DNA from: Candidatus Doudnabacteria bacterium
Lineage (GTDB): Bacteria > Patescibacteriota > Doudnabacteria > UBA920
NCBI GenBank assembly: GCA_031291995.1
Contig: JARLHZ010000030.1
Coordinates: forward strand, 1-62,454
DNA length: 62,454 bases
Direction: 5' to 3'
In this document: positions 1-62,454 of the stretch, in pieces
Layout of the letters: every line of letters begins with the position of its first letter
How positions within the stretch are numbered: the stretch's first letter is position 1
Made by a program: the position numbers and the translations under genes
The notes under the pieces: generated by a model
Seen by the model: the letters and a program-made list of their open reading frames with translations, nothing else
What the model was told of the DNA's origin: nothing
Database searches by the model: none

Positions 1-4
1 ACCA

Positions 5-286
5 GCCGACAACTATCGGTTTTGTATATTAATTAAGATTTGTATATTCGCGAATACTCGCGAATACTATTGTAAGTAATATACGAAACCGTCCACTGTA
101 AGTTATCTTTTCTATAACGCCATGCCGACAACTATCGGTTTCGTATATTAATTCAGATTTGTATATTAGCGAATACTATCGTTGGTAATATTCGAAACCG
201 TCCACTGTAAGTTATCTTTTCTATAACGCCATGCCGACAACTATCGGTTTTGTATATTAATTAAGATTTGTATATTCGCGAATAGT
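5..286. repeat. Tandem repeat, about 2.4 copies of a 109-119 bp unit (units start at 5, 124, 233) running into the pilD start codon
   Basis: gccgacaactatcggtt...ctataacgccat recurs at 5, 124 and 233. Each unit has an internal inverted repeat (cggttttgtatatt / aatatacgaaaccg). Confidence 0.85.
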
Positions 287-1090
287 ATGACAATGCTACT
301 TTCAGTTTTAATTTTTGTTTTTGGCGCTTGCGTGGGAAGTTTTTTAAATGTCGCGATTTTGCGCCTGCCATTGGGGCAAAAACTTAACGGACGGTCACAC
401 TGTCCGTCCTGCGGCAGGCAGCTTTTTTGGTGGGAACTTTTTCCGCTGGCCAGTTTTGTCCTGCTTGGCGGTAAGTGTTCTTCGTGTAAAATCAAAATAT
501 CATCAAGATATTTTATAATCGAACTTGTCGCGGCGCTGCTGTTTGCCGGAAGTTATTTATATTTAAGTCCGACGGGTTTAGCCGGGTACATAATGCTGGC
601 GAAATATTGGTTCGCCGCCGCGGTAATGATTGTGGTGTTTGTAGTGGATTTGGAACATTATTTAATTTTGGACCGGGTGGTCTTTCCGGCAGTTACCGTT
701 TTGGCTTTGTTTAATTTGGCTTTGGATTTTGTTCAACACCGCAATTTATGGTCGCTGTCCGCCGGCTTTAGCGGCGGACTTGTAGCCGCGGTTTTGGCGG
801 CTTTGCCCTTTTTCCTAATCTGGTATTTTTCAAAGGGTAAGTATATGGGATTTGGGGACATAAAAATGATTTTGCTTATGGGGATAATGCTTGGTTGGCC
901 GGTTGTTTTTGTATCGCTTTTTGTGGCTGTAATTTTAGGCGGCGTGGTGAGCGTATATTTGCTCATGGCGACCAGTAAAACAATGAAAAGCCAGCTGCCT
1001 TTTGGCACATTTTTGAGTTTATCCGCGGTTTTTTGCCTATTTTTTGGGGATAAGTTGCTGCTTTGGTATTTGTCATTTTTGGGGTTTTAG
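287..1090 (+). CDS. pilD: Prepilin peptidase (peptidase A24, PilD-like)
   Basis: N-terminal CPSCGRQL...CSSC zinc-ribbon-like motif followed by a polytopic membrane domain with GFGDIKM, typical of type IV prepilin peptidases. Sits directly upstream of pilin genes. Confidence 0.85.
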   Translation: MTMLLSVLIFVFGACVGSFLNVAILRLPLGQKLNGRSHCPSCGRQLFWWELFPLASFVLLGGKCSSCKIKISSRYFIIELVAALLFAGSYLYLSPTGLAGYIMLAKYWFAAAVMIVVFVVDLEHYLILDRVVFPAVTVLALFNLALDFVQHRNLWSLSAGFSGGLVAAVLAALPFFLIWYFSKGKYMGFGDIKMILLMGIMLGWPVVFVSLFVAVILGGVVSVYLLMATSKTMKSQLPFGTFLSLSAVFCLFFGDKLLLWYLSFLGF

Positions 1091-1107
1091 GGCATAATAA
1101 TAGGGAC

Positions 1108-1189
1108 AGATATTTGTTGATACTGGGATATTAGTTGATATTAATTGTCAGCCAATATCCATAAATATCAATCAATATCCCCAATATCT
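1108..1189. repeat. Intergenic word hairpin built from GATATT / AATATC words
   Basis: 5' arm agatatt..gggatatt..ttgatatt; 3' arm aatatcc..aaatatcaa..aatatcc..aatatct. Shares an exact 19-mer (1127-1145) with 30147-30165. Confidence 0.6.
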
Positions 1190-1211
1190 ATTTTTTAGAT
1201 TTGAAACCAAA

Positions 1212-1934
1212 ATGACAGACCTACAACCTACAAGCTACAAGTTACAAGCTCAACGCGGATTCACTTTGATTGAGCTGATGGTTGTAATTGTTATTATGGC
1301 GCTTTTGGCCAGCGTGCTGGTTTTAAATTTGGCCGGCCAGCGCGCCAAGCGCGACGTGCAAATTGCCGAAAACGAGCTGGTCAGCAACATCAGGCAGATT
1401 CAAAGCGGAACTCTTTCCGCCAAAGCCTTACCCGCGGCGCAGAGTGTGCAGTATTATATGTTGAAGTTTGATTTGGCCAAGCCCGGCCAATATACCATAC
1501 AGGCAGTGTATAATGTAGATACGGCTCCAAAACTGGCCGATATCCAAACCATATATTTGCCGCCCGACGTGGTAATTGCCAGCGCGACTCCCGGAGGGGC
1601 AGCCATATCCATTTCCCGCCAGCAAAATCCGGTTACCCAAATCCTGCCCTCAACTGACGGAAGCTGCGCGTTACTGGCTTATTCCGCTCCGTTCGCCAAG
1701 GTGCTTATGAGCAATACCTGCGTAATAGCCAACCCACCCTTAATTTCCAAGGGCGACGATTATTATTCCATGGTAAATTTTCAGACCAACCAGCTCTGCC
1801 TGGCAAGTGACGATCCCAGCGGTTGCAACCTCAGCGCGGATTCCACTATGACCATAACTTTAACCAATACGGACCATACTTATTTTAAAACAGTAACTGT
1901 AAGCGGCATTACGGGCGCGGTTAACTTTAATTGA
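1212..1934 (+). CDS. Type IV pilin-like protein (prepilin N-terminal cleavage/methylation domain)
   Basis: Class III signal QRG|FTLIELMVVIVIMALLA with Glu at +5. Confidence 0.85.
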   Translation: MTDLQPTSYKLQAQRGFTLIELMVVIVIMALLASVLVLNLAGQRAKRDVQIAENELVSNIRQIQSGTLSAKALPAAQSVQYYMLKFDLAKPGQYTIQAVYNVDTAPKLADIQTIYLPPDVVIASATPGGAAISISRQQNPVTQILPSTDGSCALLAYSAPFAKVLMSNTCVIANPPLISKGDDYYSMVNFQTNQLCLASDDPSGCNLSADSTMTITLTNTDHTYFKTVTVSGITGAVNFN

Positions 1935-1959
1935 ACCGTGGGTATAACCGCAGATATTA

Positions 1960-2040
1960 ACGCGGATCGATGACGCGGATCGATGACGCGGATATTCACG
2001 CGGATATTCACGCGGAAAAATAACGCGGAGCGCGCGCGGA
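1960..2040. repeat. Degenerate direct word array (ACGCGGAT words) between pilin genes
   Basis: acgcggatcgatg x2, acgcggatattc x2, acgcggaaaaata, acgcggagcgcgcgcgga, all in the same orientation. Confidence 0.8.
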
Positions 2041-2047
2041 ACTTCAT

Positions 2048-2860
2048 ATGAAGAATTTTGATTTAAAATTTAATTGGCGGAGAAAATCGGCCGGTTCCCA
2101 AAACGGGCAAACTTTAATTGAAACTATGGCGGCGCTGTTTATTTTGGTTATGGGCATAGCCGCGGCAACCGGTTTGGCGGTTTACGCCTTTGGCGCATCC
2201 ACCAATATTAACAAGCAAATAATCGCCACCGGTCTGGCCCGCGAAAGCCTGGAGGCTGTAAGGAATATGCGCGATACCAATTGGATGAATGACAGTCTGG
2301 TTAGCAACGGATGCTATAACTTCGCTTCTACTCCCATCGGTCAAATTACGTCGCCGTGTTACCAAAACTGGCTGGGACGAACGGGGAGCGCTCCTTTTAA
2401 TTGTATTTTTCCGGATAACAACAGCGGTAACAGTTGCTCCAACAACGGCGCGCCCTCAATGACTTATACTTTAGGAATGGTTGATCCCAGCACTTCAAGC
2501 GGGGTGTTGTGGTATTTGCAAAAACAAAAAACTACCCTTAATTACGGCATGTCTTTTAGCTCCACCACCCCAGTCACCGGGTTTTATACCCAGGACGGGA
2601 ATACCCCTTGCAACGGCAGCGGAGCAACACCCGCCGATTATTGCCGGAAAATAGTTATTACCAACTTTAGCAAGAATAACGGAAACGCAACAGGCCAATA
2701 CAGCCAATACGGGCTTGATGATAACCTGAGCCTGCTAGAAGTGCAATCGATGGTCTGGTGGGTGGATAAAAAATGCCCGCGCGCGGCTGATTTTGCCCAA
2801 GCCAGCCCGACCTGCCGCGTGGAGCTGGACACTTATTTGACTAATTGGAAAGACTTTTAA
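2048..2860 (+). CDS. Minor pilin / pseudopilin-like protein
   Basis: Class III signal NG|QTLIETMAALFILVMGIA with Glu at +5. Cys-rich C-terminal region. Confidence 0.75.
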   Translation: MKNFDLKFNWRRKSAGSQNGQTLIETMAALFILVMGIAAATGLAVYAFGASTNINKQIIATGLARESLEAVRNMRDTNWMNDSLVSNGCYNFASTPIGQITSPCYQNWLGRTGSAPFNCIFPDNNSGNSCSNNGAPSMTYTLGMVDPSTSSGVLWYLQKQKTTLNYGMSFSSTTPVTGFYTQDGNTPCNGSGATPADYCRKIVITNFSKNNGNATGQYSQYGLDDNLSLLEVQSMVWWVDKKCPRAADFAQASPTCRVELDTYLTNWKDF

Positions 2861-2861
2861 A

Positions 2862-2915
2862 CCGCGGATTTACACGCGGATCGATGACGCGGATATAGAC
2901 GCGGATCTAGATGCC
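2862..2915. repeat. 5' arm (ACGCGGAT words) of an inverted word repeat that brackets the GxxExxY ORF
   Basis: ccgcggat-ttac-acgcggatcg-atg-acgcggat-atag-acgcggatc matches the reverse complement of 3317-3368 word for word. Confidence 0.75.
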
Positions 2916-2932
2916 GATATTAACGCCGATCT

Positions 2933-4069
2933 ATGGATGAATTATTGTATAAAGACATAACGTACGATATCAGGGGGGCCTGCTTTTGGGTATGGAAAGA
3001 ATTTAGAGGAGCCTTTAAGGAATCGGTTATTGACAGAGCTTTGACGGTAGAACTGAAAAAGCGGGGCAGAATGGTTGAAGACCAAAAACGGCTTGATATT
3101 GAATATCAGGGCGTGAAGGTCGGTACATACATACCTGATAAAATAATTGATGATTCTGTTTTGGTTGAATTAAAGGCGAAAGAGTTTTTAACATCAGGGG
3201 ACATTGACCAATTTTGGAAATATCTAAAAGGCTCAAAATATAAAGTGGGCTTGTTGATTAATTTTGGTCCGAAGGGTTTGGAAATTAAACGCGTTGTGTA
3301 TGATTCGGCGCGTACCGTCCCCGATCCGCATCATGATCCGCGTAGCCGATCCGCATTAGTATCCGCGGAAAAGGGATTTACCCTAATGGAGATAATGGTG
3401 GCCACGGTCTTGTTTGCCATTGTTTTCAGTTCCATGCTCGGGCTGTTTAATTACGTGCTGAAAATTAACCGGCGCACCGAAGCGCTCAGGCAGGCCTCGC
3501 AGGGAGCGAGGGATTTTGTGGAATTTTTGGCCAAGGAAATCCGCAACGGGCAAATAGATTATTATGTTTCCACCGGCGCATATACCGGGAAGATAAACAG
3601 CAGTTCAAGCGTGCCTTGTGGTCCGGCTGGTAACGTTGGTGACACTGTTAAACCTACTGACTTGCCGACTTACGGATTGGAAGACAATAAGCTTGGAATT
3701 ATTAATACCGACAATGTCCAGGAATGTTTTTATTACGGCAAAGCCGACGGCAGTTATGTAGATACCGTAGGGGGCTTACCAAGCACGTTTGCCTATCCGG
3801 GAGGAACCCTGGTCATACAAAAGAGGGATGTTACCGGCGCGCAGATTTTAAATCCGTCAAATTTCCAAATTAACCAGCTGATGTTTTTAATCCGGCCGGT
3901 TTGCGACCCTCACTCTGCGTCATCATGCACAGCTTATCCGACAGGTTACCCGAAAATCCAGCCGTCCGTGGTAATCCTTATCAATTTTACCGTTAAACTT
4001 CCCACCGGCGAGACCGCCCAGCTTTATTACCAAACTTCGGTGTCTTCAAATAAATATGATATACCGTAG
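2933..4069 (+). CDS. In-frame fusion of a GxxExxY / PDDEXK_3-like domain (aa 1-~125) to a prepilin-like protein (class III signal at aa ~154)
   Basis: N-terminal half has YKDITYDIRGACFWVWKEF...VLVELKAKE...VGLLINFGPKGLEIKRVVYD, the GxxExxY family pattern. It is followed by AEKG|FTLMEIMVATVLFAIVF with Glu at +5. No stop codon lies between the two halves. Confidence 0.7.
   Translation: MDELLYKDITYDIRGACFWVWKEFRGAFKESVIDRALTVELKKRGRMVEDQKRLDIEYQGVKVGTYIPDKIIDDSVLVELKAKEFLTSGDIDQFWKYLKGSKYKVGLLINFGPKGLEIKRVVYDSARTVPDPHHDPRSRSALVSAEKGFTLMEIMVATVLFAIVFSSMLGLFNYVLKINRRTEALRQASQGARDFVEFLAKEIRNGQIDYYVSTGAYTGKINSSSSVPCGPAGNVGDTVKPTDLPTYGLEDNKLGIINTDNVQECFYYGKADGSYVDTVGGLPSTFAYPGGTLVIQKRDVTGAQILNPSNFQINQLMFLIRPVCDPHSASSCTAYPTGYPKIQPSVVILINFTVKLPTGETAQLYYQTSVSSNKYDIP
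3317..3368. repeat. 3' arm (ATCCGCG words) of the inverted word repeat; it encodes the linker of the fusion ORF
   Basis: gtccccgatccgcatcatgatccgcgtagccgatccgcattagtatccgcgg is the reverse complement of the 2862-2915 words. Confidence 0.75.
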
Positions 4070-6266
4070 AATTTTAAATTTTCCCGCCAAAGGCGGGTCC
4101 GCCTTTGGCGGAAAATTACAAATTTTAAATTCCCAGCAGGGTGTGACCATGCTTCTGGCGATTTTGGTGTTGTCGGCGCTGTTGGCAATTAGTTTCAGTT
4201 TGGCGACCGTGTTATTGGTGGAAGTTAAATCTTCCGGCGATTTGACCAGAAGCGAAGCGGCTCTGTATGCGTCTACCGGCGTCAGCGAACAGGCAGCTTT
4301 TAACATTATGAGGCAGGTGCCGTGCACCGGAAATTGCGCTTATATTACCAATTTTTCCAATTACGCCACTCTTAATGGACAGCCAATTATCAGTTCTACT
4401 TCCACGCCGACATTCCAGGATAAAGTCGGCCAGAATTCCAGTTTTACTACGGGTTCAAAAGTTTATAATTTTTGCCCGACCACGCAAATTGGCAATGTCG
4501 GTGGAAATAGCGGATGTGGATACGGGAAAGTCACTTTATCTTATTTACCGACAGGAAATACAAACCCGCTTGATGTTTATTTATGCGAATATGACCCAAC
4601 AATAGACCCGATAGAAAATTATGGCAGCCTTCCATGTTCCGATCCTAATCAGCACATCACATATAATACGCCAAGATCTTATTGGTTGTCCACCGAAAAT
4701 GGCGCACCGTCGGACGGAGCAGGGGGAGTGTATGTATATGCAACCAGCCCCGCAGCTTATACAACCTGGTCCTTAACGCCAGGGTACCAGCAGGAGTTGA
4801 TAGTTTTTGATCCCAGTGAGACAGGGCCGATTTATTATTCGGTTGAAACTTTTGGTGCCGACGGCACAACGCCTTTAGGTTTACCTTATGCGGGGCAGAC
4901 TTCCGTTACTGTTAATTCAAAAAACGGCGACGTGGCCAGGAAACTGCAAGTACTCGTGCCAAATTCCGTAATTATTGCCGGCGGCCCTATTCCGACACCT
5001 ACGCCAACCCCGACTCCGGGGCCAACACCAACACCTACCCCGCCTACAATTCAACCTCCAACTTTTGCCAAAATATTTAGTCCCAGCTCTTCTATAATAT
5101 TGGGCTCACAGACAACGTTGACGTTCACAATAACCAATCCAAACGGTTCTTCCGCCTTAACCGGGTTGAGTTTCACGGATAGCTTTCCCACTGCATTGTC
5201 AGTGGCTAGTCCAAACGGTTTAACAAATACTTGTGGAGGGACTCCCATCATTACTTCCACAAAAATAACTTTTACCGGCGGCAGCGTGGCTGCGTCAGGC
5301 TCCTGTAGTTTGTCGGTAAATGTGGTGGGCACAGATCCTACGGTTGGAGGAGTTACAAATACTACGAACGTCATAACTTACAATGAAGGAACCGGTGGCA
5401 GTACTGCTAGCGCTCTATTTACCGTAAGTAACCCTTCTGTTCCTAGTTTTGCGGGAGCAGGTTTCTCGGGCGGAGTTTTGGCTTCTTCTGGTAATAAAAT
5501 TGAATTATTCAACGGCAGTGGAACACGTGTGTATTCAAGTACGCTTGCCGGGAGACTTCGTGTGGCTTCCGGCATTGGCTTTGGGGGTAGTTTTGGTTTA
5601 GGTTTTATTGCTGACCCCGGTCTGAATCGTTTATTTATGTTCACGCCAGCCGACGGAAATATGTATACTACTAGTTCCTTCGGTTCCTCAGGTACCGGTA
5701 ATGGGCAGTTTATAGCCCCCTCCGGTGTGGCTGGTTTTTCCACAGGTATTTATGTTGTTGATTCCGGTAATAACAGAGTAGAGAAATTTAGCGTGCCAAG
5801 TGGCACCATTGTTTACCAATCACAATTCGGAGGCACTGGTTCAGGAAATGGAAAGTTTAATCATCCTACTGGGATAGTAACAGATAGTACTGGTGCGAAT
5901 GTTTATGTAGTCGATACCGGCAATAACCGAGTGGAGATATTTAATTCATCCGGCGTATTATACCAATCTCAGTTCGGCGGCTCCGGTTCAGGAAACGGAA
6001 AGTTTAATAATCCTACAGGGATTATGATTGGCAACTCCGGTATTTATGTAGTCGATACCGGCAATAACCGAGTGGAGAAATTTAATTCATCCGGCGTATA
6101 CCAATCTCAGTTCGGCGGCTCCGGTTCAGGAAACGGAAAGTTTAATGGCCCTAATGGGATATCAATAGATACGATAGCGCAAAGAATTTATGTTAACGAT
6201 GTTGGTAATAACCGCGTGCAAGTATTTAACTATTCGGGCGTATGGATAGCGAATTTCGGATTATAA
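4056..6266 (+). CDS. Large pilus-associated surface protein: N-terminal PilX-like hydrophobic segment, Pro-Thr linker, beta-sandwich region and a six-repeat NHL beta-propeller
   Basis: QQGVTMLLAILVLSALLAISF; PIPTPTPTPTPGPTPTPTPP; six repeats of GSGNGKFNxPxGI..(I)YVVDTGNNRVEKF. The alternative start is the ATG at 4149. Confidence 0.7.
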   Translation: MIYRRILNFPAKGGSAFGGKLQILNSQQGVTMLLAILVLSALLAISFSLATVLLVEVKSSGDLTRSEAALYASTGVSEQAAFNIMRQVPCTGNCAYITNFSNYATLNGQPIISSTSTPTFQDKVGQNSSFTTGSKVYNFCPTTQIGNVGGNSGCGYGKVTLSYLPTGNTNPLDVYLCEYDPTIDPIENYGSLPCSDPNQHITYNTPRSYWLSTENGAPSDGAGGVYVYATSPAAYTTWSLTPGYQQELIVFDPSETGPIYYSVETFGADGTTPLGLPYAGQTSVTVNSKNGDVARKLQVLVPNSVIIAGGPIPTPTPTPTPGPTPTPTPPTIQPPTFAKIFSPSSSIILGSQTTLTFTITNPNGSSALTGLSFTDSFPTALSVASPNGLTNTCGGTPIITSTKITFTGGSVAASGSCSLSVNVVGTDPTVGGVTNTTNVITYNEGTGGSTASALFTVSNPSVPSFAGAGFSGGVLASSGNKIELFNGSGTRVYSSTLAGRLRVASGIGFGGSFGLGFIADPGLNRLFMFTPADGNMYTTSSFGSSGTGNGQFIAPSGVAGFSTGIYVVDSGNNRVEKFSVPSGTIVYQSQFGGTGSGNGKFNHPTGIVTDSTGANVYVVDTGNNRVEIFNSSGVLYQSQFGGSGSGNGKFNNPTGIMIGNSGIYVVDTGNNRVEKFNSSGVYQSQFGGSGSGNGKFNGPNGISIDTIAQRIYVNDVGNNRVQVFNYSGVWIANFGL
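4070..4131. repeat. 37-nt palindrome flanked by 11-bp direct repeats (aattttaaatt) at a gene junction
   Basis: aattttaaatt|ttcccgccaaaggcgggtccgcctttggcggaaaatt|ac|aattttaaatt, starting right after the TAG at 4067-4069. Confidence 0.7.
5902..6146 (+). repeat. Near-identical 104/107-nt intragenic direct repeats in the NHL region (5902-6008 and 6043-6146)
   Basis: tttatgtagtcgataccggcaataaccgagtggaga.atttaattcatccggcgta...ggaaacggaaagtttaat occurs twice, differing by one substitution and one 3-nt indel. Confidence 0.85.
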
Positions 6267-6299
6267 GTTTTTATCGCCACCCAATAATCGAGACTAAAA

Positions 6300-6324
6300 A
6301 AATCCCTTCAATTTGAAGGGATTT
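6300..6324. terminator. Bidirectional hairpin terminator between convergent genes
   Basis: aaatcccttca-att-tgaagggattt with an A-run upstream and T-rich sequence downstream. Confidence 0.7.
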
Positions 6325-6340
6325 AAATTACGGAAAATTA

Positions 6341-6751
6341 CTAGTTTTGCTGTTTCGGGATGTTCAGGGTTTGGCCGGCTTTTAGGATGAAGGGGCTTTT
6401 GAGGTTGTTTAGGGTGGCGAGGGTGTTCCAGCTAATGTTGTATTTTTGGCTTATATCGAACAGGGTGTCGCCTTTTTGAACGGTGTAGCTGACAAATTGA
6501 ACCTGAGTTTGACCTGCGGCGGGTTGGTTGGAATCACTGGCACCCAAAACTTGCGGATTTTGTCCGTTGTTCGAGGTATGATTTTTACTGCCAATTACCA
6601 GCCGGACGGCGTTGGCCGTTAGTATAACCGCGGCTACCAGGCACAAAATGGCGGCTATTTTTAAAATTTGATTTTGGGTACTGCCCCGGCCGACGCCTAA
6701 GCGCAAGCGGGGAGAGAGCTCAAATTTTTTATTGCCAAAGGCCATAAGCAA
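6341..6751 (-). CDS. LysM domain protein with N-terminal membrane anchor
   Basis: YTVQKGDTLFDISQKYNISWNTLATLNNLKSPFILKAGQTLNIP is a LysM motif. TTG at 6751; first ATG at 6745. Confidence 0.75.
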   Translation of the reverse strand: MLMAFGNKKFELSPRLRLGVGRGSTQNQILKIAAILCLVAAVILTANAVRLVIGSKNHTSNNGQNPQVLGASDSNQPAAGQTQVQFVSYTVQKGDTLFDISQKYNISWNTLATLNNLKSPFILKAGQTLNIPKQQN

Positions 6752-6956
6752 TTATGTCAAAAATTCCCGGGCTGCCGACGAACCGATTTTGTTTCTACAG
6801 ATAAGTCTAATCTACCTTAATTTTAGCATAGTATGGTCAAATTTGTTCTGTGGATAAACCCTATAACGGGTTCAACGGCCGGGAAAATTAATGACAGAGA
6901 ATCCTTACGACATGAGGTTATCAAGATAAACCGAAAATGCTATAATTATAGGGTAA

Positions 6957-9572
<2,616 letters not shown>

Positions 9573-9583
<11 letters not shown>

Positions 9584-9674
9584 TATTTTATCCAAAGAAG
9601 ACCGGGAGGACTTAAACGTGCGCCGCAAAGGCATTTTTGACCGCCGTAACTTTACTCCTTATGACCCGTGTTAA
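9573..9674 (+). pseudogene. Truncated copy of the 5' end of the Kir-like channel gene (33 codons)
   Basis: MANNILSKEDREDLNVRRKGIFDRRNFTPYDPC* parallels QEDLG...NVHRKGVFDRGNFSPYHAV of 11265..12185. Confidence 0.6.
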
Positions 9675-9720
9675 GAGTGTCTTAGCGGCGGTTTGACTTG
9701 GACACTTTGGGTCTCCCGAC

Positions 9721-10040
9721 AAATTTTGGAAGCCTGTTTGGAAGAAACCGGTAATTATAGAGATTATCGGCCCGGCAGTTTCCCAAAGCGCCCATGATTA
9801 TTTCCGGCACAAAGAAAGCTTAAAATTTATTGGCAAAACGTTTGTTATAATGGGAGCTTTAAATTCTATATGCCACAACGAAGCCAAAACTAGAATAAAA
9901 CCCCGCGGCGACAAAATAACGGGAAGCGTGTGCAATCCGACATTATATTTGGCCGTGGGAAAAGAGCCTGGTTCAAAATATGATAAAGCGGTGAAGTTGG
10001 ACATGGAAATTTTGGTAATTTTCAATCGGGTGCAAGTGGC
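9721..10040 (+). pseudogene. Degraded copy of the ligA 3' end (HhH/BRCT region)
   Basis: 9958-10016 matches ligA 8961-9018 with about 3 mismatches. 9721-9900 aligns to ligA 8641-8900 with deletions. ORF 9850..10059 translates ...[20 protein letters not shown]. Confidence 0.8.
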
Positions 10041-10151
10041 GTATAATTTTCGAATTTGATAAGCTTGAGGTCGTGTATTTCCATTCTGTGGGAAACTATG
10101 ACATATATCAGTAGGTCTCTTCTCGCTGCTTAAAGCCGGTTTTAACGCTCC

Positions 10152-11258
10152 ATGCAGGATGAAAATCAAAAATACTCTCGGTTAACCAAAATCCGTTCCT
10201 GGTACGGTAAATACGAACGGTTGATTTCTTCGTGGTCTCTTATTTGCGGATTCGTGTTTGACGCTGTGACTTTAAAGCGCGTGGATTTATTTTGGGAAAA
10301 TTTTTGGGTGATTGCCCACTTAACCATTGTCGGTACGGCCATGGTTTTGGTCCACGCCATAGAAAAAGGCGAAGGGGACGAAACTAACCCTTCCAAACTC
10401 CATTTTTGGCTGGTCAACATTGTCCAGTTCTTTTTTGGGGGGATTCTGTCGACGTATCTGGTTTTCTATTTCCGCAGCGGCGACATTACGGTCACTTGGC
10501 CGTTTTTGCTGATTTTAGCTTTGTGTTTTTGGGCCAACGAAGCTTTAAAGCGGCATTTTGTCAGGCTGGCTTTCCAAATTTCGCTGTTTTTCCTGTCTAT
10601 AATGTGTTTTGCCATTTACTTGGTGCCGGTGTTTGCCCACCAGATTGGACCGGATATTTTTTTGTTGTCCGGCGTATACTCCCTGGTATTCATCGCCTTA
10701 TTCTTATTGGTTATCCGGCTGACTTCCAAGGAGGAGTTTGCTAAAAGCCAAAATATTGTTTATGCCTGCATAGGAGGCATTTTTATTTTGGTCAACACTC
10801 TTTATTTTACGAATCTTATACCGCCGTTGCCGGTATCCATGAAAGAAGCGGGGATTTATTACTCGATTCGTCGCGATAATCGGGGCAATTATCAAGTTAG
10901 CGCCGATAGTAATAACGGTCCGTGGTATGAGCTTTACCCCGATATTCATAAAAAGACCGGCCAGCCGCTTTATGTTTATTCAGCTATTTTTTCTCCTGCC
11001 GATTTTAATATGAATATCGTGCATGAATGGCAGTTTTATGATATTAACGTCAAGCAGTGGGAGACCGAAAGCAAAATTCCGCTTACCGTAATCGGCGGTC
11101 GAGATGGCGGTTTTCGGACTTATTCGGAGAAATTCAATCCTGCAGCCGGGCACTGGAGGGTTAATGTGTTAACAGAAAATGGGCAACTTATCGGCCGCGT
11201 GCGATTTAATGTGGTTTTAGTTGACCAAACCAATCAGATTATGCAATCATTAAATTAA
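10152..11258 (+). CDS. Membrane protein with C-terminal DUF2914-like beta domain
   Basis: Multiple TM segments, then IVHEWQFYD...GGFRTYSEK...GHWRVNVLTENGQLIGRVRFNV, the pattern recalled for DUF2914. Confidence 0.5.
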   Translation: MQDENQKYSRLTKIRSWYGKYERLISSWSLICGFVFDAVTLKRVDLFWENFWVIAHLTIVGTAMVLVHAIEKGEGDETNPSKLHFWLVNIVQFFFGGILSTYLVFYFRSGDITVTWPFLLILALCFWANEALKRHFVRLAFQISLFFLSIMCFAIYLVPVFAHQIGPDIFLLSGVYSLVFIALFLLVIRLTSKEEFAKSQNIVYACIGGIFILVNTLYFTNLIPPLPVSMKEAGIYYSIRRDNRGNYQVSADSNNGPWYELYPDIHKKTGQPLYVYSAIFSPADFNMNIVHEWQFYDINVKQWETESKIPLTVIGGRDGGFRTYSEKFNPAAGHWRVNVLTENGQLIGRVRFNVVLVDQTNQIMQSLN

Positions 11259-11264
11259 TATTTT

Positions 11265-12185
11265 ATGGCCGAAATACCACAACAGGAAGATTTGGGCCTG
11301 GGCGATAAGGTTGTTCAGGAAAACCGCACGCGATTTTTAAATCACGACGGGACTTTTAATGTCCACCGCAAAGGAGTATTTGACCGCGGCAATTTTAGTC
11401 CCTACCACGCGGTGCTTAACGCTTCGTGGTGGAAGTTTAACGTGGGGATGCTTGGCTATTATATAGTGGCTAATTTTATTTTTGCCACTCTTTATATTAT
11501 GGCCGGTAGAAATGCTTTTCCCGATATTGCCGGCATGGATGCGGCGCATCGTTTTGGGCAGGTATTTTTTTACAGTGTGCAGGTAATTACAACGCTGGGT
11601 ACGAGCCCGCTGCATCCGGCTAATACCATGGCCGATGTGGTTCTGGCCATTGAAGCCATGGTGGGAATGATTGGTTTTGCGGTAGCCGCGTCTTTATTAT
11701 TCGCGAGGTTTTCCAATCCGCCTACTAAAATTCAGTTCAGTAAAAATGCTGTTGTTGCTCCCTACCACGGCGACAACGGATTTATGGTCAGGATTGTTAA
11801 CGGGCGCAGTAATGAGCTTATCCATGTAAGCGCGATTGTTACCATGGCCATGACTGACCAAACCGGACGGCGGTCATTTCACCGTCTGGCATTGGAGCGG
11901 GATGAGGTATTTGTATTTCCGCTAAACTGGACCATTGTCCACCCGATTGACGAAAGCAGCCCTTTGCGCGGCCTGTCGGCGGAAAATTTAAAAAACAACA
12001 TGGCCGAATTTTTAGTTTATATTACGGCAATAGATCAGGATCTCTCCAAGACTATTTACGCGAGATCCTCTTACCGAGCCGATGAAGTGCTGGTTGGTTA
12101 TAAATTCAGCAATATTATAGAGCGTGACCAAAAAGGCACCGTGGTTATAGATCCGGCTCGCATTGGGGAAGTGGAAAAAATTTAA
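11265..12185 (+). CDS. Inward-rectifier (KirBac-like) channel homolog with a non-canonical selectivity filter
   Basis: Two TM segments plus a pore helix (FFYSVQVITTLGTSPLHP) and a C-terminal Ig-like domain (FSKNAVVAPYHGDNGFMVRIVNGRSNELI). Confidence 0.7.
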   Translation: MAEIPQQEDLGLGDKVVQENRTRFLNHDGTFNVHRKGVFDRGNFSPYHAVLNASWWKFNVGMLGYYIVANFIFATLYIMAGRNAFPDIAGMDAAHRFGQVFFYSVQVITTLGTSPLHPANTMADVVLAIEAMVGMIGFAVAASLLFARFSNPPTKIQFSKNAVVAPYHGDNGFMVRIVNGRSNELIHVSAIVTMAMTDQTGRRSFHRLALERDEVFVFPLNWTIVHPIDESSPLRGLSAENLKNNMAEFLVYITAIDQDLSKTIYARSSYRADEVLVGYKFSNIIERDQKGTVVIDPARIGEVEKI

Positions 12186-12211
12186 ATTAGTTGGTATAAA
12201 TCATAAATCAT

Positions 12212-12253
12212 AAAACATGAAGCATGAATCAGGATATTAATGCTTCATGTTTT
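12212..12253 (+). terminator. Hairpin terminator after the channel gene
   Basis: aaaacatgaagca (12212-12224) pairs with tgcttcatgtttt (12241-12253). 13 bp, T-rich tail. Confidence 0.6.
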
Positions 12254-12352
12254 ATGCTTCATGTTTCATCTATTGTGAACAAGGTGTGGAATGATAAATA
12301 TAATCCTTATAAATAAGAGGAAAAATATATCAAAATTTTTCCAAATTAAGGC

Positions 12353-12381
12353 TTGACAGCTAACTATAAATGATTTAGAAT
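12353..12381 (+). promoter_or_regulatory. Sigma-70-type promoter, candidate rRNA operon promoter
   Basis: TTGACA (12353-12358), 17-nt spacer, TAGAAT (12376-12381). Confidence 0.5.
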
Positions 12382-12784
12382 AGGTAGACATTAAACATCC
12401 ATAGATATACGGATAGCACTGATTGCACAGATGCTATAAATAAAACTTAGGAAGCAGCGCCTATGTTAAAAACACTTAATTTAGTCAACAAACAGCGGTT
12501 TATGTAAACGGCCATCTTAATATGTGCCTTTACATGCCGCGAAAGCGGTTTTTTTGTACCGCGGATTAACGCGGATCCGCGTGATGTCCGCGTAGTCGAT
12601 CCGCGACAGCTCAGCGGAACAAGCATTATAACCAGTTAAATACTGCTCACAGGTCTCAGCATACCAATTTACTTTGGGTATCAGGCTCGCAGATCCTCTT
12701 GGGGCAGTAGCTATTTGGTTGTTATGCACACAGCAGTCAGTTTAACAGCGAATCAGTAAATCAGCTGATCAGCTAATCAGAAAT

Positions 12785-12814
12785 GTTGCGCTGGCAACCC
12801 AGATCTTTAAAAAC
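12785..12814 (+). promoter_or_regulatory. boxB-like hairpin plus boxA-like antitermination element in the rRNA leader
   Basis: gttgc-gctg-gcaac hairpin followed by atctttaaaaac (compare the boxA consensus GCUCUUUAACAA). Confidence 0.45.
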
Positions 12815-13349
12815 TAAATAGAAATTATCGTTCTTACCAAGTAACGATAATTTTGGGTAGATACATCTTAAGAGATTAAGATGATCATTGTAATAGAATG
12901 CATACAGATGAACACAGATTGAAAGCGGATGGACCCGGATTCGTGTTAATCCGTTATGATTTGTGTAAATTAGTATGCAATAAAAACATTGTATCCAAAC
13001 GTAACAGTAATTTTTGTCATCTTTTGCTTTAACGACAAAAGGTGGTCACAAATTGCTAGTCAAATGATTAAAACAGACAAGGGTATATGGTGGATGCCTA
13101 GGTAATATGAGCCGATGAAGGACGCGACAGCCTGCGATAAGCCTCGGGGAGCTGGCAAATAAGCTTTGATCCGTGGATGTCCGAATGGGGAAACCCACAT
13201 ACTGGAAGAGTATGTGCTGCTATGCCGTGGGGTATAGTATGCGGGAACCGTGCGAAGTGAAACATCTCAGTAGCACGTGGAAAATAAATCAATGCGCCGT
13301 AAGGCGTACGAGATTCCGTTAGTAGTGGCGAGCGAACGCGGATGTATAT

Positions 13350-13439
13350 AATTAGTGAATAGTGAAAAGTGATTAGAGATAAGGATAAGGCAGTTTGTCT
13401 TCTCCTATTCTCTTTTCGCTAAGCACTATTTGCTAAATT
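13350..13439 (+). other. About 90-nt long-hairpin expansion (IVS-like) in 23S domain I
   Basis: Inserted just after the conserved ggcgagcgaac box. Arms are aattagtgaatagtgaaaagtgattagagataaggataagg and cttctcctattctcttttcgctaagcactatttgctaaatt. Confidence 0.7.
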
Positions 13440-13727
13440 ATTAGCCTAAACCTAATTAGTGTTGTTGATATCGCAAGATTGAAACTTAAAGATTACAGTC
13501 GTTGCTAGTTAGGTGTTATAAGCAGGAGTCATTGCCGCTCTGTAAAGCGGCAGGGAATTATGTTTGTTGTTTAGCAGAACACGCCTGGAACGGCGGACCA
13601 AAGAGGGTGATAGTCCCGTATCGCGAAAAACCATGCAATTTCCTGACTTTTTCTTGAGTACGACCAGACACGAGAAATCTGGTCGGAAATCGGGTCGACT
13701 AAGATCCAAGGCTAAATACTCATATTA

Positions 13728-13766
<39 letters not shown>

Positions 13767-13960
13767 CACCCCGGAAGGGGAATGAAATAGTATCTGAAAC
13801 CATATACTTACAAGGAGTGGAAGACCTTACTCCGACGTTACGTCGGAGTGGTTAACCGCGTGCCTATTGAAGAATGATCCAACGAGTTAATCTTATGCGG
13901 CTTGATTAAGTCTTATCAAAGACGAAATCGTAGTGAAAGCGAGGATGAATAGTCCGTAAA

Positions 13961-14055
13961 AGGATAAGAGATTAGTGAAAAGAGATAAGAGATAAGGAGA
14001 GGCGCGCAAGTGTTTTATCCTATTCTCTATTCGCTAAGCACTAATCTCTATTCCT
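13961..14055 (+). other. About 95-nt long-hairpin expansion (IVS-like) in 23S domain II, related to 13350-13439
   Basis: Inserted before the gacccgaaacc box. The 3' arm shares cctattctct.ttcgctaagcacta with the first expansion. Confidence 0.7.
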
Positions 14056-14447
14056 TTATGTCGCATGAGTTAGACCCGAAACCCGCGTGAGCTACGCATG
14101 GCCAGGATGAACGTGGTGTAACAACCACGGGAGGTCCGGACCCACTATTGCTGCAAAAATAGGGGATGAGCTGTGCGTAGGGGAGAAATTCCAATCGAAC
14201 CGGGTGATAGCTGGTTCTCCTCGAAATAGCTTTAGGGCTAGCGTCGAGAGTTCCCTTGAGAGGTAGAGCACTGAATGGAAACCTGCTGCGCAAGCGGTAG
14301 GCTCCAACCAAACTCCGAATTCTCAAGGTCAAGATCTCGGCAGTCAGTCCGTGAGGGCTAAGCTTCACTGGACAAATGGAGAAGAATCCACACCACCGTC
14401 TAAGGCCCCCAAATTCTAGCTATAGTGCAAAGGATGTGGGGTTGCTC

Positions 14448-14484
<37 letters not shown>

Positions 14485-15934
14485 TAAAGAAAGCGTAACA
14501 GCTCACTGGTCAAGCGATCCTGCGCCGACAATATATAGGGGCTAAGCTAGGTGCCGAAGACGTGGATCTCCGACGTTACGTCGGAGGTGGTAGAGGAGTG
14601 TTGTACATGGGTTGAAGCGGTATGCGTAAGCGGCCGTGGACTTTGTACAAGTAAGAATGTTGGAATAAGTAATATATATAGAGGTGAGAATCCTCTTCGC
14701 CGAATATCCAAGGTTTCCAGGGCAACGATCGTCGTCCCTGGGTTAGTCGATCCTAAGAGTGGGCCTCAAGAGGTCCATCCGATGGAAAATATGGTTGATA
14801 TTCCATAACCACTGTAACATTATCTTAGGCGGAACGCATCATGGTAAAACTAGCGTTATCTGACTATTAGCGTTGTTGTATTTGTAGGATGGAACTTCAG
14901 GCAAATCCGGAGTTCCGACATCTGTTATTGCATACCTCGCAAGAGATTGTAGTAACAGGTAAAAGTTCGAGAATACAAAGAAACCTGGCAACGGGGATTA
15001 GTTTGAACCAAGGTGTCAAGAAAAGCGTCGAAGTCAGGTGTTATAGTGCTCGTACCGTAAACCGACACAGGTGGATGGGGAGAGAATCCCAAGGCGTCCG
15101 GAACAATGTTCGTTAAGGAACTCGGCAAAAAAGCAGGTGTACCTTAGGTATATACCTTGACCTTTTTTTGAGATTATATCAAAGAAAAAAGGCCCGCAGC
15201 GAAAGACCTCTCCCGACTGTTTACCAAAAACTTAGGTCCGTGCTAAAGCGCAAGCTGATGTATACGGGCTGATGCCTGGCCAGTGTCAGAAGGTTAAACC
15301 CCTCGTCGCAAGATTGGGGGCCAAGCCCTGATGAACGCCGGCAGTAACTATAACTGTCCTATGGTAGCGAAATTCCTTGTCGCGTAAGTTGCGACCCGCA
15401 CGAATGGCATAACGAGTAGAGGACTGTCTTAACGAACATTCCGATGAATTTACAATGGCGGTAAAGATGCCGTCTACCCGCAGCAAGACGGAAAGACCCT
15501 ATGAAGCTTTACTATAGCGTGTCATTGCAATTTTATTTTTATTGTTTAGCCTAGGTGGGAGACTTTGAAACCCCGACGCCAGTCGGGGTGGAGTCAACAG
15601 GTGAAATACCACCCTGTAGAGATGAAATTGCTAACCAATGCCTAACCTGCATTGGGACAGTGGCTCGTGGGTAGTTTAACTGGGGCGGTTGCCTCCTAAA
15701 TGGTAACGGAGGCGTTTATTAAGGTAGGCTAGGTATGGATGGAAATCATACCGGTAGTGCAAACGCATAAGCCTGCTTGACTGCAAGGGCGGCGACCCGC
15801 GCAGGCACGAAAGTGGAAGTTAGTGATCCGATGCGTTCGAGTGGAAGACGCAAAGCCCAACGGATAAAAGTTACTCTAGGGATAACAGGCTGATCCTCTC
15901 CAAGCGTCCACAGCGACGAGAGGGTTTGGCACCT

Positions 15935-16442
15935 GAACATCATTCGGGGTGCTATGGGAGTGATCCCATACCATGTGTCTTTCATCCGTCTCTCCATGTT
16001 CATAGCATGGAGGATATAATTTTGAAAGAAAATAAATTCGGCTTATAACGGTGGAACCGTAGTTAACTATGTGAGAACTCTTTGTTCTAGTTAACCGGTA
16101 ATACCGTGGGAAGTCTGCGCGAAGCGCAACAATAACTATAATGAATAACAATAACCACTGCAGTTGCAGAAGTTATAGTTATAATTATTGTTATAGTTTG
16201 CCCCCCGCATGACCCCGTAACGACTGACCCGAAAGGGGAGGTTTAAATTAGTGATTAGTGAATAGTGCTTAGTGATTAGTACTGCAGGAATGCAGTTACT
16301 ATCCACTACCCACTAACACTGCCCACTAGTTTAGACAACACGCCGACTCTTGTCACAAAAAAGCAGACTACGGAGACTAATCCTAATGTCGCTGGCAAGA
16401 AGAAGATATAGTCTACACCATACGAAAGTATGGAATTAGGTA
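15935..16442 (+). mobile_element. 508-nt group-I-like intron/insertion in the 23S peptidyl-transferase region (after the U equivalent to E. coli ~U2500); no credible ORF
   Basis: It interrupts the universal ggcaccu|cgaugucgg. Intron gggtgc (15947-15952) can pair with exon gcacct (15929-15934), giving a U.G pair at the splice site. There is a GAAA-capped hairpin ccatac-gaaa-gtatgg near the 3' end. Confidence 0.55.
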
Positions 16443-16472
16443 CGATGTCGGCTCATCACATCCTGGGGGTGT

Positions 16473-16509
<37 letters not shown>

Positions 16510-17095
16510 TGGTACGCGAGCTGGGTTCAAAACGTCGTGAGACAGTTTGGTCCTTATCTGCTGTGGGTGTACGAAACTTGAGTAGTCGCATCTCTAGTAC
16601 GAGAGGACCGAGATGCATAGACCTCTGGTGTACCCGTTGTCCTGTCAAGGGCATGGCGGGGTAGCTAGGTCTAGTTAGGATAAGCGCTGAAGGCATATAA
16701 GCGTGAAGCCGTCTACAAAACTAGGTTTCGTTGTTCTAATTTATTAGAACGAAAGGTTCGGGGAAGACTACCCCGTACAACAATCGAAAGTTTTTTGGCG
16801 AAGTAGCAATATGGATCCAAAAGAAAATAGATTTATAGGCTGCAGGTGTAAGCACAGTAATGTGTTCAGCCGAGCAGTACTAATCAACCAAAAGTTTTAA
16901 TTTTCTTTGACTAGCAATTTGTGCATAGAGCGAAGCCCCGCCAAGCGGGGCGTAGCACCTTATTATTCTCCCCCTGCGGGGGGAGATGTCACGCGGAGCG
17001 TGACAGAGAGGGTGCAAGCAAGATACGATGTTTAACAACTTACAATGTTCACAAAGTGCGCCCTTTTAAATTTCCAATAAGTTGGACATTTAAAA

Positions 17096-17206
17096 GGGTG
17101 GCATTTCCAGCCGGGCTCGACCTGATCCCATCCCGAACTCAGTAGTCAAAACGGCTTGGGCCAATGATAGTCCTACGCATGTAGGTGCAAAAGTAGGTGG
17201 CTGCCC
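17096..17206 (+). rRNA. rrf: 5S rRNA
   Basis: cccatcccgaactcagtagtcaaaac core. Terminal helix gggtggc / gctgccc. Confidence 0.85.
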
Positions 17207-17218
17207 CATTTATCAATC

Positions 17219-17248
17219 GCTCCGTCTTAACAGACGGAGCTTTTGTTT
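17219..17248 (+). terminator. Intrinsic terminator of the rRNA operon
   Basis: gctccgtc-ttaaca-gacggagc followed by ttttgtttt. Confidence 0.8.
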
Positions 17249-17275
17249 TGGTCAAAAATTTGCTATTATTTGAAT

Positions 17276-17806
17276 ATGATTTATTTTTTACTCGCATTTT
17301 TGGTTTTTGCCTGGATTTTGGTTTTTGTGGTTTTAAGCGAATTTATTGCCTTTATCCGCACCCGGGTGCCGTTTGTCCCTACGACGTCCAGCGACGTGGA
17401 GTTTTTTATAAATAAATTGGGCATTAAGCCGTCCGATACTTTTTACGATCTTGGTAGCGGCAATGGCCGGGTGGTTTTTATGGTAGAAAGGCTGAGCGGC
17501 GCAAAATCACAGGGCTTTGAGCTCGGGTGGTGGACCATATTGTTTGCCAAGTTAAAAGCCAAACTGAAGGGCTATAAAGCCAAGTTTGTAAACAAAAATT
17601 TTTTCAAAGAAGACTGGTCCGGCGCCAATTACATTTACGGATATTTATATCCACCGCTAATGGCCAGAGTGGAGGCCAAGTTTTTAGCTGATTGCAAGCA
17701 AGGAAGTATTGCGATAATTCGCGATTTTCCATTGCCTAATTTAAAACCGGTCGAAACTTTCTTTATGCCCCACAAGCATGAAATTTATATATATAAAAAA
17801 GTGTAG
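17276..17806 (+). CDS. Class I SAM-dependent methyltransferase with N-terminal TM helix
   Basis: VPFVPTT...FYDLGSGNGRVVF motif I. ATG at 17276 was chosen because the TTG at 17243 overlaps the 5S terminator. Confidence 0.6.
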   Translation: MIYFLLAFLVFAWILVFVVLSEFIAFIRTRVPFVPTTSSDVEFFINKLGIKPSDTFYDLGSGNGRVVFMVERLSGAKSQGFELGWWTILFAKLKAKLKGYKAKFVNKNFFKEDWSGANYIYGYLYPPLMARVEAKFLADCKQGSIAIIRDFPLPNLKPVETFFMPHKHEIYIYKKV

Positions 17807-17887
17807 GCCATATTTATTGAAATGATGGTTTAAATACCCTTTATTTAAAGGGTATTTTTATTTATCCACATAAGTGTAGAAAAAAAG

Positions 17888-17916
17888 TTGACAAAAAAAA
17901 TTCTTGGATGTATATT
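17888..17916 (+). promoter_or_regulatory. Sigma-70-type promoter of the TrmB-like gene
   Basis: TTGACA (17888-17893), 17-nt spacer, TATATT (17911-17916). Confidence 0.6.
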
Positions 17917-17931
17917 TTATTGGTACTCTTT

Positions 17932-18076
17932 TGTCATCCCGACCGACCGTCGCCAAGGCTTTGGCTGCCAGGCCGACATCATCGTAAGCATGGGTCAGGC
18001 GAGAGGAGGATACGTTTTGCAAGAATTATCTATATTAAGGGATTCCTCGCCCAAAGCGCGCGGTCTCGGAATGACA
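17932..18076. repeat. Palindromic element (tgtcatcccgac ... gtctcggaatgaca) in the 5' UTR of the TrmB-like gene; variant of the gtgtcattgcgag family
   Basis: Terminal inverted repeats read directly. The element ends 15 nt before the ATG at 18091. Confidence 0.55.
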
Positions 18077-18090
18077 CCTTTGATGATTTT

Positions 18091-18843
18091 ATGGACATCC
18101 AAGTTATATTAAAAAACTTTGGCCTATCTGAGAAAGAGATATCCGTATATCTTGCGCTTATTGAACTCGGCCCGTCGTCGGTGAGGGAAATATCGGCTAA
18201 ATCCAAAGTGAACCGAGGGACATCTTATGATATTTTAAAATCGCTGATTGCTTTGGGAATCGTTTCCTACTATAACAAGGAATCCAAACAATATTTTGTG
18301 GCCGAACAACCGGAGAAATTATTATCGGCGATTGACCAGAAAAAAGAAGATTTGGACGAAGTGCGCGAAAATATCAAGCAAAGTTTGCCGCTGATAAAAA
18401 CCTTGTTTGAAAAACAAGGCGGAAAGCCGGTTGTAAAATTTTATGAGGGCAGTAAAGGCGTAAGGCAAATATTTGAGGACGTACTGGACGAAGTATCGTC
18501 GTCTGCGGATAAATTATATTATTTATATTCATCGGCGACCGCGGAACATCGCAAGAACGTCTATGGGTCAATGCCGGATTTCAGCGAAAAACGGATAAAA
18601 AAAGGCGTAAAAGTAAAAATTATTTCTTTGGGCGAGGGTGGACAATTGGCCGGACTTGATGAAAGAAAACAAATGCCCATTGGCAGCAAAGATTTAAAAG
18701 CCACGCACGAAATTATTTATGCAGGTAAAGTCGCGCATATCAGCATCGACAGTAATGGCGAACCGGTGGGGGTGGTAATCCGGAACGAAGAGATTCATAA
18801 TATGCAGAAGACTATTTTTGAATTTAATTGGAGTAAATTATAG
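18091..18843 (+). CDS. TrmB-family-like transcriptional regulator (wHTH plus C-terminal domain)
   Basis: LSEKEISVYLALIELGPSSVREISAKSKVNRGTSYDILKSLIALGIVS. The start was moved to the ATG at 18091 because the upstream part of ORF 17908 is promoter plus palindrome. Confidence 0.65.
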   Translation: MDIQVILKNFGLSEKEISVYLALIELGPSSVREISAKSKVNRGTSYDILKSLIALGIVSYYNKESKQYFVAEQPEKLLSAIDQKKEDLDEVRENIKQSLPLIKTLFEKQGGKPVVKFYEGSKGVRQIFEDVLDEVSSSADKLYYLYSSATAEHRKNVYGSMPDFSEKRIKKGVKVKIISLGEGGQLAGLDERKQMPIGSKDLKATHEIIYAGKVAHISIDSNGEPVGVVIRNEEIHNMQKTIFEFNWSKL

Positions 18844-18844
18844 T

Positions 18845-18937
18845 AATCCGGAACTACGGAACTTATCCAGAACTACAGAAAACTACAGAAGTTTATTTCC
18901 GCAGTTTTCCGTAGTTCGTGCTTAATTTCCGGATTGA
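18845..18937. repeat. Word hairpin (AACTACGG/AACTACAG versus CCGTAGTT words) between the TrmB-like gene and glmS
   Basis: 5' arm aatccggaactacggaacttatccagaactacagaaaactacagaag; 3' arm ccgcagttttccgtagttcgtgcttaatttccggatt. Confidence 0.75.
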
Positions 18938-18956
18938 TTCCGGATTGGAGAAATAT

Positions 18957-20777
18957 ATGTGCGGAATTGTCGGTTACATCGGTAAAAAACAAGCGTTGCC
19001 AATCCTGCTGCAGGGATTGCGCGATTTGGAGTATCGCGGCTACGACAGCGCTGGGATCGCTGTTCTTGATAATGGAAAAATCGATAGAGTACGAGAAGTC
19101 GGCAAAGTGGATATGCTTGCCAAAAAAATCGGCCAAGTAAAAATTGCCGGTACTTTAGGTATTGCCCATACTCGCTGGGCTACGCACGGCGGCGTTACTG
19201 AGTTTAATGCCCATCCTCATATTGTCGGTAGCGGCAAGCTGGCTTTGGTCCATAACGGCATTATTGAAAACTATCGAGAAATAAAAAAACAATTAAAGAA
19301 CCAAAAGCAGGAATCGGAGACAGACTCTGAGATTCTGGGTCAATTAATTTTTGAAAACTACGAGGGCGATTTGGTCAAAGCGGTTAAAAAATCTTTGTTA
19401 AAAGTGCGCGGCACATACGGAATTGTTGTTATGCACGCCGATCATCCAAACCAATTGGTAGCGGCCCGTTTGGGTAGTCCGCTCGCCATTGGAATCGCGG
19501 AAGGGGAATATTACATTGCTTCCGACGTCACGCCGATGTTGCCGTTTACCAAGCAGGTGACGTTTTTGGATGATGGCGAGATTGCCAATATAAACGGTGA
19601 TGGGTTGAAAATCCAGAATATGAGGGACGAAATTATAAATAAAACCATTACACATATCGACTGGGACCAGCAGAAGGCGCAAAAGGGCGGCTTTGAAAAT
19701 TTTATGATCAAGGAAATTTTTGACCAGCCAACGGTGTTTGAAGATGCCATAAGGGGGCGGTTTAATATGGAAGAAGGTACGGCGGTTTTGGGCGGTTTGA
19801 ATATGACCTTGGAACAAATGAGGGATATTAAGCGCGTGATTTTTGTCGCGGAAGGAACGGCCAGGTATACGGGATTAATCGGCAAATATGCCTTTGAAAG
19901 ATTGGCGGATTTGCCCTGTGACGTGGATTTTTCTTCCGAATTCCGCTACCGTGATCCGGCGGTAAACAAACATACTTTGGTTTTTGTTATTTCCCAATCC
20001 GGCGAAACGGCCGACACGCTTATGGCCACCAGAGAGGCCAAAAGAAAAGGAGCCGTGGTGAGGGGAATTGTTAACGTCATTGGCTCAACCATAGCGCGCG
20101 AAACCAAAGCGGGTACCTATATTCACGCCGGTCCGGAATTATCGGTCGCTTCCACCAAGGCCTATACCAACATGGTCGCTGTTTTGCTTTTGTACGCCTT
20201 ACAGTTCGGCCGCATTAAGCACACCTCCTTGGCTACCGGCAAACGGCTGCTTCAGGCACTATTGGAAATTCCCGAAAAAATGAATGAGATTTTAAAACAG
20301 GATGCTGCTATAAAAAAAATAGCCGAAAGTTACAAGGATTATAAAAGTATTTTATATATCGGCCGCGGCGTAAATTATCCGGTAGCTCTGGAAGGCACAA
20401 TGAAATTAAAAGAAACTTCTTATATTCACGCGGAAGGATTTGCCGGCGGCGAGCTAAAGCACGGGCCGTTGGCACTGGTGAGCAAAGATGTCCCGGTCGT
20501 GGCTATTTTAAGCAAAGACCAGCTCTACGAAAAAATGAAATCCAGCATCCAAGAAGTCCGCGCCCGCGGCGCCAGGACATTGGTGATAGCCACGGTCGGC
20601 GACGAAGAAGCCAAGGAAGTGGCGGATGATATAATATACGTGCCAGACACCATGGAACTGCTCGAACCACTACTAAACACCATTCCGCTACAACTCTTTG
20701 CCTACCACATTGCTGTAGCCTTAGGCCGTGACGTCGACCGCCCGCGAAATTTAGCGAAAAGTGTTACGGTTGAATAA
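18957..20777 (+). CDS. glmS: Glutamine--fructose-6-phosphate aminotransferase
   Basis: MCGIVGYIG N-terminal nucleophile, two SIS domains and a C-terminal ...LAKSVTVE. Confidence 0.95.
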   Translation: MCGIVGYIGKKQALPILLQGLRDLEYRGYDSAGIAVLDNGKIDRVREVGKVDMLAKKIGQVKIAGTLGIAHTRWATHGGVTEFNAHPHIVGSGKLALVHNGIIENYREIKKQLKNQKQESETDSEILGQLIFENYEGDLVKAVKKSLLKVRGTYGIVVMHADHPNQLVAARLGSPLAIGIAEGEYYIASDVTPMLPFTKQVTFLDDGEIANINGDGLKIQNMRDEIINKTITHIDWDQQKAQKGGFENFMIKEIFDQPTVFEDAIRGRFNMEEGTAVLGGLNMTLEQMRDIKRVIFVAEGTARYTGLIGKYAFERLADLPCDVDFSSEFRYRDPAVNKHTLVFVISQSGETADTLMATREAKRKGAVVRGIVNVIGSTIARETKAGTYIHAGPELSVASTKAYTNMVAVLLLYALQFGRIKHTSLATGKRLLQALLEIPEKMNEILKQDAAIKKIAESYKDYKSILYIGRGVNYPVALEGTMKLKETSYIHAEGFAGGELKHGPLALVSKDVPVVAILSKDQLYEKMKSSIQEVRARGARTLVIATVGDEEAKEVADDIIYVPDTMELLEPLLNTIPLQLFAYHIAVALGRDVDRPRNLAKSVTVE

Positions 20778-20791
20778 TTAAAGTTTTACCA

Positions 20792-21439
20792 ATGAATGAC
20801 TTCAAAGGAATAGAAAAATTTGTTTCAGAAAAATCCTCTAAAAGAGTAGAGGCTGGCAGTATTCCTGAAGATGAACGGATGATTTATGCTAATGAGGCAA
20901 TTCATAGCGACTCATCGTTGAAAGATTATGAAAGATGGATGACAATAAACACGGACAGATTTGTTGGAAAGAAAATTTTGGATATTGGTGGTATGCCAAA
21001 CGGTAAATTTGCTAGAGCGGCCAAAACGAAAGGTATAGATTTGGTAACACTTAACCCTTCTATTTCGGAAATTGCAAAAGAAAGACCAATCAAGGGTAGA
21101 AATGTTATCGCGGGTTATGTACAAAACTTGCCATTTCAAGACGAGACCTTTGATTATGAAATTTCATATGGCGCAATACCTTCTCATTTGGCCCCAGTAG
21201 AGAAAGAATATTCCGATGCATTTAATGAAATTTTCAGAACATTAAAACCAGGCGGACAAGCTTATTTAGTACCTGTTTATGGGAGTGTGCTTAAAACCGA
21301 AGTTTTTCAAAAAATAAAAGAAGGTCTATTAAATAGAGGAGCCGAAATAATTTTAGATGATGTTGGATTTGTTCTTGATGAAAATAAGGCAAAAGTTAAA
21401 GTATTTAAAATGACTGTGAAAAAGAAAAGTAGAAGCTAA
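20792..21439 (+). CDS. Class I SAM-dependent methyltransferase
   Basis: ILDIGGMPNG, LPFQDETFDYEIS and LKPGGQAYL motifs. Confidence 0.55.
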   Translation: MNDFKGIEKFVSEKSSKRVEAGSIPEDERMIYANEAIHSDSSLKDYERWMTINTDRFVGKKILDIGGMPNGKFARAAKTKGIDLVTLNPSISEIAKERPIKGRNVIAGYVQNLPFQDETFDYEISYGAIPSHLAPVEKEYSDAFNEIFRTLKPGGQAYLVPVYGSVLKTEVFQKIKEGLLNRGAEIILDDVGFVLDENKAKVKVFKMTVKKKSRS

Positions 21440-21539
21440 CTTTTATAAAAGCTCTTTTTTTCGACCCCAATACCACTCGCTTTGGCATTCGTCGGACTGG
21501 GTGCGGGGCGAGTAAATCAAAAAATTAACTGGTAAATTT

Positions 21540-22703
21540 ATGAAGGCATTGGTATTTGATAAAAGTAAATATAATTGGGAATTTTCGCGCGGGTTTGAGC
21601 TCGTGGATGTACCAGAGCCGGTTTTGGGCGCGGGCGATGAAGACAAGATAATCATAAAAGTCTATTACGCGGGCGTGTGCGGGACGGACAAGGGAATTTG
21701 GAACCGCATGGCGTTTAAGGATGCAATTTTAAATTCCATAGAAGCTGATTTAGACGCTGGAAGAAAACGCCGTGATAACGCCTATAGAATCATCGGACAT
21801 GAGTTTTTTGGTGAGGTAAAAGCAGTTGGGTTGGCGGTTAAAGATATCAAGGTGGGTGATATGGTGGCGTGCGAATCCCATGTGGTGGACAATAAATGCT
21901 ACCAATGTTTGCATGGACAAAAAAATGTCTGTACCAATGAAAAGATTTTAGGTATTAGTGTAGACGGCGGCTTTGCGGAATATGCCAAAGTCCCGGCACA
22001 GGTGGCCTGGAAAACTGACGTCAACAAAATCCGTCCCCAAATTGCGGCTATGCAGGAGCCGTTTGGCAATGCGGTCCACGCGGCGTCCAAAGTTGATTTA
22101 AAAGATAAAACCGTGGCCATTTTTGGCCTTGGCCCGATTGCTCAGTTTTTGGTGTTAATTGCCAAAGGCTTAGGGGCCAAAACTATCATCGGCGTTGAGC
22201 CAAACGATCAGGCTATCGAAATGGGTAAGAAGCTTGGTGTGGATCACCTGATAAAATTAGATGTAGCGCAGGCCCCCGGCCTGCCCTATAAGCATAACCA
22301 GCAGATTATAGATCAAATACTAAAATTGACCAATGGGCTCGGCGTGGATGTAGCTTTTGAAATGGCCGGATTTAATGATTCGGTTAATAATGCAATTGCT
22401 TCTGTCCGGCGCGGCGGCGATGTCATACTGTTCGGGTTAAAAACAGGGGATTTTGTGTTTGAAGATTTTAATAAGCTGGTCATGAAAGGAATTACCATGC
22501 ACTGCGTGGCTGGTCGGCAGATTTGGGGAACCTGGGAAATTACTAAAAAGCTGATGGAAGACAAAAGCAATCAAGTTCAAGAAAAATTGTGGTCGGTGTT
22601 GTTGAATAGTGGGGCAGGCACTATTTTAAACATCGCGGATTATAGCAAGGAAAAGTTTGAGGAGATGATGAACGAGCACCCTAAGTTTTTAATAAAATTT
22701 TAA
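21540..22703 (+). CDS. tdh: L-threonine 3-dehydrogenase (Zn-dependent MDR family)
   Basis: GVCGTDKGIW, GHEFFGEV and QEPFGNAVHAA. Followed by kbl. Confidence 0.8.
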   Translation: MKALVFDKSKYNWEFSRGFELVDVPEPVLGAGDEDKIIIKVYYAGVCGTDKGIWNRMAFKDAILNSIEADLDAGRKRRDNAYRIIGHEFFGEVKAVGLAVKDIKVGDMVACESHVVDNKCYQCLHGQKNVCTNEKILGISVDGGFAEYAKVPAQVAWKTDVNKIRPQIAAMQEPFGNAVHAASKVDLKDKTVAIFGLGPIAQFLVLIAKGLGAKTIIGVEPNDQAIEMGKKLGVDHLIKLDVAQAPGLPYKHNQQIIDQILKLTNGLGVDVAFEMAGFNDSVNNAIASVRRGGDVILFGLKTGDFVFEDFNKLVMKGITMHCVAGRQIWGTWEITKKLMEDKSNQVQEKLWSVLLNSGAGTILNIADYSKEKFEEMMNEHPKFLIKF

Positions 22704-22707
22704 AAGC

Positions 22708-22812
22708 AATCCGGAACTGCGGAAACATCCGGAACTACGGAAAACTACAGAAGCAATTCCGTAGGTTCCGTAGCTTTCCGTAGTTCCGGATATAATCTGT
22801 AGTTCCGGATTG
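22708..22812. repeat. Word hairpin (same vocabulary as 18845-18937) between tdh and kbl
   Basis: aatccggaactgcggaaacatccggaactacggaaaactacagaag / ttccgtaggttccgtagctttccgtagttccggat...gtagttccggatt. Confidence 0.75.
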
Positions 22813-22821
22813 GAGAATATT

Positions 22822-24099
22822 ATGTACAAAAACTATAAACAACAATTTCAAGGCGAGCTTAAGGAAATTAAAGATGGCGGGATGTGGAAGGACGTAGGCG
22901 TGTTGGAAGGAAAGCAGGGAAGTGAAATATTGATCAAGAATGACAAGATTGACATGACTGACAAGAATGGGGGACAGAAACTCCTTAACTTTTGTGCCAA
23001 TAATTATCTTGGCCTGGCGTCATCGGAAGAACTCGCCAAGGCCGCTAAAGAAGGCGTGGACAAGTACGGGTTTGGCGAGGCGAGTGTGCGATTTATTGTT
23101 GGCACATCCACAATCCATAAAGATCTTGAAAAAGAAATCAGTAAATTTTTTGGCACCGAAGACGCGATTACCTACACGTCGTGCTTTGATGCCAACACCG
23201 GGCTGTTTGAGACCATCTTAAAAGAAGGGGATGCGATTTTTTCCGATGAGCTGAATCACGCATCCATAATCGACGGTATACGCTTATGCAAGGCTGAGCG
23301 CTTCCGTTTCAAGAATAGCGATATGTCAGATCTTGAGGACCAACTGAAAGAAGCGTCATTGAGGCCGGAAAACCCTCACCCCGGCCCTCTCCCAAAGGGA
23401 GAGGGGGTTGCGTATAAACCGCGCAGGATGTTAATTGCTACAGATGGTGTGTTCTCGATGGATGGGATTACAGCCAAAGTTTCAGAAATTTGCGACTTGG
23501 CGGAAAAGTACGGAGCCTTGGTTATGGTTGACGACAGCCATGCCAGCGGAGTCCTGGGTAAGACCGGCCGGGGGAGCGTGGAAGGACTAATGGACCGCGT
23601 TGATATTTTAACTTCAACTTTTGGCAAAGCTTTAGGCGGAGCCGGCGGCGGATTTACTGCCGGCCGAAAAGAAATTATTGATGTTTTGCATCAGCGCAGC
23701 CGTACGACCTTATTCAGTAACTCCTTGCCGCCGATGATTGCCAATGCGGCTTTGTTTGTGCTCCAGAATTACGATAAAAAGTTTAACCATAATCGCGAGC
23801 AATTAATCGAAAACACAAATTATTTCCGCTCGGCTATGGAAAAACTCGGCTTCCATCTCGGGGGAGACGGCAAGCATCCGATTACTCCGGTAATGCTTAT
23901 GGACGAAAAAATCGCCGTAGAAATGGCTGGAAAGTTATTTAAAGAAGGTGTTTATGTCCGCGGGTTTACTTATCCGGTGGTACCCAAAGGGAAAGCCCGC
24001 ATTCGGGTACAAATCTCAGCCGCGCACACTAATGAACATATGGATAAAACCGTCAGAGCCTTTGAACAAGTAGGAAAAGAAATGGCAATCATAAAATAA
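22822..24099 (+). CDS. kbl: Glycine C-acetyltransferase (2-amino-3-ketobutyrate CoA ligase)
   Basis: NNYLGLA, DELNHASIIDG, DDSHASG and TFGKALGG (PLP lysine). ATG at 22822 follows ccggattggag. Confidence 0.9.
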   Translation: MYKNYKQQFQGELKEIKDGGMWKDVGVLEGKQGSEILIKNDKIDMTDKNGGQKLLNFCANNYLGLASSEELAKAAKEGVDKYGFGEASVRFIVGTSTIHKDLEKEISKFFGTEDAITYTSCFDANTGLFETILKEGDAIFSDELNHASIIDGIRLCKAERFRFKNSDMSDLEDQLKEASLRPENPHPGPLPKGEGVAYKPRRMLIATDGVFSMDGITAKVSEICDLAEKYGALVMVDDSHASGVLGKTGRGSVEGLMDRVDILTSTFGKALGGAGGGFTAGRKEIIDVLHQRSRTTLFSNSLPPMIANAALFVLQNYDKKFNHNREQLIENTNYFRSAMEKLGFHLGGDGKHPITPVMLMDEKIAVEMAGKLFKEGVYVRGFTYPVVPKGKARIRVQISAAHTNEHMDKTVRAFEQVGKEMAIIK

Positions 24100-24114
24100 C
24101 GAATAAAAAACTTT

Positions 24115-24140
24115 AATAGTTTAGACTATTAAACTTTTTT
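24115..24140. promoter_or_regulatory. 26-bp box aatagtttagactattaaactttttt, copy 1, ending 5 nt before the ATG at 24146
   Basis: Exact repeat of 24673-24698. Contains the inverted repeat taatagt / actatta. Confidence 0.6.
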
Positions 24141-24145
24141 CCAAT

Positions 24146-24682
24146 ATGGCTAAATTTCCAAGAAAACCGAAAATGGATAAGTCCGAAATGCAAGAGATTA
24201 TAATTGACTTTTGCCAGGCTATTGCCGCAACCAAAAGCAGCCAAGAAGCCGCCCAGCTACTCACGGATTTATTAGGCAAGCAGGAGTTGGAAATGCTAGC
24301 TATGAGGTTGAGAATCGCGGAATTGTTGCTCGATGAACAGACTTACGAGCAAATCCGTAAAATATTAAAAGTTAGCCAAGCCACAATTGCCAGAGTCCAG
24401 ACCTGGCTTCAGACCTCAGGAGATGGTTACCGTTTGATCATTCAAAGAATCAAAGGGCGCAGCCAGAGCAGGTATGAAAACGAAAAGCCTTTTAAGCTTT
24501 CAGGAATAAAGAAAAAGTACCCATTATATTTCTGGCCGCAAATTGTATTGGAATATTGGGTAAAAAATTCTAGCCGGAAAGATAAAGAGCAAATGCAAAA
24601 ACTTTTAGCAAAGATTAATGATAAGCCTAAGATGTACAAAGAATTGGAAGGTATTTTAAGAACAAATAATTCAATAGTTTAG
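24146..24682 (+). CDS. YerC/YecD (TrpR-like) family DNA-binding protein with extra C-terminal region
   Basis: LLGKQELEMLAMRLRIAELLLDEQTYEQIRKILKVSQATIARVQTWL. Confidence 0.6.
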   Translation: MAKFPRKPKMDKSEMQEIIIDFCQAIAATKSSQEAAQLLTDLLGKQELEMLAMRLRIAELLLDEQTYEQIRKILKVSQATIARVQTWLQTSGDGYRLIIQRIKGRSQSRYENEKPFKLSGIKKKYPLYFWPQIVLEYWVKNSSRKDKEQMQKLLAKINDKPKMYKELEGILRTNNSIV

Positions 24683-24698
24683 ACTATTAAACTTTTTT
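24673..24698. promoter_or_regulatory. 26-bp box, copy 2, ending 4 nt before the ATG at 24703
   Basis: Exact repeat of 24115-24140. Confidence 0.6.
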
Positions 24699-24702
24699 CA
24701 TT

Positions 24703-25668
24703 ATGAAAAATATTGTAATCATCGGTGGAGGCACAGGGACGTTTACGCTTTTATCCGGGTTGAGAAAATTTCCATCAAATAATACCGTTATAGTTTCGTC
24801 CGCCGACGACGGAGGGTCTACCGGCATCCTCCGCAAAGAACTTGGCGTTATGCCCCCGGGCGATATTCGCCAGTGCCTGGTGGGTTTGTCTTATACTCAG
24901 GATGAAATGAAGGAACTGTTTAATTTTAGGTTCGACAAGGGTTCTTTGGCTGGCCACTCCGTAGGGAATATAATTTTGGCGGCTTTGGAAAAAATTGCCG
25001 GAACCGAGGAAGGCATTAATCTTGCCGCAAAAATGCTCAATGTCCGCGGCCAGGTTTTGCCGGTGTCTTTAATCCCGACCACTTTGTCGGCGACATTGCA
25101 AAACGGTAGAAAAATTGTAGGCGAGCATTATATTGACGACCAAGATTCTAAAGGCAAAGCCTCGCCGATAAAGTCCCTCAGTCTAACTGCTGCTAAAGTC
25201 AATCCTAAAGCACTCAAATCTTTGGAACAGGCCGATGTTATTGTCTTTGGACCGGGGGATTTGTTTACCAGCATTTTGCCCAATATTTTGATCAAAGATG
25301 TTTCCCCGACAATCAATAAATCCAAAGCCAAGAAAGTTTTAGTGGTTAACATTATGACGAAGTTTGGGCAGACCGATGGGTTTAAAGCTTCGGATTTTGT
25401 TCGAATTTTAGAAAAATATTTAGGGGGCAAAATTGACGCTGTCCTGGAAAATAGAAAAAAACCTTCCGCTGAAGTATTAAAAAAGTACGCCGCGGAAAAA
25501 GCCAAGTTTGTCGAGCCGGATCTGAAAAATTCCCAACGGTTGCAGGTTATTGCGGAAAATTTAATCTCCGATGAACTAATAAAAAAGGCATCCGGGGATA
25601 GTTTAAAACGCAGTATGCTTAGGCACGATGCGCAAAAATTAGCTAAATTAATTTGGGGGCTTGTTTAA
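24703..25668 (+). CDS. YvcK / CofD-like (UPF0052) gluconeogenesis-factor family protein
   Basis: IVIIGGGTGTFTLLSGL...SSADDGGSTGILR...PPGDIRQCL. Confidence 0.8.
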   Translation: MKNIVIIGGGTGTFTLLSGLRKFPSNNTVIVSSADDGGSTGILRKELGVMPPGDIRQCLVGLSYTQDEMKELFNFRFDKGSLAGHSVGNIILAALEKIAGTEEGINLAAKMLNVRGQVLPVSLIPTTLSATLQNGRKIVGEHYIDDQDSKGKASPIKSLSLTAAKVNPKALKSLEQADVIVFGPGDLFTSILPNILIKDVSPTINKSKAKKVLVVNIMTKFGQTDGFKASDFVRILEKYLGGKIDAVLENRKKPSAEVLKKYAAEKAKFVEPDLKNSQRLQVIAENLISDELIKKASGDSLKRSMLRHDAQKLAKLIWGLV

Positions 25669-25669
25669 T

Positions 25670-26032
25670 ATGGATATTACATCGGAAAGAATTGAAAAAG
25701 ACATTTACGGCATTAAAATTTCCGCTCTGGATGGCGGCAAGGTTGTCGGCTGGACACAGCTCTATATTATCCGCAACGAACGACACGACGAGCCCTATGC
25801 ATTTTTGGAAAATCTTTATATAGAGGAAGAATACAGGTCCCAAGGCCTTGGCACCCAACTGGTTCAGGCGGCTATCGGGGAAGCCAAAAAACTGGATTGC
25901 TATAAAATTATCGGCACCAGCCGGTCCTTTAAGGAAGGGGTGCATAAGTTTTATTTAAAGAACGGTTTTACCAACTGGGGTTACGAGTTCCGGATGGACT
26001 TAAAGGAATCAAAATCGAAACAGCAAGATTAA
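25670..26032 (+). CDS. GNAT family N-acetyltransferase
   Basis: LYIEEEYRSQGLGTQLVQAAIGEAKK acetyl-CoA binding motif. Confidence 0.7.
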   Translation: MDITSERIEKDIYGIKISALDGGKVVGWTQLYIIRNERHDEPYAFLENLYIEEEYRSQGLGTQLVQAAIGEAKKLDCYKIIGTSRSFKEGVHKFYLKNGFTNWGYEFRMDLKESKSKQQD

Positions 26033-26044
26033 TGTTTTGTGACT

Positions 26045-26131
26045 TGTAGTTAGCCCATTTATGGGCTGTTTAAAAAACAGCCGATAAATCCAACTTCGCT
26101 AAAGCTATATCGGACGAGTCGGCTAACTACA
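26045..26131. mobile_element. MITE-like palindromic element, family 2 (diverged copy), ending 7 nt before the ATG at 26138
   Basis: Perfect 11-bp TIR tgtagttagcc / ggctaactaca. Internal mini-palindromes are cccatttatggg and ccgataaat. Confidence 0.6.
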
Positions 26132-26137
26132 TTAAAA

Positions 26138-26893
26138 ATGCACATGCGCAATCAAATTGTCATCTTAGCCGCGGGCAAAGGCACCAGAATGGGAGGCAAT
26201 ATTCCCAAGGTTTTGGTCATGCTTAACAACAAGCCGTTAATTTTGTACGCCCTGGAGGAAATTGAAAAAATCAACCAGTTAGCCAAACCGGTGATTGTAG
26301 TGGGTTATGGTGCCGGTAAAGTCCAGCAGGTATTAGGTAATGACTACACTTATGTTTTTCAGGAAAAGCAGCTCGGGACCGCGAACGCCCTGCTCTCAGC
26401 AAAAAATAAAGTAAAGGCGGACAATATTCTGGTGCTTTATGGCGATATGCCGTTCATTAAAGCGCAGAGCCTGAAAAATTTAATTAAACTGCATTTTAAA
26501 AGCGGCGGCAAAATTACCATGCTCACGGTCGAGTCCCCGAATTTTAGAGGCTTATATTCATCGTTAGAACACTACGGACGGATTGTGCGCGACACCCGCC
26601 ACCAGGTGGCGGGCGTGGTGGAATTTAAAGATGCCAGTGCCGGGCAAAAAAAGATCCGCGAGGTAAACCCCGGAATATATATGTTCAACACAAAATGGCT
26701 GTGGGAAAATTTGGCAAAAATTGGCAACAAAAATAAACAGCAGGAATATTATTTAACCGACATAGTGGCGTTGGCCGTGAGCCAGGGGCTAAAAGTCCAA
26801 AGTTTAAAGACGGAGGCCAAAGAAGTGTTGGGAGTTAACAGCAGGGAAGACCTGGTAAATGCGGAAAAATTAATGCGGAACTACGGAAGTTAA
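26138..26893 (+). CDS. Sugar-phosphate nucleotidyltransferase (GlmU N-terminal-domain-like)
   Basis: ILAAGKGTRM...PKVL...QLGTANAL...YGDMP. No LbH acetyltransferase domain. Confidence 0.7.
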   Translation: MHMRNQIVILAAGKGTRMGGNIPKVLVMLNNKPLILYALEEIEKINQLAKPVIVVGYGAGKVQQVLGNDYTYVFQEKQLGTANALLSAKNKVKADNILVLYGDMPFIKAQSLKNLIKLHFKSGGKITMLTVESPNFRGLYSSLEHYGRIVRDTRHQVAGVVEFKDASAGQKKIREVNPGIYMFNTKWLWENLAKIGNKNKQQEYYLTDIVALAVSQGLKVQSLKTEAKEVLGVNSREDLVNAEKLMRNYGS

Positions 26894-26972
26894 TGCGGAA
26901 CTACGGAAAACTGCGGAATTTACAGAACTTCGGAACTAAAGTGTTCCGTAGATTCCGTAGTTTTCTGTAGTG
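26858..26972. repeat. Word hairpin (AATGCGGAACTACGG versus CCGTAGTT words) overlapping the 3' end of the nucleotidyltransferase gene
   Basis: aatgcggaa x3 and aactacgg x2, then gttccgtagattccgtagttttctgtagtg. The C-terminal residues MRNYGS are encoded by the words. Confidence 0.75.
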
Positions 26973-27048
26973 CCCCTTCCCAAATTTCCGTATTCCCCCC
27001 TGTGCATATCATACCCCTCACCCCCTTAAAAACAGGGGATTTTAATTA

Positions 27049-27088
27049 TTGACAATAAATAGTATGATGTTGTATGATACTATCATAC
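27049..27088 (+). promoter_or_regulatory. Promoter-like TTGACA-N18-TATGAT overlapping the palindromic box GTATGAT-act-ATCATAC (27072-27088)
   Basis: TTGACA at 27049-27054, TATGAT at 27073-27078, perfect 7-3-7 inverted repeat. Confidence 0.5.
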
Positions 27089-27258
27089 AAATTGATAATC
27101 CGCCTTCGCCGGGGCTTCCTCCTTCGCTACAAGCTATTGCGGACAGGTCGGCGGATGACCTGCAAAAAATAATTTGGTAGGTCAAGGCAGATGTGGGAGC
27201 CGTATAGCATAACTATACGACCCCGCCATCTGCCTTTTGAGTCCTGGGACAAACAAAG

Positions 27259-27489
27259 GTGGAAATAAAACCACAACGAGGAAATACATTGCGCACTTTT
27301 GAGTTTATGTTCACAACCGGGATCTGTTGGATGCCCGCTGAAGACAAATATCACGCTTTTGCATTAGGACATCTTTTGGCTGACGAAGATAACTCCTTTG
27401 GGAAATTCATCGGCGCCATAGAAAGAGGCGTCTATAGATCCAACCACGGTATGTTTGTGGCGAGAGAGATTGTCGAGGAATGCGCGTAG
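27259..27489 (+). CDS. Hypothetical small protein (60-76 aa), start uncertain
   Basis: This is the only sizeable + strand ORF in 27.0-27.9 kb. No clear SD and no recognised motif. Confidence 0.25.
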   Translation: MEIKPQRGNTLRTFEFMFTTGICWMPAEDKYHAFALGHLLADEDNSFGKFIGAIERGVYRSNHGMFVAREIVEECA

Positions 27490-27492
27490 CTC

Positions 27493-27572
27493 GGGCGGAC
27501 ACACACTGAAGAATGGAATTTATGAAGGAACTTCAAGTTCCGGATAAATTTTGTGCCTCAGTGTTGTCCGCC
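27493..27572. repeat. 80-nt nested hairpin
   Basis: gggcggacacacactgaag...aatttat..ggaact-tca-agttcc..ataaatt...ctcagtgttgtccgcc. Confidence 0.65.
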
Positions 27573-27729
27573 GCAACACCTAAATTGACATTTCTCTGTC
27601 ATCCCGAAATTTTTCAGGGCTGTGTAAAATATCCGGGAGCCAGTCTTGGTATTAATTTGACTTTTAATTTTTTAGTTCTTTAAAAAAGCTCGGTACCATT
27701 AGGCGGCAAGTTTCAGCAACAAAAACCTC

Positions 27730-27811
27730 GTGTCATTGCGAGGATTGCAGCCGACGAAGCAATCTTTGTTATTCTGGGAATAGATTGCTTCGGCTGCACT
27801 CGCAATGACAC
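27730..27811. mobile_element. MITE-like palindromic element, family 1 (gtgtcattgcgag ... ctcgcaatgacac), nested in a larger palindrome 27700-27840
   Basis: 13-bp TIR, internal agcaatct / agattgct. Outer arms are ggcggcaagtt..aacaaaaac and cttttgttttt..aacttgccgc. Confidence 0.7.
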
Positions 27812-27915
27812 AGCTTTTGTTTTTCCAACTTGCCGCTTGCCCGAATTTAGGGAAAAGTCGGGCAAGGGGTACCTCTAACTATAAGGGGGAATTTTCTATA
27901 CTAAGGAGATAAACT

Positions 27916-29073
27916 TTGAAACCGAGAAAAATTGAAGTTATCGGGGATTTCGGACTCGGTAGTCCGAATGAACGGGTCTCGTTGTGGTTTCTGCTCCGTC
28001 TTATCTGGGAGCAGTTTGGAATCTGGGGTTATGCCCAGAGCAACGGAATTGAAAAGGCGCAAGAAGCCGTTGTGGCTTACAAGCGCAATCGGCACGGGGT
28101 AGTATTGGATCCCTGCAAGAACGTCCGCTTCAGTCCCAAAGGTACGCGGATCATCTATCCTTTTCTGATTCAGCTCATCTTGGAGCAGCTCAAAAGAACG
28201 GAAGTGGTGATGACTCTGCCATTTTACCCCGGACATCTAAAAGCAGTTCGTTGGGCCGGTGGCAAGGCTGTGTTCCTGGCGGCGCTTTCTGCCGTGACTT
28301 ATGTTGACCGGCTCGAGGAGAAGCTGCGAAAAGGTGGATTTCACCCGGCCGCTGTTATAATCTGCTCAATTGGCAACCCCTACGGATACAAGTGCGACCT
28401 TGAATCATTTCGGCGACTGGTTGCGCTGGCTCACGAATTCGGCTTTATCCTGATTGTAGACGAAGCATATGCCGAGTTGTCTTACGATTGTATCCCAGCT
28501 CCTTCGCCATTTGAGGTGGAGGGAGCACTACCGGTTACGGTCGCCACGATGACCGGCTCCAAGTTTTTGTCAGCGGCGGCAGGCGGAATTGGGCTCTCTA
28601 TAGGGCCGGAACGAATTCTGCAGCCTTTAAGCGAAAATATGGAATTCCTCAGTGAAGGTGGCAATGGACTAATTCAGTCCGCATTCGCGTTCGCGCTGCC
28701 GCACATCGAGCCATATGTACGCAACCTCGCCAAGCTTTACGATTCCCGCGCGCATTCCTACGCCGACCTGCTGTATGAAGCTGGCTTGTACGAAGCAAAG
28801 TCGGGCGTCGGCGATGGCGGCATGTTCCTCTGGGTGCCTACGGACGATCTTAGTTCCAATGAATTGGCCGACCGTGCGCAGAGCGAAGGGGTTATCATTC
28901 GCCCCGGTAGCATGTTCCTCGACACGGGGGATGACCAGCGGCCGGGCAACATGAACTTCCTGCGATTCTGTTTGCGGGAACGAGACCAGGTGGCTGCGCG
29001 CTCTTTCCGCGCTCTTCGTCCGCTCATCACGACAATGCGGATCGAAAAGTGCGAAAACTCCTTAGTTTATTAG
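27916..29073 (+). CDS. PLP-dependent aminotransferase, class I/II fold
   Basis: ILIVDEAYAEL and TMTGSKFLSAAAGGIGL (Lys motif). TTG start 7 nt after AAGGAG. Visibly more G+C-rich than its neighbours. Confidence 0.65.
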   Translation: MKPRKIEVIGDFGLGSPNERVSLWFLLRLIWEQFGIWGYAQSNGIEKAQEAVVAYKRNRHGVVLDPCKNVRFSPKGTRIIYPFLIQLILEQLKRTEVVMTLPFYPGHLKAVRWAGGKAVFLAALSAVTYVDRLEEKLRKGGFHPAAVIICSIGNPYGYKCDLESFRRLVALAHEFGFILIVDEAYAELSYDCIPAPSPFEVEGALPVTVATMTGSKFLSAAAGGIGLSIGPERILQPLSENMEFLSEGGNGLIQSAFAFALPHIEPYVRNLAKLYDSRAHSYADLLYEAGLYEAKSGVGDGGMFLWVPTDDLSSNELADRAQSEGVIIRPGSMFLDTGDDQRPGNMNFLRFCLRERDQVAARSFRALRPLITTMRIEKCENSLVY

Positions 29074-29150
29074 TTCAAGGCGGGCGGACTGTTGGATGCT
29101 AAGCCAACCTCCGCCCCGCTAATTTATTAATTTTTGAATTTTTTAAAATT

Positions 29151-29167
29151 GTATGATATCATCATAC
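29151..29167. promoter_or_regulatory. Palindromic box GTATGAT-atc-ATCATAC upstream of the RHH-nucleotidyltransferase gene
   Basis: Perfect 7-3-7 inverted repeat, preceded by ttgaattttttaaaa, which is shared with 36048-36062. Confidence 0.55.
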
Positions 29168-29176
29168 TAGATATAA

Positions 29177-29205
29177 ATTCCGTAGTTCTGTAGTTTTCCG
29201 TAGTG
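29177..29205. repeat. CCGTAGTT word arm, direct repeat of 26943-26972
   Basis: attccgtagttctgtagttttccgtagtg versus gttccgtagattccgtagttttctgtagtg. Confidence 0.75.
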
Positions 29206-29226
29206 AATTTTAAATATTTCCGCAGT

Positions 29227-30093
29227 ATGAATCGTGAACGCCTGACAATTACCCTTAGAGCCGACCTTCTTAAACAGCTGGACGGACTTATAGACGGCCA
29301 GCGCTTGCGCAACCGAAGCCACGCAATTGAATATTTTTTGTCGCGCAGTTTGGGCGCGCAGAATTTAAAAGTTTTGGTTTTGGCCGGCGGCAAACCGGTA
29401 TATTTTGACAGCGAAAAAAAAGCTTTGCCCAAGGCTATGGTAAAAATTGCCGGCAAGCCTTTGCTCGAGCAGACTTTGCTGCGCCTCAAGGCTTCCAAAT
29501 TCAGCGAAGTAATTATATCTATAGGCGAGGGCGGCGAGAACATAGAAAATTATTTTGGCGACGGGTCGCGCTTCGGCATCAGCATTACTTATCTATATCA
29601 AAAAGAACTCAGCGGCCGCCATGAACCGGGGCGGTACATGTCAGGCAACGCCCAGCCGCTGCTCCAAGCTCGCGAAATTTTGGCCGGCGGCCCGTTTTTA
29701 CTTCTGTACGGCGATGTGCTTAGTGATGTGGATTTTGGCGATTTGGTGGAATTCCACCGGGCGCAAAAATCCTCCGTTTGCACCATGGCCTTAACCAGCG
29801 CCGAAAGCGTGAATATGTGGGGCCTGGCCCGGCTCCAGGGCAACCGCGTAGTTGAGTTTGAGGAAAAACCCAAAAACCCCAAAACTTTTTCCCGCCTGGT
29901 CAACGCCGGCGTCTATATGGCCGAGCCGGAAATTTTCAGTTTCATCAGCCAGAAATGCCAAAAATTGGAAAGCGACGTTTTTCCTCGTTTGGCCGAGGAA
30001 GGAAAGCTGTTTGGCTATCCTTACGAAGGCCTGTGGCTGGACATCAGCAACAGCGCGGCCTACCGACAGGCGGTTAAGGAACTAATAAGCTAA
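29227..30093 (+). CDS. Ribbon-helix-helix (CopG/NikR-type) domain fused to a sugar-phosphate nucleotidyltransferase
   Basis: MNRERLTITLRADLLKQLDGLIDGQRLRNRSHAIEYFLSRSL, then VLAGGKP...LPKAMVKIAGKPLL...YGDVL...NAGVYM. Confidence 0.7.
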   Translation: MNRERLTITLRADLLKQLDGLIDGQRLRNRSHAIEYFLSRSLGAQNLKVLVLAGGKPVYFDSEKKALPKAMVKIAGKPLLEQTLLRLKASKFSEVIISIGEGGENIENYFGDGSRFGISITYLYQKELSGRHEPGRYMSGNAQPLLQAREILAGGPFLLLYGDVLSDVDFGDLVEFHRAQKSSVCTMALTSAESVNMWGLARLQGNRVVEFEEKPKNPKTFSRLVNAGVYMAEPEIFSFISQKCQKLESDVFPRLAEEGKLFGYPYEGLWLDISNSAAYRQAVKELIS

Positions 30094-30173
30094 TATCCTA
30101 ATTTCAATAAATATCTATTAATATCCGGGCTGAAACGATATTGGTAGATATTAGTTGATATTAATAGATATTA
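30092..30173. repeat. Word hairpin (AATATC versus GATATT words) upstream of gap
   Basis: taatatcc..aaatatc..taatatcc gggctgaaac gatattgg..agatatt..ttgatatt..agatatt. Confidence 0.65.
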
Positions 30174-30187
30174 TTAAGACACAAATT

Positions 30188-31228
30188 ATGCCAAAAGCAT
30201 CATCCAAGCCTAAAACCAGAATAGCCTTAAACGGCCTGGGGCGGATTGGCCGCGTGTTTTTAAGGATAGCCAGTAATAATCCGAACTTTGAGATAGTTGC
30301 CGCGCATAGCCGCGGGGATGTGGAGACTTACGCCCATCTGTTAAAATACGATTCCACATACGGCACCTGGGACAAATCGGTAGATGTAAAAAATGGGCAC
30401 TTGGTGGCCAATGGCGTAAAAATTCCATATTATCGCGCCGAAGGCGACGCACTGCCCTGGAAAAAAATCGGCGTGGATTTTGTTCTGGATGCGACGGGCC
30501 GGTTTACCAAGCGCAACGAAGCGGAAAAACATTTGGCCGCAGGAGCAAAATATGTTATGGCCAGCGCGCCGATGTCGGACGCTGACGAAACATTTGTTTT
30601 TGGCGCCAACGAAAAAAAATTCGAACCGCAAACGCACCGGATTATTTCCGGCGGCAGCTGCACCACGGTCTGCTCCACCTTGACCATGAAAGTACTGGAA
30701 GAAACCTTCGGGGTTAACCAGGCGTTTATAAACACCGTGCACGCGGTAACGGGGGATCAGAGCCTTTTGGACGCTTCCCATAAAGATTTGCGCCGGGCCC
30801 GTTCGGCCATGGAGTCCATTATTCCCACCACTACCGGCGTGTCCAAAACCATAGTCAAAATTTATCCGCATTTGGAGGGGAAAATTTCCGGCCTGTCTCT
30901 CCGGGTTCCGGTACTAAATCCGTCCTTGGTAGTTTTGACCGCGGAATTAAAAAAGCCGGCCACAAAAGAATATTTCAACAAGGCCTTTTCCAAAGCCGCT
31001 ACTGGCGAGCTAAAGGGTTTGTTGGCCGTAAATAACCTGCCTTTGGTGTCCACCGATTTCCGCGCCAATCCCCACGGCGCCATCGTAGACTTATTTTCCA
31101 GCGAAATAGTTAACGGCCGTCTGGCCAATGTCTTGGCCTGGTACGACAACGAATGGGGTTACGTCCAGCAAATGGTTTATCTGCTGGAGTACCTATGCAA
31201 AAGAATTTCCCAGGCCGACAAAAAATAG
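30188..31228 (+). CDS. gap: Glyceraldehyde-3-phosphate dehydrogenase, type I
   Basis: NGLGRIGR, SGGSCTT (catalytic Cys) and WYDNEWGY. Confidence 0.9.
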   Translation: MPKASSKPKTRIALNGLGRIGRVFLRIASNNPNFEIVAAHSRGDVETYAHLLKYDSTYGTWDKSVDVKNGHLVANGVKIPYYRAEGDALPWKKIGVDFVLDATGRFTKRNEAEKHLAAGAKYVMASAPMSDADETFVFGANEKKFEPQTHRIISGGSCTTVCSTLTMKVLEETFGVNQAFINTVHAVTGDQSLLDASHKDLRRARSAMESIIPTTTGVSKTIVKIYPHLEGKISGLSLRVPVLNPSLVVLTAELKKPATKEYFNKAFSKAATGELKGLLAVNNLPLVSTDFRANPHGAIVDLFSSEIVNGRLANVLAWYDNEWGYVQQMVYLLEYLCKRISQADKK

Positions 31229-31293
31229 GGCCATTCTGCCTTTAAGCCTAATTTGATTTACCCGTCCTATTACGTCCCATTTTAAAGACCGCG

Positions 31294-32073
31294 CTAATCG
31301 CGGTCTTTTAATTTGGCAATAATTTGCGTTTGTAGTTTGCCGTTGGTGGTAATCATTTTTTTGGTTAGCAATGACACTTCACCGCCGTCCATATCGGTTA
31401 CTTTACCGCCCGCTTCCGTTAAGACTAAAATTGCCGCGGCGAAATCCCAAATATTCACATTGTCCGTAACAAAAAAATCATAATTTCCGGAGGCCACCAG
31501 GCAAATTTGCAGGGCGTGGCTGGCAAGAACGCGTAGTTTGCGGCAATTTTTTGCCATTATGGAAAACAAACCAATGCCCTGTTGGGCGTTCATCCAACCC
31601 ACGCCACCCAGGGCGTGGAGCAGGCGGTATTCTTTCGAAACTTTTATCGGCCGGGAGTTTAATTTTGCCCCGCCGCCGCGCGAGGCGGTAAATAATTGGT
31701 TTAAGATCGGATTATATAACGCCGCGACCAGCGGGCCTTTATTGTCCCATAACGCAATGGAAATGCAGCAAAAGGGAATTCCCTGTATATAATTGGTTGT
31801 ACCGTCTATTGGGTCAATAATCCACACCAGATCATTTTTTCCTGTCTCGTCCTTGGAATATTCTTCGCCGATGATTTTGTGGGCCGGAAATTTTTTGACA
31901 ATGGTTTTTCTAATCTGGTTCTCAATGCCCTTGTCGACTTCCGTGACTAAATTTCGGAAGTCGTCGTTTTTCATTTGGACGTTTTTGGGCTTGCCGAAGT
32001 TCTTTTTAAAAGTAATTCCGGCTTTTTTCGCGGCGTCCACCGCGGCCTTGAGGTATTGTTCCTGTTGCGTCAT
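31294..32073 (-). CDS. Inositol monophosphatase family protein
   Basis: WIIDPIDGTTNY and the WDFAA motif. Confidence 0.8.
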   Translation of the reverse strand: MTQQEQYLKAAVDAAKKAGITFKKNFGKPKNVQMKNDDFRNLVTEVDKGIENQIRKTIVKKFPAHKIIGEEYSKDETGKNDLVWIIDPIDGTTNYIQGIPFCCISIALWDNKGPLVAALYNPILNQLFTASRGGGAKLNSRPIKVSKEYRLLHALGGVGWMNAQQGIGLFSIMAKNCRKLRVLASHALQICLVASGNYDFFVTDNVNIWDFAAAILVLTEAGGKVTDMDGGEVSLLTKKMITTNGKLQTQIIAKLKDRD

Positions 32074-32110
32074 ATGCTGTATTATACAGGAAAATGGGGT
32101 ATAATAGAAT

Positions 32111-32203
32111 AGATTGAACAGGAATTAAAAGGTTTAAATGATTGACATGATTTTAGGTCAGTAATTCTTGTCAATCTTGTTCAATCGTGTCATTCTTGTC
32201 AAT
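32111..32203. repeat. Word hairpin (ATTGAACA/ATTGACA versus TTGTCAAT/TGTTCAAT words) in a divergent promoter region
   Basis: agattgaaca...attgacatga ... cttgtcaat cttgttcaat cgtgtcatt cttgtcaat. Confidence 0.55.
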
Positions 32204-32283
32204 TTACCTTTGAGAATCATCGCCGGCCTCCCCCACCTTCGCTAACGCTTCGGATGGCCTTCGGCAAATCCTCCACACTTTCT

Positions 32284-33606
32284 ATGCGTATAATCGCCGA
32301 CTTACAAATACACTCCAAGTACAGTAGGGCCTGCAGCCAGGAGCTTAACCCCAAAAATATCGGCCTGTGGGCCGACAAAAAGGGGATTGCGGTAATGGGT
32401 ACCGGGGATTTCACGCATCCCAAGTGGCTTAATGAACTAAAAGAAAATTTGGAGGAGGCTAAACCGGGATTGTATAAATTGCGCGTAGGGTCAGGAATCG
32501 CCTGGCCGTCTTCCGATAAAGGCCGGCCATTGGCCGGCCCTACACGGGCGCCGCGGGCCTTATTCATGTGCACGGCCGAGGTCTCGTCAATTTACAAACA
32601 AGGCGACAAAGTCCGGCGCGTGCACAATTTGATTTTCGCGCCGAATTTTGAAGCGGTAGATAAAATCATCGCGGGCCTGGAAAAAACCGGCGCCAATTTA
32701 AAATCCGACGGCCGGCCGATTATGGGAGTGCACTGCGACACATTGGTTAAAATAGTAAAAGATGCCGATGCTCAAGCCGAGGTAATCCCGGCTCACGCCT
32801 GGACGCCCCACTTTGGCGTATTCGGATCCTTATCCGGTTTTAATTCCATAAAAGAAGCTTTCAGCGACCAGGCAAAATACATAAAGGCCATAGAAACCGG
32901 TTTATCGTCAGATCCCAAAATGAACTGGCAAATATCGGAACTCGATAAATATTCCCTGACTTCCAATTCCGATGCCCATTCTTTGCGCAAAATCGGCCGC
33001 GAAGCCAATGTCTTTGAAATTGCGGAAGATAAATTATCATACGAGGAAATTATTGGGGCTTTGTATAGCAAAGACCCGAAGCGATTTTTATTTACCATCG
33101 AGTTTTTCCCGGAAGAGGGTAAATACCACCTGGACGGCCACCGCGACTGCAAGTTTTCCTGCTTGCCGGCGCAGACAAAAAAACTCAAGGGGATTTGTCC
33201 GGTTTGCGGCAAGAAGCTTTTGGTCGGGGTGCTAAACCGCGTGGACGAGTTGGCTGACCGCGACTTTGGCCTTACTCCGCCCCGTTCTATCCCGTTTAAG
33301 AGCGTTATACCACTCGAGGAAATAATTGCTGAAACTTTGGATGTCGGTTCATCCAGTAAAAAGGTTTTAGCCCTTTACGATCAGATGGTCGGGCATAGAC
33401 CGGAGTTTGAAATTTTGTTGGACCTTGATGAAAATCAGATTTCTACGATAGGAACAGCGGATGTGGCCAAAGGCATCATCCGCGTCCGCCAAGGGCAGGT
33501 TCATATGGATGCCGGCTACGACGGCTTGTTCGGCAAGATCCACATATTCGAAGAAGGAGAGCGGGAACAAATATTAAAGAAACCAAAACAAACAAGTTTA
33601 TTTTAA
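32284..33606 (+). CDS. Endonuclease Q-like PHP-fold protein (TIGR00375 family)
   Basis: IADLQIHSKYSRACS...GTGDFTHPKWL and the CPVCGKKLLVGVLNRV zinc ribbon. ATG at 32284 was chosen because the upstream part of ORF 32254 is repeat sequence. Confidence 0.55.
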   Translation: MRIIADLQIHSKYSRACSQELNPKNIGLWADKKGIAVMGTGDFTHPKWLNELKENLEEAKPGLYKLRVGSGIAWPSSDKGRPLAGPTRAPRALFMCTAEVSSIYKQGDKVRRVHNLIFAPNFEAVDKIIAGLEKTGANLKSDGRPIMGVHCDTLVKIVKDADAQAEVIPAHAWTPHFGVFGSLSGFNSIKEAFSDQAKYIKAIETGLSSDPKMNWQISELDKYSLTSNSDAHSLRKIGREANVFEIAEDKLSYEEIIGALYSKDPKRFLFTIEFFPEEGKYHLDGHRDCKFSCLPAQTKKLKGICPVCGKKLLVGVLNRVDELADRDFGLTPPRSIPFKSVIPLEEIIAETLDVGSSSKKVLALYDQMVGHRPEFEILLDLDENQISTIGTADVAKGIIRVRQGQVHMDAGYDGLFGKIHIFEEGEREQILKKPKQTSLF

Positions 33607-33631
33607 GCTGGATTATTGCTATAATAAAATT

Positions 33632-34276
33632 ATGGAACAAGCTGAAAAATATACGACTATTTACATTGTCAGGCACGGTGAAACCGAACATAATCTTAAT
33701 GAAATTATGCAGGGGCAAAGTGACTCGCCACTTACGGCCAACGGACAAGCCCAGGCCAAAGCTAGAGAAGAAGATTTAGGTCCAGTTCATTTTGATGCCT
33801 TATTTTCTTCCGATTTGGGTCGGACAGTACAAACCGCTTCAATACTTAACATTAATCGTAAACTGGCGCTAAATACCACAAAGCTACTCCGGGAAAAACA
33901 CTTTGGAATCTATGAGGGACGGCCAATCCAACATTTTTTGGATGAAAACAAGGAACTAATCGAAAAGTTTGAGAAGCTTTCGGCGGAGGAAAAAATCAAA
34001 TTTAAGTACCATCCGACTCAGGAGAATGACGAGGAAGTTACTGTAAGGATGTTAACTTTCCTAAGGGAGATAGGCGCCACGTTTATCGACCACACCGTGT
34101 TGGTGGTTAGCCACGGATCGATTATGCGCGCTCTTCTTAGACATTTGGGCTTTGCGACTTATGGGGAGCTTCCCCCAGGATCCCTTGAAAATACCGGCTA
34201 CATAAAACTGGAAACCGACGGCGTGGATTTTTTTATTAAGGAGACCAAGGGAATTAATAAAGTAATAGCTAGTTAA
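33632..34276 (+). CDS. Histidine phosphatase (phosphoglycerate-mutase-like) family protein
   Basis: IYIVRHGETEHN ... VVSHGSIMRAL. Confidence 0.8.
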   Translation: MEQAEKYTTIYIVRHGETEHNLNEIMQGQSDSPLTANGQAQAKAREEDLGPVHFDALFSSDLGRTVQTASILNINRKLALNTTKLLREKHFGIYEGRPIQHFLDENKELIEKFEKLSAEEKIKFKYHPTQENDEEVTVRMLTFLREIGATFIDHTVLVVSHGSIMRALLRHLGFATYGELPPGSLENTGYIKLETDGVDFFIKETKGINKVIAS

Positions 34277-34278
34277 AT

Positions 34279-34333
34279 TGTAGCGTGCCGATTTATCGGC
34301 GTCCTTGAGCCGCCCATAAATGGGCATGCTACA
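34279..34333. mobile_element. MITE-like palindromic element, family 2, ending 16 nt before the pyk ATG
   Basis: tgtagcgtgcc-gatttatcggc...gcccataaatgggc-atgctaca. Confidence 0.7.
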
Positions 34334-34348
34334 CACAATACTATACTT

Positions 34349-35740
34349 ATGAAAAAGACTAAAATCGTTTGTACTTTGGGCCCCACTTCGCAGTCCGTAA
34401 AAATTTTGACGGATATGGTAAAAGCGGGGATGAACGTGGCGCGTTTGAATTTTAGCCACGGCGACCACGAAAACCACGCGTTGCTTATTAGGAACATCCG
34501 GTCGGTAGCAAAAAAATTAAATACCACAATTACCATCATCCAGGACCTTCATGGGCCGAAAATCCGCGTTCTGGAAATGAAGGAACCAATAAGCGTTAAG
34601 GTCGGCCAGGCGGTAATTATCGGCCAGGATTTTAAGCTTGATTTAAACGTCATGAAATCCATCCGGCCGAAACAGCGTATTCTCATAGAAGACGGATTAA
34701 TAGAGCTGGAAGTGGAAAAAATCGTTAAGGGAAAAATTTATTGTATCGCGCTTAGCCCGGGGAAAATCCAGTCTCATAAAGGCGTAAATTTGCCGCGAAC
34801 CAAATTAAAAATCCCGATTTTGGGTCCAAAAGATATTGACGATTTAAAATTTGGGCTCAAGCAGGACGTGGACTATATTGCCTTGTCGTTTGTCCGGGAC
34901 CGAAGGGACGTGTTGAAACTCCGAAAGTTTATTGAAAAATATAACCCCAAGAATTTTCAAAAACCTTTGATTATCGCGAAAATTGAAAAACCCGAAGCTG
35001 TTAAAAATTTTGACGGGGTCTTAAAAGTTACCGACGCGGTTATGGTGGCGCGCGGCGACTTGGGTGTGGAAATGCCGGAAAACCAGGTGCCGATTATCCA
35101 AAAAACCATCATTCAAAAATGCCTGCGCGCCAGTAAACCTGTTATTGTGGCCACGCAAATGCTGGACAGTATGATCCGCAACCCCCGGCCGACGCGCGCC
35201 GAGGTCAGCGATGTGGCCAACGCGGTTATCGACCAGGCCGATTGCGTCATGCTCAGCGGCGAAAGCGCGTTCGGCAAATTTCCGGTCAAAGCAGTGGCGG
35301 AAATGGCTCGGATTATCGAGACCACGGAGAAGAGCGCGTTTTTGCCTTTGCACAAACATCTGGCCGACAAAATCGTCAACAAAATTGAGGCCATATCTGA
35401 GAGCGTATACGATCTTGCCATGCACACCAATGCCAAGGTGATAGTAGGCGCCACGGAAAGCGGCTTTACCGCCCGTGAAGTGGCGCATGAACGGCCGTAC
35501 CATCAGCATCTGATAATGCTGACCCCCAAAGCCAAAACCCTTCGGCAAATAAACATGGTCTGGGGCGTGCAGGCTTTTTTGGCTCCGGAAGTGGAAACTT
35601 TTGAAGATTTATCCGCGGAAATGATGAATACCGTCAAAGCCAAAAAGTTCGCAAAAAAAGGCGACAAGGTTGTTGTCGTCACCGGCGAACCGCTGGATCA
35701 AAAAGAGAGTTTAAACTTAGTGGAAGTAAAAACAGTATAG
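34349..35740 (+). CDS. pyk: Pyruvate kinase
   Basis: KTKIVCTLGP, MNVARLNFSHG and MVARGDLGVE. Confidence 0.95.
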   Translation: MKKTKIVCTLGPTSQSVKILTDMVKAGMNVARLNFSHGDHENHALLIRNIRSVAKKLNTTITIIQDLHGPKIRVLEMKEPISVKVGQAVIIGQDFKLDLNVMKSIRPKQRILIEDGLIELEVEKIVKGKIYCIALSPGKIQSHKGVNLPRTKLKIPILGPKDIDDLKFGLKQDVDYIALSFVRDRRDVLKLRKFIEKYNPKNFQKPLIIAKIEKPEAVKNFDGVLKVTDAVMVARGDLGVEMPENQVPIIQKTIIQKCLRASKPVIVATQMLDSMIRNPRPTRAEVSDVANAVIDQADCVMLSGESAFGKFPVKAVAEMARIIETTEKSAFLPLHKHLADKIVNKIEAISESVYDLAMHTNAKVIVGATESGFTAREVAHERPYHQHLIMLTPKAKTLRQINMVWGVQAFLAPEVETFEDLSAEMMNTVKAKKFAKKGDKVVVVTGEPLDQKESLNLVEVKTV

Positions 35741-35770
35741 GCTCTATGTGACCTATAAGTCTTATAACAA

Positions 35771-36034
35771 ATGAAATCAATCATCGCCACCCTCGCCACG
35801 CTTTGCGTCGTCTCCAGTTATATCCCGCAAATCGTCAAAGGACTTAAAACCAAATCACTACGGGATGTCTCTTTAATTTTTCTGATTGTTATCATCCTCG
35901 GCACCTTGCTATGGATTTTTTATGGTTTTTTGAATCAAGATTATATTTTTCTGCTCGCAAACTCCGTAATTTTAATATTCGCGATCTGCCTGACGATAAT
36001 GAAAATCATGTACGAACGCAAAAGGCCGGTTTAG
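35771..36034 (+). CDS. SemiSWEET / PQ-loop sugar transporter (3-TM)
   Basis: 87 aa, SSYIPQIVKGLKTKS PQ motif, three TM helices. Confidence 0.7.
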   Translation: MKSIIATLATLCVVSSYIPQIVKGLKTKSLRDVSLIFLIVIILGTLLWIFYGFLNQDYIFLLANSVILIFAICLTIMKIMYERKRPV

Positions 36035-36087
36035 ACCCTGGATTTATTGAATTTTTTAAAAAATGATATAATATAAATAGTAAATTC

Positions 36088-36104
36088 ATCATACTTTGTA
36101 TGAT
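36088..36104. promoter_or_regulatory. Palindromic box ATCATAC-ttt-GTATGAT upstream of ppsA
   Basis: Same half-sites as 27072-27088 and 29151-29167 in inverted order. Preceded by ttgaattttttaaaa and an extended -10 (tgatataat). Confidence 0.5.
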
Positions 36105-36144
36105 TATTTTAAATAAAATTAATCGTTAATTAAGGGAATTTTTT

Positions 36145-38616
36145 ATGGCTGATCAAAGAGAAGGCAAGTATATATTGTGGTTTAACGAGATCGGCAAGAC
36201 CGACGTCCATTTAGTTGGCGGCAAAAACGCCAATTTGGGGGAAATGTACCAGAATTTAACCAACGCGGAAAGCAAACTTTTCCCGGGAGAAAAAATATCC
36301 GTACCCTTCGGGTTCGCGGTCACGGCGGCGGCATACGCCCACTTTATCAAGGAGAACGCGCTGGATGCCAAAATCCGCGAAGCCCTGGCCGACCTGGACA
36401 CTCACAACATTAAACAACTGGAAGAAAAAGGGCAGAAAGTCCGGCAGCTGATTTTGGAAGCCTCCTTTCCGGCGGATTTGGAAAAAGAAATTACCGCCGC
36501 GTTCGCGGAATTGGGCAAACGGTTAAAATTATCCCCGAGCGACCTCGATGTGGCCGTAAGGTCCTCCGCGACTGCCGAAGATTTGCCGGACGCCAGTTTT
36601 GCCGGCCAACAGGAAAGTTACCTAAATGTGCGCGGCGACCACGAGCTGATGGAAAATATTAAGAACGCTTTTGCCTCCCTGTTTACCAACCGCGCCATTT
36701 CCTACCGCGTCGACCAAAAATTCGACCACTTCGCGGTTAAGCTCTCCGTGGCCGTGCAAAAAATGGCCCGTAGCGACCGCGGCGTCAGCGGCGTAATGTT
36801 TACCATAGACACCGAAAGCGGATTTAAAGACATGGTGCTGATTAACGCCGCCTGGGGACTGGGGGAATTTGTGGTTAAGGGCGTGGTCACGCCGGATGAA
36901 TTTAAGGTTTTTAAACCGACTCTCAAAAAAGGGTTTAAATCCATTATCAGCAAACGCCTGGGCAGTAAAGAAAAAAAATTAATCTACGCCAGCGAAGGCA
37001 CCAGCCCGACCAAGGAAGTCCCGGTAGCAGATTCCGACCGGCACAGTTTTACTTTAACCGACGATCAAATACTCAAATTGGCCAAGTGGGGGACAATCAT
37101 AGAAGACCACTATCAACGGCCCATGGACATTGAATGGGCGTTTGACGGCAACGACAAGTCTTTGTACATTGTCCAGGCCCGTCCGGAAACCGTGCAGGCC
37201 AGAAAAGACATTAACGTTTTGGAAGAGTTCGTGATGCAGGACAAAGGCAAAGTTATTTGCCAGGGCGCGGCCGTGGGCGCGAAAATCGGCCAGGGCAAAG
37301 CGCACTATATTAAAGATGCCACTCAGTTAAGCGAGTTTAAAAAAGGCGAAGTGTTGGTAACGGAAATTACCGATCCCGACTGGGAACCGATTATGAAAAT
37401 CGCCAGCGCCATTGTCACCAACAGCGGCGGTAGGACTAGCCATGCGGCCATTGTCAGCCGCGAGCTTGGCATTCCCGCAATTGTCGGCACCGGCAACGCG
37501 ACCGAAGTTTTAAAAACCGGCCTGGAAATTACCGTATCCTGCGCCGAAGGGGAAGTGGGCAAGGTTTACGAGGGTCTGCTTAAATACCAGGTTATTAAAA
37601 CCGATTTGACCGATTTTAAGCCGCCGAAAACCGATATTAAAATGATAGCGGCCGATCCGGAACTGGCCTTCGGCTATTCGTTTTTGCCACAGCGCGGCGT
37701 CGGTTTGGCACGGGAAGAATTTATAATTTCCAATTTTATTAAAATCCACCCTAACGCGCTTATCGATTACGAAAAGCTTACCGATCCCAAAATTAAAGCG
37801 CAAATAGACGAGCTGACTGCCGGCTATCCCGACAAGGCCGAATATTTCGTGGAAAAGCTGTCCTACGGCATCGGCCAGCTGGCCGCGGCGTTTTATCCGT
37901 ACGATGTCTTACTGAGGTTTTCCGATTTCAAGACCAACGAGTATGCCAATCTTATCGGTGGAAAGCTTTATGAGCCCGAAGAAGAAAATCCCATGATGGG
38001 CTGGCGCGGGGCGAGCCGTTATTACGATCCCAAATTCGAAAAGGCGTTTTCACTGGAAGTCGCCGCCGTCAAATTGGTGCGGGAAAAAATGGGATTGTGG
38101 AATTTAAGTGTGATGATTCCGTTCTGCCGTACTCCCGAAGAAGGCCAAAAAGTCGTGGACACAATGGTAAAATATGGCCTGACCAACCGCATTTCTCCGG
38201 AAGACCGCAAGAAAAAGAAAAATGGAGACTTGGTGGAAGGTTACGAATGCTGGGTCATGGCGGAAATTCCCTCCAACATTCTTCAAGTTGAAGAATTCGC
38301 GGAAATTTTTGACGGTTTCTCAATTGGCAGCAACGATTTAACCCAGCTGACCTTGGGGCTAGACCGCGATAATAAAACAATAGCGCCAATCGGTAACGAA
38401 AGAAACAAATCCGTCCACAAATTAATCAGCATCCTCATCCCCGAAGCCCATAAGCGCTACCTCAAAGTCGGCATCTGCGGCCAAGGCCCCTCCGACTTCC
38501 CCGACTTCGGCGAATTCCTCGTCAGTCTCGGCATCGACTCCATATCTTTAAACCCCGACACCGTCATGAAAGCTACAATAAAGATAAAGGAAGTGGAAGA
38601 GAAACTGGGGAGATAA
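36145..38616 (+). CDS. ppsA: Phosphoenolpyruvate synthase (pyruvate, water dikinase)
   Basis: GGKNANLGEM and TNSGGRTSHAAIVSRELGIPAIVG (phospho-His). C-terminal PEP-utilising domain. Confidence 0.9.
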   Translation: MADQREGKYILWFNEIGKTDVHLVGGKNANLGEMYQNLTNAESKLFPGEKISVPFGFAVTAAAYAHFIKENALDAKIREALADLDTHNIKQLEEKGQKVRQLILEASFPADLEKEITAAFAELGKRLKLSPSDLDVAVRSSATAEDLPDASFAGQQESYLNVRGDHELMENIKNAFASLFTNRAISYRVDQKFDHFAVKLSVAVQKMARSDRGVSGVMFTIDTESGFKDMVLINAAWGLGEFVVKGVVTPDEFKVFKPTLKKGFKSIISKRLGSKEKKLIYASEGTSPTKEVPVADSDRHSFTLTDDQILKLAKWGTIIEDHYQRPMDIEWAFDGNDKSLYIVQARPETVQARKDINVLEEFVMQDKGKVICQGAAVGAKIGQGKAHYIKDATQLSEFKKGEVLVTEITDPDWEPIMKIASAIVTNSGGRTSHAAIVSRELGIPAIVGTGNATEVLKTGLEITVSCAEGEVGKVYEGLLKYQVIKTDLTDFKPPKTDIKMIAADPELAFGYSFLPQRGVGLAREEFIISNFIKIHPNALIDYEKLTDPKIKAQIDELTAGYPDKAEYFVEKLSYGIGQLAAAFYPYDVLLRFSDFKTNEYANLIGGKLYEPEEENPMMGWRGASRYYDPKFEKAFSLEVAAVKLVREKMGLWNLSVMIPFCRTPEEGQKVVDTMVKYGLTNRISPEDRKKKKNGDLVEGYECWVMAEIPSNILQVEEFAEIFDGFSIGSNDLTQLTLGLDRDNKTIAPIGNERNKSVHKLISILIPEAHKRYLKVGICGQGPSDFPDFGEFLVSLGIDSISLNPDTVMKATIKIKEVEEKLGR

Positions 38617-38668
38617 GTTTTGACCTGAAAACATTAACGATGTTATAATCAGTTTAAGCGGACAGAAT

Positions 38669-38890
38669 ATGAAGGTTATCTTTACACGACACGCAAAAAA
38701 CCGCATGCGTTGGCGGGGAATAAACGTTAATGAGGTAATTCGGATAATTCAGGCTCCCGATAAAAAAGAGCTATTGGCGAACAAGAAATTTCACTATTAT
38801 AAAACCGTCAACAGTAAATACTTGCGCGCGACTTTGGCCTTCGAAAATGACGGAATAATTATTATAAGCGTAGTTGATAAAAAGGACTGA
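38669..38890 (+). CDS. DUF4258 domain protein (putative toxin-like)
   Basis: MKVIFTRHAKNRMRWRGINVNEV. Confidence 0.6.
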   Translation: MKVIFTRHAKNRMRWRGINVNEVIRIIQAPDKKELLANKKFHYYKTVNSKYLRATLAFENDGIIIISVVDKKD

Positions 38891-38891
38891 T

Positions 38892-39095
38892 ATGCAGGTA
38901 GAATACGACCCCCAGGCTGATGCCGTGTACATTAGCCTGCAGAAAAAAAAAGTTTATAAAAGCAGGGAAGTGTCCCCCGGCGTAGTTTTGGATTTGGGCA
39001 AAGACAGAGTACTTATAGGGATTGAAATTTTGGACGCCTCCAAACATTTTGCCAATAAACAACTTGTCAATTTTTCGGTTAAAACTTTTGCGTAA
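38892..39095 (+). CDS. DUF2283 domain protein (putative antitoxin-like)
   Basis: MQVEYDPQADAVYISL...VVLDLGKDRVLIGIEILDASKH. The ATG lies 1 nt after the upstream TGA. Confidence 0.6.
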   Translation: MQVEYDPQADAVYISLQKKKVYKSREVSPGVVLDLGKDRVLIGIEILDASKHFANKQLVNFSVKTFA

Positions 39096-39115
39096 AGCAG
39101 GACAATAAAAAGATC

Positions 39116-39152
39116 AAGGCGGCTTACCAATAACGGCGGCCGCCTTTTTTTG
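39116..39152. terminator. Hairpin terminator between convergent genes
   Basis: aaggcggc ... gccgcctt followed by ttttttt. Confidence 0.65.
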
Positions 39153-39155
39153 CGT

Positions 39156-39494
39156 TCAAGTCCCCGAGTTGCCCGCCTTTGCTTTGCGGCCAATCAATGT
39201 TTTGGCTATCTCGATTTGTTCTCTTAGGATATGGGCGGCTTTGAACCATTCGGTGCGGGCACCTTGTTCGTCGTTCACGAGGTTCCATTCTACTTGATCG
39301 AGAGCCGGTTTTAATGAAAGCTCCTTAGCAAGCGAAACAGCATAGCATTTGGAGGTTTCGTCTTTGTAATAAACGCAGTACCCAATGGATATCATTGACG
39401 ACCCCCTGTCGATTTTAAATGCCCTGTATGTACACCGAATCATCCTTGCTTTTCTAAAGGCCTGGATAATCGCCCGTAAATTTTCAAGATTCAT
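39156..39494 (-). CDS. Hypothetical protein (112 aa)
   Basis: ATG at 39494 is preceded by AAAGGAGGAACT. The longer TTG-initiated ORF up to 39623 would overlap a consensus + strand promoter. Confidence 0.5.
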   Translation of the reverse strand: MNLENLRAIIQAFRKARMIRCTYRAFKIDRGSSMISIGYCVYYKDETSKCYAVSLAKELSLKPALDQVEWNLVNDEQGARTEWFKAAHILREQIEIAKTLIGRKAKAGNSGT

Positions 39495-39573
39495 AGTTCC
39501 TCCTTTGGAACCCGCCAGCGTATCATAAATCAAGGAAAAGTGTCCATATTCATAAGTTTTTTTAGTATGATTA

Positions 39574-39602
39574 TTGACAATTTCTTTTAAATAAGCTATA
39601 AT
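39574..39602 (+). promoter_or_regulatory. Consensus sigma-70 promoter of the second TrmB-like gene
   Basis: TTGACA (39574-39579), 17-nt spacer, TATAAT (39597-39602). Confidence 0.7.
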
Positions 39603-39641
39603 TTTAATACAAATGTTGTCCAATTAATGAACAGAAAATCA

Positions 39642-39731
39642 GTGTCATTGCGAGTGCAGCCAAAGCAATCTTTTTATCATACCTGATATAAGATTGCTTC
39701 GTCGGAAAAGCTGGCCTCCTCGCAATGACAC
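39642..39731. mobile_element. MITE-like palindromic element, family 1, in the 5' UTR, ending 10 nt before the ATG at 39741
   Basis: gtgtcattgcgag...agcaatct...agattgcttcg...ctcgcaatgacac. Confidence 0.7.
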
Positions 39732-39740
39732 TAAATACAT

Positions 39741-40481
39741 ATGATTAATAACCAACTATTAGGTAAGCTTATAGACATTGGCCTTGATGAAAAAGAAGCC
39801 GTTTTGTATGCGGCCGGGTTAGAATTGGGTGAATCATCCATACAGGAATTAGCTAAAGAATCCCATATTAAAAGGCCGACGGCTTATCGCGTTATGGAAG
39901 AGTTGGAAACAAAAGGCTTATTTTCTAAAGTGTCTAAAGGCAAAAAATATTATTATGAAGCGGAAGATCCAGAAACAATTTTTGGATTGTATAAAACCCG
40001 GCAAGATGCTTTTGCCCGATTGTTGCCTGACCTAAAACAACTGCACGGTAAAGATGGAAAGGTCCCGAAGGTTCGCTTTTTCCGCGGCATGGAAGGCTTA
40101 AAGAGTATGTACTTGGAATCGTTAAATGCCAAAGAAACCATAGTTGGTTATGGCTCGATTGACGAAATTTGGGGATTGTCTAAAGAGTTTATTAACGATT
40201 ATATGAAAGAAAGAATTAAAAGGAAAATTCGGGTGCGGGGGATAGTGCCGTCTACCAGCGAATCACAGGCTTTTGCCAAACTTAATGAGTCGCAAATGCG
40301 CGAGTTAGTTTTAGTTCCCAAAGAAAGGTTTCCGCTCGGCAATGAAATAAATATATATGACGACAAAGTGGCGGTTTTTTCTTTTAAAGAGATGGTTGGA
40401 ATAATTATTGAAAGCAAAGACATTGCCCATACGCAAAAAGTGGTTTTTGAATTGGCCTGGACCGGGGCTCATTTAATGTAA
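39741..40481 (+). CDS. TrmB-family-like transcriptional regulator, paralog of 18091..18843
   Basis: LDEKEAVLYAAGLELGESSIQELAKESHIKRPTAYRVMEELETKGLFS. Same length and architecture as the first copy. Confidence 0.65.
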   Translation: MINNQLLGKLIDIGLDEKEAVLYAAGLELGESSIQELAKESHIKRPTAYRVMEELETKGLFSKVSKGKKYYYEAEDPETIFGLYKTRQDAFARLLPDLKQLHGKDGKVPKVRFFRGMEGLKSMYLESLNAKETIVGYGSIDEIWGLSKEFINDYMKERIKRKIRVRGIVPSTSESQAFAKLNESQMRELVLVPKERFPLGNEINIYDDKVAVFSFKEMVGIIIESKDIAHTQKVVFELAWTGAHLM

Positions 40482-40502
40482 TTTCCCCGACTCGCCCGGA
40501 AC

Positions 40503-40542
40503 AAAAAATACCAATCCGCCATCTGGCGGATTGGTATTTTTT
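40503..40542. terminator. Bidirectional hairpin terminator
   Basis: aataccaatccgcc-atct-ggcggattggtatt flanked by an A-run and a T-run. Confidence 0.8.
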
Positions 40543-40631
40543 GGCGGAAGCGGAGGGATTTGAACCCTCGAGGGCTGTAACACCCTGCCGCCTTTCCAAG
40601 GCGGTGCACTAGACCACTATGCGACGCTTCC
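40542..40631 (-). tRNA. tRNA-Ser (anticodon GGA), CCA encoded
   Basis: Acceptor GGAAGCG/CGCUUCC, anticodon stem CCGCC/GGCGG with loop UUGGAAA, long variable arm, T arm GAGGG-UUCAAAU-CCCUC. Confidence 0.9.
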
Positions 40632-40717
40632 TTATGGTCAAAACTTTCATTATTTTACCATTTTAGCGGAGCTTTGTCGAGGTTGCGGGGGCAGGCCAAA
40701 TAAGGGTAAAATGATAG

Positions 40718-40773
40718 TGTAGCGTGCCGATTTATCGGCGGTTGGGGGAACGCCCATAAATGGGCACGCTACA
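40718..40773. mobile_element. MITE-like palindromic element, family 2
   Basis: tgtagcgtgcc-gatttatcggc...gcccataaatgggc-acgctaca. Ends 7 nt before the ATG at 40781. Confidence 0.7.
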
Positions 40774-40780
40774 TTCAACT

Positions 40781-40867
40781 ATGCCAGACCAAACCCTCCA
40801 AGACATTAAAGACCCCGGTACCAGTCTCCGCCGGAGGCGGATCCGGTACGGGGCGAGCCGGCAGTGA
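40781..40867 (+). pseudogene. Relic dnaG start: a 28-codon ORF in frame with dnaG, ended by a TGA, containing a GC-rich hairpin (40813-40853)
   Basis: MPDQTLQDIKD... duplicates [11 protein letters not shown] of dnaG. ccccggtacc..tctccgcc-gga-ggcgga..ggtacgggg. Confidence 0.55.
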
Positions 40868-40873
40868 TTGATT

Positions 40874-42637
40874 ATGGATAATACATTACAAGATATTAAA
40901 GACAAATTAAATATAGCCGATGTCATTTCCGGTTATATTCAAATTAAAAAAGCCGGCGCCAATTTTCGGGCGCTGTGCCCGTTTCATAATGAAAAAACGC
41001 CGTCTTTAAACATTTCCCCGCAAAAACAAATTTGGCACTGCTTTGGCTGCGGCGAAGGCGGGGACATATTCGGTTTTGTCATGCGTTACGAGAACGTGGA
41101 ATTCAAAGACGCGCTAAAAATATTGGCGCAAAAAGCCGGCGTGTCTTTGCCGGAATACCGGCCGCAAAATCCCGCGGAGCAGAGTGAAAAAGAATTGCTG
41201 TCACGGATAAATAACTTTGCATCCCGGTTTTATCACGAAATACTAATCAAAGATAAGCGCGGCGCGCCGGCTTTGGAATATTTAAAAAACCGAGGATTAA
41301 CGGACGGAACCATCAAGCAGTGGCAAATTGGCTACGCGCCGGACGATTTTCATTCCCTGGAGCAGGCTTTGGCCAAAAAAAAAGTTTCGGCAGCCGATTT
41401 GGTTAAAGCCGGAGTCAGCGCCAAAAACGAGCGTGGGCAAATTTATGACCGTTTTCGCGGTCGCGTAACTTTTCCCATTTTTAATTATTTTGGCGAAGTT
41501 GTGGGTTTTTCCGCAAGAATATTAATTGACGACGGCAAATCCGCCCCAAATCGCCCTTCTGCCTCGGGTGCAGGGCAGGCTAAATACGTAAACTCCCCCG
41601 AGACCTTAATTTACAATAAAAGTAAAATTCTTTTCGGATTGAATTTTGCCAAAGAATCCATCCGTAAAGCCGACGAGGCCGTCATCGTCGAAGGCCAAAT
41701 GGATTGCATCGCGCCGCACCAGGCTGATTTTAAAAACGTGGTAGCGACCAGCGGCACGGCGCTCACGGAACAGCAGCTTATGATGCTCGGCCGCCTGACC
41801 AAAAATTTGAAATTTTGTTTCGATACCGACACGGCTGGCCGCGCCGCATCCCGCCGCGCCGGCGAACTCGCGTTAAAGCATGGTTTTCGGATAAAAGTTA
41901 TCGAATTAAAAAACGTCAAAGACCCCGACGAGCTGGTTCGGCGCTCGCCGAATTTATGGCAAAAAGCGGTTAGCGAAGCCGTGTGGTTTTTGGACTACTA
42001 CATTAATTTGGCGGAAAGTTCGTTCCTGCCCGGATCGGTGGAGCAAAAACATTACCTGAGCAGGGAAGTCTTGCCGCTTTTGGGTTTTATCTCCGACCCG
42101 CTGGAACAGGACCATTACATTTTGCAGATGGCGCGCCGTTTCGGAATTTCGGAAAAAGTCATCCGCCAGGAAATCCGTCCGGCTCAGGTTGCCGTTCAAA
42201 CCGCTATCCACCCCCAGTCTTCCGGCAATTTACTTCTGGAAAAGGAAGTTTTGGGCGGGATGTTGTTGTTAACCGAGTTTTCTGAACGGGCTAAAACCGA
42301 AATTTCGCCGGAAGATTTTGAACATAATGAAACAAAGCAGCTGTTTATGAACGTATTAACTAATGTAGATTCCTCCCGGGACGCACTAGCCAAGGAGGCG
42401 GTTTTTATGGTAGAATCACAACTAGATGAATTAGGGGGCAATAAACCCGCGCTTCTGCGGGAACTCTTTAAAGCTTTGGCGCTGTTAAAAATCAGCGGCC
42501 TAAAAAAGCGACAAAATCAATTACAAACAGAAATCAAAATGGCCGAAATGGCCAAAAATCAAGCGAAAATTGAAGAATTAAACCGCTTATTTGCTCAGGT
42601 TTCCTCTGAAAAGATGAAGTTTGAAGCAATGCTTTAA
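40874..42637 (+). CDS. dnaG: DNA primase
   Basis: [30 protein letters not shown] zinc finger, TOPRIM EGQMD. Confidence 0.95.
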
Positions 42638-42639
42638 TT

Positions 42640-43965
42640 ATGGCTAAGAAATATTCCGCCAAAAACGGAAAAAAAATCAGCAAGAAGAAGGCTAAGAAAT
42701 TTTTTAAGCAAAAGTCCGGAAAATCCCGCGCCTCCAAATCGGCGATGAGCGCGGCCGCCAAAGCCCGGAAGGAACACAAAGCCAAAGTTACCTCGCCGGC
42801 CGGCCGGCAGGCGGTTTTGCCCTTGCCCGAAACCACGGCGGAAACGGAAAAATTGCTAAAAAAACTCATGGAAAAGGCTAGCGAGCGCGGCTTTGTGACC
42901 GAAGCGGAGATTTTGCATACCCTGCCGTTTTTTGAGGAAAATATTCCGGAAATGGAAAAGGTTATGGACGCGCTGGAAAAGCGCGGCATTGAAATTGTCG
43001 ACCAGGAAGTCGCCAGCGTCTGGGAACAGAATAAACCGGCTCCCTCCAGCGGCGGCGCGCCGGTCAAGGGTAAAAAGTCGCGCGCCGGTTCCGGAAAAAA
43101 GCAGGACGACATGGTGGACGCTTTTGACCTTGGGGATATTTACGACGACAGCATCCAAATGTATCTGCGGGAAATCGGGAAAGTGCCTTTGCTTACCGGC
43201 AACGAAGAAGTGGAGCTGGCCAAGCGCGTGGAAAAAGGGGATGTCGCGGCGCGAAAAAAATTGACCGAGGCCAACCTGCGTTTGGTAGTCTCCATCGCCA
43301 AAAAATACATGGGACGCAACCTGGGACTGCTCGATTTAATTCAGGAGGGCAACCTGGGTCTGTTCCGCGCCGTGGAAAAATTCGACTGGACCAAGGGCTA
43401 TAAATTTTCCACTTACGCCACCTGGTGGATTAGGCAGGCCATTACCCGCGCCTTAGCCGACCAGTCGCGGACAATTCGCATCCCGGTCCACATGGTGGAA
43501 ACCTTAAACAAGTACGCCCAGGCCGAACGTTCCCTTGTCCAGGACTTGGGCCGTGAGCCTCTACCCGAAGAGATAGCCGCGGAAATGGGCATAGAGGTGG
43601 AAAAAGTTTATCATCTTAAAAAAATATCCCAGGAAACCGTGTCCATAGATTCGCCCGTGGGCGAAGACGACGGTGAAGATTCCAGCTTGGGCGATTTTAT
43701 TGTGGACGAAGACACCACCAAGCCCAACGAAGTGGCCGGGCGGCAGATTTTAAAAGAATACGTGGGCAATATTTTAAACGACCTTGACCCGCGCGAACAA
43801 AAAATTCTGAGAATGCGTTTTGGTTTGGAAGACGGCGTCACCCATACTCTGGAAGAAGTCGGTGAAGAATTCGGCGTCACCCGCGAGCGCATCAGGCAAA
43901 TCGAAAGCAAAGCCTTGGAGCGCATCCGGGAGCATATTGATATTAATAAACTCAGAGATTATTAA
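42640..43965 (+). CDS. rpoD: RNA polymerase sigma factor RpoD (sigma-70)
   Basis: [44 protein letters not shown] and [18 protein letters not shown]. Confidence 0.95.
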
Positions 43966-44088
43966 TATAGTAACTCGGTGTGCGGTGGCGAAACGAGTTA
44001 CGGTTTACGTAGTACGGGTTACGGACTTAAGCCGAAGGCCGAACGACGCCACGAGCCGCGCCACCAATAAACGAAATTACGCGTTATA

Positions 44089-44124
44089 AAATCCGTCCCT
44101 TAAAAAAGGGCGGATTTTTGTTTT
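44089..44124 (+). terminator. Intrinsic terminator after rpoD
   Basis: aatccgtccc-ttaaaaaa-gggcggatt followed by tttgtttt. Confidence 0.7.
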
Positions 44125-44179
44125 GTATTTAAATTAAAGTTAAATCAAGGCAAAGTGGACAATTTGGTGGATAACTTTC

Positions 44180-44208
44180 TTGACCCTGTTTTTTGTCGGG
44201 CGTAAAAT
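44180..44208 (+). promoter_or_regulatory. Sigma-70-type promoter of an orphan transcript
   Basis: TTGACC (44180-44185), 17-nt spacer, TAAAAT (44203-44208). Confidence 0.55.
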
Positions 44209-44214
44209 TAGAGT

Positions 44215-44408
44215 AGAAAGGAACGCAATAGATGATTAACAGGTTTACGGCAGGTAGCTTTTCCAAATCCCGATTCTCGGGAAGCGAACAAAGCCTACAG
44301 GTGCTTATACCTGACATCTACAATTAAGTAGATAACAAGAAATTCGCATATGGGAAAAGCTAGCCTGAAATAGACCCCCTTACTCCATATTAGGATAAGG
44401 GGGTTTAT
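44215..44408 (+). ncRNA. Candidate structured small RNA (about 190 nt), class not recognised
   Basis: Bounded by a promoter and a terminator (ccccctta.tcc-loop-ggataaggggg-ttt). Long-range stem caggtagcttttcc / gggaaaagctagcctg encloses three hairpins. No ORF of 60 aa or more. Confidence 0.4.
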
Positions 44409-44428
44409 TGTGCCCGGTATTGCGGGTT

Positions 44429-44471
44429 CCGCGGATTAGACGCGGATAGCTACGCGGATCAAACGCGGATT
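44429..44471. repeat. ACGCGGAT direct word array
   Basis: ccgcggattag acgcggatagct acgcggatcaa acgcggatt. Confidence 0.75.
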
Positions 44472-44560
44472 GAAAGCAGAATTTTACCACTCTCCTCGCG
44501 GAGGGTTTTTAGATTCAGCGACTGGTCAGCGTAGTAATCAGCGCGATCTCAGCGTCAACA

Positions 44561-45664
44561 TTAGAGACCCAATAGCACCGCAGCGATCCACGGGAAAACG
44601 ACAGTAACATCGCTTTGGATAATTTGGTAATAACTTTGGGTGGACAATTTGTCCCAGGTAATTTTTTCCTTGCCGCCGGCGCCGGAGTATGAACCGTAGG
44701 ACATGGGCGAAGAGCCGATTTCTATAAATCCGGCCCAGTCGCGGACTTTGCCGTGCAACCGCAGATCGTGTTTTAAGGAAGGGACAACGCAAATCGGGAA
44801 GTCGGCACTAATGCCGCCGCCTAACTGTAAAAAGGCGATAGGGGAGTTTTTAGACTCCTTTTGGTACCAGTCATACATCAAATGGAAATAATCCAGACCG
44901 GTTTTCATAACGCTGCCGCTGAGCACAATGTCTTTTTTATTTTTGTGCGGACCGCCGTATGTATAGCTGGCAAAAATGTTGCCCATGGTCGAGTCCTCAA
45001 ATCCGGGTATAACAATCGGTACATCCTTTTCGTAAGCCGCGTAAGCCCAGCAGTCATGGGGATTGGCTTTGGGGTCGGCTTTAATCAGTTTTTCTTTAAA
45101 CAAGCGGCGGAAGTATTCGTGGGGAAAATATTTTTCGCCTTTTCGTTCCGCGTCCTGCCACATTTTCAGCAAATGCGGCTCCATTATGCGCACGCTTTCA
45201 TCTTCGGGCAAAAAAGTATCCGTAATGCGGCGTAATCCCGCGTCCCGGAGTTCGGCTTCCTGCTGGGGAGTAAGTTCGGTATAGCGGGGGATATAGGCGT
45301 AGTGGGAATGAGCCACGTAGCGATAATACGATTCCTCGTGGTTGGCGCCGGTTGCCGAAACCAAGTGGACTTTGTTCTGGCGGATAAGTTCGGCCAGCAT
45401 CACGCCAACCTGGAAAGACGACAGCGCTCCGGCCAAAGTCACAACCAATTTCCCGCCATTTTTAAGATGGTTTTTCAGCCACAAAGCCGACTGCAAAGTC
45501 GATCCGCCATTTAAATGATTAAGCGTTCTCTGCGCGTAAGCGGTAACCGGCTGGCTGGCGCTTTTAACATGCGCGGAAATTGTTCCGCTGGTCTTATCGT
45601 TAGGCTCTTCTTCTATCAACTGCCGCAAACCCTTGGAGAGTTTGCCGATTTTCTTTTTGTCCAT
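44561..45664 (-). CDS. Deoxyhypusine synthase family protein (homospermidine-synthase-like)
   Basis: TLAGALSS...VSATGANHEE and LGGGISADF...YSGAGGKEKITWDKL. Confidence 0.65.
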   Translation of the reverse strand: MDKKKIGKLSKGLRQLIEEEPNDKTSGTISAHVKSASQPVTAYAQRTLNHLNGGSTLQSALWLKNHLKNGGKLVVTLAGALSSFQVGVMLAELIRQNKVHLVSATGANHEESYYRYVAHSHYAYIPRYTELTPQQEAELRDAGLRRITDTFLPEDESVRIMEPHLLKMWQDAERKGEKYFPHEYFRRLFKEKLIKADPKANPHDCWAYAAYEKDVPIVIPGFEDSTMGNIFASYTYGGPHKNKKDIVLSGSVMKTGLDYFHLMYDWYQKESKNSPIAFLQLGGGISADFPICVVPSLKHDLRLHGKVRDWAGFIEIGSSPMSYGSYSGAGGKEKITWDKLSTQSYYQIIQSDVTVVFPWIAAVLLGL

Positions 45665-45754
45665 TTTGCCCTGATAAATCCTATTTTGTCTCTCCGCGTT
45701 TCCGCGGAGGATACTTAATGATACGAAATTATTTTAACAGATATGTACTAAAAG

Positions 45755-46357
45755 TCAAAAGCTTTTGGCAATTCTTAGCTGGCGTCTCCGGTTGGAAATC
45801 ATAGACGCATAACTTATGTCTATAAAAGTTACCCATACAGGATACATGAGAGACACCAGGGAGAACGAGCTGTACGAAGGGAAAGAAAATATATATTCAA
45901 ACCCAGAAATATAATAAGCTAAAGCCGAATCTTCGTGAGGTTTGTTAAAAGATTTACGGAAACTGGGAATGAAAGCGAATAAGTCAATAAAGCAAGAAAG
46001 TGTTACCGAATAAATAGGATGCTTGGTTAAGAGCCATAGGATTATCGACAGAATGCCTAAGACTAAGCAAATTATATCTTTTTTATCGTGTTCCGTATGC
46101 CCTTTAGCCAGACAGGCCAGGAAAATTATAATGCAAGCAAAAAAATTGGTTGCTAAAAGTGTAGCGGCAATTCCAACGCCCGAAACGATTTGCGCGGAAA
46201 AGTTAATTCCCAGAATAATTGACCAAACCAAAAAAGTAAAAGAATGGGGTTTAACTTTATTTGCAGCAATTGAGTATAAATAAATTAAAGTCGACGTAAG
46301 GTTGGAACCGACCGCTAGAAAGAGTAAGATTTTTGCAAAAGGCATAGATGTTATCAA
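45755..46357 (-). CDS. Hypothetical polytopic membrane protein
   Basis: 200 aa with about 6 TM segments, embedded in the polyamine cluster. Confidence 0.5.
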   Translation of the reverse strand: MITSMPFAKILLFLAVGSNLTSTLIYLYSIAANKVKPHSFTFLVWSIILGINFSAQIVSGVGIAATLLATNFFACIIIFLACLAKGHTEHDKKDIICLVLGILSIILWLLTKHPIYSVTLSCFIDLFAFIPSFRKSFNKPHEDSALAYYISGFEYIFSFPSYSSFSLVSLMYPVWVTFIDISYASMISNRRRQLRIAKSF

Positions 46358-46360
46358 TAT

Positions 46361-47449
46361 CTAACTCGGCTGCTGCTGGGTCATGCAGTGAATGGTGCCG
46401 CCCCCGTAAATAATGTTGCCGCAGTTTATGCCGATTGTCTCGCGGCCGGGGAAACAGGATTGAAGCGTTTGCAGGGCGGAGGAGTCATTTTGGTCGCTGA
46501 ATACGGGGACCAAAATTACCTTATTTCCAATGTAAAAATTCGCGAACGAGACCGCGGCTTTTTCCGGTTCCCCCCTTTGTAGCTTGGATGCTGAATCTGT
46601 CGCTGAATGGACGGTGTGCCCTTTCTCGTACCACATATGTGGCATGGGCAATTTTATAATTTCAAAGGGATTTCCGTCTTGGTCCGTTGAATTTTTTAAT
46701 ATCTCGAAATTGTCTTTTAGGCTGCTGTAGTTTTCATCTGTCTCGTTATTTTCGTAAGCGCAAACTATTTTATTAGGTGCCACAAACCTGGCAATATCAT
46801 CAATATGCCCATCGGTATGGTCATTAGCTAAACCTCTTTTTAGCCAGATAATTTTGCTGACCCCAAGAAAATCTTTAAGGTATTGCTCTATTTGAGTCTT
46901 ATTTAAATTGGGATTGCGATTGGGGTTTAGTAAACATTGTTCCGTAGTCAACAAAGTGCCTTGGCCGTTAACATCAACCGCCCCGCCTTCCAGGACTATC
47001 CCAGGTTCAAATTTTTTTCCCGGCAACGCGATTTTATTAAACACATCGTTGTCTTTTGCCAGGGGCGTCCAATAAATGGGGTCGTCATTGGCTTTTCCAT
47101 AAACGTTATATTGCCATTTGGTCCAGACATCCTTTTTTAAGAAGATAGGGGCATAATCCCGGGTCCAAACATCGGTGTACACTACCCGATGGAAATTGAC
47201 GTTGGCTAAATCAACGCCGGAATTTTTTAGCATTTCTTCCGCCCGGCTTTGCATGATGTTATCCAAAACAATCAATTCCACTTTTTCACTGCCCTCCATG
47301 GCTTTGATAATATCGCAAAAAGTTTTTTCAGCCTTGTTTATTCCCTGGGTAAAGGTGGTTATATCGTGCGGCCACGCCAGCCAAACCGCGGAATGCAGTT
47401 CCCATTCCGCGGGCATGTGGAAGCCTAGTTGTTTTGGTGTATCCGTCAT
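46361..47449 (-). CDS. aguA: Agmatine deiminase
   Basis: HMPAEWELHSAVWLAWPH, EGGAVDVNGQGTLLTTEQCLLNPNRNP and GGTIHCMTQQQP. ATG at 47449 avoids overlap with the HAD gene. Confidence 0.85.
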   Translation of the reverse strand: MTDTPKQLGFHMPAEWELHSAVWLAWPHDITTFTQGINKAEKTFCDIIKAMEGSEKVELIVLDNIMQSRAEEMLKNSGVDLANVNFHRVVYTDVWTRDYAPIFLKKDVWTKWQYNVYGKANDDPIYWTPLAKDNDVFNKIALPGKKFEPGIVLEGGAVDVNGQGTLLTTEQCLLNPNRNPNLNKTQIEQYLKDFLGVSKIIWLKRGLANDHTDGHIDDIARFVAPNKIVCAYENNETDENYSSLKDNFEILKNSTDQDGNPFEIIKLPMPHMWYEKGHTVHSATDSASKLQRGEPEKAAVSFANFYIGNKVILVPVFSDQNDSSALQTLQSCFPGRETIGINCGNIIYGGGTIHCMTQQQPS

Positions 47450-47486
47450 ATATGTCCAATAGGCCCTATCCGTCCTATTTGTCTTT

Positions 47487-48128
47487 TTAAAATTGTTCCA
47501 ACTTAATCTCCTCAAACGAATCCACAATCTGGTCGGCTTCCGTAAGCATTTCTTTGCCATGCGTGGTCGTCAATGCCGCGCATTTCATTCCCGCGCTTTT
47601 GGCGGCTTTGATGCCGTTGACCGCGTCTTCAATGACCAGGCAATGTTCCGGCAGAGTAATTAGCATTTTGGCTGCATATAGGAAAATATCAGGGAGTGGT
47701 TTAGAAACATGGTTTACGTCTTTAAGAAAGTAAATATGACCTTCAAAAAGCTTGTCTAAACTTAACTGCTGCTCCGCAATAGCAAAAAAATCCACATGTG
47801 AGGATGTTGCAATGGCGGTTTTTAGTCCGAGGAGTTTAAGCCGGTCAAAAAAATTTAAAAAACCTGGAATGAAATCTATTTTTACATAAAGGTTCTTGAT
47901 TATATTCATCCTTTGTTTGAGCAGATCGGCGTGGCTGCCCTTAAGTCCAAATTTGTTCTGTAAGACCTTAACACCGTTTTCTAAAGAAAGCCCGGTCAAC
48001 AGGAGGTCTATTTCTTTTTGATTGGCGGAAATGCCGTGGCTGGTCAAAAAAATTTGATCTGCCTTGGAATAAATCGGCGAGGTATTTATTACTACCCCGT
48101 CAGCGTCAAAAATAATGGCTTTGATCAT
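47487..48128 (-). CDS. HAD-superfamily hydrolase (beta-phosphoglucomutase-like)
   Basis: IIFDADGVVINT and IEDAVNGIKAAKSAGM. Confidence 0.75.
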   Translation of the reverse strand: MIKAIIFDADGVVINTSPIYSKADQIFLTSHGISANQKEIDLLLTGLSLENGVKVLQNKFGLKGSHADLLKQRMNIIKNLYVKIDFIPGFLNFFDRLKLLGLKTAIATSSHVDFFAIAEQQLSLDKLFEGHIYFLKDVNHVSKPLPDIFLYAAKMLITLPEHCLVIEDAVNGIKAAKSAGMKCAALTTTHGKEMLTEADQIVDSFEEIKLEQF

Positions 48129-48179
48129 AGACTCTTGCCGGTATCTCCCATACTCCAGTGTATGGGAGATAGTTAATAT

Positions 48180-49112
48180 TTATGATTTTTCTAGGGCTTT
48201 CTGTTCGTCTCTATAGTGGGTGACATTCTGGAGTTTTTTGGATTTGCTGACAAGTTTGCCGGAAGTTAAAATTTTATAGGTATCCGGCCGCCGGTTGCGC
48301 AAGAAGCCCCAGCCATCGGAAATAAATTTATTTATAGCCAAGTCCAGTTTTGCCGTTAGGATTTCTTCCCGGGCGGCTCCGGCGCGTTTTATAACCTTGC
48401 CAAAGGCATCACAAATAAAAGATTGACCCCAAAATTCGGTATGGCCTTCCCGCCCCACGCGGTTTACCGCGGCGACCGGCAGGCTGTTGGCAATGGCGTG
48501 GCCGCGCATTACCGTTTCCCAGGCGTTCTGCCAGTGCCCTTCGGGAGGAACATAGCCTGCAATATTGCCAATGGCCGTCGGGTAAAAAATTATTTCCGCG
48601 CCCATTAGTCTGGCCGCGCGCGCGGCTTCGGGGAACCATTGATCGTAGCAAATTAGCACGGCAAAAGTGGCAAGCTTGGTCTTAAAAATTTTATACCCGT
48701 CGCGTCCCTGCTCAAAATAATCTTTTTCGTAAAAACCGGGGTCGTGCGGAATATGGACTTTGTGATAAGCTCCCAGCTGTTTGCCCTTATTGTCAAAAAC
48801 TACGGCGGTGTTAAAATATTTGCCGCCCTTTGTTTTTTCGTAAAATGGGACAATCAGAACTACGCCCAGCTCTTTGGCCAAATCGCGCATCCGGCTTGTT
48901 GTGTGTCCGCCTAACATTTCAGAATATTTATTTTTGTCCACGCCTTGCTTTTGGGGGATATAGGGGATGTTAAACAATTCCTGCAAGCAAATAATCTGCG
49001 CGCCTTTATTGGCGGCTTGTCGGATCATTTTTTCAGCCTTGGCCAAATTTGCCTCAACGTTTTCCGAGACCTTGCTTTGTATAAGGCCAATGGTCACAAT
49101 TTTTTGCTTCAT
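48180..49112 (-). CDS. aguB: N-carbamoylputrescine amidase (carbon-nitrogen hydrolase)
   Basis: ICLQELF and VLICYDQWFPEAAR (catalytic Cys). Adjacent to aguA. Confidence 0.75.
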   Translation of the reverse strand: MKQKIVTIGLIQSKVSENVEANLAKAEKMIRQAANKGAQIICLQELFNIPYIPQKQGVDKNKYSEMLGGHTTSRMRDLAKELGVVLIVPFYEKTKGGKYFNTAVVFDNKGKQLGAYHKVHIPHDPGFYEKDYFEQGRDGYKIFKTKLATFAVLICYDQWFPEAARAARLMGAEIIFYPTAIGNIAGYVPPEGHWQNAWETVMRGHAIANSLPVAAVNRVGREGHTEFWGQSFICDAFGKVIKRAGAAREEILTAKLDLAINKFISDGWGFLRNRRPDTYKILTSGKLVSKSKKLQNVTHYRDEQKALEKS

Positions 49113-49217
49113 TTCAACTAAATTTAAGTGTAAATCCCCATAATTGTACAAGGAATGGAACTTTTTGGCAATCATAAACCAATGGAATTTAATTGTTAAA
49201 ATTGCTATCATGAACAT

Positions 49218-50561
49218 ATGGGAAAATGGAAAAAAGTTTTCACGGTTATTGCCATCGGCGCGTATTTAAGCGCCGGCTTTTATCCTGGATATATTTTGGC
49301 CCAAACGCCGGCCGGTCTGACTATCCCCGAACAGGATCAATTGCAGCAGCAGTTGGCGCAAATCCAGGCGCAAATAGCGGATTACCAGCAGCAGCTCAAG
49401 GGCGTCCAGTCGCAAAAAAATACCCTGCAAAATAAAATCAACCAGCTCAAAAAACAACAGGCGGTGCTGCAGCTGCAAATCCAGGCCACGACCCTTCAGG
49501 TCGCCCAACTCTCCGGACAAATCGCCAGCACCACTAATTCCATCATCCAAAATAACACCGAGGCCGACGCGTTGCGCGAGCAGATTTCCGCCACCATGCG
49601 CGCCATCAACGAAAACGACGGTTACCCGGTGCTGTATTCGGTGGTCAGCCAAAACAAACTTTCCGATGTCTTTACCACGTACCAGGATTTCTCGCGGGTA
49701 TCCGAAGGGCTGAGCGGGCTGGTTGACCAAATCAATCAAAACAACCAGCAGCTGGCCGCGGAGCAGCAGCAGCTTCAATCTCAGCAGTCGGACGCGCAAA
49801 ATTTACTGTCCGTCAGCGCCTTACAACAGTCCCAATTGGCCGATACCATGGGTCAGCAAAGCACTTTGCTTTCCGATACAAAAGGCAAAGAGGCCAATTA
49901 CCAGAGCATTATCAGCGACACCAAGGCGCAGGCCGCGGCCATTCAAAGCCGTTTATACCAGCTCCTCGGCGTCAGCAGCCAAATTACTTTTGGCCAGGCC
50001 CTGCAAATCGCGCAGTGGGCGCACGGCGCCACCGGCATTGACCCGGCATTTTTACTGGCCGTCCTTACGCAGGAATCCAACCTCGGCAAAAATGTTGGTA
50101 CCTGTAATCGTCCCGGCGACCCGCCGAGCAAGAGTTATAAAGTGGTTATGAACCCGACTCGCGACATCCCGCCGTTTTTGCAAATTACCGCGGCTCTCGG
50201 CAATGACCCCAACATAACTCCCGTGTCCTGCCCCATGCACAACAAAGACGGCAGTCAGCTGGGTTGGGGCGGAGCCATGGGTCCGGCGCAGTTTATTCCG
50301 TCCACTTGGGTGGGGTATCAGGATAAAGTTGCTCAACTTACCGGGCACAATCCCGCCAATCCCTGGGATATTCGCGACGCCTTTGCCGCCGCGGCCATTA
50401 AACTGACTTCCAACGGAGCCGACGGGACCTATCAGGGAGATTGGGACGCCGCCATGCGATACTTTAGCGGTTCCACAAATGCCAAGTACAGTTTTTATGG
50501 CGATAGCGTCATGTCGCAAACAGCCAAATACAAGAGCGACATCAGCCAGCTGGGAAGCTAA
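49218..50561 (+). CDS. Secreted coiled-coil protein with C-terminal lytic transglycosylase (SLT_2/MltB-like) domain
   Basis: Signal peptide, Q-rich coiled coil, LTQESNLGKNVGTC and GAMGPAQFIPSTW. Confidence 0.65.
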   Translation: MGKWKKVFTVIAIGAYLSAGFYPGYILAQTPAGLTIPEQDQLQQQLAQIQAQIADYQQQLKGVQSQKNTLQNKINQLKKQQAVLQLQIQATTLQVAQLSGQIASTTNSIIQNNTEADALREQISATMRAINENDGYPVLYSVVSQNKLSDVFTTYQDFSRVSEGLSGLVDQINQNNQQLAAEQQQLQSQQSDAQNLLSVSALQQSQLADTMGQQSTLLSDTKGKEANYQSIISDTKAQAAAIQSRLYQLLGVSSQITFGQALQIAQWAHGATGIDPAFLLAVLTQESNLGKNVGTCNRPGDPPSKSYKVVMNPTRDIPPFLQITAALGNDPNITPVSCPMHNKDGSQLGWGGAMGPAQFIPSTWVGYQDKVAQLTGHNPANPWDIRDAFAAAAIKLTSNGADGTYQGDWDAAMRYFSGSTNAKYSFYGDSVMSQTAKYKSDISQLGS

Positions 50562-50665
50562 AATTTTAATACCCGCTGATTTATATCTTTGAGCCAAAGT
50601 AGGGCGGCCGGATTAAAATTTGTTTCGCCGTTGCGCGACGCTTTATAATATTGTGATTATAATCA

Positions 50666-50703
50666 ATATCAGCAAAATTGACGGCCGTCTATTTTGCTGA
50701 TAT
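50666..50703. repeat. 13-bp perfect inverted repeat with a 12-nt loop
   Basis: atatcagcaaaat-tgacggccgtct-attttgctgatat. aaattgacggccg recurs at 50710-50722. Confidence 0.8.
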
Positions 50704-50725
50704 TGCGCCAAATTGACGGCCGCGC

Positions 50726-50754
50726 TTGACAACGCAACTTAGTTGCGTTAATAT
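50726..50754 (+). promoter_or_regulatory. Promoter TTGACA-N17-TAATAT whose spacer is an 8-3-8 palindrome (candidate Zur/Fur box)
   Basis: aacgcaac-tta-gttgcgtt at 50731-50749. Confidence 0.6.
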
Positions 50755-50760
50755 TTTGTT

Positions 50761-51177
50761 ATGGAACAAATTATCGGCAATTTAAAAAACCTCGGCGCGC
50801 GGATAACTAAAACGCGCTTTGGTTTGTTGGATATTTTTACAAAGCACAATTTACCTCTTGCGGAGCCTGACATTCGGCGTTTGCTTAATCAGCAGGGTAA
50901 ACCGGTTAACAAGACCACAATATATAGGGAACTGGAAGCCTTAAAAGGTTATGGCGTGGTCACGCAGGTGGATTTTGGCGACGGCAAAATCAGGTACGAA
51001 TTGGCTCAGCGCCGCCATCATCACCATTTGGTCTGCGTTGATTGCCGCAAAGTGGAAGATGTGGAAATTAATCACGATTTTTCCACAGTCGAAAAAGCGA
51101 CCTTAAAAAATAACCGGTTTAAAATTACCAGGCATTCGCTGGAATTTTTCGGCCTCTGCCAAAAGTGCCAAAAATAA
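50761..51177 (+). CDS. Fur-family metalloregulator (Zur-like)
   Basis: HHHHLVCVDCRKVEDV ... CQKCQ. Confidence 0.8.
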   Translation: MEQIIGNLKNLGARITKTRFGLLDIFTKHNLPLAEPDIRRLLNQQGKPVNKTTIYRELEALKGYGVVTQVDFGDGKIRYELAQRRHHHHLVCVDCRKVEDVEINHDFSTVEKATLKNNRFKITRHSLEFFGLCQKCQK

Positions 51178-51190
51178 TTAATGGAATTTT

Positions 51191-51916
51191 ATGGAAGTTA
51201 TTGCCTTAACCATTGCCACGTTTTTTTCCACCATCTTCGGCGGGCTGGTGGCGGTTAAATATAAAAGCAAGCTGCATTTAATTATGGGTTTTACCGCCGG
51301 CGTCCTTTTGGGCGTGGTGAGTTTTGATATTTTTCCGGAAATAATCACCCGGGTGGCGGAGGGCGGCTATAAGCCGATTGAGCCAATGATAGCGCTGGTG
51401 GCCGGCTTCCTGATTTTTCATATTTTGGAAAAAGTCATTGTCATCCACCACGGGCACGAAGGGGATTACGCGGAACACAAGCACCCGCATGTCGGCATTT
51501 TGTCGGCTCTGGCGCTGGCCGGCCACAGTTTTATGGACGGCGTGGGCATTGGCCTGGGCTTCCAGGTTAACCCGGCCGTGGGCCTTTTGGTTGCCGTGGC
51601 GGTTATTTCCCACGATTTTACCGACGGCATGAACACCGTAACTTTAATGCTCACCAATCACAACAGTGACAAAAAATCCAAAATGTTCCTGCTTCTCGAT
51701 GCCATAACGCCGATTTTTGGAGCGCTGTCGACGCTGTTATTTACGGTTTCATCGCATTTTCTTATTTTATATCTCGGGTTTTTCGCCGGATTCTTGCTTT
51801 ACATCGGCGTCAGCGACATATTGCCCGAAGCCCACAGCAAGCATAGTTCCTTCCAGTTAATCGGCCTAACCCTGCTTGGCGTAGTTTTGATATTTTTTAT
51901 TTCCAGGGTCGCCTAA
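51191..51916 (+). CDS. ZIP-family zinc transporter (ZupT-like)
   Basis: HSFMDGVGIGLGF and HDFTDG. Confidence 0.8.
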   Translation: MEVIALTIATFFSTIFGGLVAVKYKSKLHLIMGFTAGVLLGVVSFDIFPEIITRVAEGGYKPIEPMIALVAGFLIFHILEKVIVIHHGHEGDYAEHKHPHVGILSALALAGHSFMDGVGIGLGFQVNPAVGLLVAVAVISHDFTDGMNTVTLMLTNHNSDKKSKMFLLLDAITPIFGALSTLLFTVSSHFLILYLGFFAGFLLYIGVSDILPEAHSKHSSFQLIGLTLLGVVLIFFISRVA

Positions 51917-51988
51917 GCCCGGGTGCAACTTTTCGGATATTTTTTGCGTATTTACAATTGCCAGCCGTTTTTTGCATAATAAAGCGTT

Positions 51989-52948
51989 ATGAAAAAATTT
52001 CTGCCAATTTTAATAATTGTGGTTATTTTGGCGGCCTCGGATGCCGGGGCAATTTTTTGGTACCAAAAACAGGCTAAAAAGCAGGAGCAAAGCCAAGCAG
52101 CAATAACCACGGCCCTGCAAAAACAAATTTCCGGACTGCAAAGCCAAATTACTTTGTTGGGCAAGCAGAACGCGGCGTCCGCGTTGTCCGCCCAGGAGGC
52201 GGCCAACAGCCGGGCGGTGGTCCAAAAATCCCAGCAGCAGCTGGTTACCGAAGCCGTGGCCAAGGCGGCGCCGGCCGTGGTGTCCATAATTATTTCCCAA
52301 GATGTGCCCCAGTATAAAGTGGTCTACCAAAACCCGTTCGGAGACGATCCGTTTTTCCAAAATGTCGGCATGCAGGTTCCGGTTTATGTGCCGACCGGAC
52401 AAACCAAGTCCCAGGAGGTTGGTGCCGGCAGCGGTTATCTAATAACTTCCGACGGCTATATTATTACGAATAAGCACGTAGTGGCGGATAACGCGGCCAG
52501 TTATACGGTTTTATTGCAGACCGGCAAACAACAGACGGCCAAAGTTATTTATAAAGATCCAAACAATGACTTGGCAATTATTAAAATTAGCGGCAGCAAT
52601 TATCCGACAGTAAGTTTTGACGATTCAAACAGCCTCCAGCTTGGGGAAACCGTTATTGCCATCGGCAACGCGCTGGGGCAATATAATAATTCCGTGTCGC
52701 TCGGCGTCATCTCCGGCTTAAACCGCACTATACAGGCTTCCGATCAAAGCGGCAGTTCGGAAACCTTAAACGGAGTTATTCAGACCGACGCGGCCATAAA
52801 CCCCGGCAACAGCGGGGGACCGCTGCTTGATTTAAACGGCAATGCCGTCGGAATTAACGTGGCCACGGTCCAGGGCTCCAATAACATCAGTTTTTCTATC
52901 CCATCAAACGTAATAAGGAGTATTATTAAAAGTGCGATAAACCGCTAG
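51989..52948 (+). CDS. Membrane-anchored trypsin-like serine protease (S1C, HtrA-like; no PDZ domain seen)
   Basis: TNKHVV, DLAIIKI and GNSGGPLLD catalytic triad context. Confidence 0.8.
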   Translation: MKKFLPILIIVVILAASDAGAIFWYQKQAKKQEQSQAAITTALQKQISGLQSQITLLGKQNAASALSAQEAANSRAVVQKSQQQLVTEAVAKAAPAVVSIIISQDVPQYKVVYQNPFGDDPFFQNVGMQVPVYVPTGQTKSQEVGAGSGYLITSDGYIITNKHVVADNAASYTVLLQTGKQQTAKVIYKDPNNDLAIIKISGSNYPTVSFDDSNSLQLGETVIAIGNALGQYNNSVSLGVISGLNRTIQASDQSGSSETLNGVIQTDAAINPGNSGGPLLDLNGNAVGINVATVQGSNNISFSIPSNVIRSIIKSAINR

Positions 52949-53001
52949 CGCCGACAAAAGCCAAAGAGCACCTTTGCCGTCGATATCATTAGAATCAAAA
53001 A

Positions 53002-53048
53002 CATCGGACTCTTTTACTCGGCCGAGAAAAAGAGTCCGATGTGGTTTT
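53002..53048. terminator. Hairpin terminator between convergent genes
   Basis: catcggactcttt ... aaagagtccgatg followed by tggtttt. Confidence 0.7.
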
Positions 53049-53068
53049 GAGGTTTTACCCGGCTTGAC

Positions 53069-53368
53069 TTACCAGACTTTAAAAATTTCACGGCAGCCGC
53101 CGGTGTACATGTCCTGAAAATTGCCCATTTTGGCCATATCCTTTTTCATGTCTTCGCTGGGGTTCATGTACTCTTCCTGCGTTTTTTCCCAGGCCGCCAG
53201 GCTGTCGTATTTGGAAACCATAATAACGCGGTGATACTGGCCGGTCAGGTCGGTCAATATATGCATAAAATGCGGGCTTTTGGCCATCATGTCTTTAAAT
53301 ATTTTGGCCGCCTTGGAGGCATTGCCCGGCTTGCACACAAAAGTGTCGTGTACGATGATCATAGTCAT
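53069..53368 (-). CDS. Hypothetical small protein (99 aa)
   Basis: ORF with coding-like composition. No motif recognised with confidence. Confidence 0.45.
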   Translation of the reverse strand: MTMIIVHDTFVCKPGNASKAAKIFKDMMAKSPHFMHILTDLTGQYHRVIMVSKYDSLAAWEKTQEEYMNPSEDMKKDMAKMGNFQDMYTGGCREIFKVW

Positions 53369-53469
53369 TCTCCTTTCTTAAATTAATTAATTTCTAATAT
53401 TTTATCACAATTATTTTTTCTCCACCAACATCGCTTCCGTAAATTATGCGGTGTTCCATTTCCGGGAAA

Positions 53470-53934
53470 TTATCCGTTATTAAACGCATTTTCCAATTGT
53501 TTTATATCGAATTTTTTCATTTTTAAAAATGTCCGGGTAACCCTGTCAATCTGTTCCGGGGTACCGGTGCTCATCATGCGGTTCATGGCGGTCGGAACAA
53601 TTTGCCAGGATAGCCCGAATTTATCTTTGCACCAGCCGCACTGTTCGGCTTTAGGGTCCGCCGAAAGTTTTTCCCAGTAATAGTCAATTTCATTTTGGTC
53701 TTCGCAGGGAACCATAAAGGACACCGACTCATTGAATTTAAAAAATGGACCGGCGCTAATAGCCATAAATGCCTGTCCGTTTAGTTCAAAAGACAATATG
53801 TCGCAGTCCCCGGATGGGGTATTTTTAATTACGGACTTATGGGTAATTTTTGAATTTGGAAATACCGATACATAATATTCCGCCGCCACGGCGGCTTCTT
53901 TGTCAAACCAAAGATGCGGGGTAATTTTTTCCAT
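53470..53934 (-). CDS. VOC-superfamily protein (PhnB / 3-demethylubiquinone-9 3-methyltransferase-domain-like)
   Basis: MEKITPHLWFDKEAAVAAEYYVSVFPNSKI ... WCKDKFGLSWQIVP. Confidence 0.7.
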   Translation of the reverse strand: MEKITPHLWFDKEAAVAAEYYVSVFPNSKITHKSVIKNTPSGDCDILSFELNGQAFMAISAGPFFKFNESVSFMVPCEDQNEIDYYWEKLSADPKAEQCGWCKDKFGLSWQIVPTAMNRMMSTGTPEQIDRVTRTFLKMKKFDIKQLENAFNNG

Positions 53935-53943
53935 AAATGTTGC

Positions 53944-54204
53944 TTAATTTTTTAAGACTTGCTTGGCGAGTTTGTCCAAAGTTTCGTTCCAGCCTTGGGT
54001 CATATTTTTTAGCATGTCTCCCTCAATGCCCGAAATATCAGGGTAATAAACGGTCAGTTCGGTTTTGCCTGTCCCGAGCGGAGTCAAGGAGCCGCCTAAA
54101 TCTTCTCCGCCGGAAGCAGATCCGCCTATGGCGGAAAAGCTAATGGTAACTTCGCTTTCTATGGGAAAACTTTCCGGCAAACCATATTTGCTGGCCTGGA
54201 CCAT
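53944..54204 (-). pseudogene. C-terminal half of an SRPBCC/AHSA1-like protein; apparently 5'-truncated
   Basis: ...GKTELTVYY...MTQGWNETLDKLAKQVL is a typical family C-terminus. The expected N-terminal ~60 aa are missing, and the upstream gene stops at 54206. Confidence 0.4.
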
Positions 54205-54205
54205 A

Positions 54206-54814
54206 TTAGGGTTGCCGGCGGGACAGCGGCGTGAGTTGAATCTGCTTTGAAAGGTTATAGGCCGCGGGAAGGTCGCTGTCGTTTTTGACAATCACCCGTC
54301 CAATAACGAGCACGCTGTTGTTCGGCGAAGAAACCTGCTTCATGCCTTGTGGCACGGCCCCTTTCCAGTTCGGCCCCGTAATTAAATAGTCGCCGGCTCC
54401 GGTGCCCGTGGTGCGCTTGCCAACATAGGCGAAATTGATGTTTTTTGACGGATCGGTGAACTGCATGCTGTAATAGCGACCCGCTTCGACTCGCGTCGAG
54501 CGAGGCGAGCCGGCCATGTCCGGCACATGCATTACCTGCGCTTCCTTGTTCAAATCAAGCCAGCCCATTACGTAGAGCGTGTCGCGGTTTACGCCGGTAA
54601 CCGCCAACTTGGAGCCAGTGTAGGACTTGTCCATAGGGTTTGCAAAAAGCGATTGCGGCTCCGTAAAGAGCGTGTTGACCGCTATGGGGCCTTGGCCGAA
54701 CCCTTTGTGCAGGATCGCCCGTTTGTACGCGGACAGCATGAGGCGCGGCCATAAGTAGGTAAAGAGGAAGAATGCCGCTGCGCAGACCCCGCTGAATATG
54801 AGTAGATGTTGCAT
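54206..54814 (-). CDS. DUF1254 domain protein with N-terminal TM helix
   Basis: RYYSMQFTDPSKNINFAYVGKRTTGTGAGDYLITGPNWKG. Confidence 0.6.
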   Translation of the reverse strand: MQHLLIFSGVCAAAFFLFTYLWPRLMLSAYKRAILHKGFGQGPIAVNTLFTEPQSLFANPMDKSYTGSKLAVTGVNRDTLYVMGWLDLNKEAQVMHVPDMAGSPRSTRVEAGRYYSMQFTDPSKNINFAYVGKRTTGTGAGDYLITGPNWKGAVPQGMKQVSSPNNSVLVIGRVIVKNDSDLPAAYNLSKQIQLTPLSRRQP

Positions 54815-54822
54815 AGGTGATA

Positions 54823-55491
54823 TTATTTCGTTTTGACAATCGGCGGCACCGTGTAGGTGCGGTTGAGAATCGCCGCGCCGGGAATGTACACGCGCAGCCA
54901 GAGTATAAAGTTGCCCGATGGCGCGGGAAGCCAATTTGACTCACGGTCTATTGGAACCGTGTTTTGGATATAAATATCAGTAGACCCGTCGGCGTTCGGC
55001 ACAAGGCCGGTCCGATCGCTCACGCTGTATCGGTTAAGAGGATTCGGCACGAAATGATTTTTCGCGTCGCCCATGGTGAGCGACCAGAACGCGTCGTTCG
55101 GCGGGAGCTGTCCTGGCGGGAAGTGCATAATATAGTTCTGCCGTCCGTCGAGCGTATGACCCGTGCCATCGGAGTTCGTGTACCAATACATCGCCTCCTC
55201 CGGCACGTTTATCGGGCCAAGGAATGTCCAGGAGTGCGCGGCCCTAAGGAACATGCCGTTGCCCGGCTCGCCGCATCCGTACATGGTCGTCCAGCCGTTA
55301 ATTTTCGTGCCTTTAATTTTCCCATAGACCTGGGCCATAACAAACGCCAGTCCGACGCCAATAAGGACGCCTTGCAATATATCGCTCCGCAGGGTTCTGG
55401 TACTCAAATCGGTAAAGAAAAACAGGCGGATGAGGAAAGAGGCGCACACCGCACCGACTATTCCCATCAAGTATGTGTAAAATTTGCTCAT
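54823..55491 (-). CDS. DUF1214 domain protein with N-terminal TM helix
   Basis: PPNDAFWSLTMGD...NPLNRYSVSDRTGL...DGSTDIYIQ...NWLPAPSGNFILWLRVYIP. Confidence 0.6.
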   Translation of the reverse strand: MSKFYTYLMGIVGAVCASFLIRLFFFTDLSTRTLRSDILQGVLIGVGLAFVMAQVYGKIKGTKINGWTTMYGCGEPGNGMFLRAAHSWTFLGPINVPEEAMYWYTNSDGTGHTLDGRQNYIMHFPPGQLPPNDAFWSLTMGDAKNHFVPNPLNRYSVSDRTGLVPNADGSTDIYIQNTVPIDRESNWLPAPSGNFILWLRVYIPGAAILNRTYTVPPIVKTK

Positions 55492-55595
55492 GCTGTTATT
55501 GTATCATTTTTGGTTCAGGGGCGTGAGCTTGGCGAGGCCAAAGGACGATGGGAAATCGCTAAATTCCCCAAAAGACAGTCGTCCGGGGTAATTTT

Positions 55596-56174
55596 TTACC
55601 AGACATATGGGATGAGCGCCCAGGTCCGCTTTTTATAGTCCGGATATTGGTTCGGGAACTGCTTGGTCATCAGGCTCTCTTCAACCCGTACCCGCCAAAT
55701 AAATATGCCGGAGATGACAATAAAGAGCGCCGCCCAGACGGGGATTACAAATGCCGTTCCCAAAGCTGCGGCAATGATACCGGTATAAATTGGATGGCGC
55801 ACCAAACTGTATGGCCCGGATGTAATAAGTTCATGATCTTCCTTTAAGGCTGGCGCTGCGCTCCAGTTCCTGCCCAAATGCACCCGCGCCCAAATAGCGA
55901 ACGCCACGCCGAGCAGGCACAATACCGTACCAATTGCGGCCAGCGCCGTGTTTGCCGGAACCGCCTGCGAAATTCCCCAGTGCTGCGCCAGCGCACCGAG
56001 CGGCTCCTTTTTCCATATCACAGTTAAAATAACGGCAACAATCACAATCCGCAGCCACGCCAGCCGCCGCCACGGGCTGCGGCCCAGGTCGCGCTTGGCG
56101 CCAAAGGCGGAAATTACCCAAAACAAAATGAATGCCGCCCAGCTTAGGGAAACAATGTAAGTAAATGTATCCAT
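55596..56174 (-). CDS. Isoprenylcysteine carboxyl methyltransferase (ICMT/PEMT) family membrane protein
   Basis: HLGRNWS...LITSGPYSLVRHPIYTG. Confidence 0.7.
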   Translation of the reverse strand: MDTFTYIVSLSWAAFILFWVISAFGAKRDLGRSPWRRLAWLRIVIVAVILTVIWKKEPLGALAQHWGISQAVPANTALAAIGTVLCLLGVAFAIWARVHLGRNWSAAPALKEDHELITSGPYSLVRHPIYTGIIAAALGTAFVIPVWAALFIVISGIFIWRVRVEESLMTKQFPNQYPDYKKRTWALIPYVW

Positions 56175-56433
56175 AGAACAATAAATATAAACGCTTCCTT
56201 TAATTTTTAGCTAACTTTAAGCCCTTACAAGATATAACGTATCACACATATGATTATAACAAAAGCAAATTAATTACTAAAGGCAAAAGGGGTCAGGAGT
56301 GCTCTGTAGAAAATACCCAATCCGCTTATCCACTTTTGACTGGAATTTTGAAAAGTGGGACAATAAATGCAGAGAGTTTAAAAAGTCAAAAGAAGCTAAA
56401 ATAAATAGTCTGGTGGGCTATAGGCGCGTAGAT

Positions 56434-56461
56434 TTGACTTAGCTCCGTAAAAGTATATAAT
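56434..56461 (+). promoter_or_regulatory. Sigma-70-type promoter upstream of the riboswitch
   Basis: TTGACT (56434-56439), 16-nt spacer, TATAAT (56456-56461). Confidence 0.6.
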
Positions 56462-56483
56462 ACTTTTACTTTTAAATTTGATT

Positions 56484-56665
56484 GTTTATTTGGGGAAGTC
56501 CTGTGAGCCTAAGGCTTAAACCGTTAACAATTAATTAATAACCGGTAACCGCAGGTTACTTGTTATAAATTATCAGTTACTAGTTTGTACCTAAGGCAAT
56601 TCAGGCACTGTGCCGCAACTGTAAACCCCGACGTTACGTCGGGGAAGTCAGACTGCCAAATAAAC
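56484..56665 (+). promoter_or_regulatory. Cobalamin (B12) riboswitch aptamer carrying a 90-nt insertion
   Basis: 10-bp P1 (gtttatttgg / ccaaataaac), gggaagtcctgtgag...aattcaggcactgtgccgcaactgtaa core and a B12-box-like gaagtcagactgcc. Confidence 0.65.
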
Positions 56666-56750
56666 TGTTTCTTCCCGAGCAGGAAAATACCTTGGTATTT
56701 TTTGAATCGTCTCGGCAGGAGTCGATTTTTTAATTAACATTCGAGCGCGT

Positions 56751-59147
56751 ATGAAAATTTTAAGATCATTGGTATCGGTCGCAGTCTTAGCTTTTGTATT
56801 ATTTGTAATAATTCCACAGTTTGCGCGTGCCGCCGACGCGTCAACTACGCCGGATGTCGCTACAACCACTCCGGATATTGTGCCAGCCGCTTCGGTAAAT
56901 ATAAAGTTAAACGTGGAAGGTCCGACCTCAACAATTTTTAGCGGGGCTGTTTCCGTCTCGCCATGCGATACGCCGAATAACGCGAGTTCAACGCTTAATG
57001 GCTTTTGTATTTTTTCAGCCGCCGGGCTCAATATTAGCGCCACATGGTCGGCTTTGGGGGTGACGGTAAATTCCATAAACGGCGTTGTGGGGGATTGGCA
57101 ATGGTCGTTAAACGGGACGGTTCAAACTTTCGGCGTTGATGCTTATGCCCCGCAGGCCAATGACAATATCCTGTGGTCCCTGCCGCCCCCGCCACAGCAA
57201 GTTACCCTGACCATCCGCGACGGCGACAACACGGCCTTTTCGAGCCAGGTCCAACTGGTCAATCAAAACGCGCCGGACATTATGGTAACCCCGACCAATG
57301 CCACCACGAGCATTGCGGTTTCCCCGCGCAGCGTTTTGGGCCTGCTCGAACAGCTCCAGGCTTCATCCACGGCTTTTCAAATAACCGATCTTTCATATTC
57401 GGCCAGCTTCAGCTCTTTTTTAATCAATTGCATTAAGGTGCCGGCTGCGACGTCCACGCCCGATTGTTATAACTGGACCGACGCGGTTGACGGGTCATAT
57501 CCGCAGCTCGGTATTGACCATCAAATGCTAAAGGCCGGGGATGTTATATATTTATTCTTTGGTTCGCCTCAGCAGGTGTCGTTGTCGGCGAGTGCCGTGC
57601 CCGCCGGACAGCCGTTTACCGCCACCGCGCAGCAATATGATTTAACGTCAGGAATTTATAAGCCTCTTTCCGGAGTCACAATTGGAATCGGCACCCAAAC
57701 CTCCAGCCCCCCGCTTTATTTTGACGAATTGGCAACGTCAACCGTTGATTCAAACGGCCAGGCCTTGTTTACGTTAAACGCTACCGGAACGTTCGCTGCC
57801 GGTATTAAAGAAGATTATTATTTTCCGACCGCCCCGATTACTATTACTGACGCAACCTCAACCTCCACATCCACGCCGCAATCCGCCGGCAGCGGGAATT
57901 CCGGCGGCACGGCCAGCCATATATATTTAAATATTCCGGGTGCGCTGTCCTTTATTTCCTCCGGCCAGAACGCCGACGGTTCATTTTCTTCCGGCGATTT
58001 GACCGATTGGACCGCCTTGGCTTTTGCCGCGGCCAATCCGGGCGCGCCCAAAACCAAGCTCAAAAATTATTTATTAACCGCCAGCCCGGCCATGTCGGTG
58101 GCGACCGATTACGAGCGCCACGCTATGGCTCTGGAAGCTTTAGGCATCAACCCGTATTCGGGGACTCCTGTAAACTATATCGCGCCTATTTTGGCCGCTT
58201 CGGACGGAAAACAAATTGGTATATCCGATGTTAATGATGATATCTTTGCTCTACTGACCCTGGAACACGCGGGCTACACTTCTACGGATTCGATTATCAA
58301 ACAGGAAGCCGCTTACATTCTTTCCGTGCAAAATCCCGAAGGCAGCTGGGATAAAACGGCGGACATGACGGCGGCCGGCATTCAGGCTTTGGGTCCGCTG
58401 TTCGACATTGACGGTGTTAACGCCGCTCTCGGCCGGGCAGCCGGATATTTGGCATCCACGGAAAAAGCCGACGGCAGTTGGGGAAATATAGATTCCACCA
58501 GTTGGGCGCAAACGGCGATTAACGCGATTATAGAGGCGAACACTCCGGGATTTAATACCGAAAATCCCTGGACATCGTCAGGCGGATTATTTCCGACCGA
58601 CGCGATAGCCAAAGCCCAACTGTCCGACGGCGGTATAAATGTCCCGGCAAACCGCATTTGGAGCACCGGCTATGCCGTAGTCGCGGCTTCGGGCAAAAGC
58701 TGGGACAGTATTTTGCAGTCGTTTCCCAAACCGGCCGCTACTTTGGGCGGAACAAGCGTTTATGAAACCGGGACTTCTACCCCGACTTCCACTATAAATT
58801 CACTGTTAACCTCTACCTCAACTCCGGAAACCGCGACATCAACTTTATCTTCGACCTCATCCGCGCCCTCGCTAATCGAATTGGCAAATCCGATTTTAAT
58901 TATTTCCACTACCACCCCCGCGCCCGCAGTAAAACCCAAAATAAAAACTTTCAGGCCTCGCCGGAAAATTCAAAAACTCCAAAATTCCCCTGCCGTGCTC
59001 GGCGCGTCAACAGCTGCGTCTCCCACCCCAACCGCATTTCAATCGCAATCCTCGCCCAATACTTCCGCGTCCAACAACCAAACCGGCGGCAATTTCTTCA
59101 GCCACCTCTGGCAAGTCATAACCTCATTCTTCGCCCGCCTGTTTTAG
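56751..59147 (+). CDS. Surface protein with two DUF4430-like (transcobalamin beta-domain-like) modules, an Ig-like module, a prenyltransferase/terpene-cyclase-like alpha/alpha-barrel and an S/T-rich tail
   Basis: VNSINGVVGDWQWSLNG...NDNILWSL; WTDAVDGSYPQLGIDHQMLKAGDVIYLFF; repeats QNADGSFSS, QNPEGSWDK, EKADGSWGN and LSDGGIN. Confidence 0.6.
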   Translation: MKILRSLVSVAVLAFVLFVIIPQFARAADASTTPDVATTTPDIVPAASVNIKLNVEGPTSTIFSGAVSVSPCDTPNNASSTLNGFCIFSAAGLNISATWSALGVTVNSINGVVGDWQWSLNGTVQTFGVDAYAPQANDNILWSLPPPPQQVTLTIRDGDNTAFSSQVQLVNQNAPDIMVTPTNATTSIAVSPRSVLGLLEQLQASSTAFQITDLSYSASFSSFLINCIKVPAATSTPDCYNWTDAVDGSYPQLGIDHQMLKAGDVIYLFFGSPQQVSLSASAVPAGQPFTATAQQYDLTSGIYKPLSGVTIGIGTQTSSPPLYFDELATSTVDSNGQALFTLNATGTFAAGIKEDYYFPTAPITITDATSTSTSTPQSAGSGNSGGTASHIYLNIPGALSFISSGQNADGSFSSGDLTDWTALAFAAANPGAPKTKLKNYLLTASPAMSVATDYERHAMALEALGINPYSGTPVNYIAPILAASDGKQIGISDVNDDIFALLTLEHAGYTSTDSIIKQEAAYILSVQNPEGSWDKTADMTAAGIQALGPLFDIDGVNAALGRAAGYLASTEKADGSWGNIDSTSWAQTAINAIIEANTPGFNTENPWTSSGGLFPTDAIAKAQLSDGGINVPANRIWSTGYAVVAASGKSWDSILQSFPKPAATLGGTSVYETGTSTPTSTINSLLTSTSTPETATSTLSSTSSAPSLIELANPILIISTTTPAPAVKPKIKTFRPRRKIQKLQNSPAVLGASTAASPTPTAFQSQSSPNTSASNNQTGGNFFSHLWQVITSFFARLF

Positions 59148-59190
59148 TGGCAAAGGTGCTCTTTGCCACTAAAACCCCTCCGGAAATAAT

Positions 59191-59227
59191 AAAAAGCGCA
59201 GGATACCTCCAAGGTCCTGCGCTGTTT
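59191..59227. terminator. Hairpin terminator (mainly for the - strand gene 59252..59506)
   Basis: aaaa-agcgcagga...tcctgcgct-gttt. Confidence 0.6.
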
Positions 59228-59251
59228 GCGTTCTTGTGCCGTCGATCACGG

Positions 59252-59506
59252 TTATATGCCATCGTGGTATTCCAGCCAAGGATCGACGGTTTCCTCGTCA
59301 TGGGCTTCGTAATCCAGCTCGTAAGCTGGACTAATTTCATTTTCCCCTTCATCAGGGGTGCAAAAGGGGATTCCGCGAGGGCGGGTCAACCGGTCCGAAT
59401 CGGTTTCGCCCACATTTGGTAAGGCGTCCGGAATGACATCCGGTACACAGTGAGGCGTTTCAGGCGTGGTAATCAAATCGCCATTATCGTCAAAACGACT
59501 GGGCAT
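59252..59506 (-). CDS. Hypothetical small acidic protein (84 aa)
   Basis: ATG at 59506 is preceded by AAAGGAGGTG. D/E-rich sequence. Confidence 0.5.
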   Translation of the reverse strand: MPSRFDDNGDLITTPETPHCVPDVIPDALPNVGETDSDRLTRPRGIPFCTPDEGENEISPAYELDYEAHDEETVDPWLEYHDGI

Positions 59507-59740
59507 GATTCCGCACCTCCTTTTATATAATACTGTCAAAAAAACCCGCGAAAGTCCAGGCCTTTTTAAAAATTATTTATGGGTCGAAAAGGTAATTAAT
59601 ATGTCAAAATTTCACTTCTAATAGAATTTAAGTCCAGTATTAAATTTTTTCCGACTCCTGTCTCTGTCAATCTTTGTGCTGGCGACAAAAAAATGAACTC
59701 CGGCAAAATATTTCGCCCCGCCGGTTTCAGAAGTCCAACT

Positions 59741-59817
59741 AACTCCTAACTCCTAACTCCTAACTCCTAACTCCTAACTCCTAACTCCTAACTCCTAACT
59801 CCTAACTCCTAACTCCT
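59741..59817. repeat. Heptanucleotide tandem repeat (AACTCCT)x11; reads (AGGAGTT)n on the - strand
   Basis: Eleven perfect units. The stop codon of gene 59802..60428 lies in the second unit read from the - strand. Confidence 0.95.
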
Positions 59818-60428
59818 TTGCCCTCAAGCTCATACGTCGGCGTGTTGTGGCCGCCGGTTCTTTTAATTAGATTTTGTTTTTCCAGAAGTTTTAAATATCG
59901 CCAGGCGGTAAGACCGGTGCATCGCAACAGTTTTTTTACCTGTTGGTTGGTAATTTTGTTTTCCTTTTGAGCTAGCGCTAAAATTTTTAACAATTTTTCC
60001 TGTTTGACCTGCTGTTTTTTGGCCAGGGCCTGGGCGAGATGTTCTTTCCATTTGCCAAAATTTACGGTAAATTTTTGGTCCGCGGCTTGCGGCGGCAAGG
60101 CTATCGGGGTCTGTCCGGCCGCCGGCGCGGCAACGGGCGGCGGGTTCGGCAACGGAGGCGCGGTGATTACGGGAACGGGTGCGGGGTTTTCGACTGGCGC
60201 GGTTACGGTTTCAAGCGGCTGCGGCTCTTGGTTATTTATAACCGGCAAATTATCCGCTGCCGGCGAAATATCAACCGGCCCGGTTTGAGCCGGCTCGCCT
60301 GCGGCAGGCAGGCTCTCAGCCGGCAGCTGAATCGGGTTCGTCGGAGGCTGTAAAACTACCGCGTCAACCGGCGGGGCGGCTGTCGCCGAATCCGGGGCAA
60401 TAATCGGATTTTCCTGATTTTCAGGCAT
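59802..60428 (-). CDS. Pro-rich protein with C-terminal winged-helix DNA-binding domain
   Basis: ITNQQVKKLLRCTGLTAWRYLKLLEKQNLIKRTG. The ATG at 60428 was chosen. Confidence 0.5.
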   Translation of the reverse strand: MPENQENPIIAPDSATAAPPVDAVVLQPPTNPIQLPAESLPAAGEPAQTGPVDISPAADNLPVINNQEPQPLETVTAPVENPAPVPVITAPPLPNPPPVAAPAAGQTPIALPPQAADQKFTVNFGKWKEHLAQALAKKQQVKQEKLLKILALAQKENKITNQQVKKLLRCTGLTAWRYLKLLEKQNLIKRTGGHNTPTYELEGKGVRS

Positions 60429-60595
60429 ATCCCTTAAAATTATAATGTTGTAAGATTTTAGCTTAAGTATACACCCAAACTTTCGCGTAAGCATACTGCG
60501 CGGCACACCGAACCTAATTTTTCGGTAACTTTTCAGGCCAAACATCGTTATATTAATTTGGTATACTATAGTTAACATTAATAAGGACTACTCAT

Positions 60596-61633
60596 ATGAA
60601 AGCGGCTATTTTTTCGGGACCGGGAAAAATTGAAGTTCGGGAAGTGCCGGATCCGGCAATACAAAACGCGGACGACGCCATTGTCAGAATAACGCATGCC
60701 TGTATTTGCGGCTCCGATTTGTGGCCGTATCGCGGCTTGACCAAGCGTGATGCCGAAAGCCGTATTGGTCATGAGTTTATGGGAATAGTGGAAGAGGCGG
60801 GGGACGGGGTAAAAAATGTAAAAGTAGGGGATTTGGTAGTGGCGCCGTTTGTCATATCCGACGGCACTTGCCCGGAATGCCGGCTGGGCATGACCACGCG
60901 TTGCCGTAATATGCAGAGTTGGGGTGCCAAAGGAAACGACGGCGGCCAGGGTGAAAAAATTCGCGTGCCGCTGGCCAACGGTACTCTTTTTGCCATTCCT
61001 AAAAATCAAGTCACCGAACAAATGATGCCGGCTCTTTTGCCGCTGTCGGACGTTTTATGCACGGGGCACCATGCCGCCGTGAGCGCCGGAGTCAGGCAAG
61101 GCTCCACGGTGGCGGTTATTGGCGACGGCGCGGTAGGACTGTGCGCGGTGGCCGCCAGCAAAAGACTGGGCGCCTCAAGGATTTTCCATATTAGCACGCA
61201 CAAAGACCGTGCGGCCATTGGCCGGAAATTCGGCGCGACCGATACCGTTGCCGCCAGGGGAGAGGAGGCGGCCAAACAAATTAAGGACGCGACCGACAAC
61301 CTTGGCGTGGACTGCGCGCTGGAATGCGTCGGCACCGCCGAATCCTGGAATACGGCGTTTTCCGCGGTACGCGCCGGCGGCAATATTGGCGCGGTTGGTT
61401 TGCCGGTTCAAGTGCCCGACATTCCCGTTGCCAAAATCTTTTGGCCCAATATCGGCGTAAAAGGCAGCGCCGCTCCCGCCGCCAGTTATATTCCGGTACT
61501 TTTATCGGATGTGCTATCCGGCAAGCTGGATGTATCCGATATTTTTACCAAAACCATTCCGTTGTCCGATGTTGCCCAGGGCTACAAAGACATGGACGAG
61601 CGCAGGGAAATAAAAGTTCTAATAAAAATGTAA
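60596..61633 (+). CDS. Zn-dependent alcohol dehydrogenase (MDR family)
   Basis: CICGSDLW, GHEFMGIVEEAG and VIGDGAVGL. Confidence 0.8.
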   Translation: MKAAIFSGPGKIEVREVPDPAIQNADDAIVRITHACICGSDLWPYRGLTKRDAESRIGHEFMGIVEEAGDGVKNVKVGDLVVAPFVISDGTCPECRLGMTTRCRNMQSWGAKGNDGGQGEKIRVPLANGTLFAIPKNQVTEQMMPALLPLSDVLCTGHHAAVSAGVRQGSTVAVIGDGAVGLCAVAASKRLGASRIFHISTHKDRAAIGRKFGATDTVAARGEEAAKQIKDATDNLGVDCALECVGTAESWNTAFSAVRAGGNIGAVGLPVQVPDIPVAKIFWPNIGVKGSAAPAASYIPVLLSDVLSGKLDVSDIFTKTIPLSDVAQGYKDMDERREIKVLIKM

Positions 61634-61634
61634 A

Positions 61635-61778
61635 TTATTTTTTTGTTAAATGGTATATGCCAAAGCCGGCCAGCGCGGCAAAAGCAATGGTCGTGGACAC
61701 GGCCGGGCTGAGCATAGCGGAAAACAGCACCAACAGCGCCGCGAGTATCGCGCTTTGACCTTCTGTTTTATTGTTCAT
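61635..61778 (-). CDS. Possible 47-aa small membrane protein (below the ORF-track cut-off)
   Basis: MNNKTEGQSAILAALLVLFSAMLSPAVSTTIAFAALAGFGIYHLTKK, read manually. Confidence 0.25.
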   Translation of the reverse strand: MNNKTEGQSAILAALLVLFSAMLSPAVSTTIAFAALAGFGIYHLTKK

Positions 61779-61816
61779 GGATTTTTGTTAAATTCCGGTC
61801 CGGTTTCCGCGGACCT

Positions 61817-62284
61817 TTATCTTTGAATCAGGTTATTGTCATTTTGCGTATCAATGCATTGGGGGATTATGTCTTTGGGAAAGTTGTAGCGGTTGGCGGC
61901 ATCGCACGGGACTATGCCGTTGCCGTCAAAGGCCAATTGCCATCCCTCCGCGGTTTTTGCCGCAAACCATAGCCCGCCCCCGGCGTTGGCTTCGTTAAAT
62001 GAACCTTTGGCAAATTCTCCCGTATCGGTTATGAGCTGGGTGGTAATAGTATTGGCCGGGCGGTTGAATTTTTGGTTCAACATATCGGCCATTTGTTCGG
62101 CCACCGGTTTTGACTGCGCGCCGCCGCATCCCGTTTCGGGCATGGGGGCTGACGGGTTGCCGTGTTTTATCCACTGTCCGTTTTGGCAAAGCCAGGTGTC
62201 TTCGGGGCTTATTATCTTGGCTATAAACAATGTCCCAATAACAACAATTATCAGGACTAAAATCAACAGGTATTTTTTATTCAT
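61817..62284 (-). CDS. Hypothetical secreted or membrane-anchored protein
   Basis: MNKKYLLILVLIIVVIGTLFIA signal/anchor. Cys-containing soluble domain. Confidence 0.5.
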   Translation of the reverse strand: MNKKYLLILVLIIVVIGTLFIAKIISPEDTWLCQNGQWIKHGNPSAPMPETGCGGAQSKPVAEQMADMLNQKFNRPANTITTQLITDTGEFAKGSFNEANAGGGLWFAAKTAEGWQLAFDGNGIVPCDAANRYNFPKDIIPQCIDTQNDNNLIQR

Positions 62285-62389
62285 ATGTAGATGTTTAATT
62301 ATTGTACGACAATGTGTAATGCTATAAATTAATTACAAGTGTTAAAATTAGACTAAGGCACAAACAATTAACAAAGAAAGGAGCCAAGC

Positions 62390-62454
62390 ATGTCTAACAT
62401 TAACACCTACATCGGAGTCGACCTCCATAAGAAGACCTGCTACATGACGGTCAT
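62390..62454 (+). mobile_element. 5' end of an IS110-family (DEDD) transposase gene, truncated by the window edge
   Basis: MSNINTYIGVDLHKKTCYMTV, a typical IS110 N-terminus, preceded by AAAGGAG. Confidence 0.55.

Follow-up and report, generated by a model that had tools for sequence, protein, structure and literature searches.

A probable group I intron ending in adenosine in the peptidyl-transferase centre of a Doudnabacteria 23S rRNA gene

Introduction

The 3'-terminal guanosine of group I introns, omega-G, is a defining catalytic element of these ribozymes and is taught as universal and required; in model ribozymes, its mutation to A severely impairs exon ligation. The published natural exceptions that can be traced are few, namely Cbu.L1917 and ND5-717. 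[quoted passage not shown] The latter, found in hexacoral mitochondria, also carries a terminal A in place of omega-G and is on record as ligating its exons, with the exactness of ligation shown by RNA (PMC6545197, PMC8146996). [quoted passage not shown] That survey describes ORF-less and LAGLIDADG-containing forms at the same sites, recognized by the Rfam model that was also used here, whereas splice-site nucleotides and the identity of omega are not reported in it.

Here, we analyze an insert in the 23S rRNA gene of a Candidatus Doudnabacteria genome, located in a 62,454-nt stretch of DNA that is referred to in its entirety as the window. Like Cbu.L1917, the insert is a bacterial 23S rRNA group I intron without the canonical omega-G. 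It differs from this intron in its position (L2500 instead of L1917), in its IA-like architecture, as opposed to the IB2 subgroup reported for Cbu.L1917, and in its membership in a set of 58 distinct A-ending introns at its site, from records labelled as several phyla instead of a single lineage. As in both Cbu.L1917 and ND5-717, an essential gene contains a ribozyme that is intact except for a terminal A at the position of omega. ND5-717, however, resides in a mitochondrial protein gene, carries a giant, gene-containing insert in P8, is inherited strictly vertically and is partly back-spliced, and its exact ligation is an RNA-level result, whereas ligation is deduced for the intron studied here (PMC8146996, PMC6545197). 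With the introns of the CPR survey, the insert shares its host group and the region of the gene.

The locus thus represents an exception that is rare but has been documented before, with both CPR 23S introns and introns lacking omega-G being known. A literature search for L2500 introns or 'omegaA' found no paper. What sets this case apart is that a large group of introns is fixed for the exception and resides in the one, essential 23S rRNA gene of its hosts, among them many CPR bacteria as well as records with a Planctomycetota label, and that the exception coincides with an unchanged guanosine pocket and a strictly kept P9.0 clamp.

Results and discussion

Position of the insert and gene context

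The Rfam bacterial LSU model matches the window over positions 13067-16903 with a score of 2250 bits, and a 5S gene lies downstream. In a local search, the match is broken exactly at GGCACCU(15934) | CGAUGUC(16443), with the second exon restarting as CGAUGUCGG, in agreement with the first-pass annotation, which had placed the split after U2500. The insert spans positions 15935-16442 (508 nt) of the forward strand, on which all intron elements described below are located. With a G as its first and an A as its last base, it can be placed in only this way if the canonical exon sequence is to be restored. Exon 2 begins with C16443, which corresponds to nt 2502 of an E. coli 23S rRNA gene annotated at 2906 nt; we take it to be C2501 in standard numbering, on the basis that A2503 is the A of CGAUGUC, and the last base of exon 1, U15934, is then U2500. 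The insertion site, U2500|C2501, is part of the peptidyl-transferase core. The host genome (1.49 Mb in 39 contigs, 94% complete) contains only this one LSU gene.

As previously noted, the insert lacks a homing-endonuclease ORF: there was no Pfam match among the ORFs in or over it, and the longest wholly internal ORF comprises 56 aa. The Rfam group I intron model RF00028 aligned to positions 15973-16434 with 33.1 bits (E = 1.2e-6), which is below its gathering score of 50; its consensus contains neither large peripheral inserts nor P7.1 and P7.2. The proposed group I identity is nevertheless borne out by this match together with the covariation described below. Introns of this kind will be misplaced or missed by annotation pipelines in which a terminal G is required or Rfam's threshold is applied.

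Several features of the surrounding region are recorded here as side observations. The 23S rRNA gene measures 3837 nt, compared with 2925 positions in the model, and approximately 400 extra bases besides the 508-nt intron are located in expansion segments, including a 149-nt insert near model position 280. Upstream of the 23S-5S pair, the Rfam search detected no 16S gene and no spacer tRNA within positions 1-17209 of the window, and its only matches in the whole window are the LSU, the 5S and one tRNA (40545-40631).

Fold and covariation

The fold was evaluated in an alignment of 54 A-ending introns, in which the helices were written from the window sequence and the pairs were then counted. 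Standard pairs occupy 94.2% of the 4015 cells, compared with 36-43% when the partners were slid by one to three columns. Changes on both sides are seen in 49 of the 80 pairs, and the observed values were not reached in any of 500 shuffles. Compensatory changes occur in P2, P2.1, P3, P5, P6, P7.1, P7.2, P8 and P9. P1 and P10 contribute no covariation evidence, because neither of them varies.

At the 5' splice site, the exon strand GCACCU (15929-15934) forms six base pairs with the internal guide GGGUGC (15947-15952), including the wobble pair U15934.G15947 directly at the cleavage site. This P1 helix is as first described and invariant in 54/54 sequences. The likewise previously described pairing of 15944-15946 with 16443-16445 is part of a P10 helix in which the guide at 15943-15946 (UUCG here, AUCG in most relatives) faces the first four bases of exon 2, CGAU (16443-16446), and it is paired in 99.5% of cells among the 54 sequences. 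P2 (15954-15969) is a hairpin with a GUGA loop and shows compensatory changes in all six of its pairs. In P2.1 (15978-16029), which consists of an outer stem (15978-84/16023-29) and an inner hairpin (15991-16013), 13 of 15 pairs are compensatory, with the outer stem aligning less well (70% paired).

The conserved core from P3 to P9, including the P3/P7 pseudoknot, is present, within a full core that spans P1 to P10. The two strands of P3 (16038-16042 and GCCGA at 16342-16346) are paired in 100% of cases, with compensatory changes in three pairs. The Rfam alignment and the pair counts define P4 (16048-53/16102-07) and P5 (16057-67/16090-98), which together with a terminal hairpin occupy positions 16048-16107. 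P6 (16108-16216; 16108-09 and 16113-15 with 16211-13 and 16215-16) carries a long extension on a base that is 100% paired and shows compensatory changes. The 5' strand of P7 (16220-16226) is followed by P7.1 (16228-16237, CCC-GAAA-GGG), with compensatory changes in 3/3 pairs, and by P7.2 (16241-16336), whose six basal pairs are all compensatory. P8 (16349-16399; 16349-55 with 16393-99, plus an inner hairpin) shows such changes in six of seven pairs, and the adjoining segment at 16400-16414, comprising J8/7 (AAGAAGAUA) and the 3' strand of P7 (UAGUCU), is nearly invariant across homologues. In P9, finally, five of six pairs are compensatory. Its GAAA-capped hairpin, CCAUAC-GAAA-GUAUGG, had been recognized in the first-pass annotation, which assigned it to 16419-16434; it actually lies one position upstream, at 16418-16433.

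The resulting helix order is P7 - P7.1 - P7.2 - P3' - P8 - P7'. The presence of P7.1 and P7.2 between P7 and P3' is a mark of subgroup IA, and with covariation supporting both helices the architecture of the intron appears IA-like. The guanosine-binding pair, G16222-C16413, is located beside the bulged C16221 and is G-C in 54/54 sequences. We looked for a compensating change in this pair in the same alignment and found none, which rules out an altered nucleoside pocket with an A-U pair in P7.

Judged by these patterns, the only 23S rRNA gene of the genome harbours an intact, selectively maintained group I core. It could be argued that the insert is instead an intron that has lost its function and is decaying in a dead rRNA gene, or the product of a mis-assembly, and the lack of an ORF, the two repeat-built insertions and the sub-threshold Rfam score would fit such a scenario. 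However, the gene is the only LSU gene and matches the LSU model with the score of 2250 bits given above, and the same intron recurs in 28 related genomes and has evolved by compensatory change, which makes this explanation barely credible.

The terminal A and the 3' splice site

The insert ends in A16442 instead of the omega-G that defines group I introns. BLAST searches in the genus, family and order of the window's host showed that 28 genomes have a homologous insert at this junction; three of the inserts are cut by contig ends, and one is interrupted by an assembly gap. These homologues are 352-555 nt long and ORF-less, and 28/28 end in ...GUA before CGAUG, so that the terminal A reported in the first-pass annotation is not the result of a sequencing error at 16441-16442. 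Relatives from the order without the insert have the canonical uninterrupted sequence GGCACCUCGAUGUCGGCU. In the closest relative (L010/L043 of genome G001), the homologous intron is broken by NN, which stands for either an assembly gap or withheld bases, and its apparent length of 351 nt is not real.

The bases preceding the terminal A take part in P9.0, in which AC (16415-16416) pairs with U16441 and G16440 of the 3' strand GU (16440-16441). This helix is formed in all 54 sequences (100% paired); one of its pairs is G.U in 33, A-U in 20 and G-C in one of them, and the other is C-G in 50 and U-A in four. A16442, the omega nucleotide, directly follows the 3' strand and is an A in 28/28 order relatives and in at least 38 introns found in the wider scan described below. 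At the other side of the junction, P10 (AUCG/CGAU in most relatives, UUCG here) adjoins P1 with zero gap. As read from these pairings, P9.0 and P10 both place A16442 at the canonical omega position.

The register of the junction could in principle be different, with G16440 acting as omega or with the A belonging to the exon, in which case the mature rRNA would contain one or two bases more than the canonical GGCACCUCGAUGUC. In line with this idea, most members of the group have a G at position -3, and a second 23S copy in a Planctomycetota genome carries an extra A between U2500 and C2501. Position -3, however, covaries with J7/9, and it is an A in five of the 58 A-ending introns included in the tree, whose three final bases contain no G; thus, no nearby G serves as omega in these cases. 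Moreover, the register of P10 puts the junction before C16443, intron-less relatives of the same order carry the canonical sequence, and a canonical copy exists beside the aberrant one in the Planctomycetota genome, where the extra A may have arisen in assembly. We therefore regard a splice site elsewhere as extremely unlikely. Shifted boundaries that provide an omega-G were rejected, since they do not restore the exon sequence and conflict with the behaviour of position -3.

Related introns that end in G offer a point of comparison. In relatives without the L2500 intron, sister introns are found at L2593 and L2656 (L017:880-1656; L019:508-793, 848-1733), which end in ...CGUG|A or ...CACG|G. 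Although they occupy other sites and have a terminal G, their core resembles that of the L2500 intron: the segments P6'-P7-P7.1 and J8/7-P7' are almost the same, as is the layout of P9 and P9.0. Given this near-identity, the core pocket is not visibly adapted to A. The L2656 sister introns, inserted in the sarcin-ricin loop, contain ORFs whose length suggests putative homing endonucleases.

The first-pass annotation had considered the terminal A, the missing endonuclease and the two word-built hairpins as three anomalies that called for a variant mechanism or for retention of the insert. This view is not supported, as the A is fixed in a large conserved group, where it takes the canonical omega position. 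The missing endonuclease is ordinary, with four A-ending relatives in fact carrying LAGLIDADG_2 ORFs, and the hairpins represent optional extensions of P6 and P7.2 that are absent from most relatives.

Proposed splicing route

Taken together, the insert is most likely an IA-like group I intron at U2500|C2501 that belongs to a large A-ending (omega A) group and would be spliced with the help of exogenous guanosine. In this process, the guanosine cofactor, seated in the unaltered pocket of P7, would cleave the precursor after U15934, and the freed 3'-OH of U2500 would then attack the phosphate after A16442, producing the canonical GGCACCU-CGAUGUC junction. P9.0 and P10, and not base-specific binding of omega, would be the main determinants of the 3' splice site. 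Consistent with this notion, the terminal A is held in a clamp formed by the two base pairs of P9.0 and the three to four base pairs of P10, next to a guanosine pocket with its canonical G-C pair. The second step may be slower than in the presence of omega-G, or it may be aided by a protein.

Due to its location at U2500|C2501, an insert that is not removed would disrupt the peptidyl-transferase centre. Retention of the unspliced intron in mature 23S rRNA nevertheless has a precedent in Simkania, for which Everett et al. reportedly described in 1999 a group I intron that stays unspliced in the 23S rRNA, and the loss of omega-G is expected to hamper exon ligation. Here, though, the affected site lies in the peptidyl-transferase core of the only 23S gene, and the catalytic core, P9.0 and P10 have been kept by compensatory changes in dozens of species, which an inert insert would not need. 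Retention is thus quite improbable.

Alternatively, the intron could be limited to cleavage, with guanosine attacking the 5' splice site and the 3' end being released by hydrolysis or a nuclease, leaving a 23S rRNA in two pieces, as is the case for intervening sequences processed by RNase III. The terminal A should weaken ligation, which would favour such an outcome. However, strict conservation is seen in P10 and P9.0, the two helices that serve ligation of the exons, and we know of no precedent for a nick inside the peptidyl-transferase centre. Fragmented 23S rRNAs do work elsewhere, being functional in several bacteria according to the introduction of the CPR survey (PMC11270868), but a terminal A is thought to suppress, and not to favour, hydrolysis at the 3' splice site (PMC8146996). 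Cleavage without ligation is, on balance, very unlikely. The group offers many natural sequences, some of them only ~300 nt long, for testing the second splicing step without omega-G.

Distribution and phylogeny of introns at the same site

To place the intron in a wider context, the genomes of 185,579 species were scanned for a base other than T before CGATGTCGGCTCRTCRCATCC, a pattern that leaves U-ending introns outside its reach. Among the 120 matches listed, the preceding base is A in 41, G in 78 and C in one. Introns of the same type account for 38 of the 41 A cases listed, 36 of them being full-length. The A-ending carriers listed include records labelled Saccharibacteria, Paceibacteria, Kerfeld-, Magasanik-, Peregrini-, Berkel- and Daviesbacteria as well as Planctomycetota records with contigs of up to 3.2 Mb. 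Some of the carriers listed are MAGs nominally assigned to 'Gammaproteobacteria'. Pfam searches identified LAGLIDADG_2 ORFs (E about 1e-40) in at least four A-ending relatives, indicating present or past mobility of the A-ending group.

A quick maximum-likelihood tree was calculated from 120 distinct introns at this site (58 A-ending and 62 G-ending), with the omega base excluded. The best tree requires eight changes of the omega state, but a tree in which all A-ending rows are grouped together is equally likely (AU p = 0.49). As the AU test leaves room for one clade of all A-ending introns, we do not claim repeated switching from G to A; one old origin of the A-ending group is compatible with the tree. 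P9.0 directly abuts omega in 57/58 A-ending introns, compared with 28/62 G-ending introns, a contrast that comprises few independent pairs, and the association between A and a tight P9.0 may be the trait of a single clade.

It is tempting to speculate, as a tentative generalization, that the A-ending L2500 introns form one old and mobile group present in multiple phyla, whose members perform both splicing steps with an unchanged pocket and with P9.0 and P10 as the sole determinants of the 3' site. If so, an entire family of natural introns would manage without omega-G and would provide a natural system to study substrate recognition in the second step.

Two further observations concern 23S sequences at this junction. 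The Planctomycetota genome mentioned above (6.8 Mb) has two 23S copies, one canonical and the other with one additional A precisely at the U2500|C2501 boundary (L092:2535-2560, = L180; L179), which could reflect an assembly error, a variant copy or the scar of an imprecise loss of an A-ending intron. A Cloacimonadota record (L123), in turn, reads GGCACCA-CGAUG, an apparent U2500A substitution in its 23S rRNA.

Peripheral hairpins built from heptamer words

The two word-built hairpins, at 16128-16198 and 16245-16332, both fold as originally stated, forming long imperfect stems with CUGCA...UGCAG tips. The first lies within the extension of P6, and the second, capped by GGAA, corresponds to a lengthened P7.2. 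In an alignment of 24 species of the order, a long P6 arm is present in roughly a third and a long P7.2 in about a quarter, with the remaining relatives having short hairpins at these spots. The arms consist of tandem heptamer words, TAGTGAN in this genome and different words in other species. The hairpins are lineage-specific, peripheral and dispensable expansions of the insertion-tolerant P6 and P7.2 loops.

A census of the genome for hairpins with CTGCA...TGCAG tips, based on ungapped extension of the arms, which is broken by bulges, returned no cases. Arrays of the same words are found on at least four other contigs of the genome, one of them as a hairpin. They are tandem arrays of TAGTGAA/T and TAGTGCT, words that also build the P7.2 arm, and are located at C11:14440-14600, C24:12289-12319, C19:61547-61577 and C23:10724-10747; the C11 array forms a long hairpin, and those on C24 and C19 look one-armed.

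Follow-up and report, generated by a model that had tools for sequence, protein, structure and literature searches.

The stretch of DNA analyzed here (hereafter the window; 62,454 nt) carries four loci built from a common set of short words. The motif ACTRCRGAA is matched 19 times in the window, both strands counted, against an expectation of 1.02 ± 0.96 (100 dinucleotide shuffles), and 18 of these fall within the four loci; the words reported there by a first-pass annotation were confirmed in the sequence. These loci (B type) and the other word arrays of the window are as follows:

18845-18950, + strand: solo (gene-less) palindrome, B type (ACTACGG vocabulary), spacer between a TrmB-like gene and glmS
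22707-22812, + strand: solo palindrome, B type, tdh/kbl spacer, about 42 base pairs
26858-26972, + strand: B-type element, hairpin core at about 26895-26972
29177-29226, + strand: solo 3' half-bracket, B type, antisense words only, with an ATG at 29228 just downstream
2863-3368, + strand: full cassette, A type, comprising ACGCGGAT words (2863-2932), an ORF (2933-3319), and ATCCGCG words (3320-3368)
1955-2047, + strand: A-type sense-only word array (ACGCGGAT, about seven copies), upstream of a pilin-like gene
12553-12623, + strand: small A-type hairpin, 23S leader
44429-44560, + strand: A-type bracket pair without a gene, with ACGCGGAT words (44429-44471) and TCAGCGT words (44515-44560)
12899-12979, + strand: solo hairpin, C type (ACAGAT/CGGAT words), fold z -6.0
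1103-1189, + strand: GATATT-word hairpin, fold z -5.5
30092-30173, + strand: GATATT-word hairpin with arm order opposite to that of 1103-1189, fold z -5.5
13352-13447, + strand: heptamer-word hairpin (TAGTGAA/GATAAGG), 23S insert at about E. coli position 271, z -6.3
13957-14055, + strand: heptamer-word hairpin (GATAAGA/CTATTCT), 23S insert at about E. coli position 651, z -5.9
16110-16215 and 16235-16345, + strand: two word hairpins within the 508-nt group I intron of the 23S gene

Hairpins had been proposed at all four B-type loci. Three of them are far more stable than shuffled sequences (z about -5 to -13), with arms complementary well beyond chance, the 5' arm consisting of sense words and the 3' arm of antisense words, but the fourth does not fold. 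The glmS spacer (18844-18957) gives z -6.4 on the + strand and -10.2 on the - strand, with a 5' arm at about 18846-18893 and a 3' arm at about 18896-18950; the kbl spacer (22704-22822) gives z -11.8 (+) and -12.9 (-), with a minimum free energy of -67 kcal/mol; and 26855-26995 gives z -7.6 (+) and -4.8 (-). At this last locus, extra sense words (26858-26894) cover the final codons of the NTP-transferase gene, such that the ORF (26138-26893) terminates in a word-encoded MRNYGS*, in agreement with the earlier proposal that the words spill into coding ends. No hairpin is formed by 29170-29235 (z +1.4 and +1.2); a duplex between 29177-29226 and 26855-26896 (-32.3 kcal/mol, z -6.2) suggests that these two segments may pair at long range. 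A GGAG starts 3 nt past the arm end in the glmS spacer, and TTCCGGATTGGAGAA(A)TAT(T)ATG precedes glmS and kbl alike; thus, the 3' arm adjoins the Shine–Dalgarno (SD) region.

The odd look of the sequence is all that speaks for assembly or polishing artefacts, which the first-pass annotation had named as an alternative and which we regard as refuted: four Logan assemblies, made independently from different runs, show 100% identity over 16531-27758 or parts thereof, and the arrays are therefore not artefactual. The same arrays also occur in dozens of unrelated assemblies and are identical in up to six samples. Strong intergenic hairpins could also represent rho-independent terminators or attenuators, which is very improbable: the stems, of 40-50 bp, are rich in AU and interrupted, and canonical terminators are found elsewhere in the window (e.g., 17219-17240 and 17832-17857). 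The hairpins are not intrinsic terminators, as they are followed by no U-tract and the four loci have no terminator-like match on the + strand.

For the other vocabularies, the architecture described earlier is clear at several spacers (1100-1200, 30085-30180, 12190-12275, 12890-12985, and the 23S inserts; z -4.5 to -7.6) but weak at 12735-12800 (z -3.6), 12545-12625 (z -1.7), and 32105-32215 (z -1.9). Two further arrays listed with them contain the words but are one-armed on their own: 1950-2047 forms no hairpin by itself (z -1.5), and 44420-44480 folded alone gives z -2.8. The latter belongs to the bracket pair at 44429-44560, which flanks a small terminator-like hairpin and whose arms pair (duplex -39.3 kcal/mol, z -4.6; fold -48.2). 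No cargo family was identified for the GATATT vocabulary. The stuttering noted previously is visible as perfect multi-word tandem duplicates at 26870-26908 (two 20-nt copies, 100% identical), 1960-1993 (13 nt, 2.6 copies), and 18871-18890 (two 10-nt copies). Array periods span 7 to 13 nt, several being 10 nt. Because the arrays are unchanged in up to six samples whose CDS are identical, the stutter is not fast, and no ongoing array dynamics were seen across these samples.

What the first-pass annotation chiefly missed is that the word arrays form the two termini of a cassette that carries a GxxExxY nuclease gene. In the full layout, sense words of 8-10 nt form a 5' array, followed by a nuclease ORF of ~130 aa and a 3' array of complementary words; the cassette is situated in a spacer of a host operon and oriented as the host genes. 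In the A-type cassette of the window (2863-3368), the ORF is assigned to GxxExxY / PD-(D/E)XK (Pfam PF13366, 2.3e-26, plus N_methyl; TIGR04256, 3.9e-28) and continues in frame into a prepilin-like gene; the arms pair with -62.5 kcal/mol (z -7.7). Across 52 sequences, the catalytic residues E30, D69, E79, and K81 do not vary, and an AF2 model (pLDDT 90) has the PD-(D/E)XK fold.

Brackets surround all GxxExxY genes examined (14 genes, 10 independent sites). In each of the 14, the 5' flank contains exclusively sense words and the 3' flank exclusively antisense words, against a background of 0.03-0.04 words per flank. Nuclease subfamilies differ in their words: ACGC[G/A/T]GAT, ACTAC[G/A]GAA, and ACACGGAT/ACAGAT. 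For the A type, ACGC[GAT]GAT words 5' and their complement 3' occur in all eight genes, which come from eight different operon sites in different MAGs. The B-type subfamily is bracketed by the words of the four loci, with 5' ACTACAGAAAACTACAGAA and 3' TTCTGTAGTTTTCCGYAGTG...TTTCTGTAG (L120, L158, L159, and L160); its four gene contexts represent two independent insertion sites, since L120, L158a, and L159 share a PrgI-TraC spacer, and L120 was located via the word pattern itself. B-type members are 68-78% identical to one another and 31-41% identical to the A type, and their word-encoded N-terminus, L-Q-K-T-T-E (with substitutions in some), was found in 16 of 22 homologues fetched. The C vocabulary, used by the solo hairpin at 12899-12979, also supplies the brackets around the GxxExxY genes in L104 and L158b; the two proteins that it accompanies are only 34% identical, and the match of words to subfamily is therefore not strict.

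This polarity also bears on the possibility that the arrays are operator- or iteron-like DNA binding sites, phased at about 10 bp, for a transcription factor or other protein unrelated to GxxExxY. The 10-nt period of several arrays (more than 30 decamers in L126), the position of some one-armed arrays directly upstream of start codons (29177, 1955, and L107), and nearby TrmB-like and Trp-repressor-like genes are consistent with such sites. However, strict sense/antisense polarity around every nuclease gene is not expected of operators, the period is variable, and the same architecture occurs within 23S rRNA and a group I intron; we consider binding sites improbable.

With moderate confidence, and from sequence comparison, we infer that the four loci are copies, without the gene, of the inverted repeats that bracket GxxExxY (PF13366) genes in other Patescibacteria, three of them complete palindromes and one a 3' half. 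Arms in the window align with the B-type brackets: the 3' arm at 18845-18950 with those on the 3' side of the GxxExxY genes in L120, L158, L159, and L160, and also with the solo of L137. The half-bracket at 29177-29226 runs co-linear with the sequence 3' of the GxxExxY genes in L159 and L120, the co-linear segment being 29176-29240 for L159. The hairpins of the window are two brackets abutted with no gene between; the solos of L099, L103, and L104 are likewise two bracket ends linked by a loop of 3-14 nt. The match between the word hairpins and these brackets suggests that the hairpins are copies, without the gene, of a selfish, IVS-like cassette. Neither a B-type GxxExxY gene in the 62-kb window nor a pseudogene remnant in or near the solos was found, and the cassette derivation is therefore argued from arm homology only.

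Contrary to the earlier description, the vocabulary is not private: many unrelated contigs from metagenomes contain the same word arrays (about 20 of 54 metagenome matches), and the same 20-nt bracket cores recur at unrelated loci in unrelated metagenomes. In this CPR clade, the density of word hairpins, at 6.4 and 5.7 per 100 kb, is about 20 times that in 70 loci from other phyla (0.3 per 100 kb). Among orthologous tdh-kbl spacers, L006 and L009 have hairpins of other words and L008 an ordinary hairpin. Comparison of filled with empty orthologous spacers revealed no target-site duplication and no sharp insertion boundary. In one PrgI-TraC-VirB4-like operon (L158, L159, and L160), GxxExxY and 23S_rRNA_IVP genes occupy different spacers, and spacer occupancy is a presence/absence polymorphism. 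Architecture of this kind also brackets 23S_rRNA_IVP genes, and it makes up the 23S inserts of this genome and recurs in its group I intron (hairpins at z -6.1 and -7.6).

A less probable, though appreciable, alternative is that the hairpins are primarily host RNA elements (intercistronic stems for mRNA processing, stability, or translation coupling, and expansion stems in rRNA and intron) grown by compensatory slippage, with GxxExxY and IVP genes as secondary invaders homing into the loops of cognate palindromes that already existed; inverted half-sites on both sides of a gene would also be expected if its insertion had split a palindromic target. Every solo lies within a co-directional gene string, its 3' arm ending beside the SD. 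At the 23S H98 site, relatives have other heptamer words but keep the GCAA apex, with double changes in 9 of 20 consensus pairs; the insert at 13957-14055 consists of periodic 5-bp helices with 2x2 loops between them, showing that each arm duplicates its own unit; and G-U pairs in the rRNA inserts occur on the RNA strand only. Compensatory slippage and the STRR hairpins between hupS and hupL are precedents for host stems of this kind. Against this, the hairpin is absent from the tdh-kbl spacer in five of nine relatives (L007 and L011-L014), one-armed arrays occur (29177 and 1955), and identical 20-nt cores at unrelated loci exceed what local slippage alone would produce. The RNA-level selection proposed earlier is also not evident for the mRNA spacers, which show no consistent strand bias, the stabler strand being + in some and - in others.

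The best reading takes the four loci as solo copies of a nuclease cassette of the IVS/REPIN kind, in which the arms change by tandem duplication. The cassettes would be selfish or hitch-hiking, mobile elements; their analogues would be 23S IVSs that carry an ORF, free-standing homing-endonuclease genes, or RAYTs with their REPs on either side. The words could be recognition units of the nuclease; 23S_rRNA_IVP genes, which are unrelated and not nucleases, carry brackets of the same style, and nuclease recognition may therefore not be the role of the bracket. Within the transcript of the operon, the arms would pair into an imperfect stem of 40-50 bp with the cargo looped out, and RNase III would probably cut this stem, by analogy with IVSs. 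Solo hairpins may be left by loss of the ORF or by ORF-less copies spreading in trans, and tandem duplication of words would drive both growth and decay of the arms, the other arm not always being compensated.

The design principle had been thought undescribed; it has precedents in STRR hairpins, compensatory slippage, and the heptamers of the Coxiella 23S IVS, and the earlier exclusion of CRISPR, classical REP, and MITE is supported. In compensatory slippage (Hancock and Dover 1990, summarized in PMC1888808), a short motif duplicates on one strand of a helix and matching changes follow on the other. This mode of rRNA expansion-segment evolution fits the word hairpins of the 23S gene and its intron as well as the perfect tandem duplicates; it is mutational rather than an element and leaves unexplained both the vocabularies common to loci and genomes and the bracketed nuclease genes. 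Cyanobacterial STRR are tandem short intergenic units able to form hairpins, for example at hupS/hupL, with unknown function (PMC2670836). The window arrays resemble them as hairpin-capable intergenic tandem units, but STRR are 7-nt units of heterocystous cyanobacteria. Vioque in 1997 reportedly found STRR within a structural RNA. We know of no description of a gene associated with STRR.

Like free-standing homing endonuclease genes (phage seg/mob), the cassette places a small nuclease gene between conserved host genes in the same orientation; this gene lacks an obvious promoter of its own and is polymorphic in presence at orthologous spacers. Classical genes of this kind have no inverted word-array brackets and leave no solo hairpins. 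As in REP/REPIN and RAYT systems, short palindromic extragenic repeats flank their cognate gene in inverted orientation, gene-less copies are scattered intergenically, and the repeat sequence differs with gene lineage (concept in PMC3116915). Unlike RAYT, an HUH/Y1 IS200-like transposase, the cassette protein is a PD-(D/E)XK nuclease of ~130 aa, and each of its arms is an array of 8-10-nt words, in contrast to the single 20-40-bp palindrome of REP. The Coxiella 23S IVS is an inverted-repeat stem with an ORF in its loop, cleaved by RNase III, whose 5' arm contains two to three tandem GACAGAT heptamers in strain-dependent number, and is regarded as selfish (PMC4990558); CPR rRNA insertions carry 23S_rRNA_IVP ORFs (PMC11270868). 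The cassettes share with 23S IVSs bearing an S23p/PF05635 ORF (Leptospira, Coxiella, and Salmonella) terminal inverted repeats that form a long stem and an optional small loop ORF, ORF-less and ORF-bearing forms both existing, and the window's own 23S gene holds ORF-less word hairpins. They differ in that the four loci occupy spacers in the mRNAs of protein-coding operons rather than rRNA, the cargo of full-length relatives is a PD-(D/E)XK GxxExxY nuclease rather than S23p, and the arms are multi-copy word arrays.

The four intergenic loci (hereafter loci 1-4) are placed between protein-coding genes, at 18845-18950 (TrmB-like/glmS), 22707-22812 (tdh/kbl), 26858-26972 (3' end of the NTP-transferase gene), and 29177-29226, and contain arrays of degenerate words, here measured at 8-10 nt; the sequences are as the first-pass annotation had stated. 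Counting both strands, the 62,454-nt window has 19 matches to the pattern ACTRCRGAA, against 1.02 +/- 0.96 (maximum 4) in dinucleotide-shuffled sequence, and 18 of the 19 fall inside the four loci. Loci 1-3 each form one long interrupted hairpin, the 5' arm of which is built from sense words and the 3' arm from antisense (complementary) words; locus 4 contains antisense words alone and has no fold. Hairpins had been claimed at all four loci, and folding bears this out for three (z -6 to -13) but not for 29170-29235 (z +1.4/+1.2).

Folding of the four loci (minimum free energy on the + strand; z-scores for both strands)
18844-18957: -40.4 kcal/mol; z -6.4 (+), -10.2 (-)
22704-22822: -67.0 kcal/mol; z -11.8 (+), -12.9 (-)
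26855-26995: -57.6 kcal/mol; z -7.6 (+), -4.8 (-)
29170-29235: no fold; z +1.4 (+), +1.2 (-)

Loci 1 and 2 have common outer ends (AATCCGGAAC/GTTCCGGATT), and their 3' arms both continue into TTCCGGATTGGAGAA(A)TAT(T)ATG. Words do spill into coding ends, as had been noted, in that words supply the final six codons (...MRNYGS*) of the NTP-transferase ORF. The window spacers are mostly hairpins, many composed of short tandem words, and tandem duplication of words is evident in the arrays, consistent with the "stuttering" process previously suggested. No differences in word copy number were found among samples carrying the same gene; thus, word duplication is slow on the timescale of a clonal population. 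An assembly or polishing artefact is excluded, because over these spacers the window is matched at 100% identity by four Logan assemblies, made from different runs. The hairpins are real, non-random, and common to multiple metagenomes.

The CGCGGAT stretch at 2862-3368 had been listed as a spacer; instead, it holds word arrays around a 129-codon ORF of the GxxExxY family (PF13366/TIGR04256), which belongs to the PD-(D/E)XK nucleases.

Features of the full cassette
2863-2932: 5' words, ACGCGGAT
2933-3319: GxxExxY / PDDEXK_3 ORF, 129 codons (PF13366, 2.3e-26; TIGR04256, 3.9e-28)
3320-3368: 3' words, ATCCGCG

The ORF scores 92.9 bits against PF13366 (cut-off 22) and 98.1 against TIGR04256 (cut-off 35), and its reading frame runs on across the 3' words to join a prepilin-like gene. 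The 5' and 3' word arrays pair with each other (-62.5 kcal/mol, z -7.7). The PD-(D/E)XK motif is intact, with E30, D69, E79, and K81 invariant in 52 homologues. An AlphaFold model of the nuclease (pLDDT 90) gave only generic PD-(D/E)XK matches in Foldseek (Cas4 SSO0001, lambda-exo-like, Hjc; E >= 2.5e-3), and a PDB sequence search found nothing. The family is large (>1100 homologues at E <= 1e-10 in one search), and its function is listed as unknown in Pfam-based surveys.

Seven further homologues of the same word type (A type, ACGC[G/A/T]GAT; 52-81% identical to one another) were examined at the DNA level, at seven other operon sites (2-Hacid_dh/NeuB, PilC/pilin, PNP/unknown, PmbA/TldD, AAA_14/beta-helix, PaaX/HhH-GPD, and Fib_succ/ABC). 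All seven have the same orientation as their neighbours, and all seven are preceded by ACGC[G/A/T]GAT(C) words and followed by their complement. For the B-type words of loci 1-4 (ACTAC[G/A]GAA), scanning metagenomes for ACTACGGAAAACTRCRGAA yielded 54 loci, with true word clusters in ~20, so that the vocabulary is not "private" as had been supposed. Among the metagenome loci, L126 has >30 tandem GGAAAACTAC decamers followed by an antisense array, and L137 ends in …ATTTCCGGATTGATTCCGGATT, the same as locus 1. In L120, a divergent GxxExxY gene, the first codons of which are ACACTACAGAAAACTACAGAAG, has the match immediately on its 3' side; the word-encoded N-terminus of B-type proteins (M-x-T-L-Q-K-T-T-E) is kept in 16 of the 22 homologues fetched, with substitutions in some members. 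Further homologues of the L120 protein (L158, L159, and L160) have 5' ACTACAGAAAACTACAGAA and 3' TTCTGTAGTTTTCCGYAGTG…TTTCTGTAG. In L104 and L158b, the words around the GxxExxY gene belong to a third vocabulary (C type, ACACGGAT/ACAGAT), the one present at window 12899-12979. Polarity is uniform across all 14 genes, with only sense words in the 5' flank and only antisense words in the 3' flank (background, 0.03-0.04 words per flank); within this count, L120 was ascertained via the B words themselves, the B type represents two independent sites rather than four (L120, L158a, and L159 being the same PrgI-TraC spacer), and the C-word regular expression was composed after the sequences had been inspected. 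Judged from these flanks, the word bracket is a general property of GxxExxY genes.

Alignment indicates that the hairpins of the four loci are homologous to the brackets of GxxExxY cassettes, one of which lies inside the window. The 3' flanks of B-type genes can be aligned to the 3' arms at loci 1, 2, and 4, and 29176-29240 is co-linear with the L159 and L120 3' flanks through to the next ATG. Gene-less arrays ("solos") in L099, L103, and L104, together with the core of locus 1, read …ACTAC[G/A]GAAAACTACAGAA – 3-14 nt – TTC[T/C]G[T/C]AGTTTTCCGTAGT…, which corresponds to the two inner bracket ends abutted. The solos have no ORF; tblastn of B-type and C-type GxxExxY and 23S_rRNA_IVP (IVP; S23p, PF05635) proteins against the window found no remnant outside 2933-3319, nor was a PF05635 remnant found in the window. 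The sense words in excess at 26855-26896 can form a duplex with 29176-29228 (-32.3 kcal/mol, z -6.2), on which basis loci 3 and 4 may conceivably form the outer bracket of a 2.3-kb segment. MITEs have terminal inverted repeats and a target-site duplication, and derive from an IS with a transposase. Here, outer ends are common to loci 1 and 2, no target-site duplication was recognisable between filled and empty orthologous tdh-kbl spacers, which are too diverged to align, and no IS transposase is involved in the word elements. The B word pattern had 0 matches in a viral_contigs scan, giving no sign of phage carriage.

Brackets are not confined to GxxExxY genes: four IVP genes in L155, L158, and L160 have inverted-repeat brackets, three of which are word arrays (AACTTGGA/AACTTAGG, ATCCTTA/TAAGGAT, and GTAAGGA…). 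A PrgI-TraC-VirB4-like operon (type IV secretion/conjugation-like) is present in CPR MAGs (L158 1334-3879, L159 3001-3402, and L160 732-4320), and GxxExxY and IVP genes occupy different spacers of it in L158, L159, and L160; this presence/absence polymorphism is of the kind expected for mobile or hitch-hiking genes.

The hairpins are not conserved RNAs. The closest kbl loci (66-81% amino-acid identity) belong to MAGs labelled Patescibacteria, Saccharibacteria, or Doudnabacteria, and have the gene order 23S-5S-…-trmB-glmS-…-tdh-kbl in common with the window. Their tdh-kbl spacers contain a word hairpin with GTAAGYG/CRCTTAY words (L006), a word hairpin with ACGCTGAT/ATCAGCGT words (L009), a long ordinary hairpin (L008), or 12-35 nt without a hairpin (L007, L011, L012, L013, and L014). 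No known RNA family was found by Rfam in the spacers and 26850-27950, at the gathering threshold or at E <= 1. Selection at the RNA level had been proposed; the more stable strand varies among mRNA spacers (+ in some, - in others), which argues against strong selection of this type in these spacers. Intrinsic terminators (GC-rich stem plus U-tract) were also considered and rejected: no terminator-like site occurs on the + strand at 18.9, 22.7, 26.9, or 29.2 kb, and canonical terminators are present elsewhere in the region of the four loci.

Word hairpins were counted as hairpins of at least 18 bp in which both arms are internally periodic at 6-13 nt.

Hairpin-plus-periodicity census (word hairpins per 100 kb)
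Window: 6.4
10 CPR relatives: 5.7
70 loci from other phyla: 0.3

When arrays were detected with TRF, the rates per 100 kb were 11.2 (window), 2.3 (CPR relatives), and 1.1 (other phyla); the figures from both censuses are lower bounds, because the fixed-period autocorrelation detector under-calls arrays whose words vary in length (its score for the tdh-kbl hairpin is just 0.47) and the TRF-based detector misses degenerate arrays. The non-CPR word hairpins are mostly from Acidobacteria (e.g., AGTCCCA x8 / TGGGACT in L069). Given the census rates in CPR vs. other phyla and the Acidobacteria cases, the architecture is a clade-level trait of these CPR genomes, yet not unique to them. Near-perfect word hairpins in Acidobacteria MAGs occur at L069 3955-4042, L057 6115-6204, L076 5714-5782 and 11201-11277, and L024 17965-18010, one example being CGCGAAATA x3 / TATTTCGCG; no GxxExxY or IVP gene was found in the 20 kb fetched around each.

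Word hairpins also occur in the 23S rRNA gene (13067-16903), which has the following inserts.

Inserts in the 23S rRNA gene (E. coli positions)
271 / 301: 96 + 104 nt
651: 99 nt
2500: 508 nt
2831: 56 nt

The word hairpins at 13352-13447 and 13957-14055 are inserted in helices of the rRNA gene, as 23S intervening sequences (IVSs) are. The 508-nt insert (15935-16442) matches Rfam Intron_gpI over the full model (33 bits, E 1e-6; below the gathering score); this group I intron has no ORF, and is precisely missing in L007, L011, L012, and L014 (alignment jumps 15934 -> 16443). Both the 23S inserts and two peripheral stems of the intron are heptamer-word hairpins (z -5.9 to -7.6), and the alternation of 5-bp helices with 2x2 loops shows that each hairpin arm amplifies a unit of its own. 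The E. coli ~2831 site is empty in L012; in L005, L008, L009, and L011 it carries hairpins with differing heptamer words but a common GCAA apex, and double changes occur at 9 of 20 consensus pairs, from only four sequences. In eukaryotic rRNA expansion segments, this pattern is known as compensatory slippage. The 23S and 5S genes are linked (13067-17209); the 880 nt upstream (12186-13066) contain neither a 16S gene nor a tRNA, and this leader is made up of five or more different word hairpins in succession.

Other palindromes and repeats were observed. The kbl gene has an in-frame insert of ~20 aa (23362-23437; RPENPHPGPLPKGEGVAYKP) with the palindrome ccctctcccaaagggagaggg, and a similar palindrome (cctcccccctcaagggggagg) occupies the equivalent place in kbl of the relative L005, so that a palindromic element appears to have inserted within the coding sequence. 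L005 glmS (~6521-6630) has an in-frame insert from a GTCGTTGCGAGG…GCAATC…GATTGC hairpin element, which recalls the Rickettsia palindromic elements that insert in ORFs. Two dispersed hairpin families were seen: a non-word family, GTCATTGCGAG…CTCGCAATGAC, with arms of ~35 nt (window 27732-27809 and 39644-39729; L005 9151-9260), and gtagcgtgccgatttatcggcg … gcccataaatgggca(c/t)gctaca (window 34277-34348, 40720-40790, and 26040-26130). A 109-nt unit is repeated x2.1 (93% identity) at 60-288, with an internal hairpin in each copy (ccgacaactatcgg… / tatacgaaaccg). A perfect CTAACTC x11.3 heptamer array in a single orientation (59739-59817) overlaps the stop of a - strand ORF (59802-60578; no Pfam match); so perfect an array suggests that it expanded recently, or possibly that it is a contingency locus. 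GTATGAT/ATCATAC inverted motifs (27049-27078 and 29134-29162) overlap promoter-like sites (TTGACA-18-TATGAT) at 27.05, 29.14, and 36.08 kb, and may represent a regulatory palindrome that is separate from the word hairpins.

The cassettes are probably selfish IVS/REPIN-like elements, in which the words would serve as the recognition units of the nuclease, the stems would be processed in RNA, and solos would arise via ORF loss or propagation in trans. It is possible, if somewhat doubtful, that GxxExxY proteins are the nucleases of an unrecognised class of palindromic "word" elements, in which each subfamily recognises its own 8-10-nt word, the gene sits at the dyad of the array, and solos are propagated or maintained in trans. 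If true, this would be a PD-(D/E)XK counterpart to the RAYT-REPIN partnership, and would account for the ORF-less IVS-like hairpins of CPR mRNA spacers, rRNA, and introns. The subfamily-specific inverted brackets and gene-less copies point to a concrete, testable role for PF13366/TIGR04256: it would provide the nuclease in a selfish palindromic cassette. Such a role would also join three subjects that are commonly dealt with apart: 23S IVSs, small genes between operon genes (such as IVP within cas loci), and the dense intergenic hairpins of CPR. Word elements also lengthen ORFs or join them together (MRNYGS*; the read-through from GxxExxY into pilin) and add rRNA inserts, and repeat finders could take them for other repeat classes.

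We found no description of GxxExxY genes with cognate word brackets, or of gene-less copies in CPR operons, in a literature that was incompletely covered. CRISPR, which had been discounted from the outset, consists of fixed-length direct repeats with unique spacers of similar length; the units at the four loci are instead degenerate, follow one another with little or no gap, and face each other as inverted arrays. Free-standing homing endonucleases cleave the gene-less allele and are copied into it; of such behaviour, only the presence/absence pattern at PrgI-TraC-VirB4 spacers was observed. Cyanobacterial STRR heptamers form intergenic hairpins (PMC2670836), and the 23S inserts of the window likewise use heptamers; however, STRRs are tandem heptanucleotides of heterocystous cyanobacteria, whereas the four loci use units of 8-10 nt and are from Patescibacteria. 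The 23S IVS of Coxiella has a 28-bp inverted-repeat stem with an S23p ORF in the loop, is cleaved by RNase III, and carries two to three tandem GACAGAT heptamers before the ORF, in strain-dependent number (PMC4990558). CPR rRNA insertions encode 23S_rRNA_IVP, in a paper in which hairpins or repeats are unmentioned (PMC11270868), and cases of IVP genes lodged between cas genes are on record (PMC3936711). In general, 23S IVSs are excised by RNase III with no religation. The word elements resemble 23S IVSs in their long-stem terminal inverted repeats, with folds at three of the four loci and pairing of the cassette arms; they differ in that the four loci are not in an rRNA helix (unlike the hairpins at 13352-13447 and 13957-14055), and in that the optional loop ORF of IVSs is S23p/PF05635, whereas the solos have no ORF and their full-length relatives carry PF13366. 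The REP/REPIN-RAYT system encodes an HUH/Y1 (IS200/IS605-like) transposase rather than the PF13366/TIGR04256 PD-(D/E)XK protein found here, but has in common a gene flanked by inverted cognate repeats (14 of 14 polar flanks) and dispersed gene-less copies, and is the closest functional analogy.

Follow-up and report, generated by a model that had tools for sequence, protein, structure and literature searches.

A cobalamin-clan riboswitch with a hairpin inserted in L4 precedes the gene for a transcobalamin-like protein in Patescibacteria

Layout of the locus

The stretch of DNA analysed here (62,454 nt, referred to below as the window) carries a promoter, a riboswitch with downstream hairpins and one long open reading frame in the following order on its + strand. 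The host is a Patescibacteria (CPR) bacterium, and its nearest relatives carry the label Candidatus Doudnabacteria.

56434–56461, +: sigma-70-type promoter, TTGACT (56434–56439), 16-nt spacer, TATAAT (56456–56461); 11 of 12 consensus matches
56484–56665, +: cobalamin-clan riboswitch aptamer with a class-II-like core (R1 match, spliced fit, MFE)
56484–56493 with 56656–56665, +: closing helix P1–P3, perfect 10 bp
56494–56498, +: J3/4, GGAAG
56498 and 56500–56503 with 56602–56606, +: P4
56504–56601, +: L4 T-loop, UGA (56504–56506) and AAUU (56598–56601), split by the hairpin 'P4a'
56609–56617, +: P5/L5, with L5 UGCCG at 56611–56615
56619–56621 with 56649–56651, +: P6
56622–56657 region, +: L6 with an 8-bp GC hairpin (56626–56644)
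56646–56651, +: B12-box-like AGUCAG; AGUC and G invariant in the family
within 56622–56657, +: J6/3 ACUG and the CC that opens the 3′ strand of the closing helix
56672–56685, +: P13/L13 hairpin, UUCC-CGAGCA-GGAA, with L13 at 56676–56681
56683–56703, +: AU-rich hairpin 2, AAAUAC/GUAUUU, then U6; its extended form takes the P13 3′ arm
56705–56731, +: terminator-like hairpin 3 (terminator scan), AAUCG-U-CUC/GAG-U-CGAUU, loop GGCAG, U6 at 56726–56731
56751–59147, +: ORF of 798 aa, predicted secreted transcobalamin-like protein
56751–56831, +: predicted signal peptide, aa 1–27; M1 and A27 invariant in alignment A1
56895–57560, +: tandem beta-grasp (SLBB/DUF4430) domains, aa 49–143 and aa 150–270 (Pfam, AF2, Foldseek)
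57570–57848, +: Ig-like beta-sandwich domain, aa 274–366; all-beta, pLDDT >90
57933–58712, +: alpha6/alpha6 barrel (toroid) of 12 helices, aa 395–654 (AF2, Foldseek, HMMs)
58752–59144, +: S/T/P-rich disordered stalk, aa 668–780, and C-terminal hydrophobic helix, aa 782–798

The promoter stands where an earlier note on this DNA had placed it, and TTGAC-type boxes can be read from the sequences of relatives at a comparable distance upstream of the aptamer. Homologues of the ORF number more than 270, all of them Patescibacteria-type.

A cobalamin-clan aptamer with an insertion in L4

The segment 56484–56665 is a cobalamin-clan riboswitch aptamer. A covariance model made from relatives only, with the window excluded (R1), gave a single match in the 62-kb window (56579–56669, 29.3 bits, E = 1.6e-5), and because this match is the sole one and the MFE of the region has a z of −4.5, the feature goes beyond chance. 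The closing stem, the core blocks (GGGAAG, CCUG-UGA...AAUU-CAGG and ACUGUGCCGCAACUGUAA), the GC hairpin and the B12-box-like AAGUCAGACUGCC (56645–56657) all lie at the positions given in the earlier note. When the insertion is spliced out, 21 of the 22 family base pairs form and 23 of the 25 invariant columns match, both mismatched columns belonging to one compensatory pair (G-C to U-A) in which A56650 pairs with U56620 in place of the usual G-C pair of P6. The canonical fold lies no more than 4.7 kcal/mol from the MFE, and 56 of its 62 pairs also occur in the unconstrained MFE structure.

None of the Rfam families reached its gathering score within the window. RF00174, the model by which the earlier note had wished the element to be judged, scored the intact sequence at 9.3 bits (E = 4.6) and thus fell below its gathering threshold of 31.5, a shortfall caused by the 91-nt hairpin inside the L4 T-loop. 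The cobalamin riboswitch reading itself is upheld by homologous elements that do reach gathering, by strong covariation among relatives and by the fit of the spliced window to the shared architecture. Six of 17 relatives tested attained an Rfam gathering score (RF00174, RF01482 or RF01689), namely L071 (57.2 bits), L005, L050, L053, L003 and L070, and the closest insertion-free relative, L001, scored 36.2 bits against a threshold of 36.5. Covariation in relatives gives strong support to the four-helix canonical architecture, with 94.5% of cells paired across 29 relatives and compensatory changes in 15 of 22 pairs, a result that no shuffle of 500 equalled and that compares with 28–49% in slid controls. 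R1 matches 72 of 80 species-level Patescibacteria loci, every time upstream of the gene on the + strand, with no stray matches in 943 kb; the core motif was found in 65 of the 80, and nhmmer with the window leader located the element in ~40 loci, ahead of the homologous gene and in the same orientation.

Of the known systems, class-II cobalamin riboswitches (RF01689 AdoCbl-II; env8-type), which share clan CL00101 with RF00174 and RF01482, have the same GGGAA junction, P4 with a UGAAAUU T-loop, P5/L5, P6, B12 box and L5–L13 partner on a short P13, and in the Rfam alignments L071 and L001 match helix for helix. The window element departs from class II in its low Rfam score and in the hairpin inside L4, which is shorter in 11 relatives, and its closing helix is continuous, without the J1/3 internal loop, a determinant of selectivity among class II riboswitches (PMC6158498). 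Further differences are a variable-length hairpin in L6, an L5 of UGCCG against the consensus UCCCG, and an invariant L13, CGAGCA.

The earlier note had recognized the insertion and placed its end correctly, but 'P4a' begins at 56507 rather than 56508 and spans 56507–56597. It folds alone at −27.9 kcal/mol, is the largest among elements with intact cores and has no second copy in the window or in relatives' loci. L4 is a highly conserved T-loop that directs the global fold (PMC6158498), and an insertion of this size might have broken folding, so that the window would hold the relic of a functional ancestral riboswitch and the gene would now be constitutive or permanently attenuated. The closest relatives (L001, L002, L003, L086 and L089) are without the insertion, and L083, with 110 nt inserted at the same site, has a visibly degraded core and has lost the P13 motif; large insertions can therefore go with decay. 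We regard such a loss of function as unlikely in the window, where the other conserved features (the columns and pairs counted above, L5, P13/L13 and the terminators) are intact, where the insertion is a closed hairpin, and where the flanking loop letters, UGA and AAUU, match the consensus UGAAAUU exactly. Moreover, 11 relatives accommodate a shorter hairpin at this position in L4, seen as a GGAA-to-core distance longer by about 17–37 nt, with conserved, intact cores that score 48–77 bits; in one of them, L068, Infernal puts the hairpin as an insert in L4.

Expression platform

Downstream of the aptamer, the earlier note had reported U-tailed hairpins and had proposed that GGCAGGAGUC could pair with the B12 box. 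Both hairpins were found, each followed by U6 (56685–56703 and 56705–56731), and hairpin 2 is shared by all eight members of the subfamily to which the window element belongs; the proposed pairing is not conserved in relatives, and the conserved switch element is instead P13/L13, CCCGAGCAGG, which is the same in 64 of 65 elements. With one A bulged out, L13 can pair with L5 UGCCG and is its candidate kissing-loop partner; both loops are invariant throughout the family, with no covariation between them.

In the window, a candidate antiterminator joins the top of the hairpin 3 5′ arm and its loop (56711–56719) to the 5′ half of P13 (56671–56679). This pairing of 8 bp with one mismatch beats 195 of 200 shuffles, and at −10.9 kcal/mol against −12.6 to −13.0 kcal/mol for the terminator states it is ~2 kcal/mol weaker than they are. 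Its register differs from that of the main family, in which 58 of 65 elements have a terminator hairpin with a U-run and pairing of CCCGAGCAGG with the 5′ arm of the terminator yields −10.4 kcal/mol on average (shuffles, −6.4 kcal/mol).

These pairings suggest how the window RNA could be switched by its ligand. The corrinoid-bound aptamer would stabilise the kissing loop between L5 and L13, CG(A)GCA, of the short P13 hairpin; once P13 is locked in this way, the hairpin and U-run at 56705–56731 would fold and transcription would be terminated. Without ligand, P13 would melt, its 5′ half would form the antiterminator with the hairpin 5′ arm and loop, and the gene would be read. The main family would use the P13 loop and 3′ arm for the antiterminator pairing instead.

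The position and logic of P13 match those in the experimentally dissected Priestia megaterium metE riboswitch (Kennedy et al., PMC10327014), a repressing transcriptional corrinoid riboswitch whose mechanism was proven by compensatory mutagenesis. Both systems combine an aptamer, a P13 that kisses L5, an antiterminator that shares nucleotides with P13, and an intrinsic terminator. Whereas the metE mechanism is established, ours is one that we infer; P13 here has just 3–4 bp, one A must bulge out for the kissing loop to form, as in env8, and in the window's subfamily the antiterminator lies on the 5′, not the 3′, side of P13, with an extra U-tailed hairpin in between.

The transcobalamin-like protein and corrinoid capture

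AF2 modelled the full-length protein with a pLDDT of 82.9 and its N-terminal module with 94.5. The signal-anchored S/T-rich stalk of the earlier note exists as a stalk, but it is C-terminal, and the N-terminal segment resembles a cleavable signal peptide (FARA followed by AD, with Ala27 invariant) rather than a signal anchor. The stalk has a pLDDT below 50; the C-terminal helix, modelled at 782–797, is conserved with the family motif FxxxxWxxIxSFFxxLF and probably serves as a cell-surface anchor.

[quoted passage not shown] The predicted alpha/alpha barrel was likewise confirmed, by its 12 modelled helices and by a match to squalene-hopene cyclase at 3e-13. The HMM check suggested in the earlier note succeeded for DUF4430 and fell short for the barrel, since SQHop_cyclase_C scored 18.6 bits on the window ORF, under its cutoff of 26.1, and Cobalamin_bind (PF01122) gave no match on the window protein. 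Among 25 family members, DUF4430 was found in 24, SQHop_cyclase_C (PF13243) in all 25 and PF01122 in 10.

By sequence and rmsd, the barrel is nearer to terpene cyclases (drimenyl-diphosphate synthase 8zg0, rmsd 3.8 Å over 283 columns) than to transcobalamin (2bb5, Foldseek E = 2e-5 over 328 columns), as would be expected of a terpene-cyclase/prenyltransferase-like enzyme, and a DNDD-like stretch is conserved in the family (VNDD in the window, aa 494–497). The Ig-like domain aligns by Foldseek with MG-domain proteins; complement and alpha-2-macroglobulin, which have MG and TED domains, head the Foldseek list, and PF07678 TED matches weakly in 10 of the 25 members, which would suit a thioester defence domain like that of alpha-2-macroglobulin. 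We consider either identity highly improbable. Class II cyclases have a two-barrel interface and there is one barrel here; cysteines occur solely at aa 72, 86, 227 and 239, and the barrel, which contains none, cannot form a CGEQ thioester. The protein is, besides, predicted to be secreted, is fused to two transcobalamin-beta-like domains and lies behind a B12 riboswitch.

Its domain combination is of a known kind. Burroughs, Balaji, Iyer and Aravind described bacterial proteins whose barrel may precede or follow the beta-grasp domain, and in 2007 predicted B12 scavenging for exactly this combination of SLBB and alpha/alpha-toroid in organisms without B12 synthesis (PMC1796856); the reversed domain order pointed out in the earlier note is real, though it has this bacterial precedent. 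Shared with those proteins are the signal peptide, the beta-grasp with its clade-specific beta-hairpin, the C-terminal toroid, Ig-fold domains and an operon that includes a paralogous second SLBB gene. They were described for the most part in Firmicutes and euryarchaea, where their operons usually also encode CbiO/CbiQ-type transporters and the proteins sometimes have an LPXTG-type Gram-positive anchor (PMC1796856), whereas the present family belongs to Patescibacteria, has no linked transporter, bears a different C-terminal anchor-like helix and has a cobalamin riboswitch documented family-wide, with two genes fused in the window. The searched literature contained no measurement of B12 binding by a bacterial protein of this class. 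What is new is the Patescibacteria-wide pairing of riboswitch and gene, a helix that recurs in L4, and the fusion of two genes.

The ligand might also be heme, another tetrapyrrole or another cofactor rather than corrinoids. Separate transcobalamin alpha-like and beta-like proteins of Lactobacillus sakei, encoded in an ECF operon, have been proposed as heme scavengers (bioRxiv 10.1101/864751), archaeal versions might bind a distinct metabolite (Burroughs et al., PMC1796856), and no cobalt-coordinating residue can be assigned in the window protein. A non-corrinoid ligand nevertheless seems quite improbable to us, given that a cobalamin-clan riboswitch precedes the gene in 72 of 80 species-level loci and that, in structure, the beta domains best match the domains with which transcobalamin, haptocorrin and intrinsic factor bind corrinoids.

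The evidence thus favours the B12-repressed extracellular corrinoid-capture protein that the earlier note had envisaged, the RNA by homology and covariation and the protein by its predicted folds: very probably, when the cell contains enough B12, the cobalamin riboswitch represses the gene of a secreted protein that captures corrinoids at the cell surface. The protein would be exported through its cleavable signal peptide and kept on the cell surface by the C-terminal stalk and helix. A corrinoid would be held between a transcobalamin-beta-like beta-grasp domain and the barrel, as in transcobalamin, and the second beta-grasp domain may serve as a second binder or hand-off module. Neither a transporter nor a B12-dependent enzyme was found within the window or adjoining the gene in the relatives examined, and the membrane transporter would be encoded elsewhere in the genome.

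Animal transcobalamin, intrinsic factor and haptocorrin (PF01122 + PF14478; 2bb5, 2pmv, 4kki) are built from the same two folds, with TM about 0.7 and rmsd 2.5–2.9 Å for the beta domains and about 300–330 aligned columns for the barrel. The window protein differs from them in its reversed order, its doubled beta domain, the Ig-like domain between beta domains and barrel, the lack of a PF01122 match and a barrel closer to terpene cyclases; identity is 11–18%, and the ligand contacts are not identifiable. The role proposed here is analogous to that of BtuG and BtuH of Bacteroides, reportedly described by Wexler et al. in 2018 as riboswitch-controlled surface proteins that capture corrinoids with high affinity ahead of a membrane transporter. 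These are said to be outer-membrane lipoproteins from btuB loci, BtuG being a beta-propeller; the folds are unrelated and the likeness is functional only.

The extra 91-nt hairpin conceals the window riboswitch from standard search models. Conserved across many tiny Patescibacteria (CPR), the riboswitch and the transcobalamin-like protein together are most likely their B12-scavenging device.

The leader aptamer and its relatives

The leader of the 798-aa ORF carries the elements that the earlier note had read from the sequence alone: a promoter that matches 11 of 12 consensus positions, a perfect 10-bp closing helix, the core blocks GGGAAG / CCUG-UGA ... AAUU-CAGG / ACUGUGCCGCAACUGUAA, a GC hairpin, a B12-box-like segment and, downstream of the aptamer, two hairpins each followed by a U6 run. 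The leader folds far better than its shuffled versions (z = -4.5).

Features of the riboswitch unit
56434-56461, forward strand: promoter TTGACT-N16-TATAAT
56484-56493 with 56656-56665, forward strand: closing helix of the aptamer
56507-56597, forward strand: 91-nt hairpin inserted in L4 (P4a)
56626-56644, forward strand: GC hairpin
56645-56657, forward strand: B12-box-like segment AAGUCAGACUGCC
56672-85, forward strand: P13 hairpin
56685-56703, forward strand: AU-rich, U-tailed hairpin
56705-56727, forward strand: terminator-like hairpin with U6
56751-59147, forward strand: ORF of 798 aa

The search with RF00174 that had been proposed as a check did not recover the element, as evidenced by a score of only 9.3 bits (E = 4.6, at a permissive threshold) for the intact sequence against a gathering score of 31.5, and by no score at all on a narrower stretch. 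At the gathering threshold the window yielded rRNA and tRNA matches only and none from the cobalamin clan (RF00174, RF01482, RF01689; CL00101). We attribute the sub-threshold score of the window to the 91-nt insert. Among 17 relatives tested, six reached the Rfam gathering threshold for a cobalamin-clan family directly upstream of the homologous gene, and all six matches overlap nhmmer matches to the leader of the window. The closest insertion-free relative, L001, fell 0.3 bit short with RF01689 (36.2 bits against a threshold of 36.5, E = 5.7e-5), which places this lineage at the edge of the Rfam models even when the insertion is absent. Standard Rfam thresholds thus miss this lineage, a point that bears on riboswitch annotation.

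Cobalamin-clan matches at the Rfam gathering threshold upstream of the homologous gene (locus, family, score)
L071, RF01689, 57.2 bits
L005, RF01482, 51.4 bits
L050, RF00174, 38.9 bits
L053, RF00174, 37.5 bits
L003, RF01689, 36.9 bits
L070, RF00174, 32.8 bits

When one genome per species was scanned, 176 loci proved to encode a relative of the protein, and 80 of them were kept. With the leader of the window as a single-sequence nhmmer query, the element was found on the same strand upstream of the homologue in about 40 of these 80 loci, the conserved part lying 3' of the proposed insertion, and the core motif GUGCCGC[AU]AC[GU]GU precedes the gene in 65. We then aligned the aptamers of 29 relatives, a set from which the window and every element with an inserted L4 were excluded, and imposed on this alignment the class-II cobalamin architecture mapped from the Rfam alignment of L071. 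Standard pairs occupy 94.5% of cells under this architecture, both-sided changes occur in 15 of 22 pairs (P5 covaries from U-A to A-U and P6 from G-C to U-A), none of 500 shuffles matched the observed pairing values, and sliding the 3' partners lowers pairing to 28-49%. Covariation in the relatives therefore backs helices P1/P3, P4, P5 and P6 around the junction. A structure computed with RNAalifold from the same 29 sequences, which folded the invariant P5/P6 core wrongly into a UGCCG...CGGUA hairpin, was rejected in favor of the covariation-supported architecture mapped from L071.

The covariance model built from the 29 aptamers (R1) gives a single match on the 62-kb window, at 56579-56669 (29.3 bits, E = 1.6e-5), and threads the 5' half of the element wrongly, through the insertion. 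When 56507-56597 was removed in silico and the spliced sequence was added to the alignment of 29 relatives, 21 of the 22 family pairs formed and 23 of the 25 columns invariant in the relatives matched, the two mismatched columns being the two sides of one pair in which G-C has changed to U-A. The core blocks follow the canonical order (GGGAA junction, L4 UGAAAUU T-loop, L5, ACNGU, B12 box AGUCNG), and the L4 loop rejoined by splicing reads UGAAAUU, which is the Rfam consensus. Thermodynamic folding of 56484-56665 alone places 56 of 62 canonical pairs in the minimum free energy (MFE) structure, with the canonical structure 4.7 kcal/mol above that minimum. Across the 80 loci the model matches in 72, always on the plus strand upstream of the gene, and nowhere else in 943 kb. 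From the Rfam matches of relatives, the covariation, the R1 match and the column checks on the spliced window we conclude that this RNA is almost certainly a cobalamin-clan riboswitch aptamer. It probably still works despite its insertion.

An inserted helix in L4 and the expression platform

Most elements have 24-26 nt between GGAA and the core; eleven relatives have 42-62 nt there, and the window has 116 nt. In all 12 long cases the extra sequence folds into a self-contained hairpin, preceded by a 3-nt linker that mostly reads UGA and followed by the 4-nt linker RAUU. P4a is an optional helix inserted into the L4 T-loop. The eleven relatives with L4 hairpins are threaded full-length by R1 at 48-77 bits, the hairpin of one of them (L068) being placed by Infernal as an insert inside L4, and the 91-nt hairpin of the window is the longest on an intact core. 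Published work depicts L4 as a T-loop under strong conservation, whose contact with L6 directs global folding (PMC6158498), and we found no description of helix insertions in L4 in the literature searched. That a helix can be accommodated within this conserved loop of a cobalamin riboswitch bears on the structural rules for T-loops.

The possibility that the insertion is a mobile or repeated element was rejected: it occurs as a single copy, with no further copies in the window or the 80 loci, and the local alignments between insertions of different loci are not significant after multiple testing (best p of about 0.03 for the window over 30 comparisons; about 0.003 for the L4 insertion of L083 against the L6 insertion of L002). 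The insertion is absent from the nearest relatives. In a second lineage, the element at 7750-7960 of L083, the locus of homologue P0020, has a 110-nt AU-rich insertion at the L4 site; its GGGAA has become GAGAA, it has no P13 motif, and R1 gives it a mere 14.4 bits. It looks like a decaying riboswitch. L002 (5715-5810) and the equivalent elements of L008 and L006 have no L4 insertion and carry AU-rich insertions of 76-95 nt in L6, at the P6 extension site. Taken with the L4 insertion of the window, these L6 insertions in close relatives indicate that in this lineage long insertions are tolerated in either apical loop of the aptamer.

The segment after each element, CCCGAGCAGG, has the same sequence in 64 of 65 cases and forms a 3-4-bp hairpin YCC-CGAGCA-GGR (P13) a few nucleotides past the closing helix. 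Its loop (L13, CG(A)GCA) is correctly placed and complementary to L5 UGCCG over 5 bp with one bulged A, the L5 sequence being UGCCG here versus the class consensus UCCCG; a bulge in such a kissing loop is known from env8 (PMC10327014). Both partners of this candidate L5-L13 kissing loop are invariant. In most relatives the next structure is a variable hairpin, after which, just ahead of the AUG, comes a U-tailed UYCUGC...GCAGR hairpin. The 5' arm and loop of this terminator are complementary to the invariant motif, with a mean duplex energy of -10.4 kcal/mol versus -6.4 kcal/mol for shuffled motifs, and in 30 of 58 loci at most five of 100 shuffles did as well.

The window belongs to a platform subfamily (with L001, L002, L003, L006, L008, L086 and L089) in which P13 is followed by the AU-rich, U-tailed hairpin and then by the terminator-like hairpin. 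Here the 5' half of P13, CUUCCCGAG (56671-79), can pair alternatively with CUCGGCAGG (56711-19), which comprises the loop of the final hairpin and the upper part of its 5' arm, and this pairing appears in the MFE structures of L001, L002, L086 and L006. In the window it has 8 bp and a single mismatch, outperforms 195 of 200 shuffles and has an energy of -10.9 kcal/mol, compared with -12.6 to -13.0 kcal/mol for the terminator states. These alternative pairings of P13 and terminator support a putative OFF switch acting by termination, a scheme built from P13 and the last hairpin. The P13-based antiterminator replaces the pairing proposed previously, between the hairpin loop GGCAGGAGUC and the B12 box, which is not conserved, the terminator loops of relatives being different. 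The AGGAG at 56717-21 was also considered as a Shine-Dalgarno sequence and set aside; it lies 29 nt from the ATG with no in-frame canonical start between, and M1 aligns with the family start.

The encoded protein and its genomic setting

The ORF at 56751-59147 encodes, as proposed, a protein of 798 aa, and its more than 270 homologues all come from Patescibacteria/Parcubacteria-type genomes. The two DUF4430-like modules recognized from the sequence alone were borne out by Pfam, which places DUF4430 (PF14478) in two stretches at 39 bits against a cutoff of 23.8, with SQHop_cyclase_C (PF13243) below its cutoff (18.6 versus 26.1). Over 25 family members, SQHop_cyclase_C was found in 25, DUF4430 in 24, and Cobalamin_bind (PF01122) and TED_complement in 10 each. 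PF01122 has no match in the window protein at E<=1 and matches 10 of the 25 relatives at E<=0.01 (best 4.1e-6). The full-length AlphaFold2 (AF2) model, built with 117 homologues, has a mean pLDDT of 82.9, with the domains mostly above 90; its pTM of 0.48 makes the arrangement between domains unreliable.

Regions of the 798-aa protein (residues, assignment, basis)
aa 3-20, signal-peptide helix; FARA/AD at 24-29, Ala27 invariant in family alignment A1
aa 49-143, beta-grasp module 1; AlphaFold2
aa 150-270, beta-grasp module 2; AlphaFold2
aa 274-366, Ig-like sandwich; AlphaFold2
aa 395-654, 12-helix alpha/alpha barrel; AlphaFold2
aa 668-780, disordered S/T/P-rich region; AlphaFold2
aa 782-797, conserved hydrophobic helix; AlphaFold2

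A separate model of aa 45-275 (pLDDT 94.5), searched against the PDB with Foldseek, matched the isolated beta domain of human transcobalamin (5no0, 5np4) with a TM score of 0.71-0.72 and an rmsd of 2.5-2.6 A over about 110 columns, and further matched haptocorrin (4kki), intrinsic factor (3kq4, 2pmv) and a bacterial DUF4430 structure (3u7z). Matches to tandem ubiquitin-like proteins, with an rmsd of about 15 A, merely reflect two consecutive beta-grasp units and were discounted. In the AF2 model each module has a beta-hairpin after its helix (H86-91 then E95-100 and E103-109; H195-205 then E210-217 and E222-229), the feature that defines the transcobalamin-like clade (PMC1796856).

The alpha/alpha barrel with prenyltransferase/terpene-cyclase-type repeats anticipated in the earlier note is modeled as a single 12-helix barrel with a squalene-hopene cyclase profile match. 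Taken from the full-length model, it matches transcobalamin 2bb5 with E = 2e-5 over 328 columns, and its fit to terpene cyclases is closer (8zg0, rmsd 3.8 A); when PDB sequences were searched with a profile, squalene-hopene cyclase was recovered at 3e-13 and transcobalamin was not. A class II terpene cyclase was considered and rejected, the single barrel in place of the two-barrel (beta-gamma) arrangement with DxDD arguing against it; the window protein has VNDD where the family consensus is DNDD. An alpha-2-macroglobulin TED domain is excluded, since aa 395-654 contain no cysteine and hence no CGEQ thioester. We consider the protein a likely corrinoid binder at the cell surface. At its C terminus (window 59094-59144, aa 782-798) the whole family shows the motif FxxxxWxxIxSFFxxLF after an S/T/P-rich stalk (alignments A1 and A3), and this hydrophobic helix may serve for membrane anchoring or as a sorting signal specific to the lineage.

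Most relatives encode the first beta-grasp module in a gene of its own, 175-219 aa long and directly upstream of one of 650-750 aa, the two being fused in the window, P0002, P0011 and P0014. Riboswitch-controlled two-gene operons, in which a small DUF4430 protein precedes a DUF4430-Ig-barrel protein, lie at 7316-9971 of L081, 7442-10250 of L084 and 7456-10199 of L085. The 798-aa ORF is a fusion of the small DUF4430 gene and the large DUF4430-Ig-barrel gene. At 500-1580 of L088, the locus of the fused homologue P0011, we detected neither a riboswitch nor the core motif upstream, and a 210-aa gene without Pfam matches precedes the homologue; the riboswitch may have been lost there.

The window gene forms a monocistronic unit, and the gene after it is encoded on the opposite strand. 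No B12-dependent enzyme, corrinoid transporter or cob/cbi gene was found in the window, and the neighborhoods of seven relatives (L081, L083, L084, L085, L086 and L089 among them), which vary, contain no linked transporter or B12-dependent enzyme. An organism that does not synthesize B12, as the earlier note assumed, is plausible for Patescibacteria. Just upstream of the riboswitch unit and on the opposite strand, a DUF1254/DUF1214 gene pair in overlapping frames (54206-55491, -) adjoins an ICMT/PEMT-type methyltransferase (55596-56174), and these genes appear unrelated to B12.

Elsewhere in the window, the 23S rRNA gene (13067-16903, +) is 3,837 nt long where the model has 2,925 nt, and carries several insertions (one of 149 nt lies near model position 280); it contains no ORF of at least 110 aa, is followed by a 5S gene (17094-17209, +) and has no 16S gene in the 13 kb upstream. 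This pattern is the usual one for CPR rRNA genes that carry intervening sequences. An 87-nt tRNA (40545-40631, -) has a long variable arm and the anticodon loop UUGGAAA, which suggests tRNA-Ser(GGA). The ORF at 2933-4066 (+), near a prepilin peptidase and another pseudopilin (287-1087, 1212-1931), joins a PD-(D/E)XK nuclease domain (PDDEXK_3, aa 7-121) to a type IV pilin N-methylation motif (aa 145-168); it may be a genuine fusion, or the ORF listing may have run two genes together.

Relation to known systems and possible meaning for corrinoid acquisition

Secreted bacterial proteins combining SLBB (transcobalamin-C-terminal-like beta-grasp) domains with an alpha/alpha toroid in either order, often with Ig domains and a second SLBB gene, were described by Burroughs et al. 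2007 and predicted to scavenge B12 in organisms lacking its synthesis, usually beside CbiO/CbiQ genes (PMC1796856). The window protein shares with them the signal peptide, SLBB, toroid and Ig fold, and its relatives the upstream DUF4430 gene. Unlike those operons, neither the window nor L081, L083, L084, L085, L086 or L089 has an adjacent CbiO/CbiQ-like transporter, a linkage that was 'generally' present in that study and is not strictly defining. Both folds of transcobalamin, intrinsic factor and haptocorrin (PF01122) are present in the window protein, whose order is beta-beta-Ig-alpha, whereas PF01122 proteins have an N-terminal barrel and one C-terminal beta domain; it therefore resembles that family in its folds and is not filed as a member. 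For separate alpha-like and beta-like proteins of L. sakei, heme has been proposed as the ligand in a preprint (bioRxiv 10.1101/864751), and the literature searched held no measured B12 binding for a bacterial DUF4430/transcobalamin-like protein and nothing on cobalamin riboswitches in Patescibacteria.

The initial observation is confirmed, and its interpretation is supported with three corrections, which concern the alternative pairing, the N terminus (it looks like a cleavable signal peptide and not an anchor) and the reversed domain order (already described in 2007). The class of riboswitch was known before, as was the predicted class of protein, and nothing here is categorically new. What is new is the family-wide pairing of riboswitch and gene in Patescibacteria; an instructive riboswitch variant with a continuous closing helix, invariant UGCCG/CGAGCA, an optional L4 helix and borderline or failing Rfam scores; the fusion of tandem beta modules, Ig domain and barrel; and the conserved C-terminal helix.

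A broader reading, which we regard as tentative and on balance unlikely, would make the Patescibacteria elements a distinct structural subclass of cobalamin riboswitch, defined by a continuous P1-P3 helix without J1/3, by L5 UGCCG with the invariant L13 CGAGCA, and by a permissive site in the L4 T-loop, otherwise held to be fixed, where a helix of 17 to 91 nt can be inserted, turning the loop into a three-way junction while the switch still works. The regulated operon of two beta-grasp modules and a barrel would then be, for these ultra-small bacteria that live attached to hosts, the main, previously unrecognized, route of corrinoid uptake from the surroundings or the host surface, and the two beta domains might act in relay. 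If this were true, the bacterial ancestry of the animal transcobalamin architecture would extend beyond Firmicutes.

Members of the Patescibacteria (CPR) have very small genomes and presumably rely on other cells to supply cofactors. At least 72 species-level genomes of this group place a putative B12-sensing RNA directly before the gene for a secreted transcobalamin-like protein. With this protein family, the known relatives of the animal B12 carriers come to include a large and deep-branching group of bacteria. This family-wide candidate is a well-supported lead that makes corrinoid acquisition in CPR testable by ordinary biochemistry.
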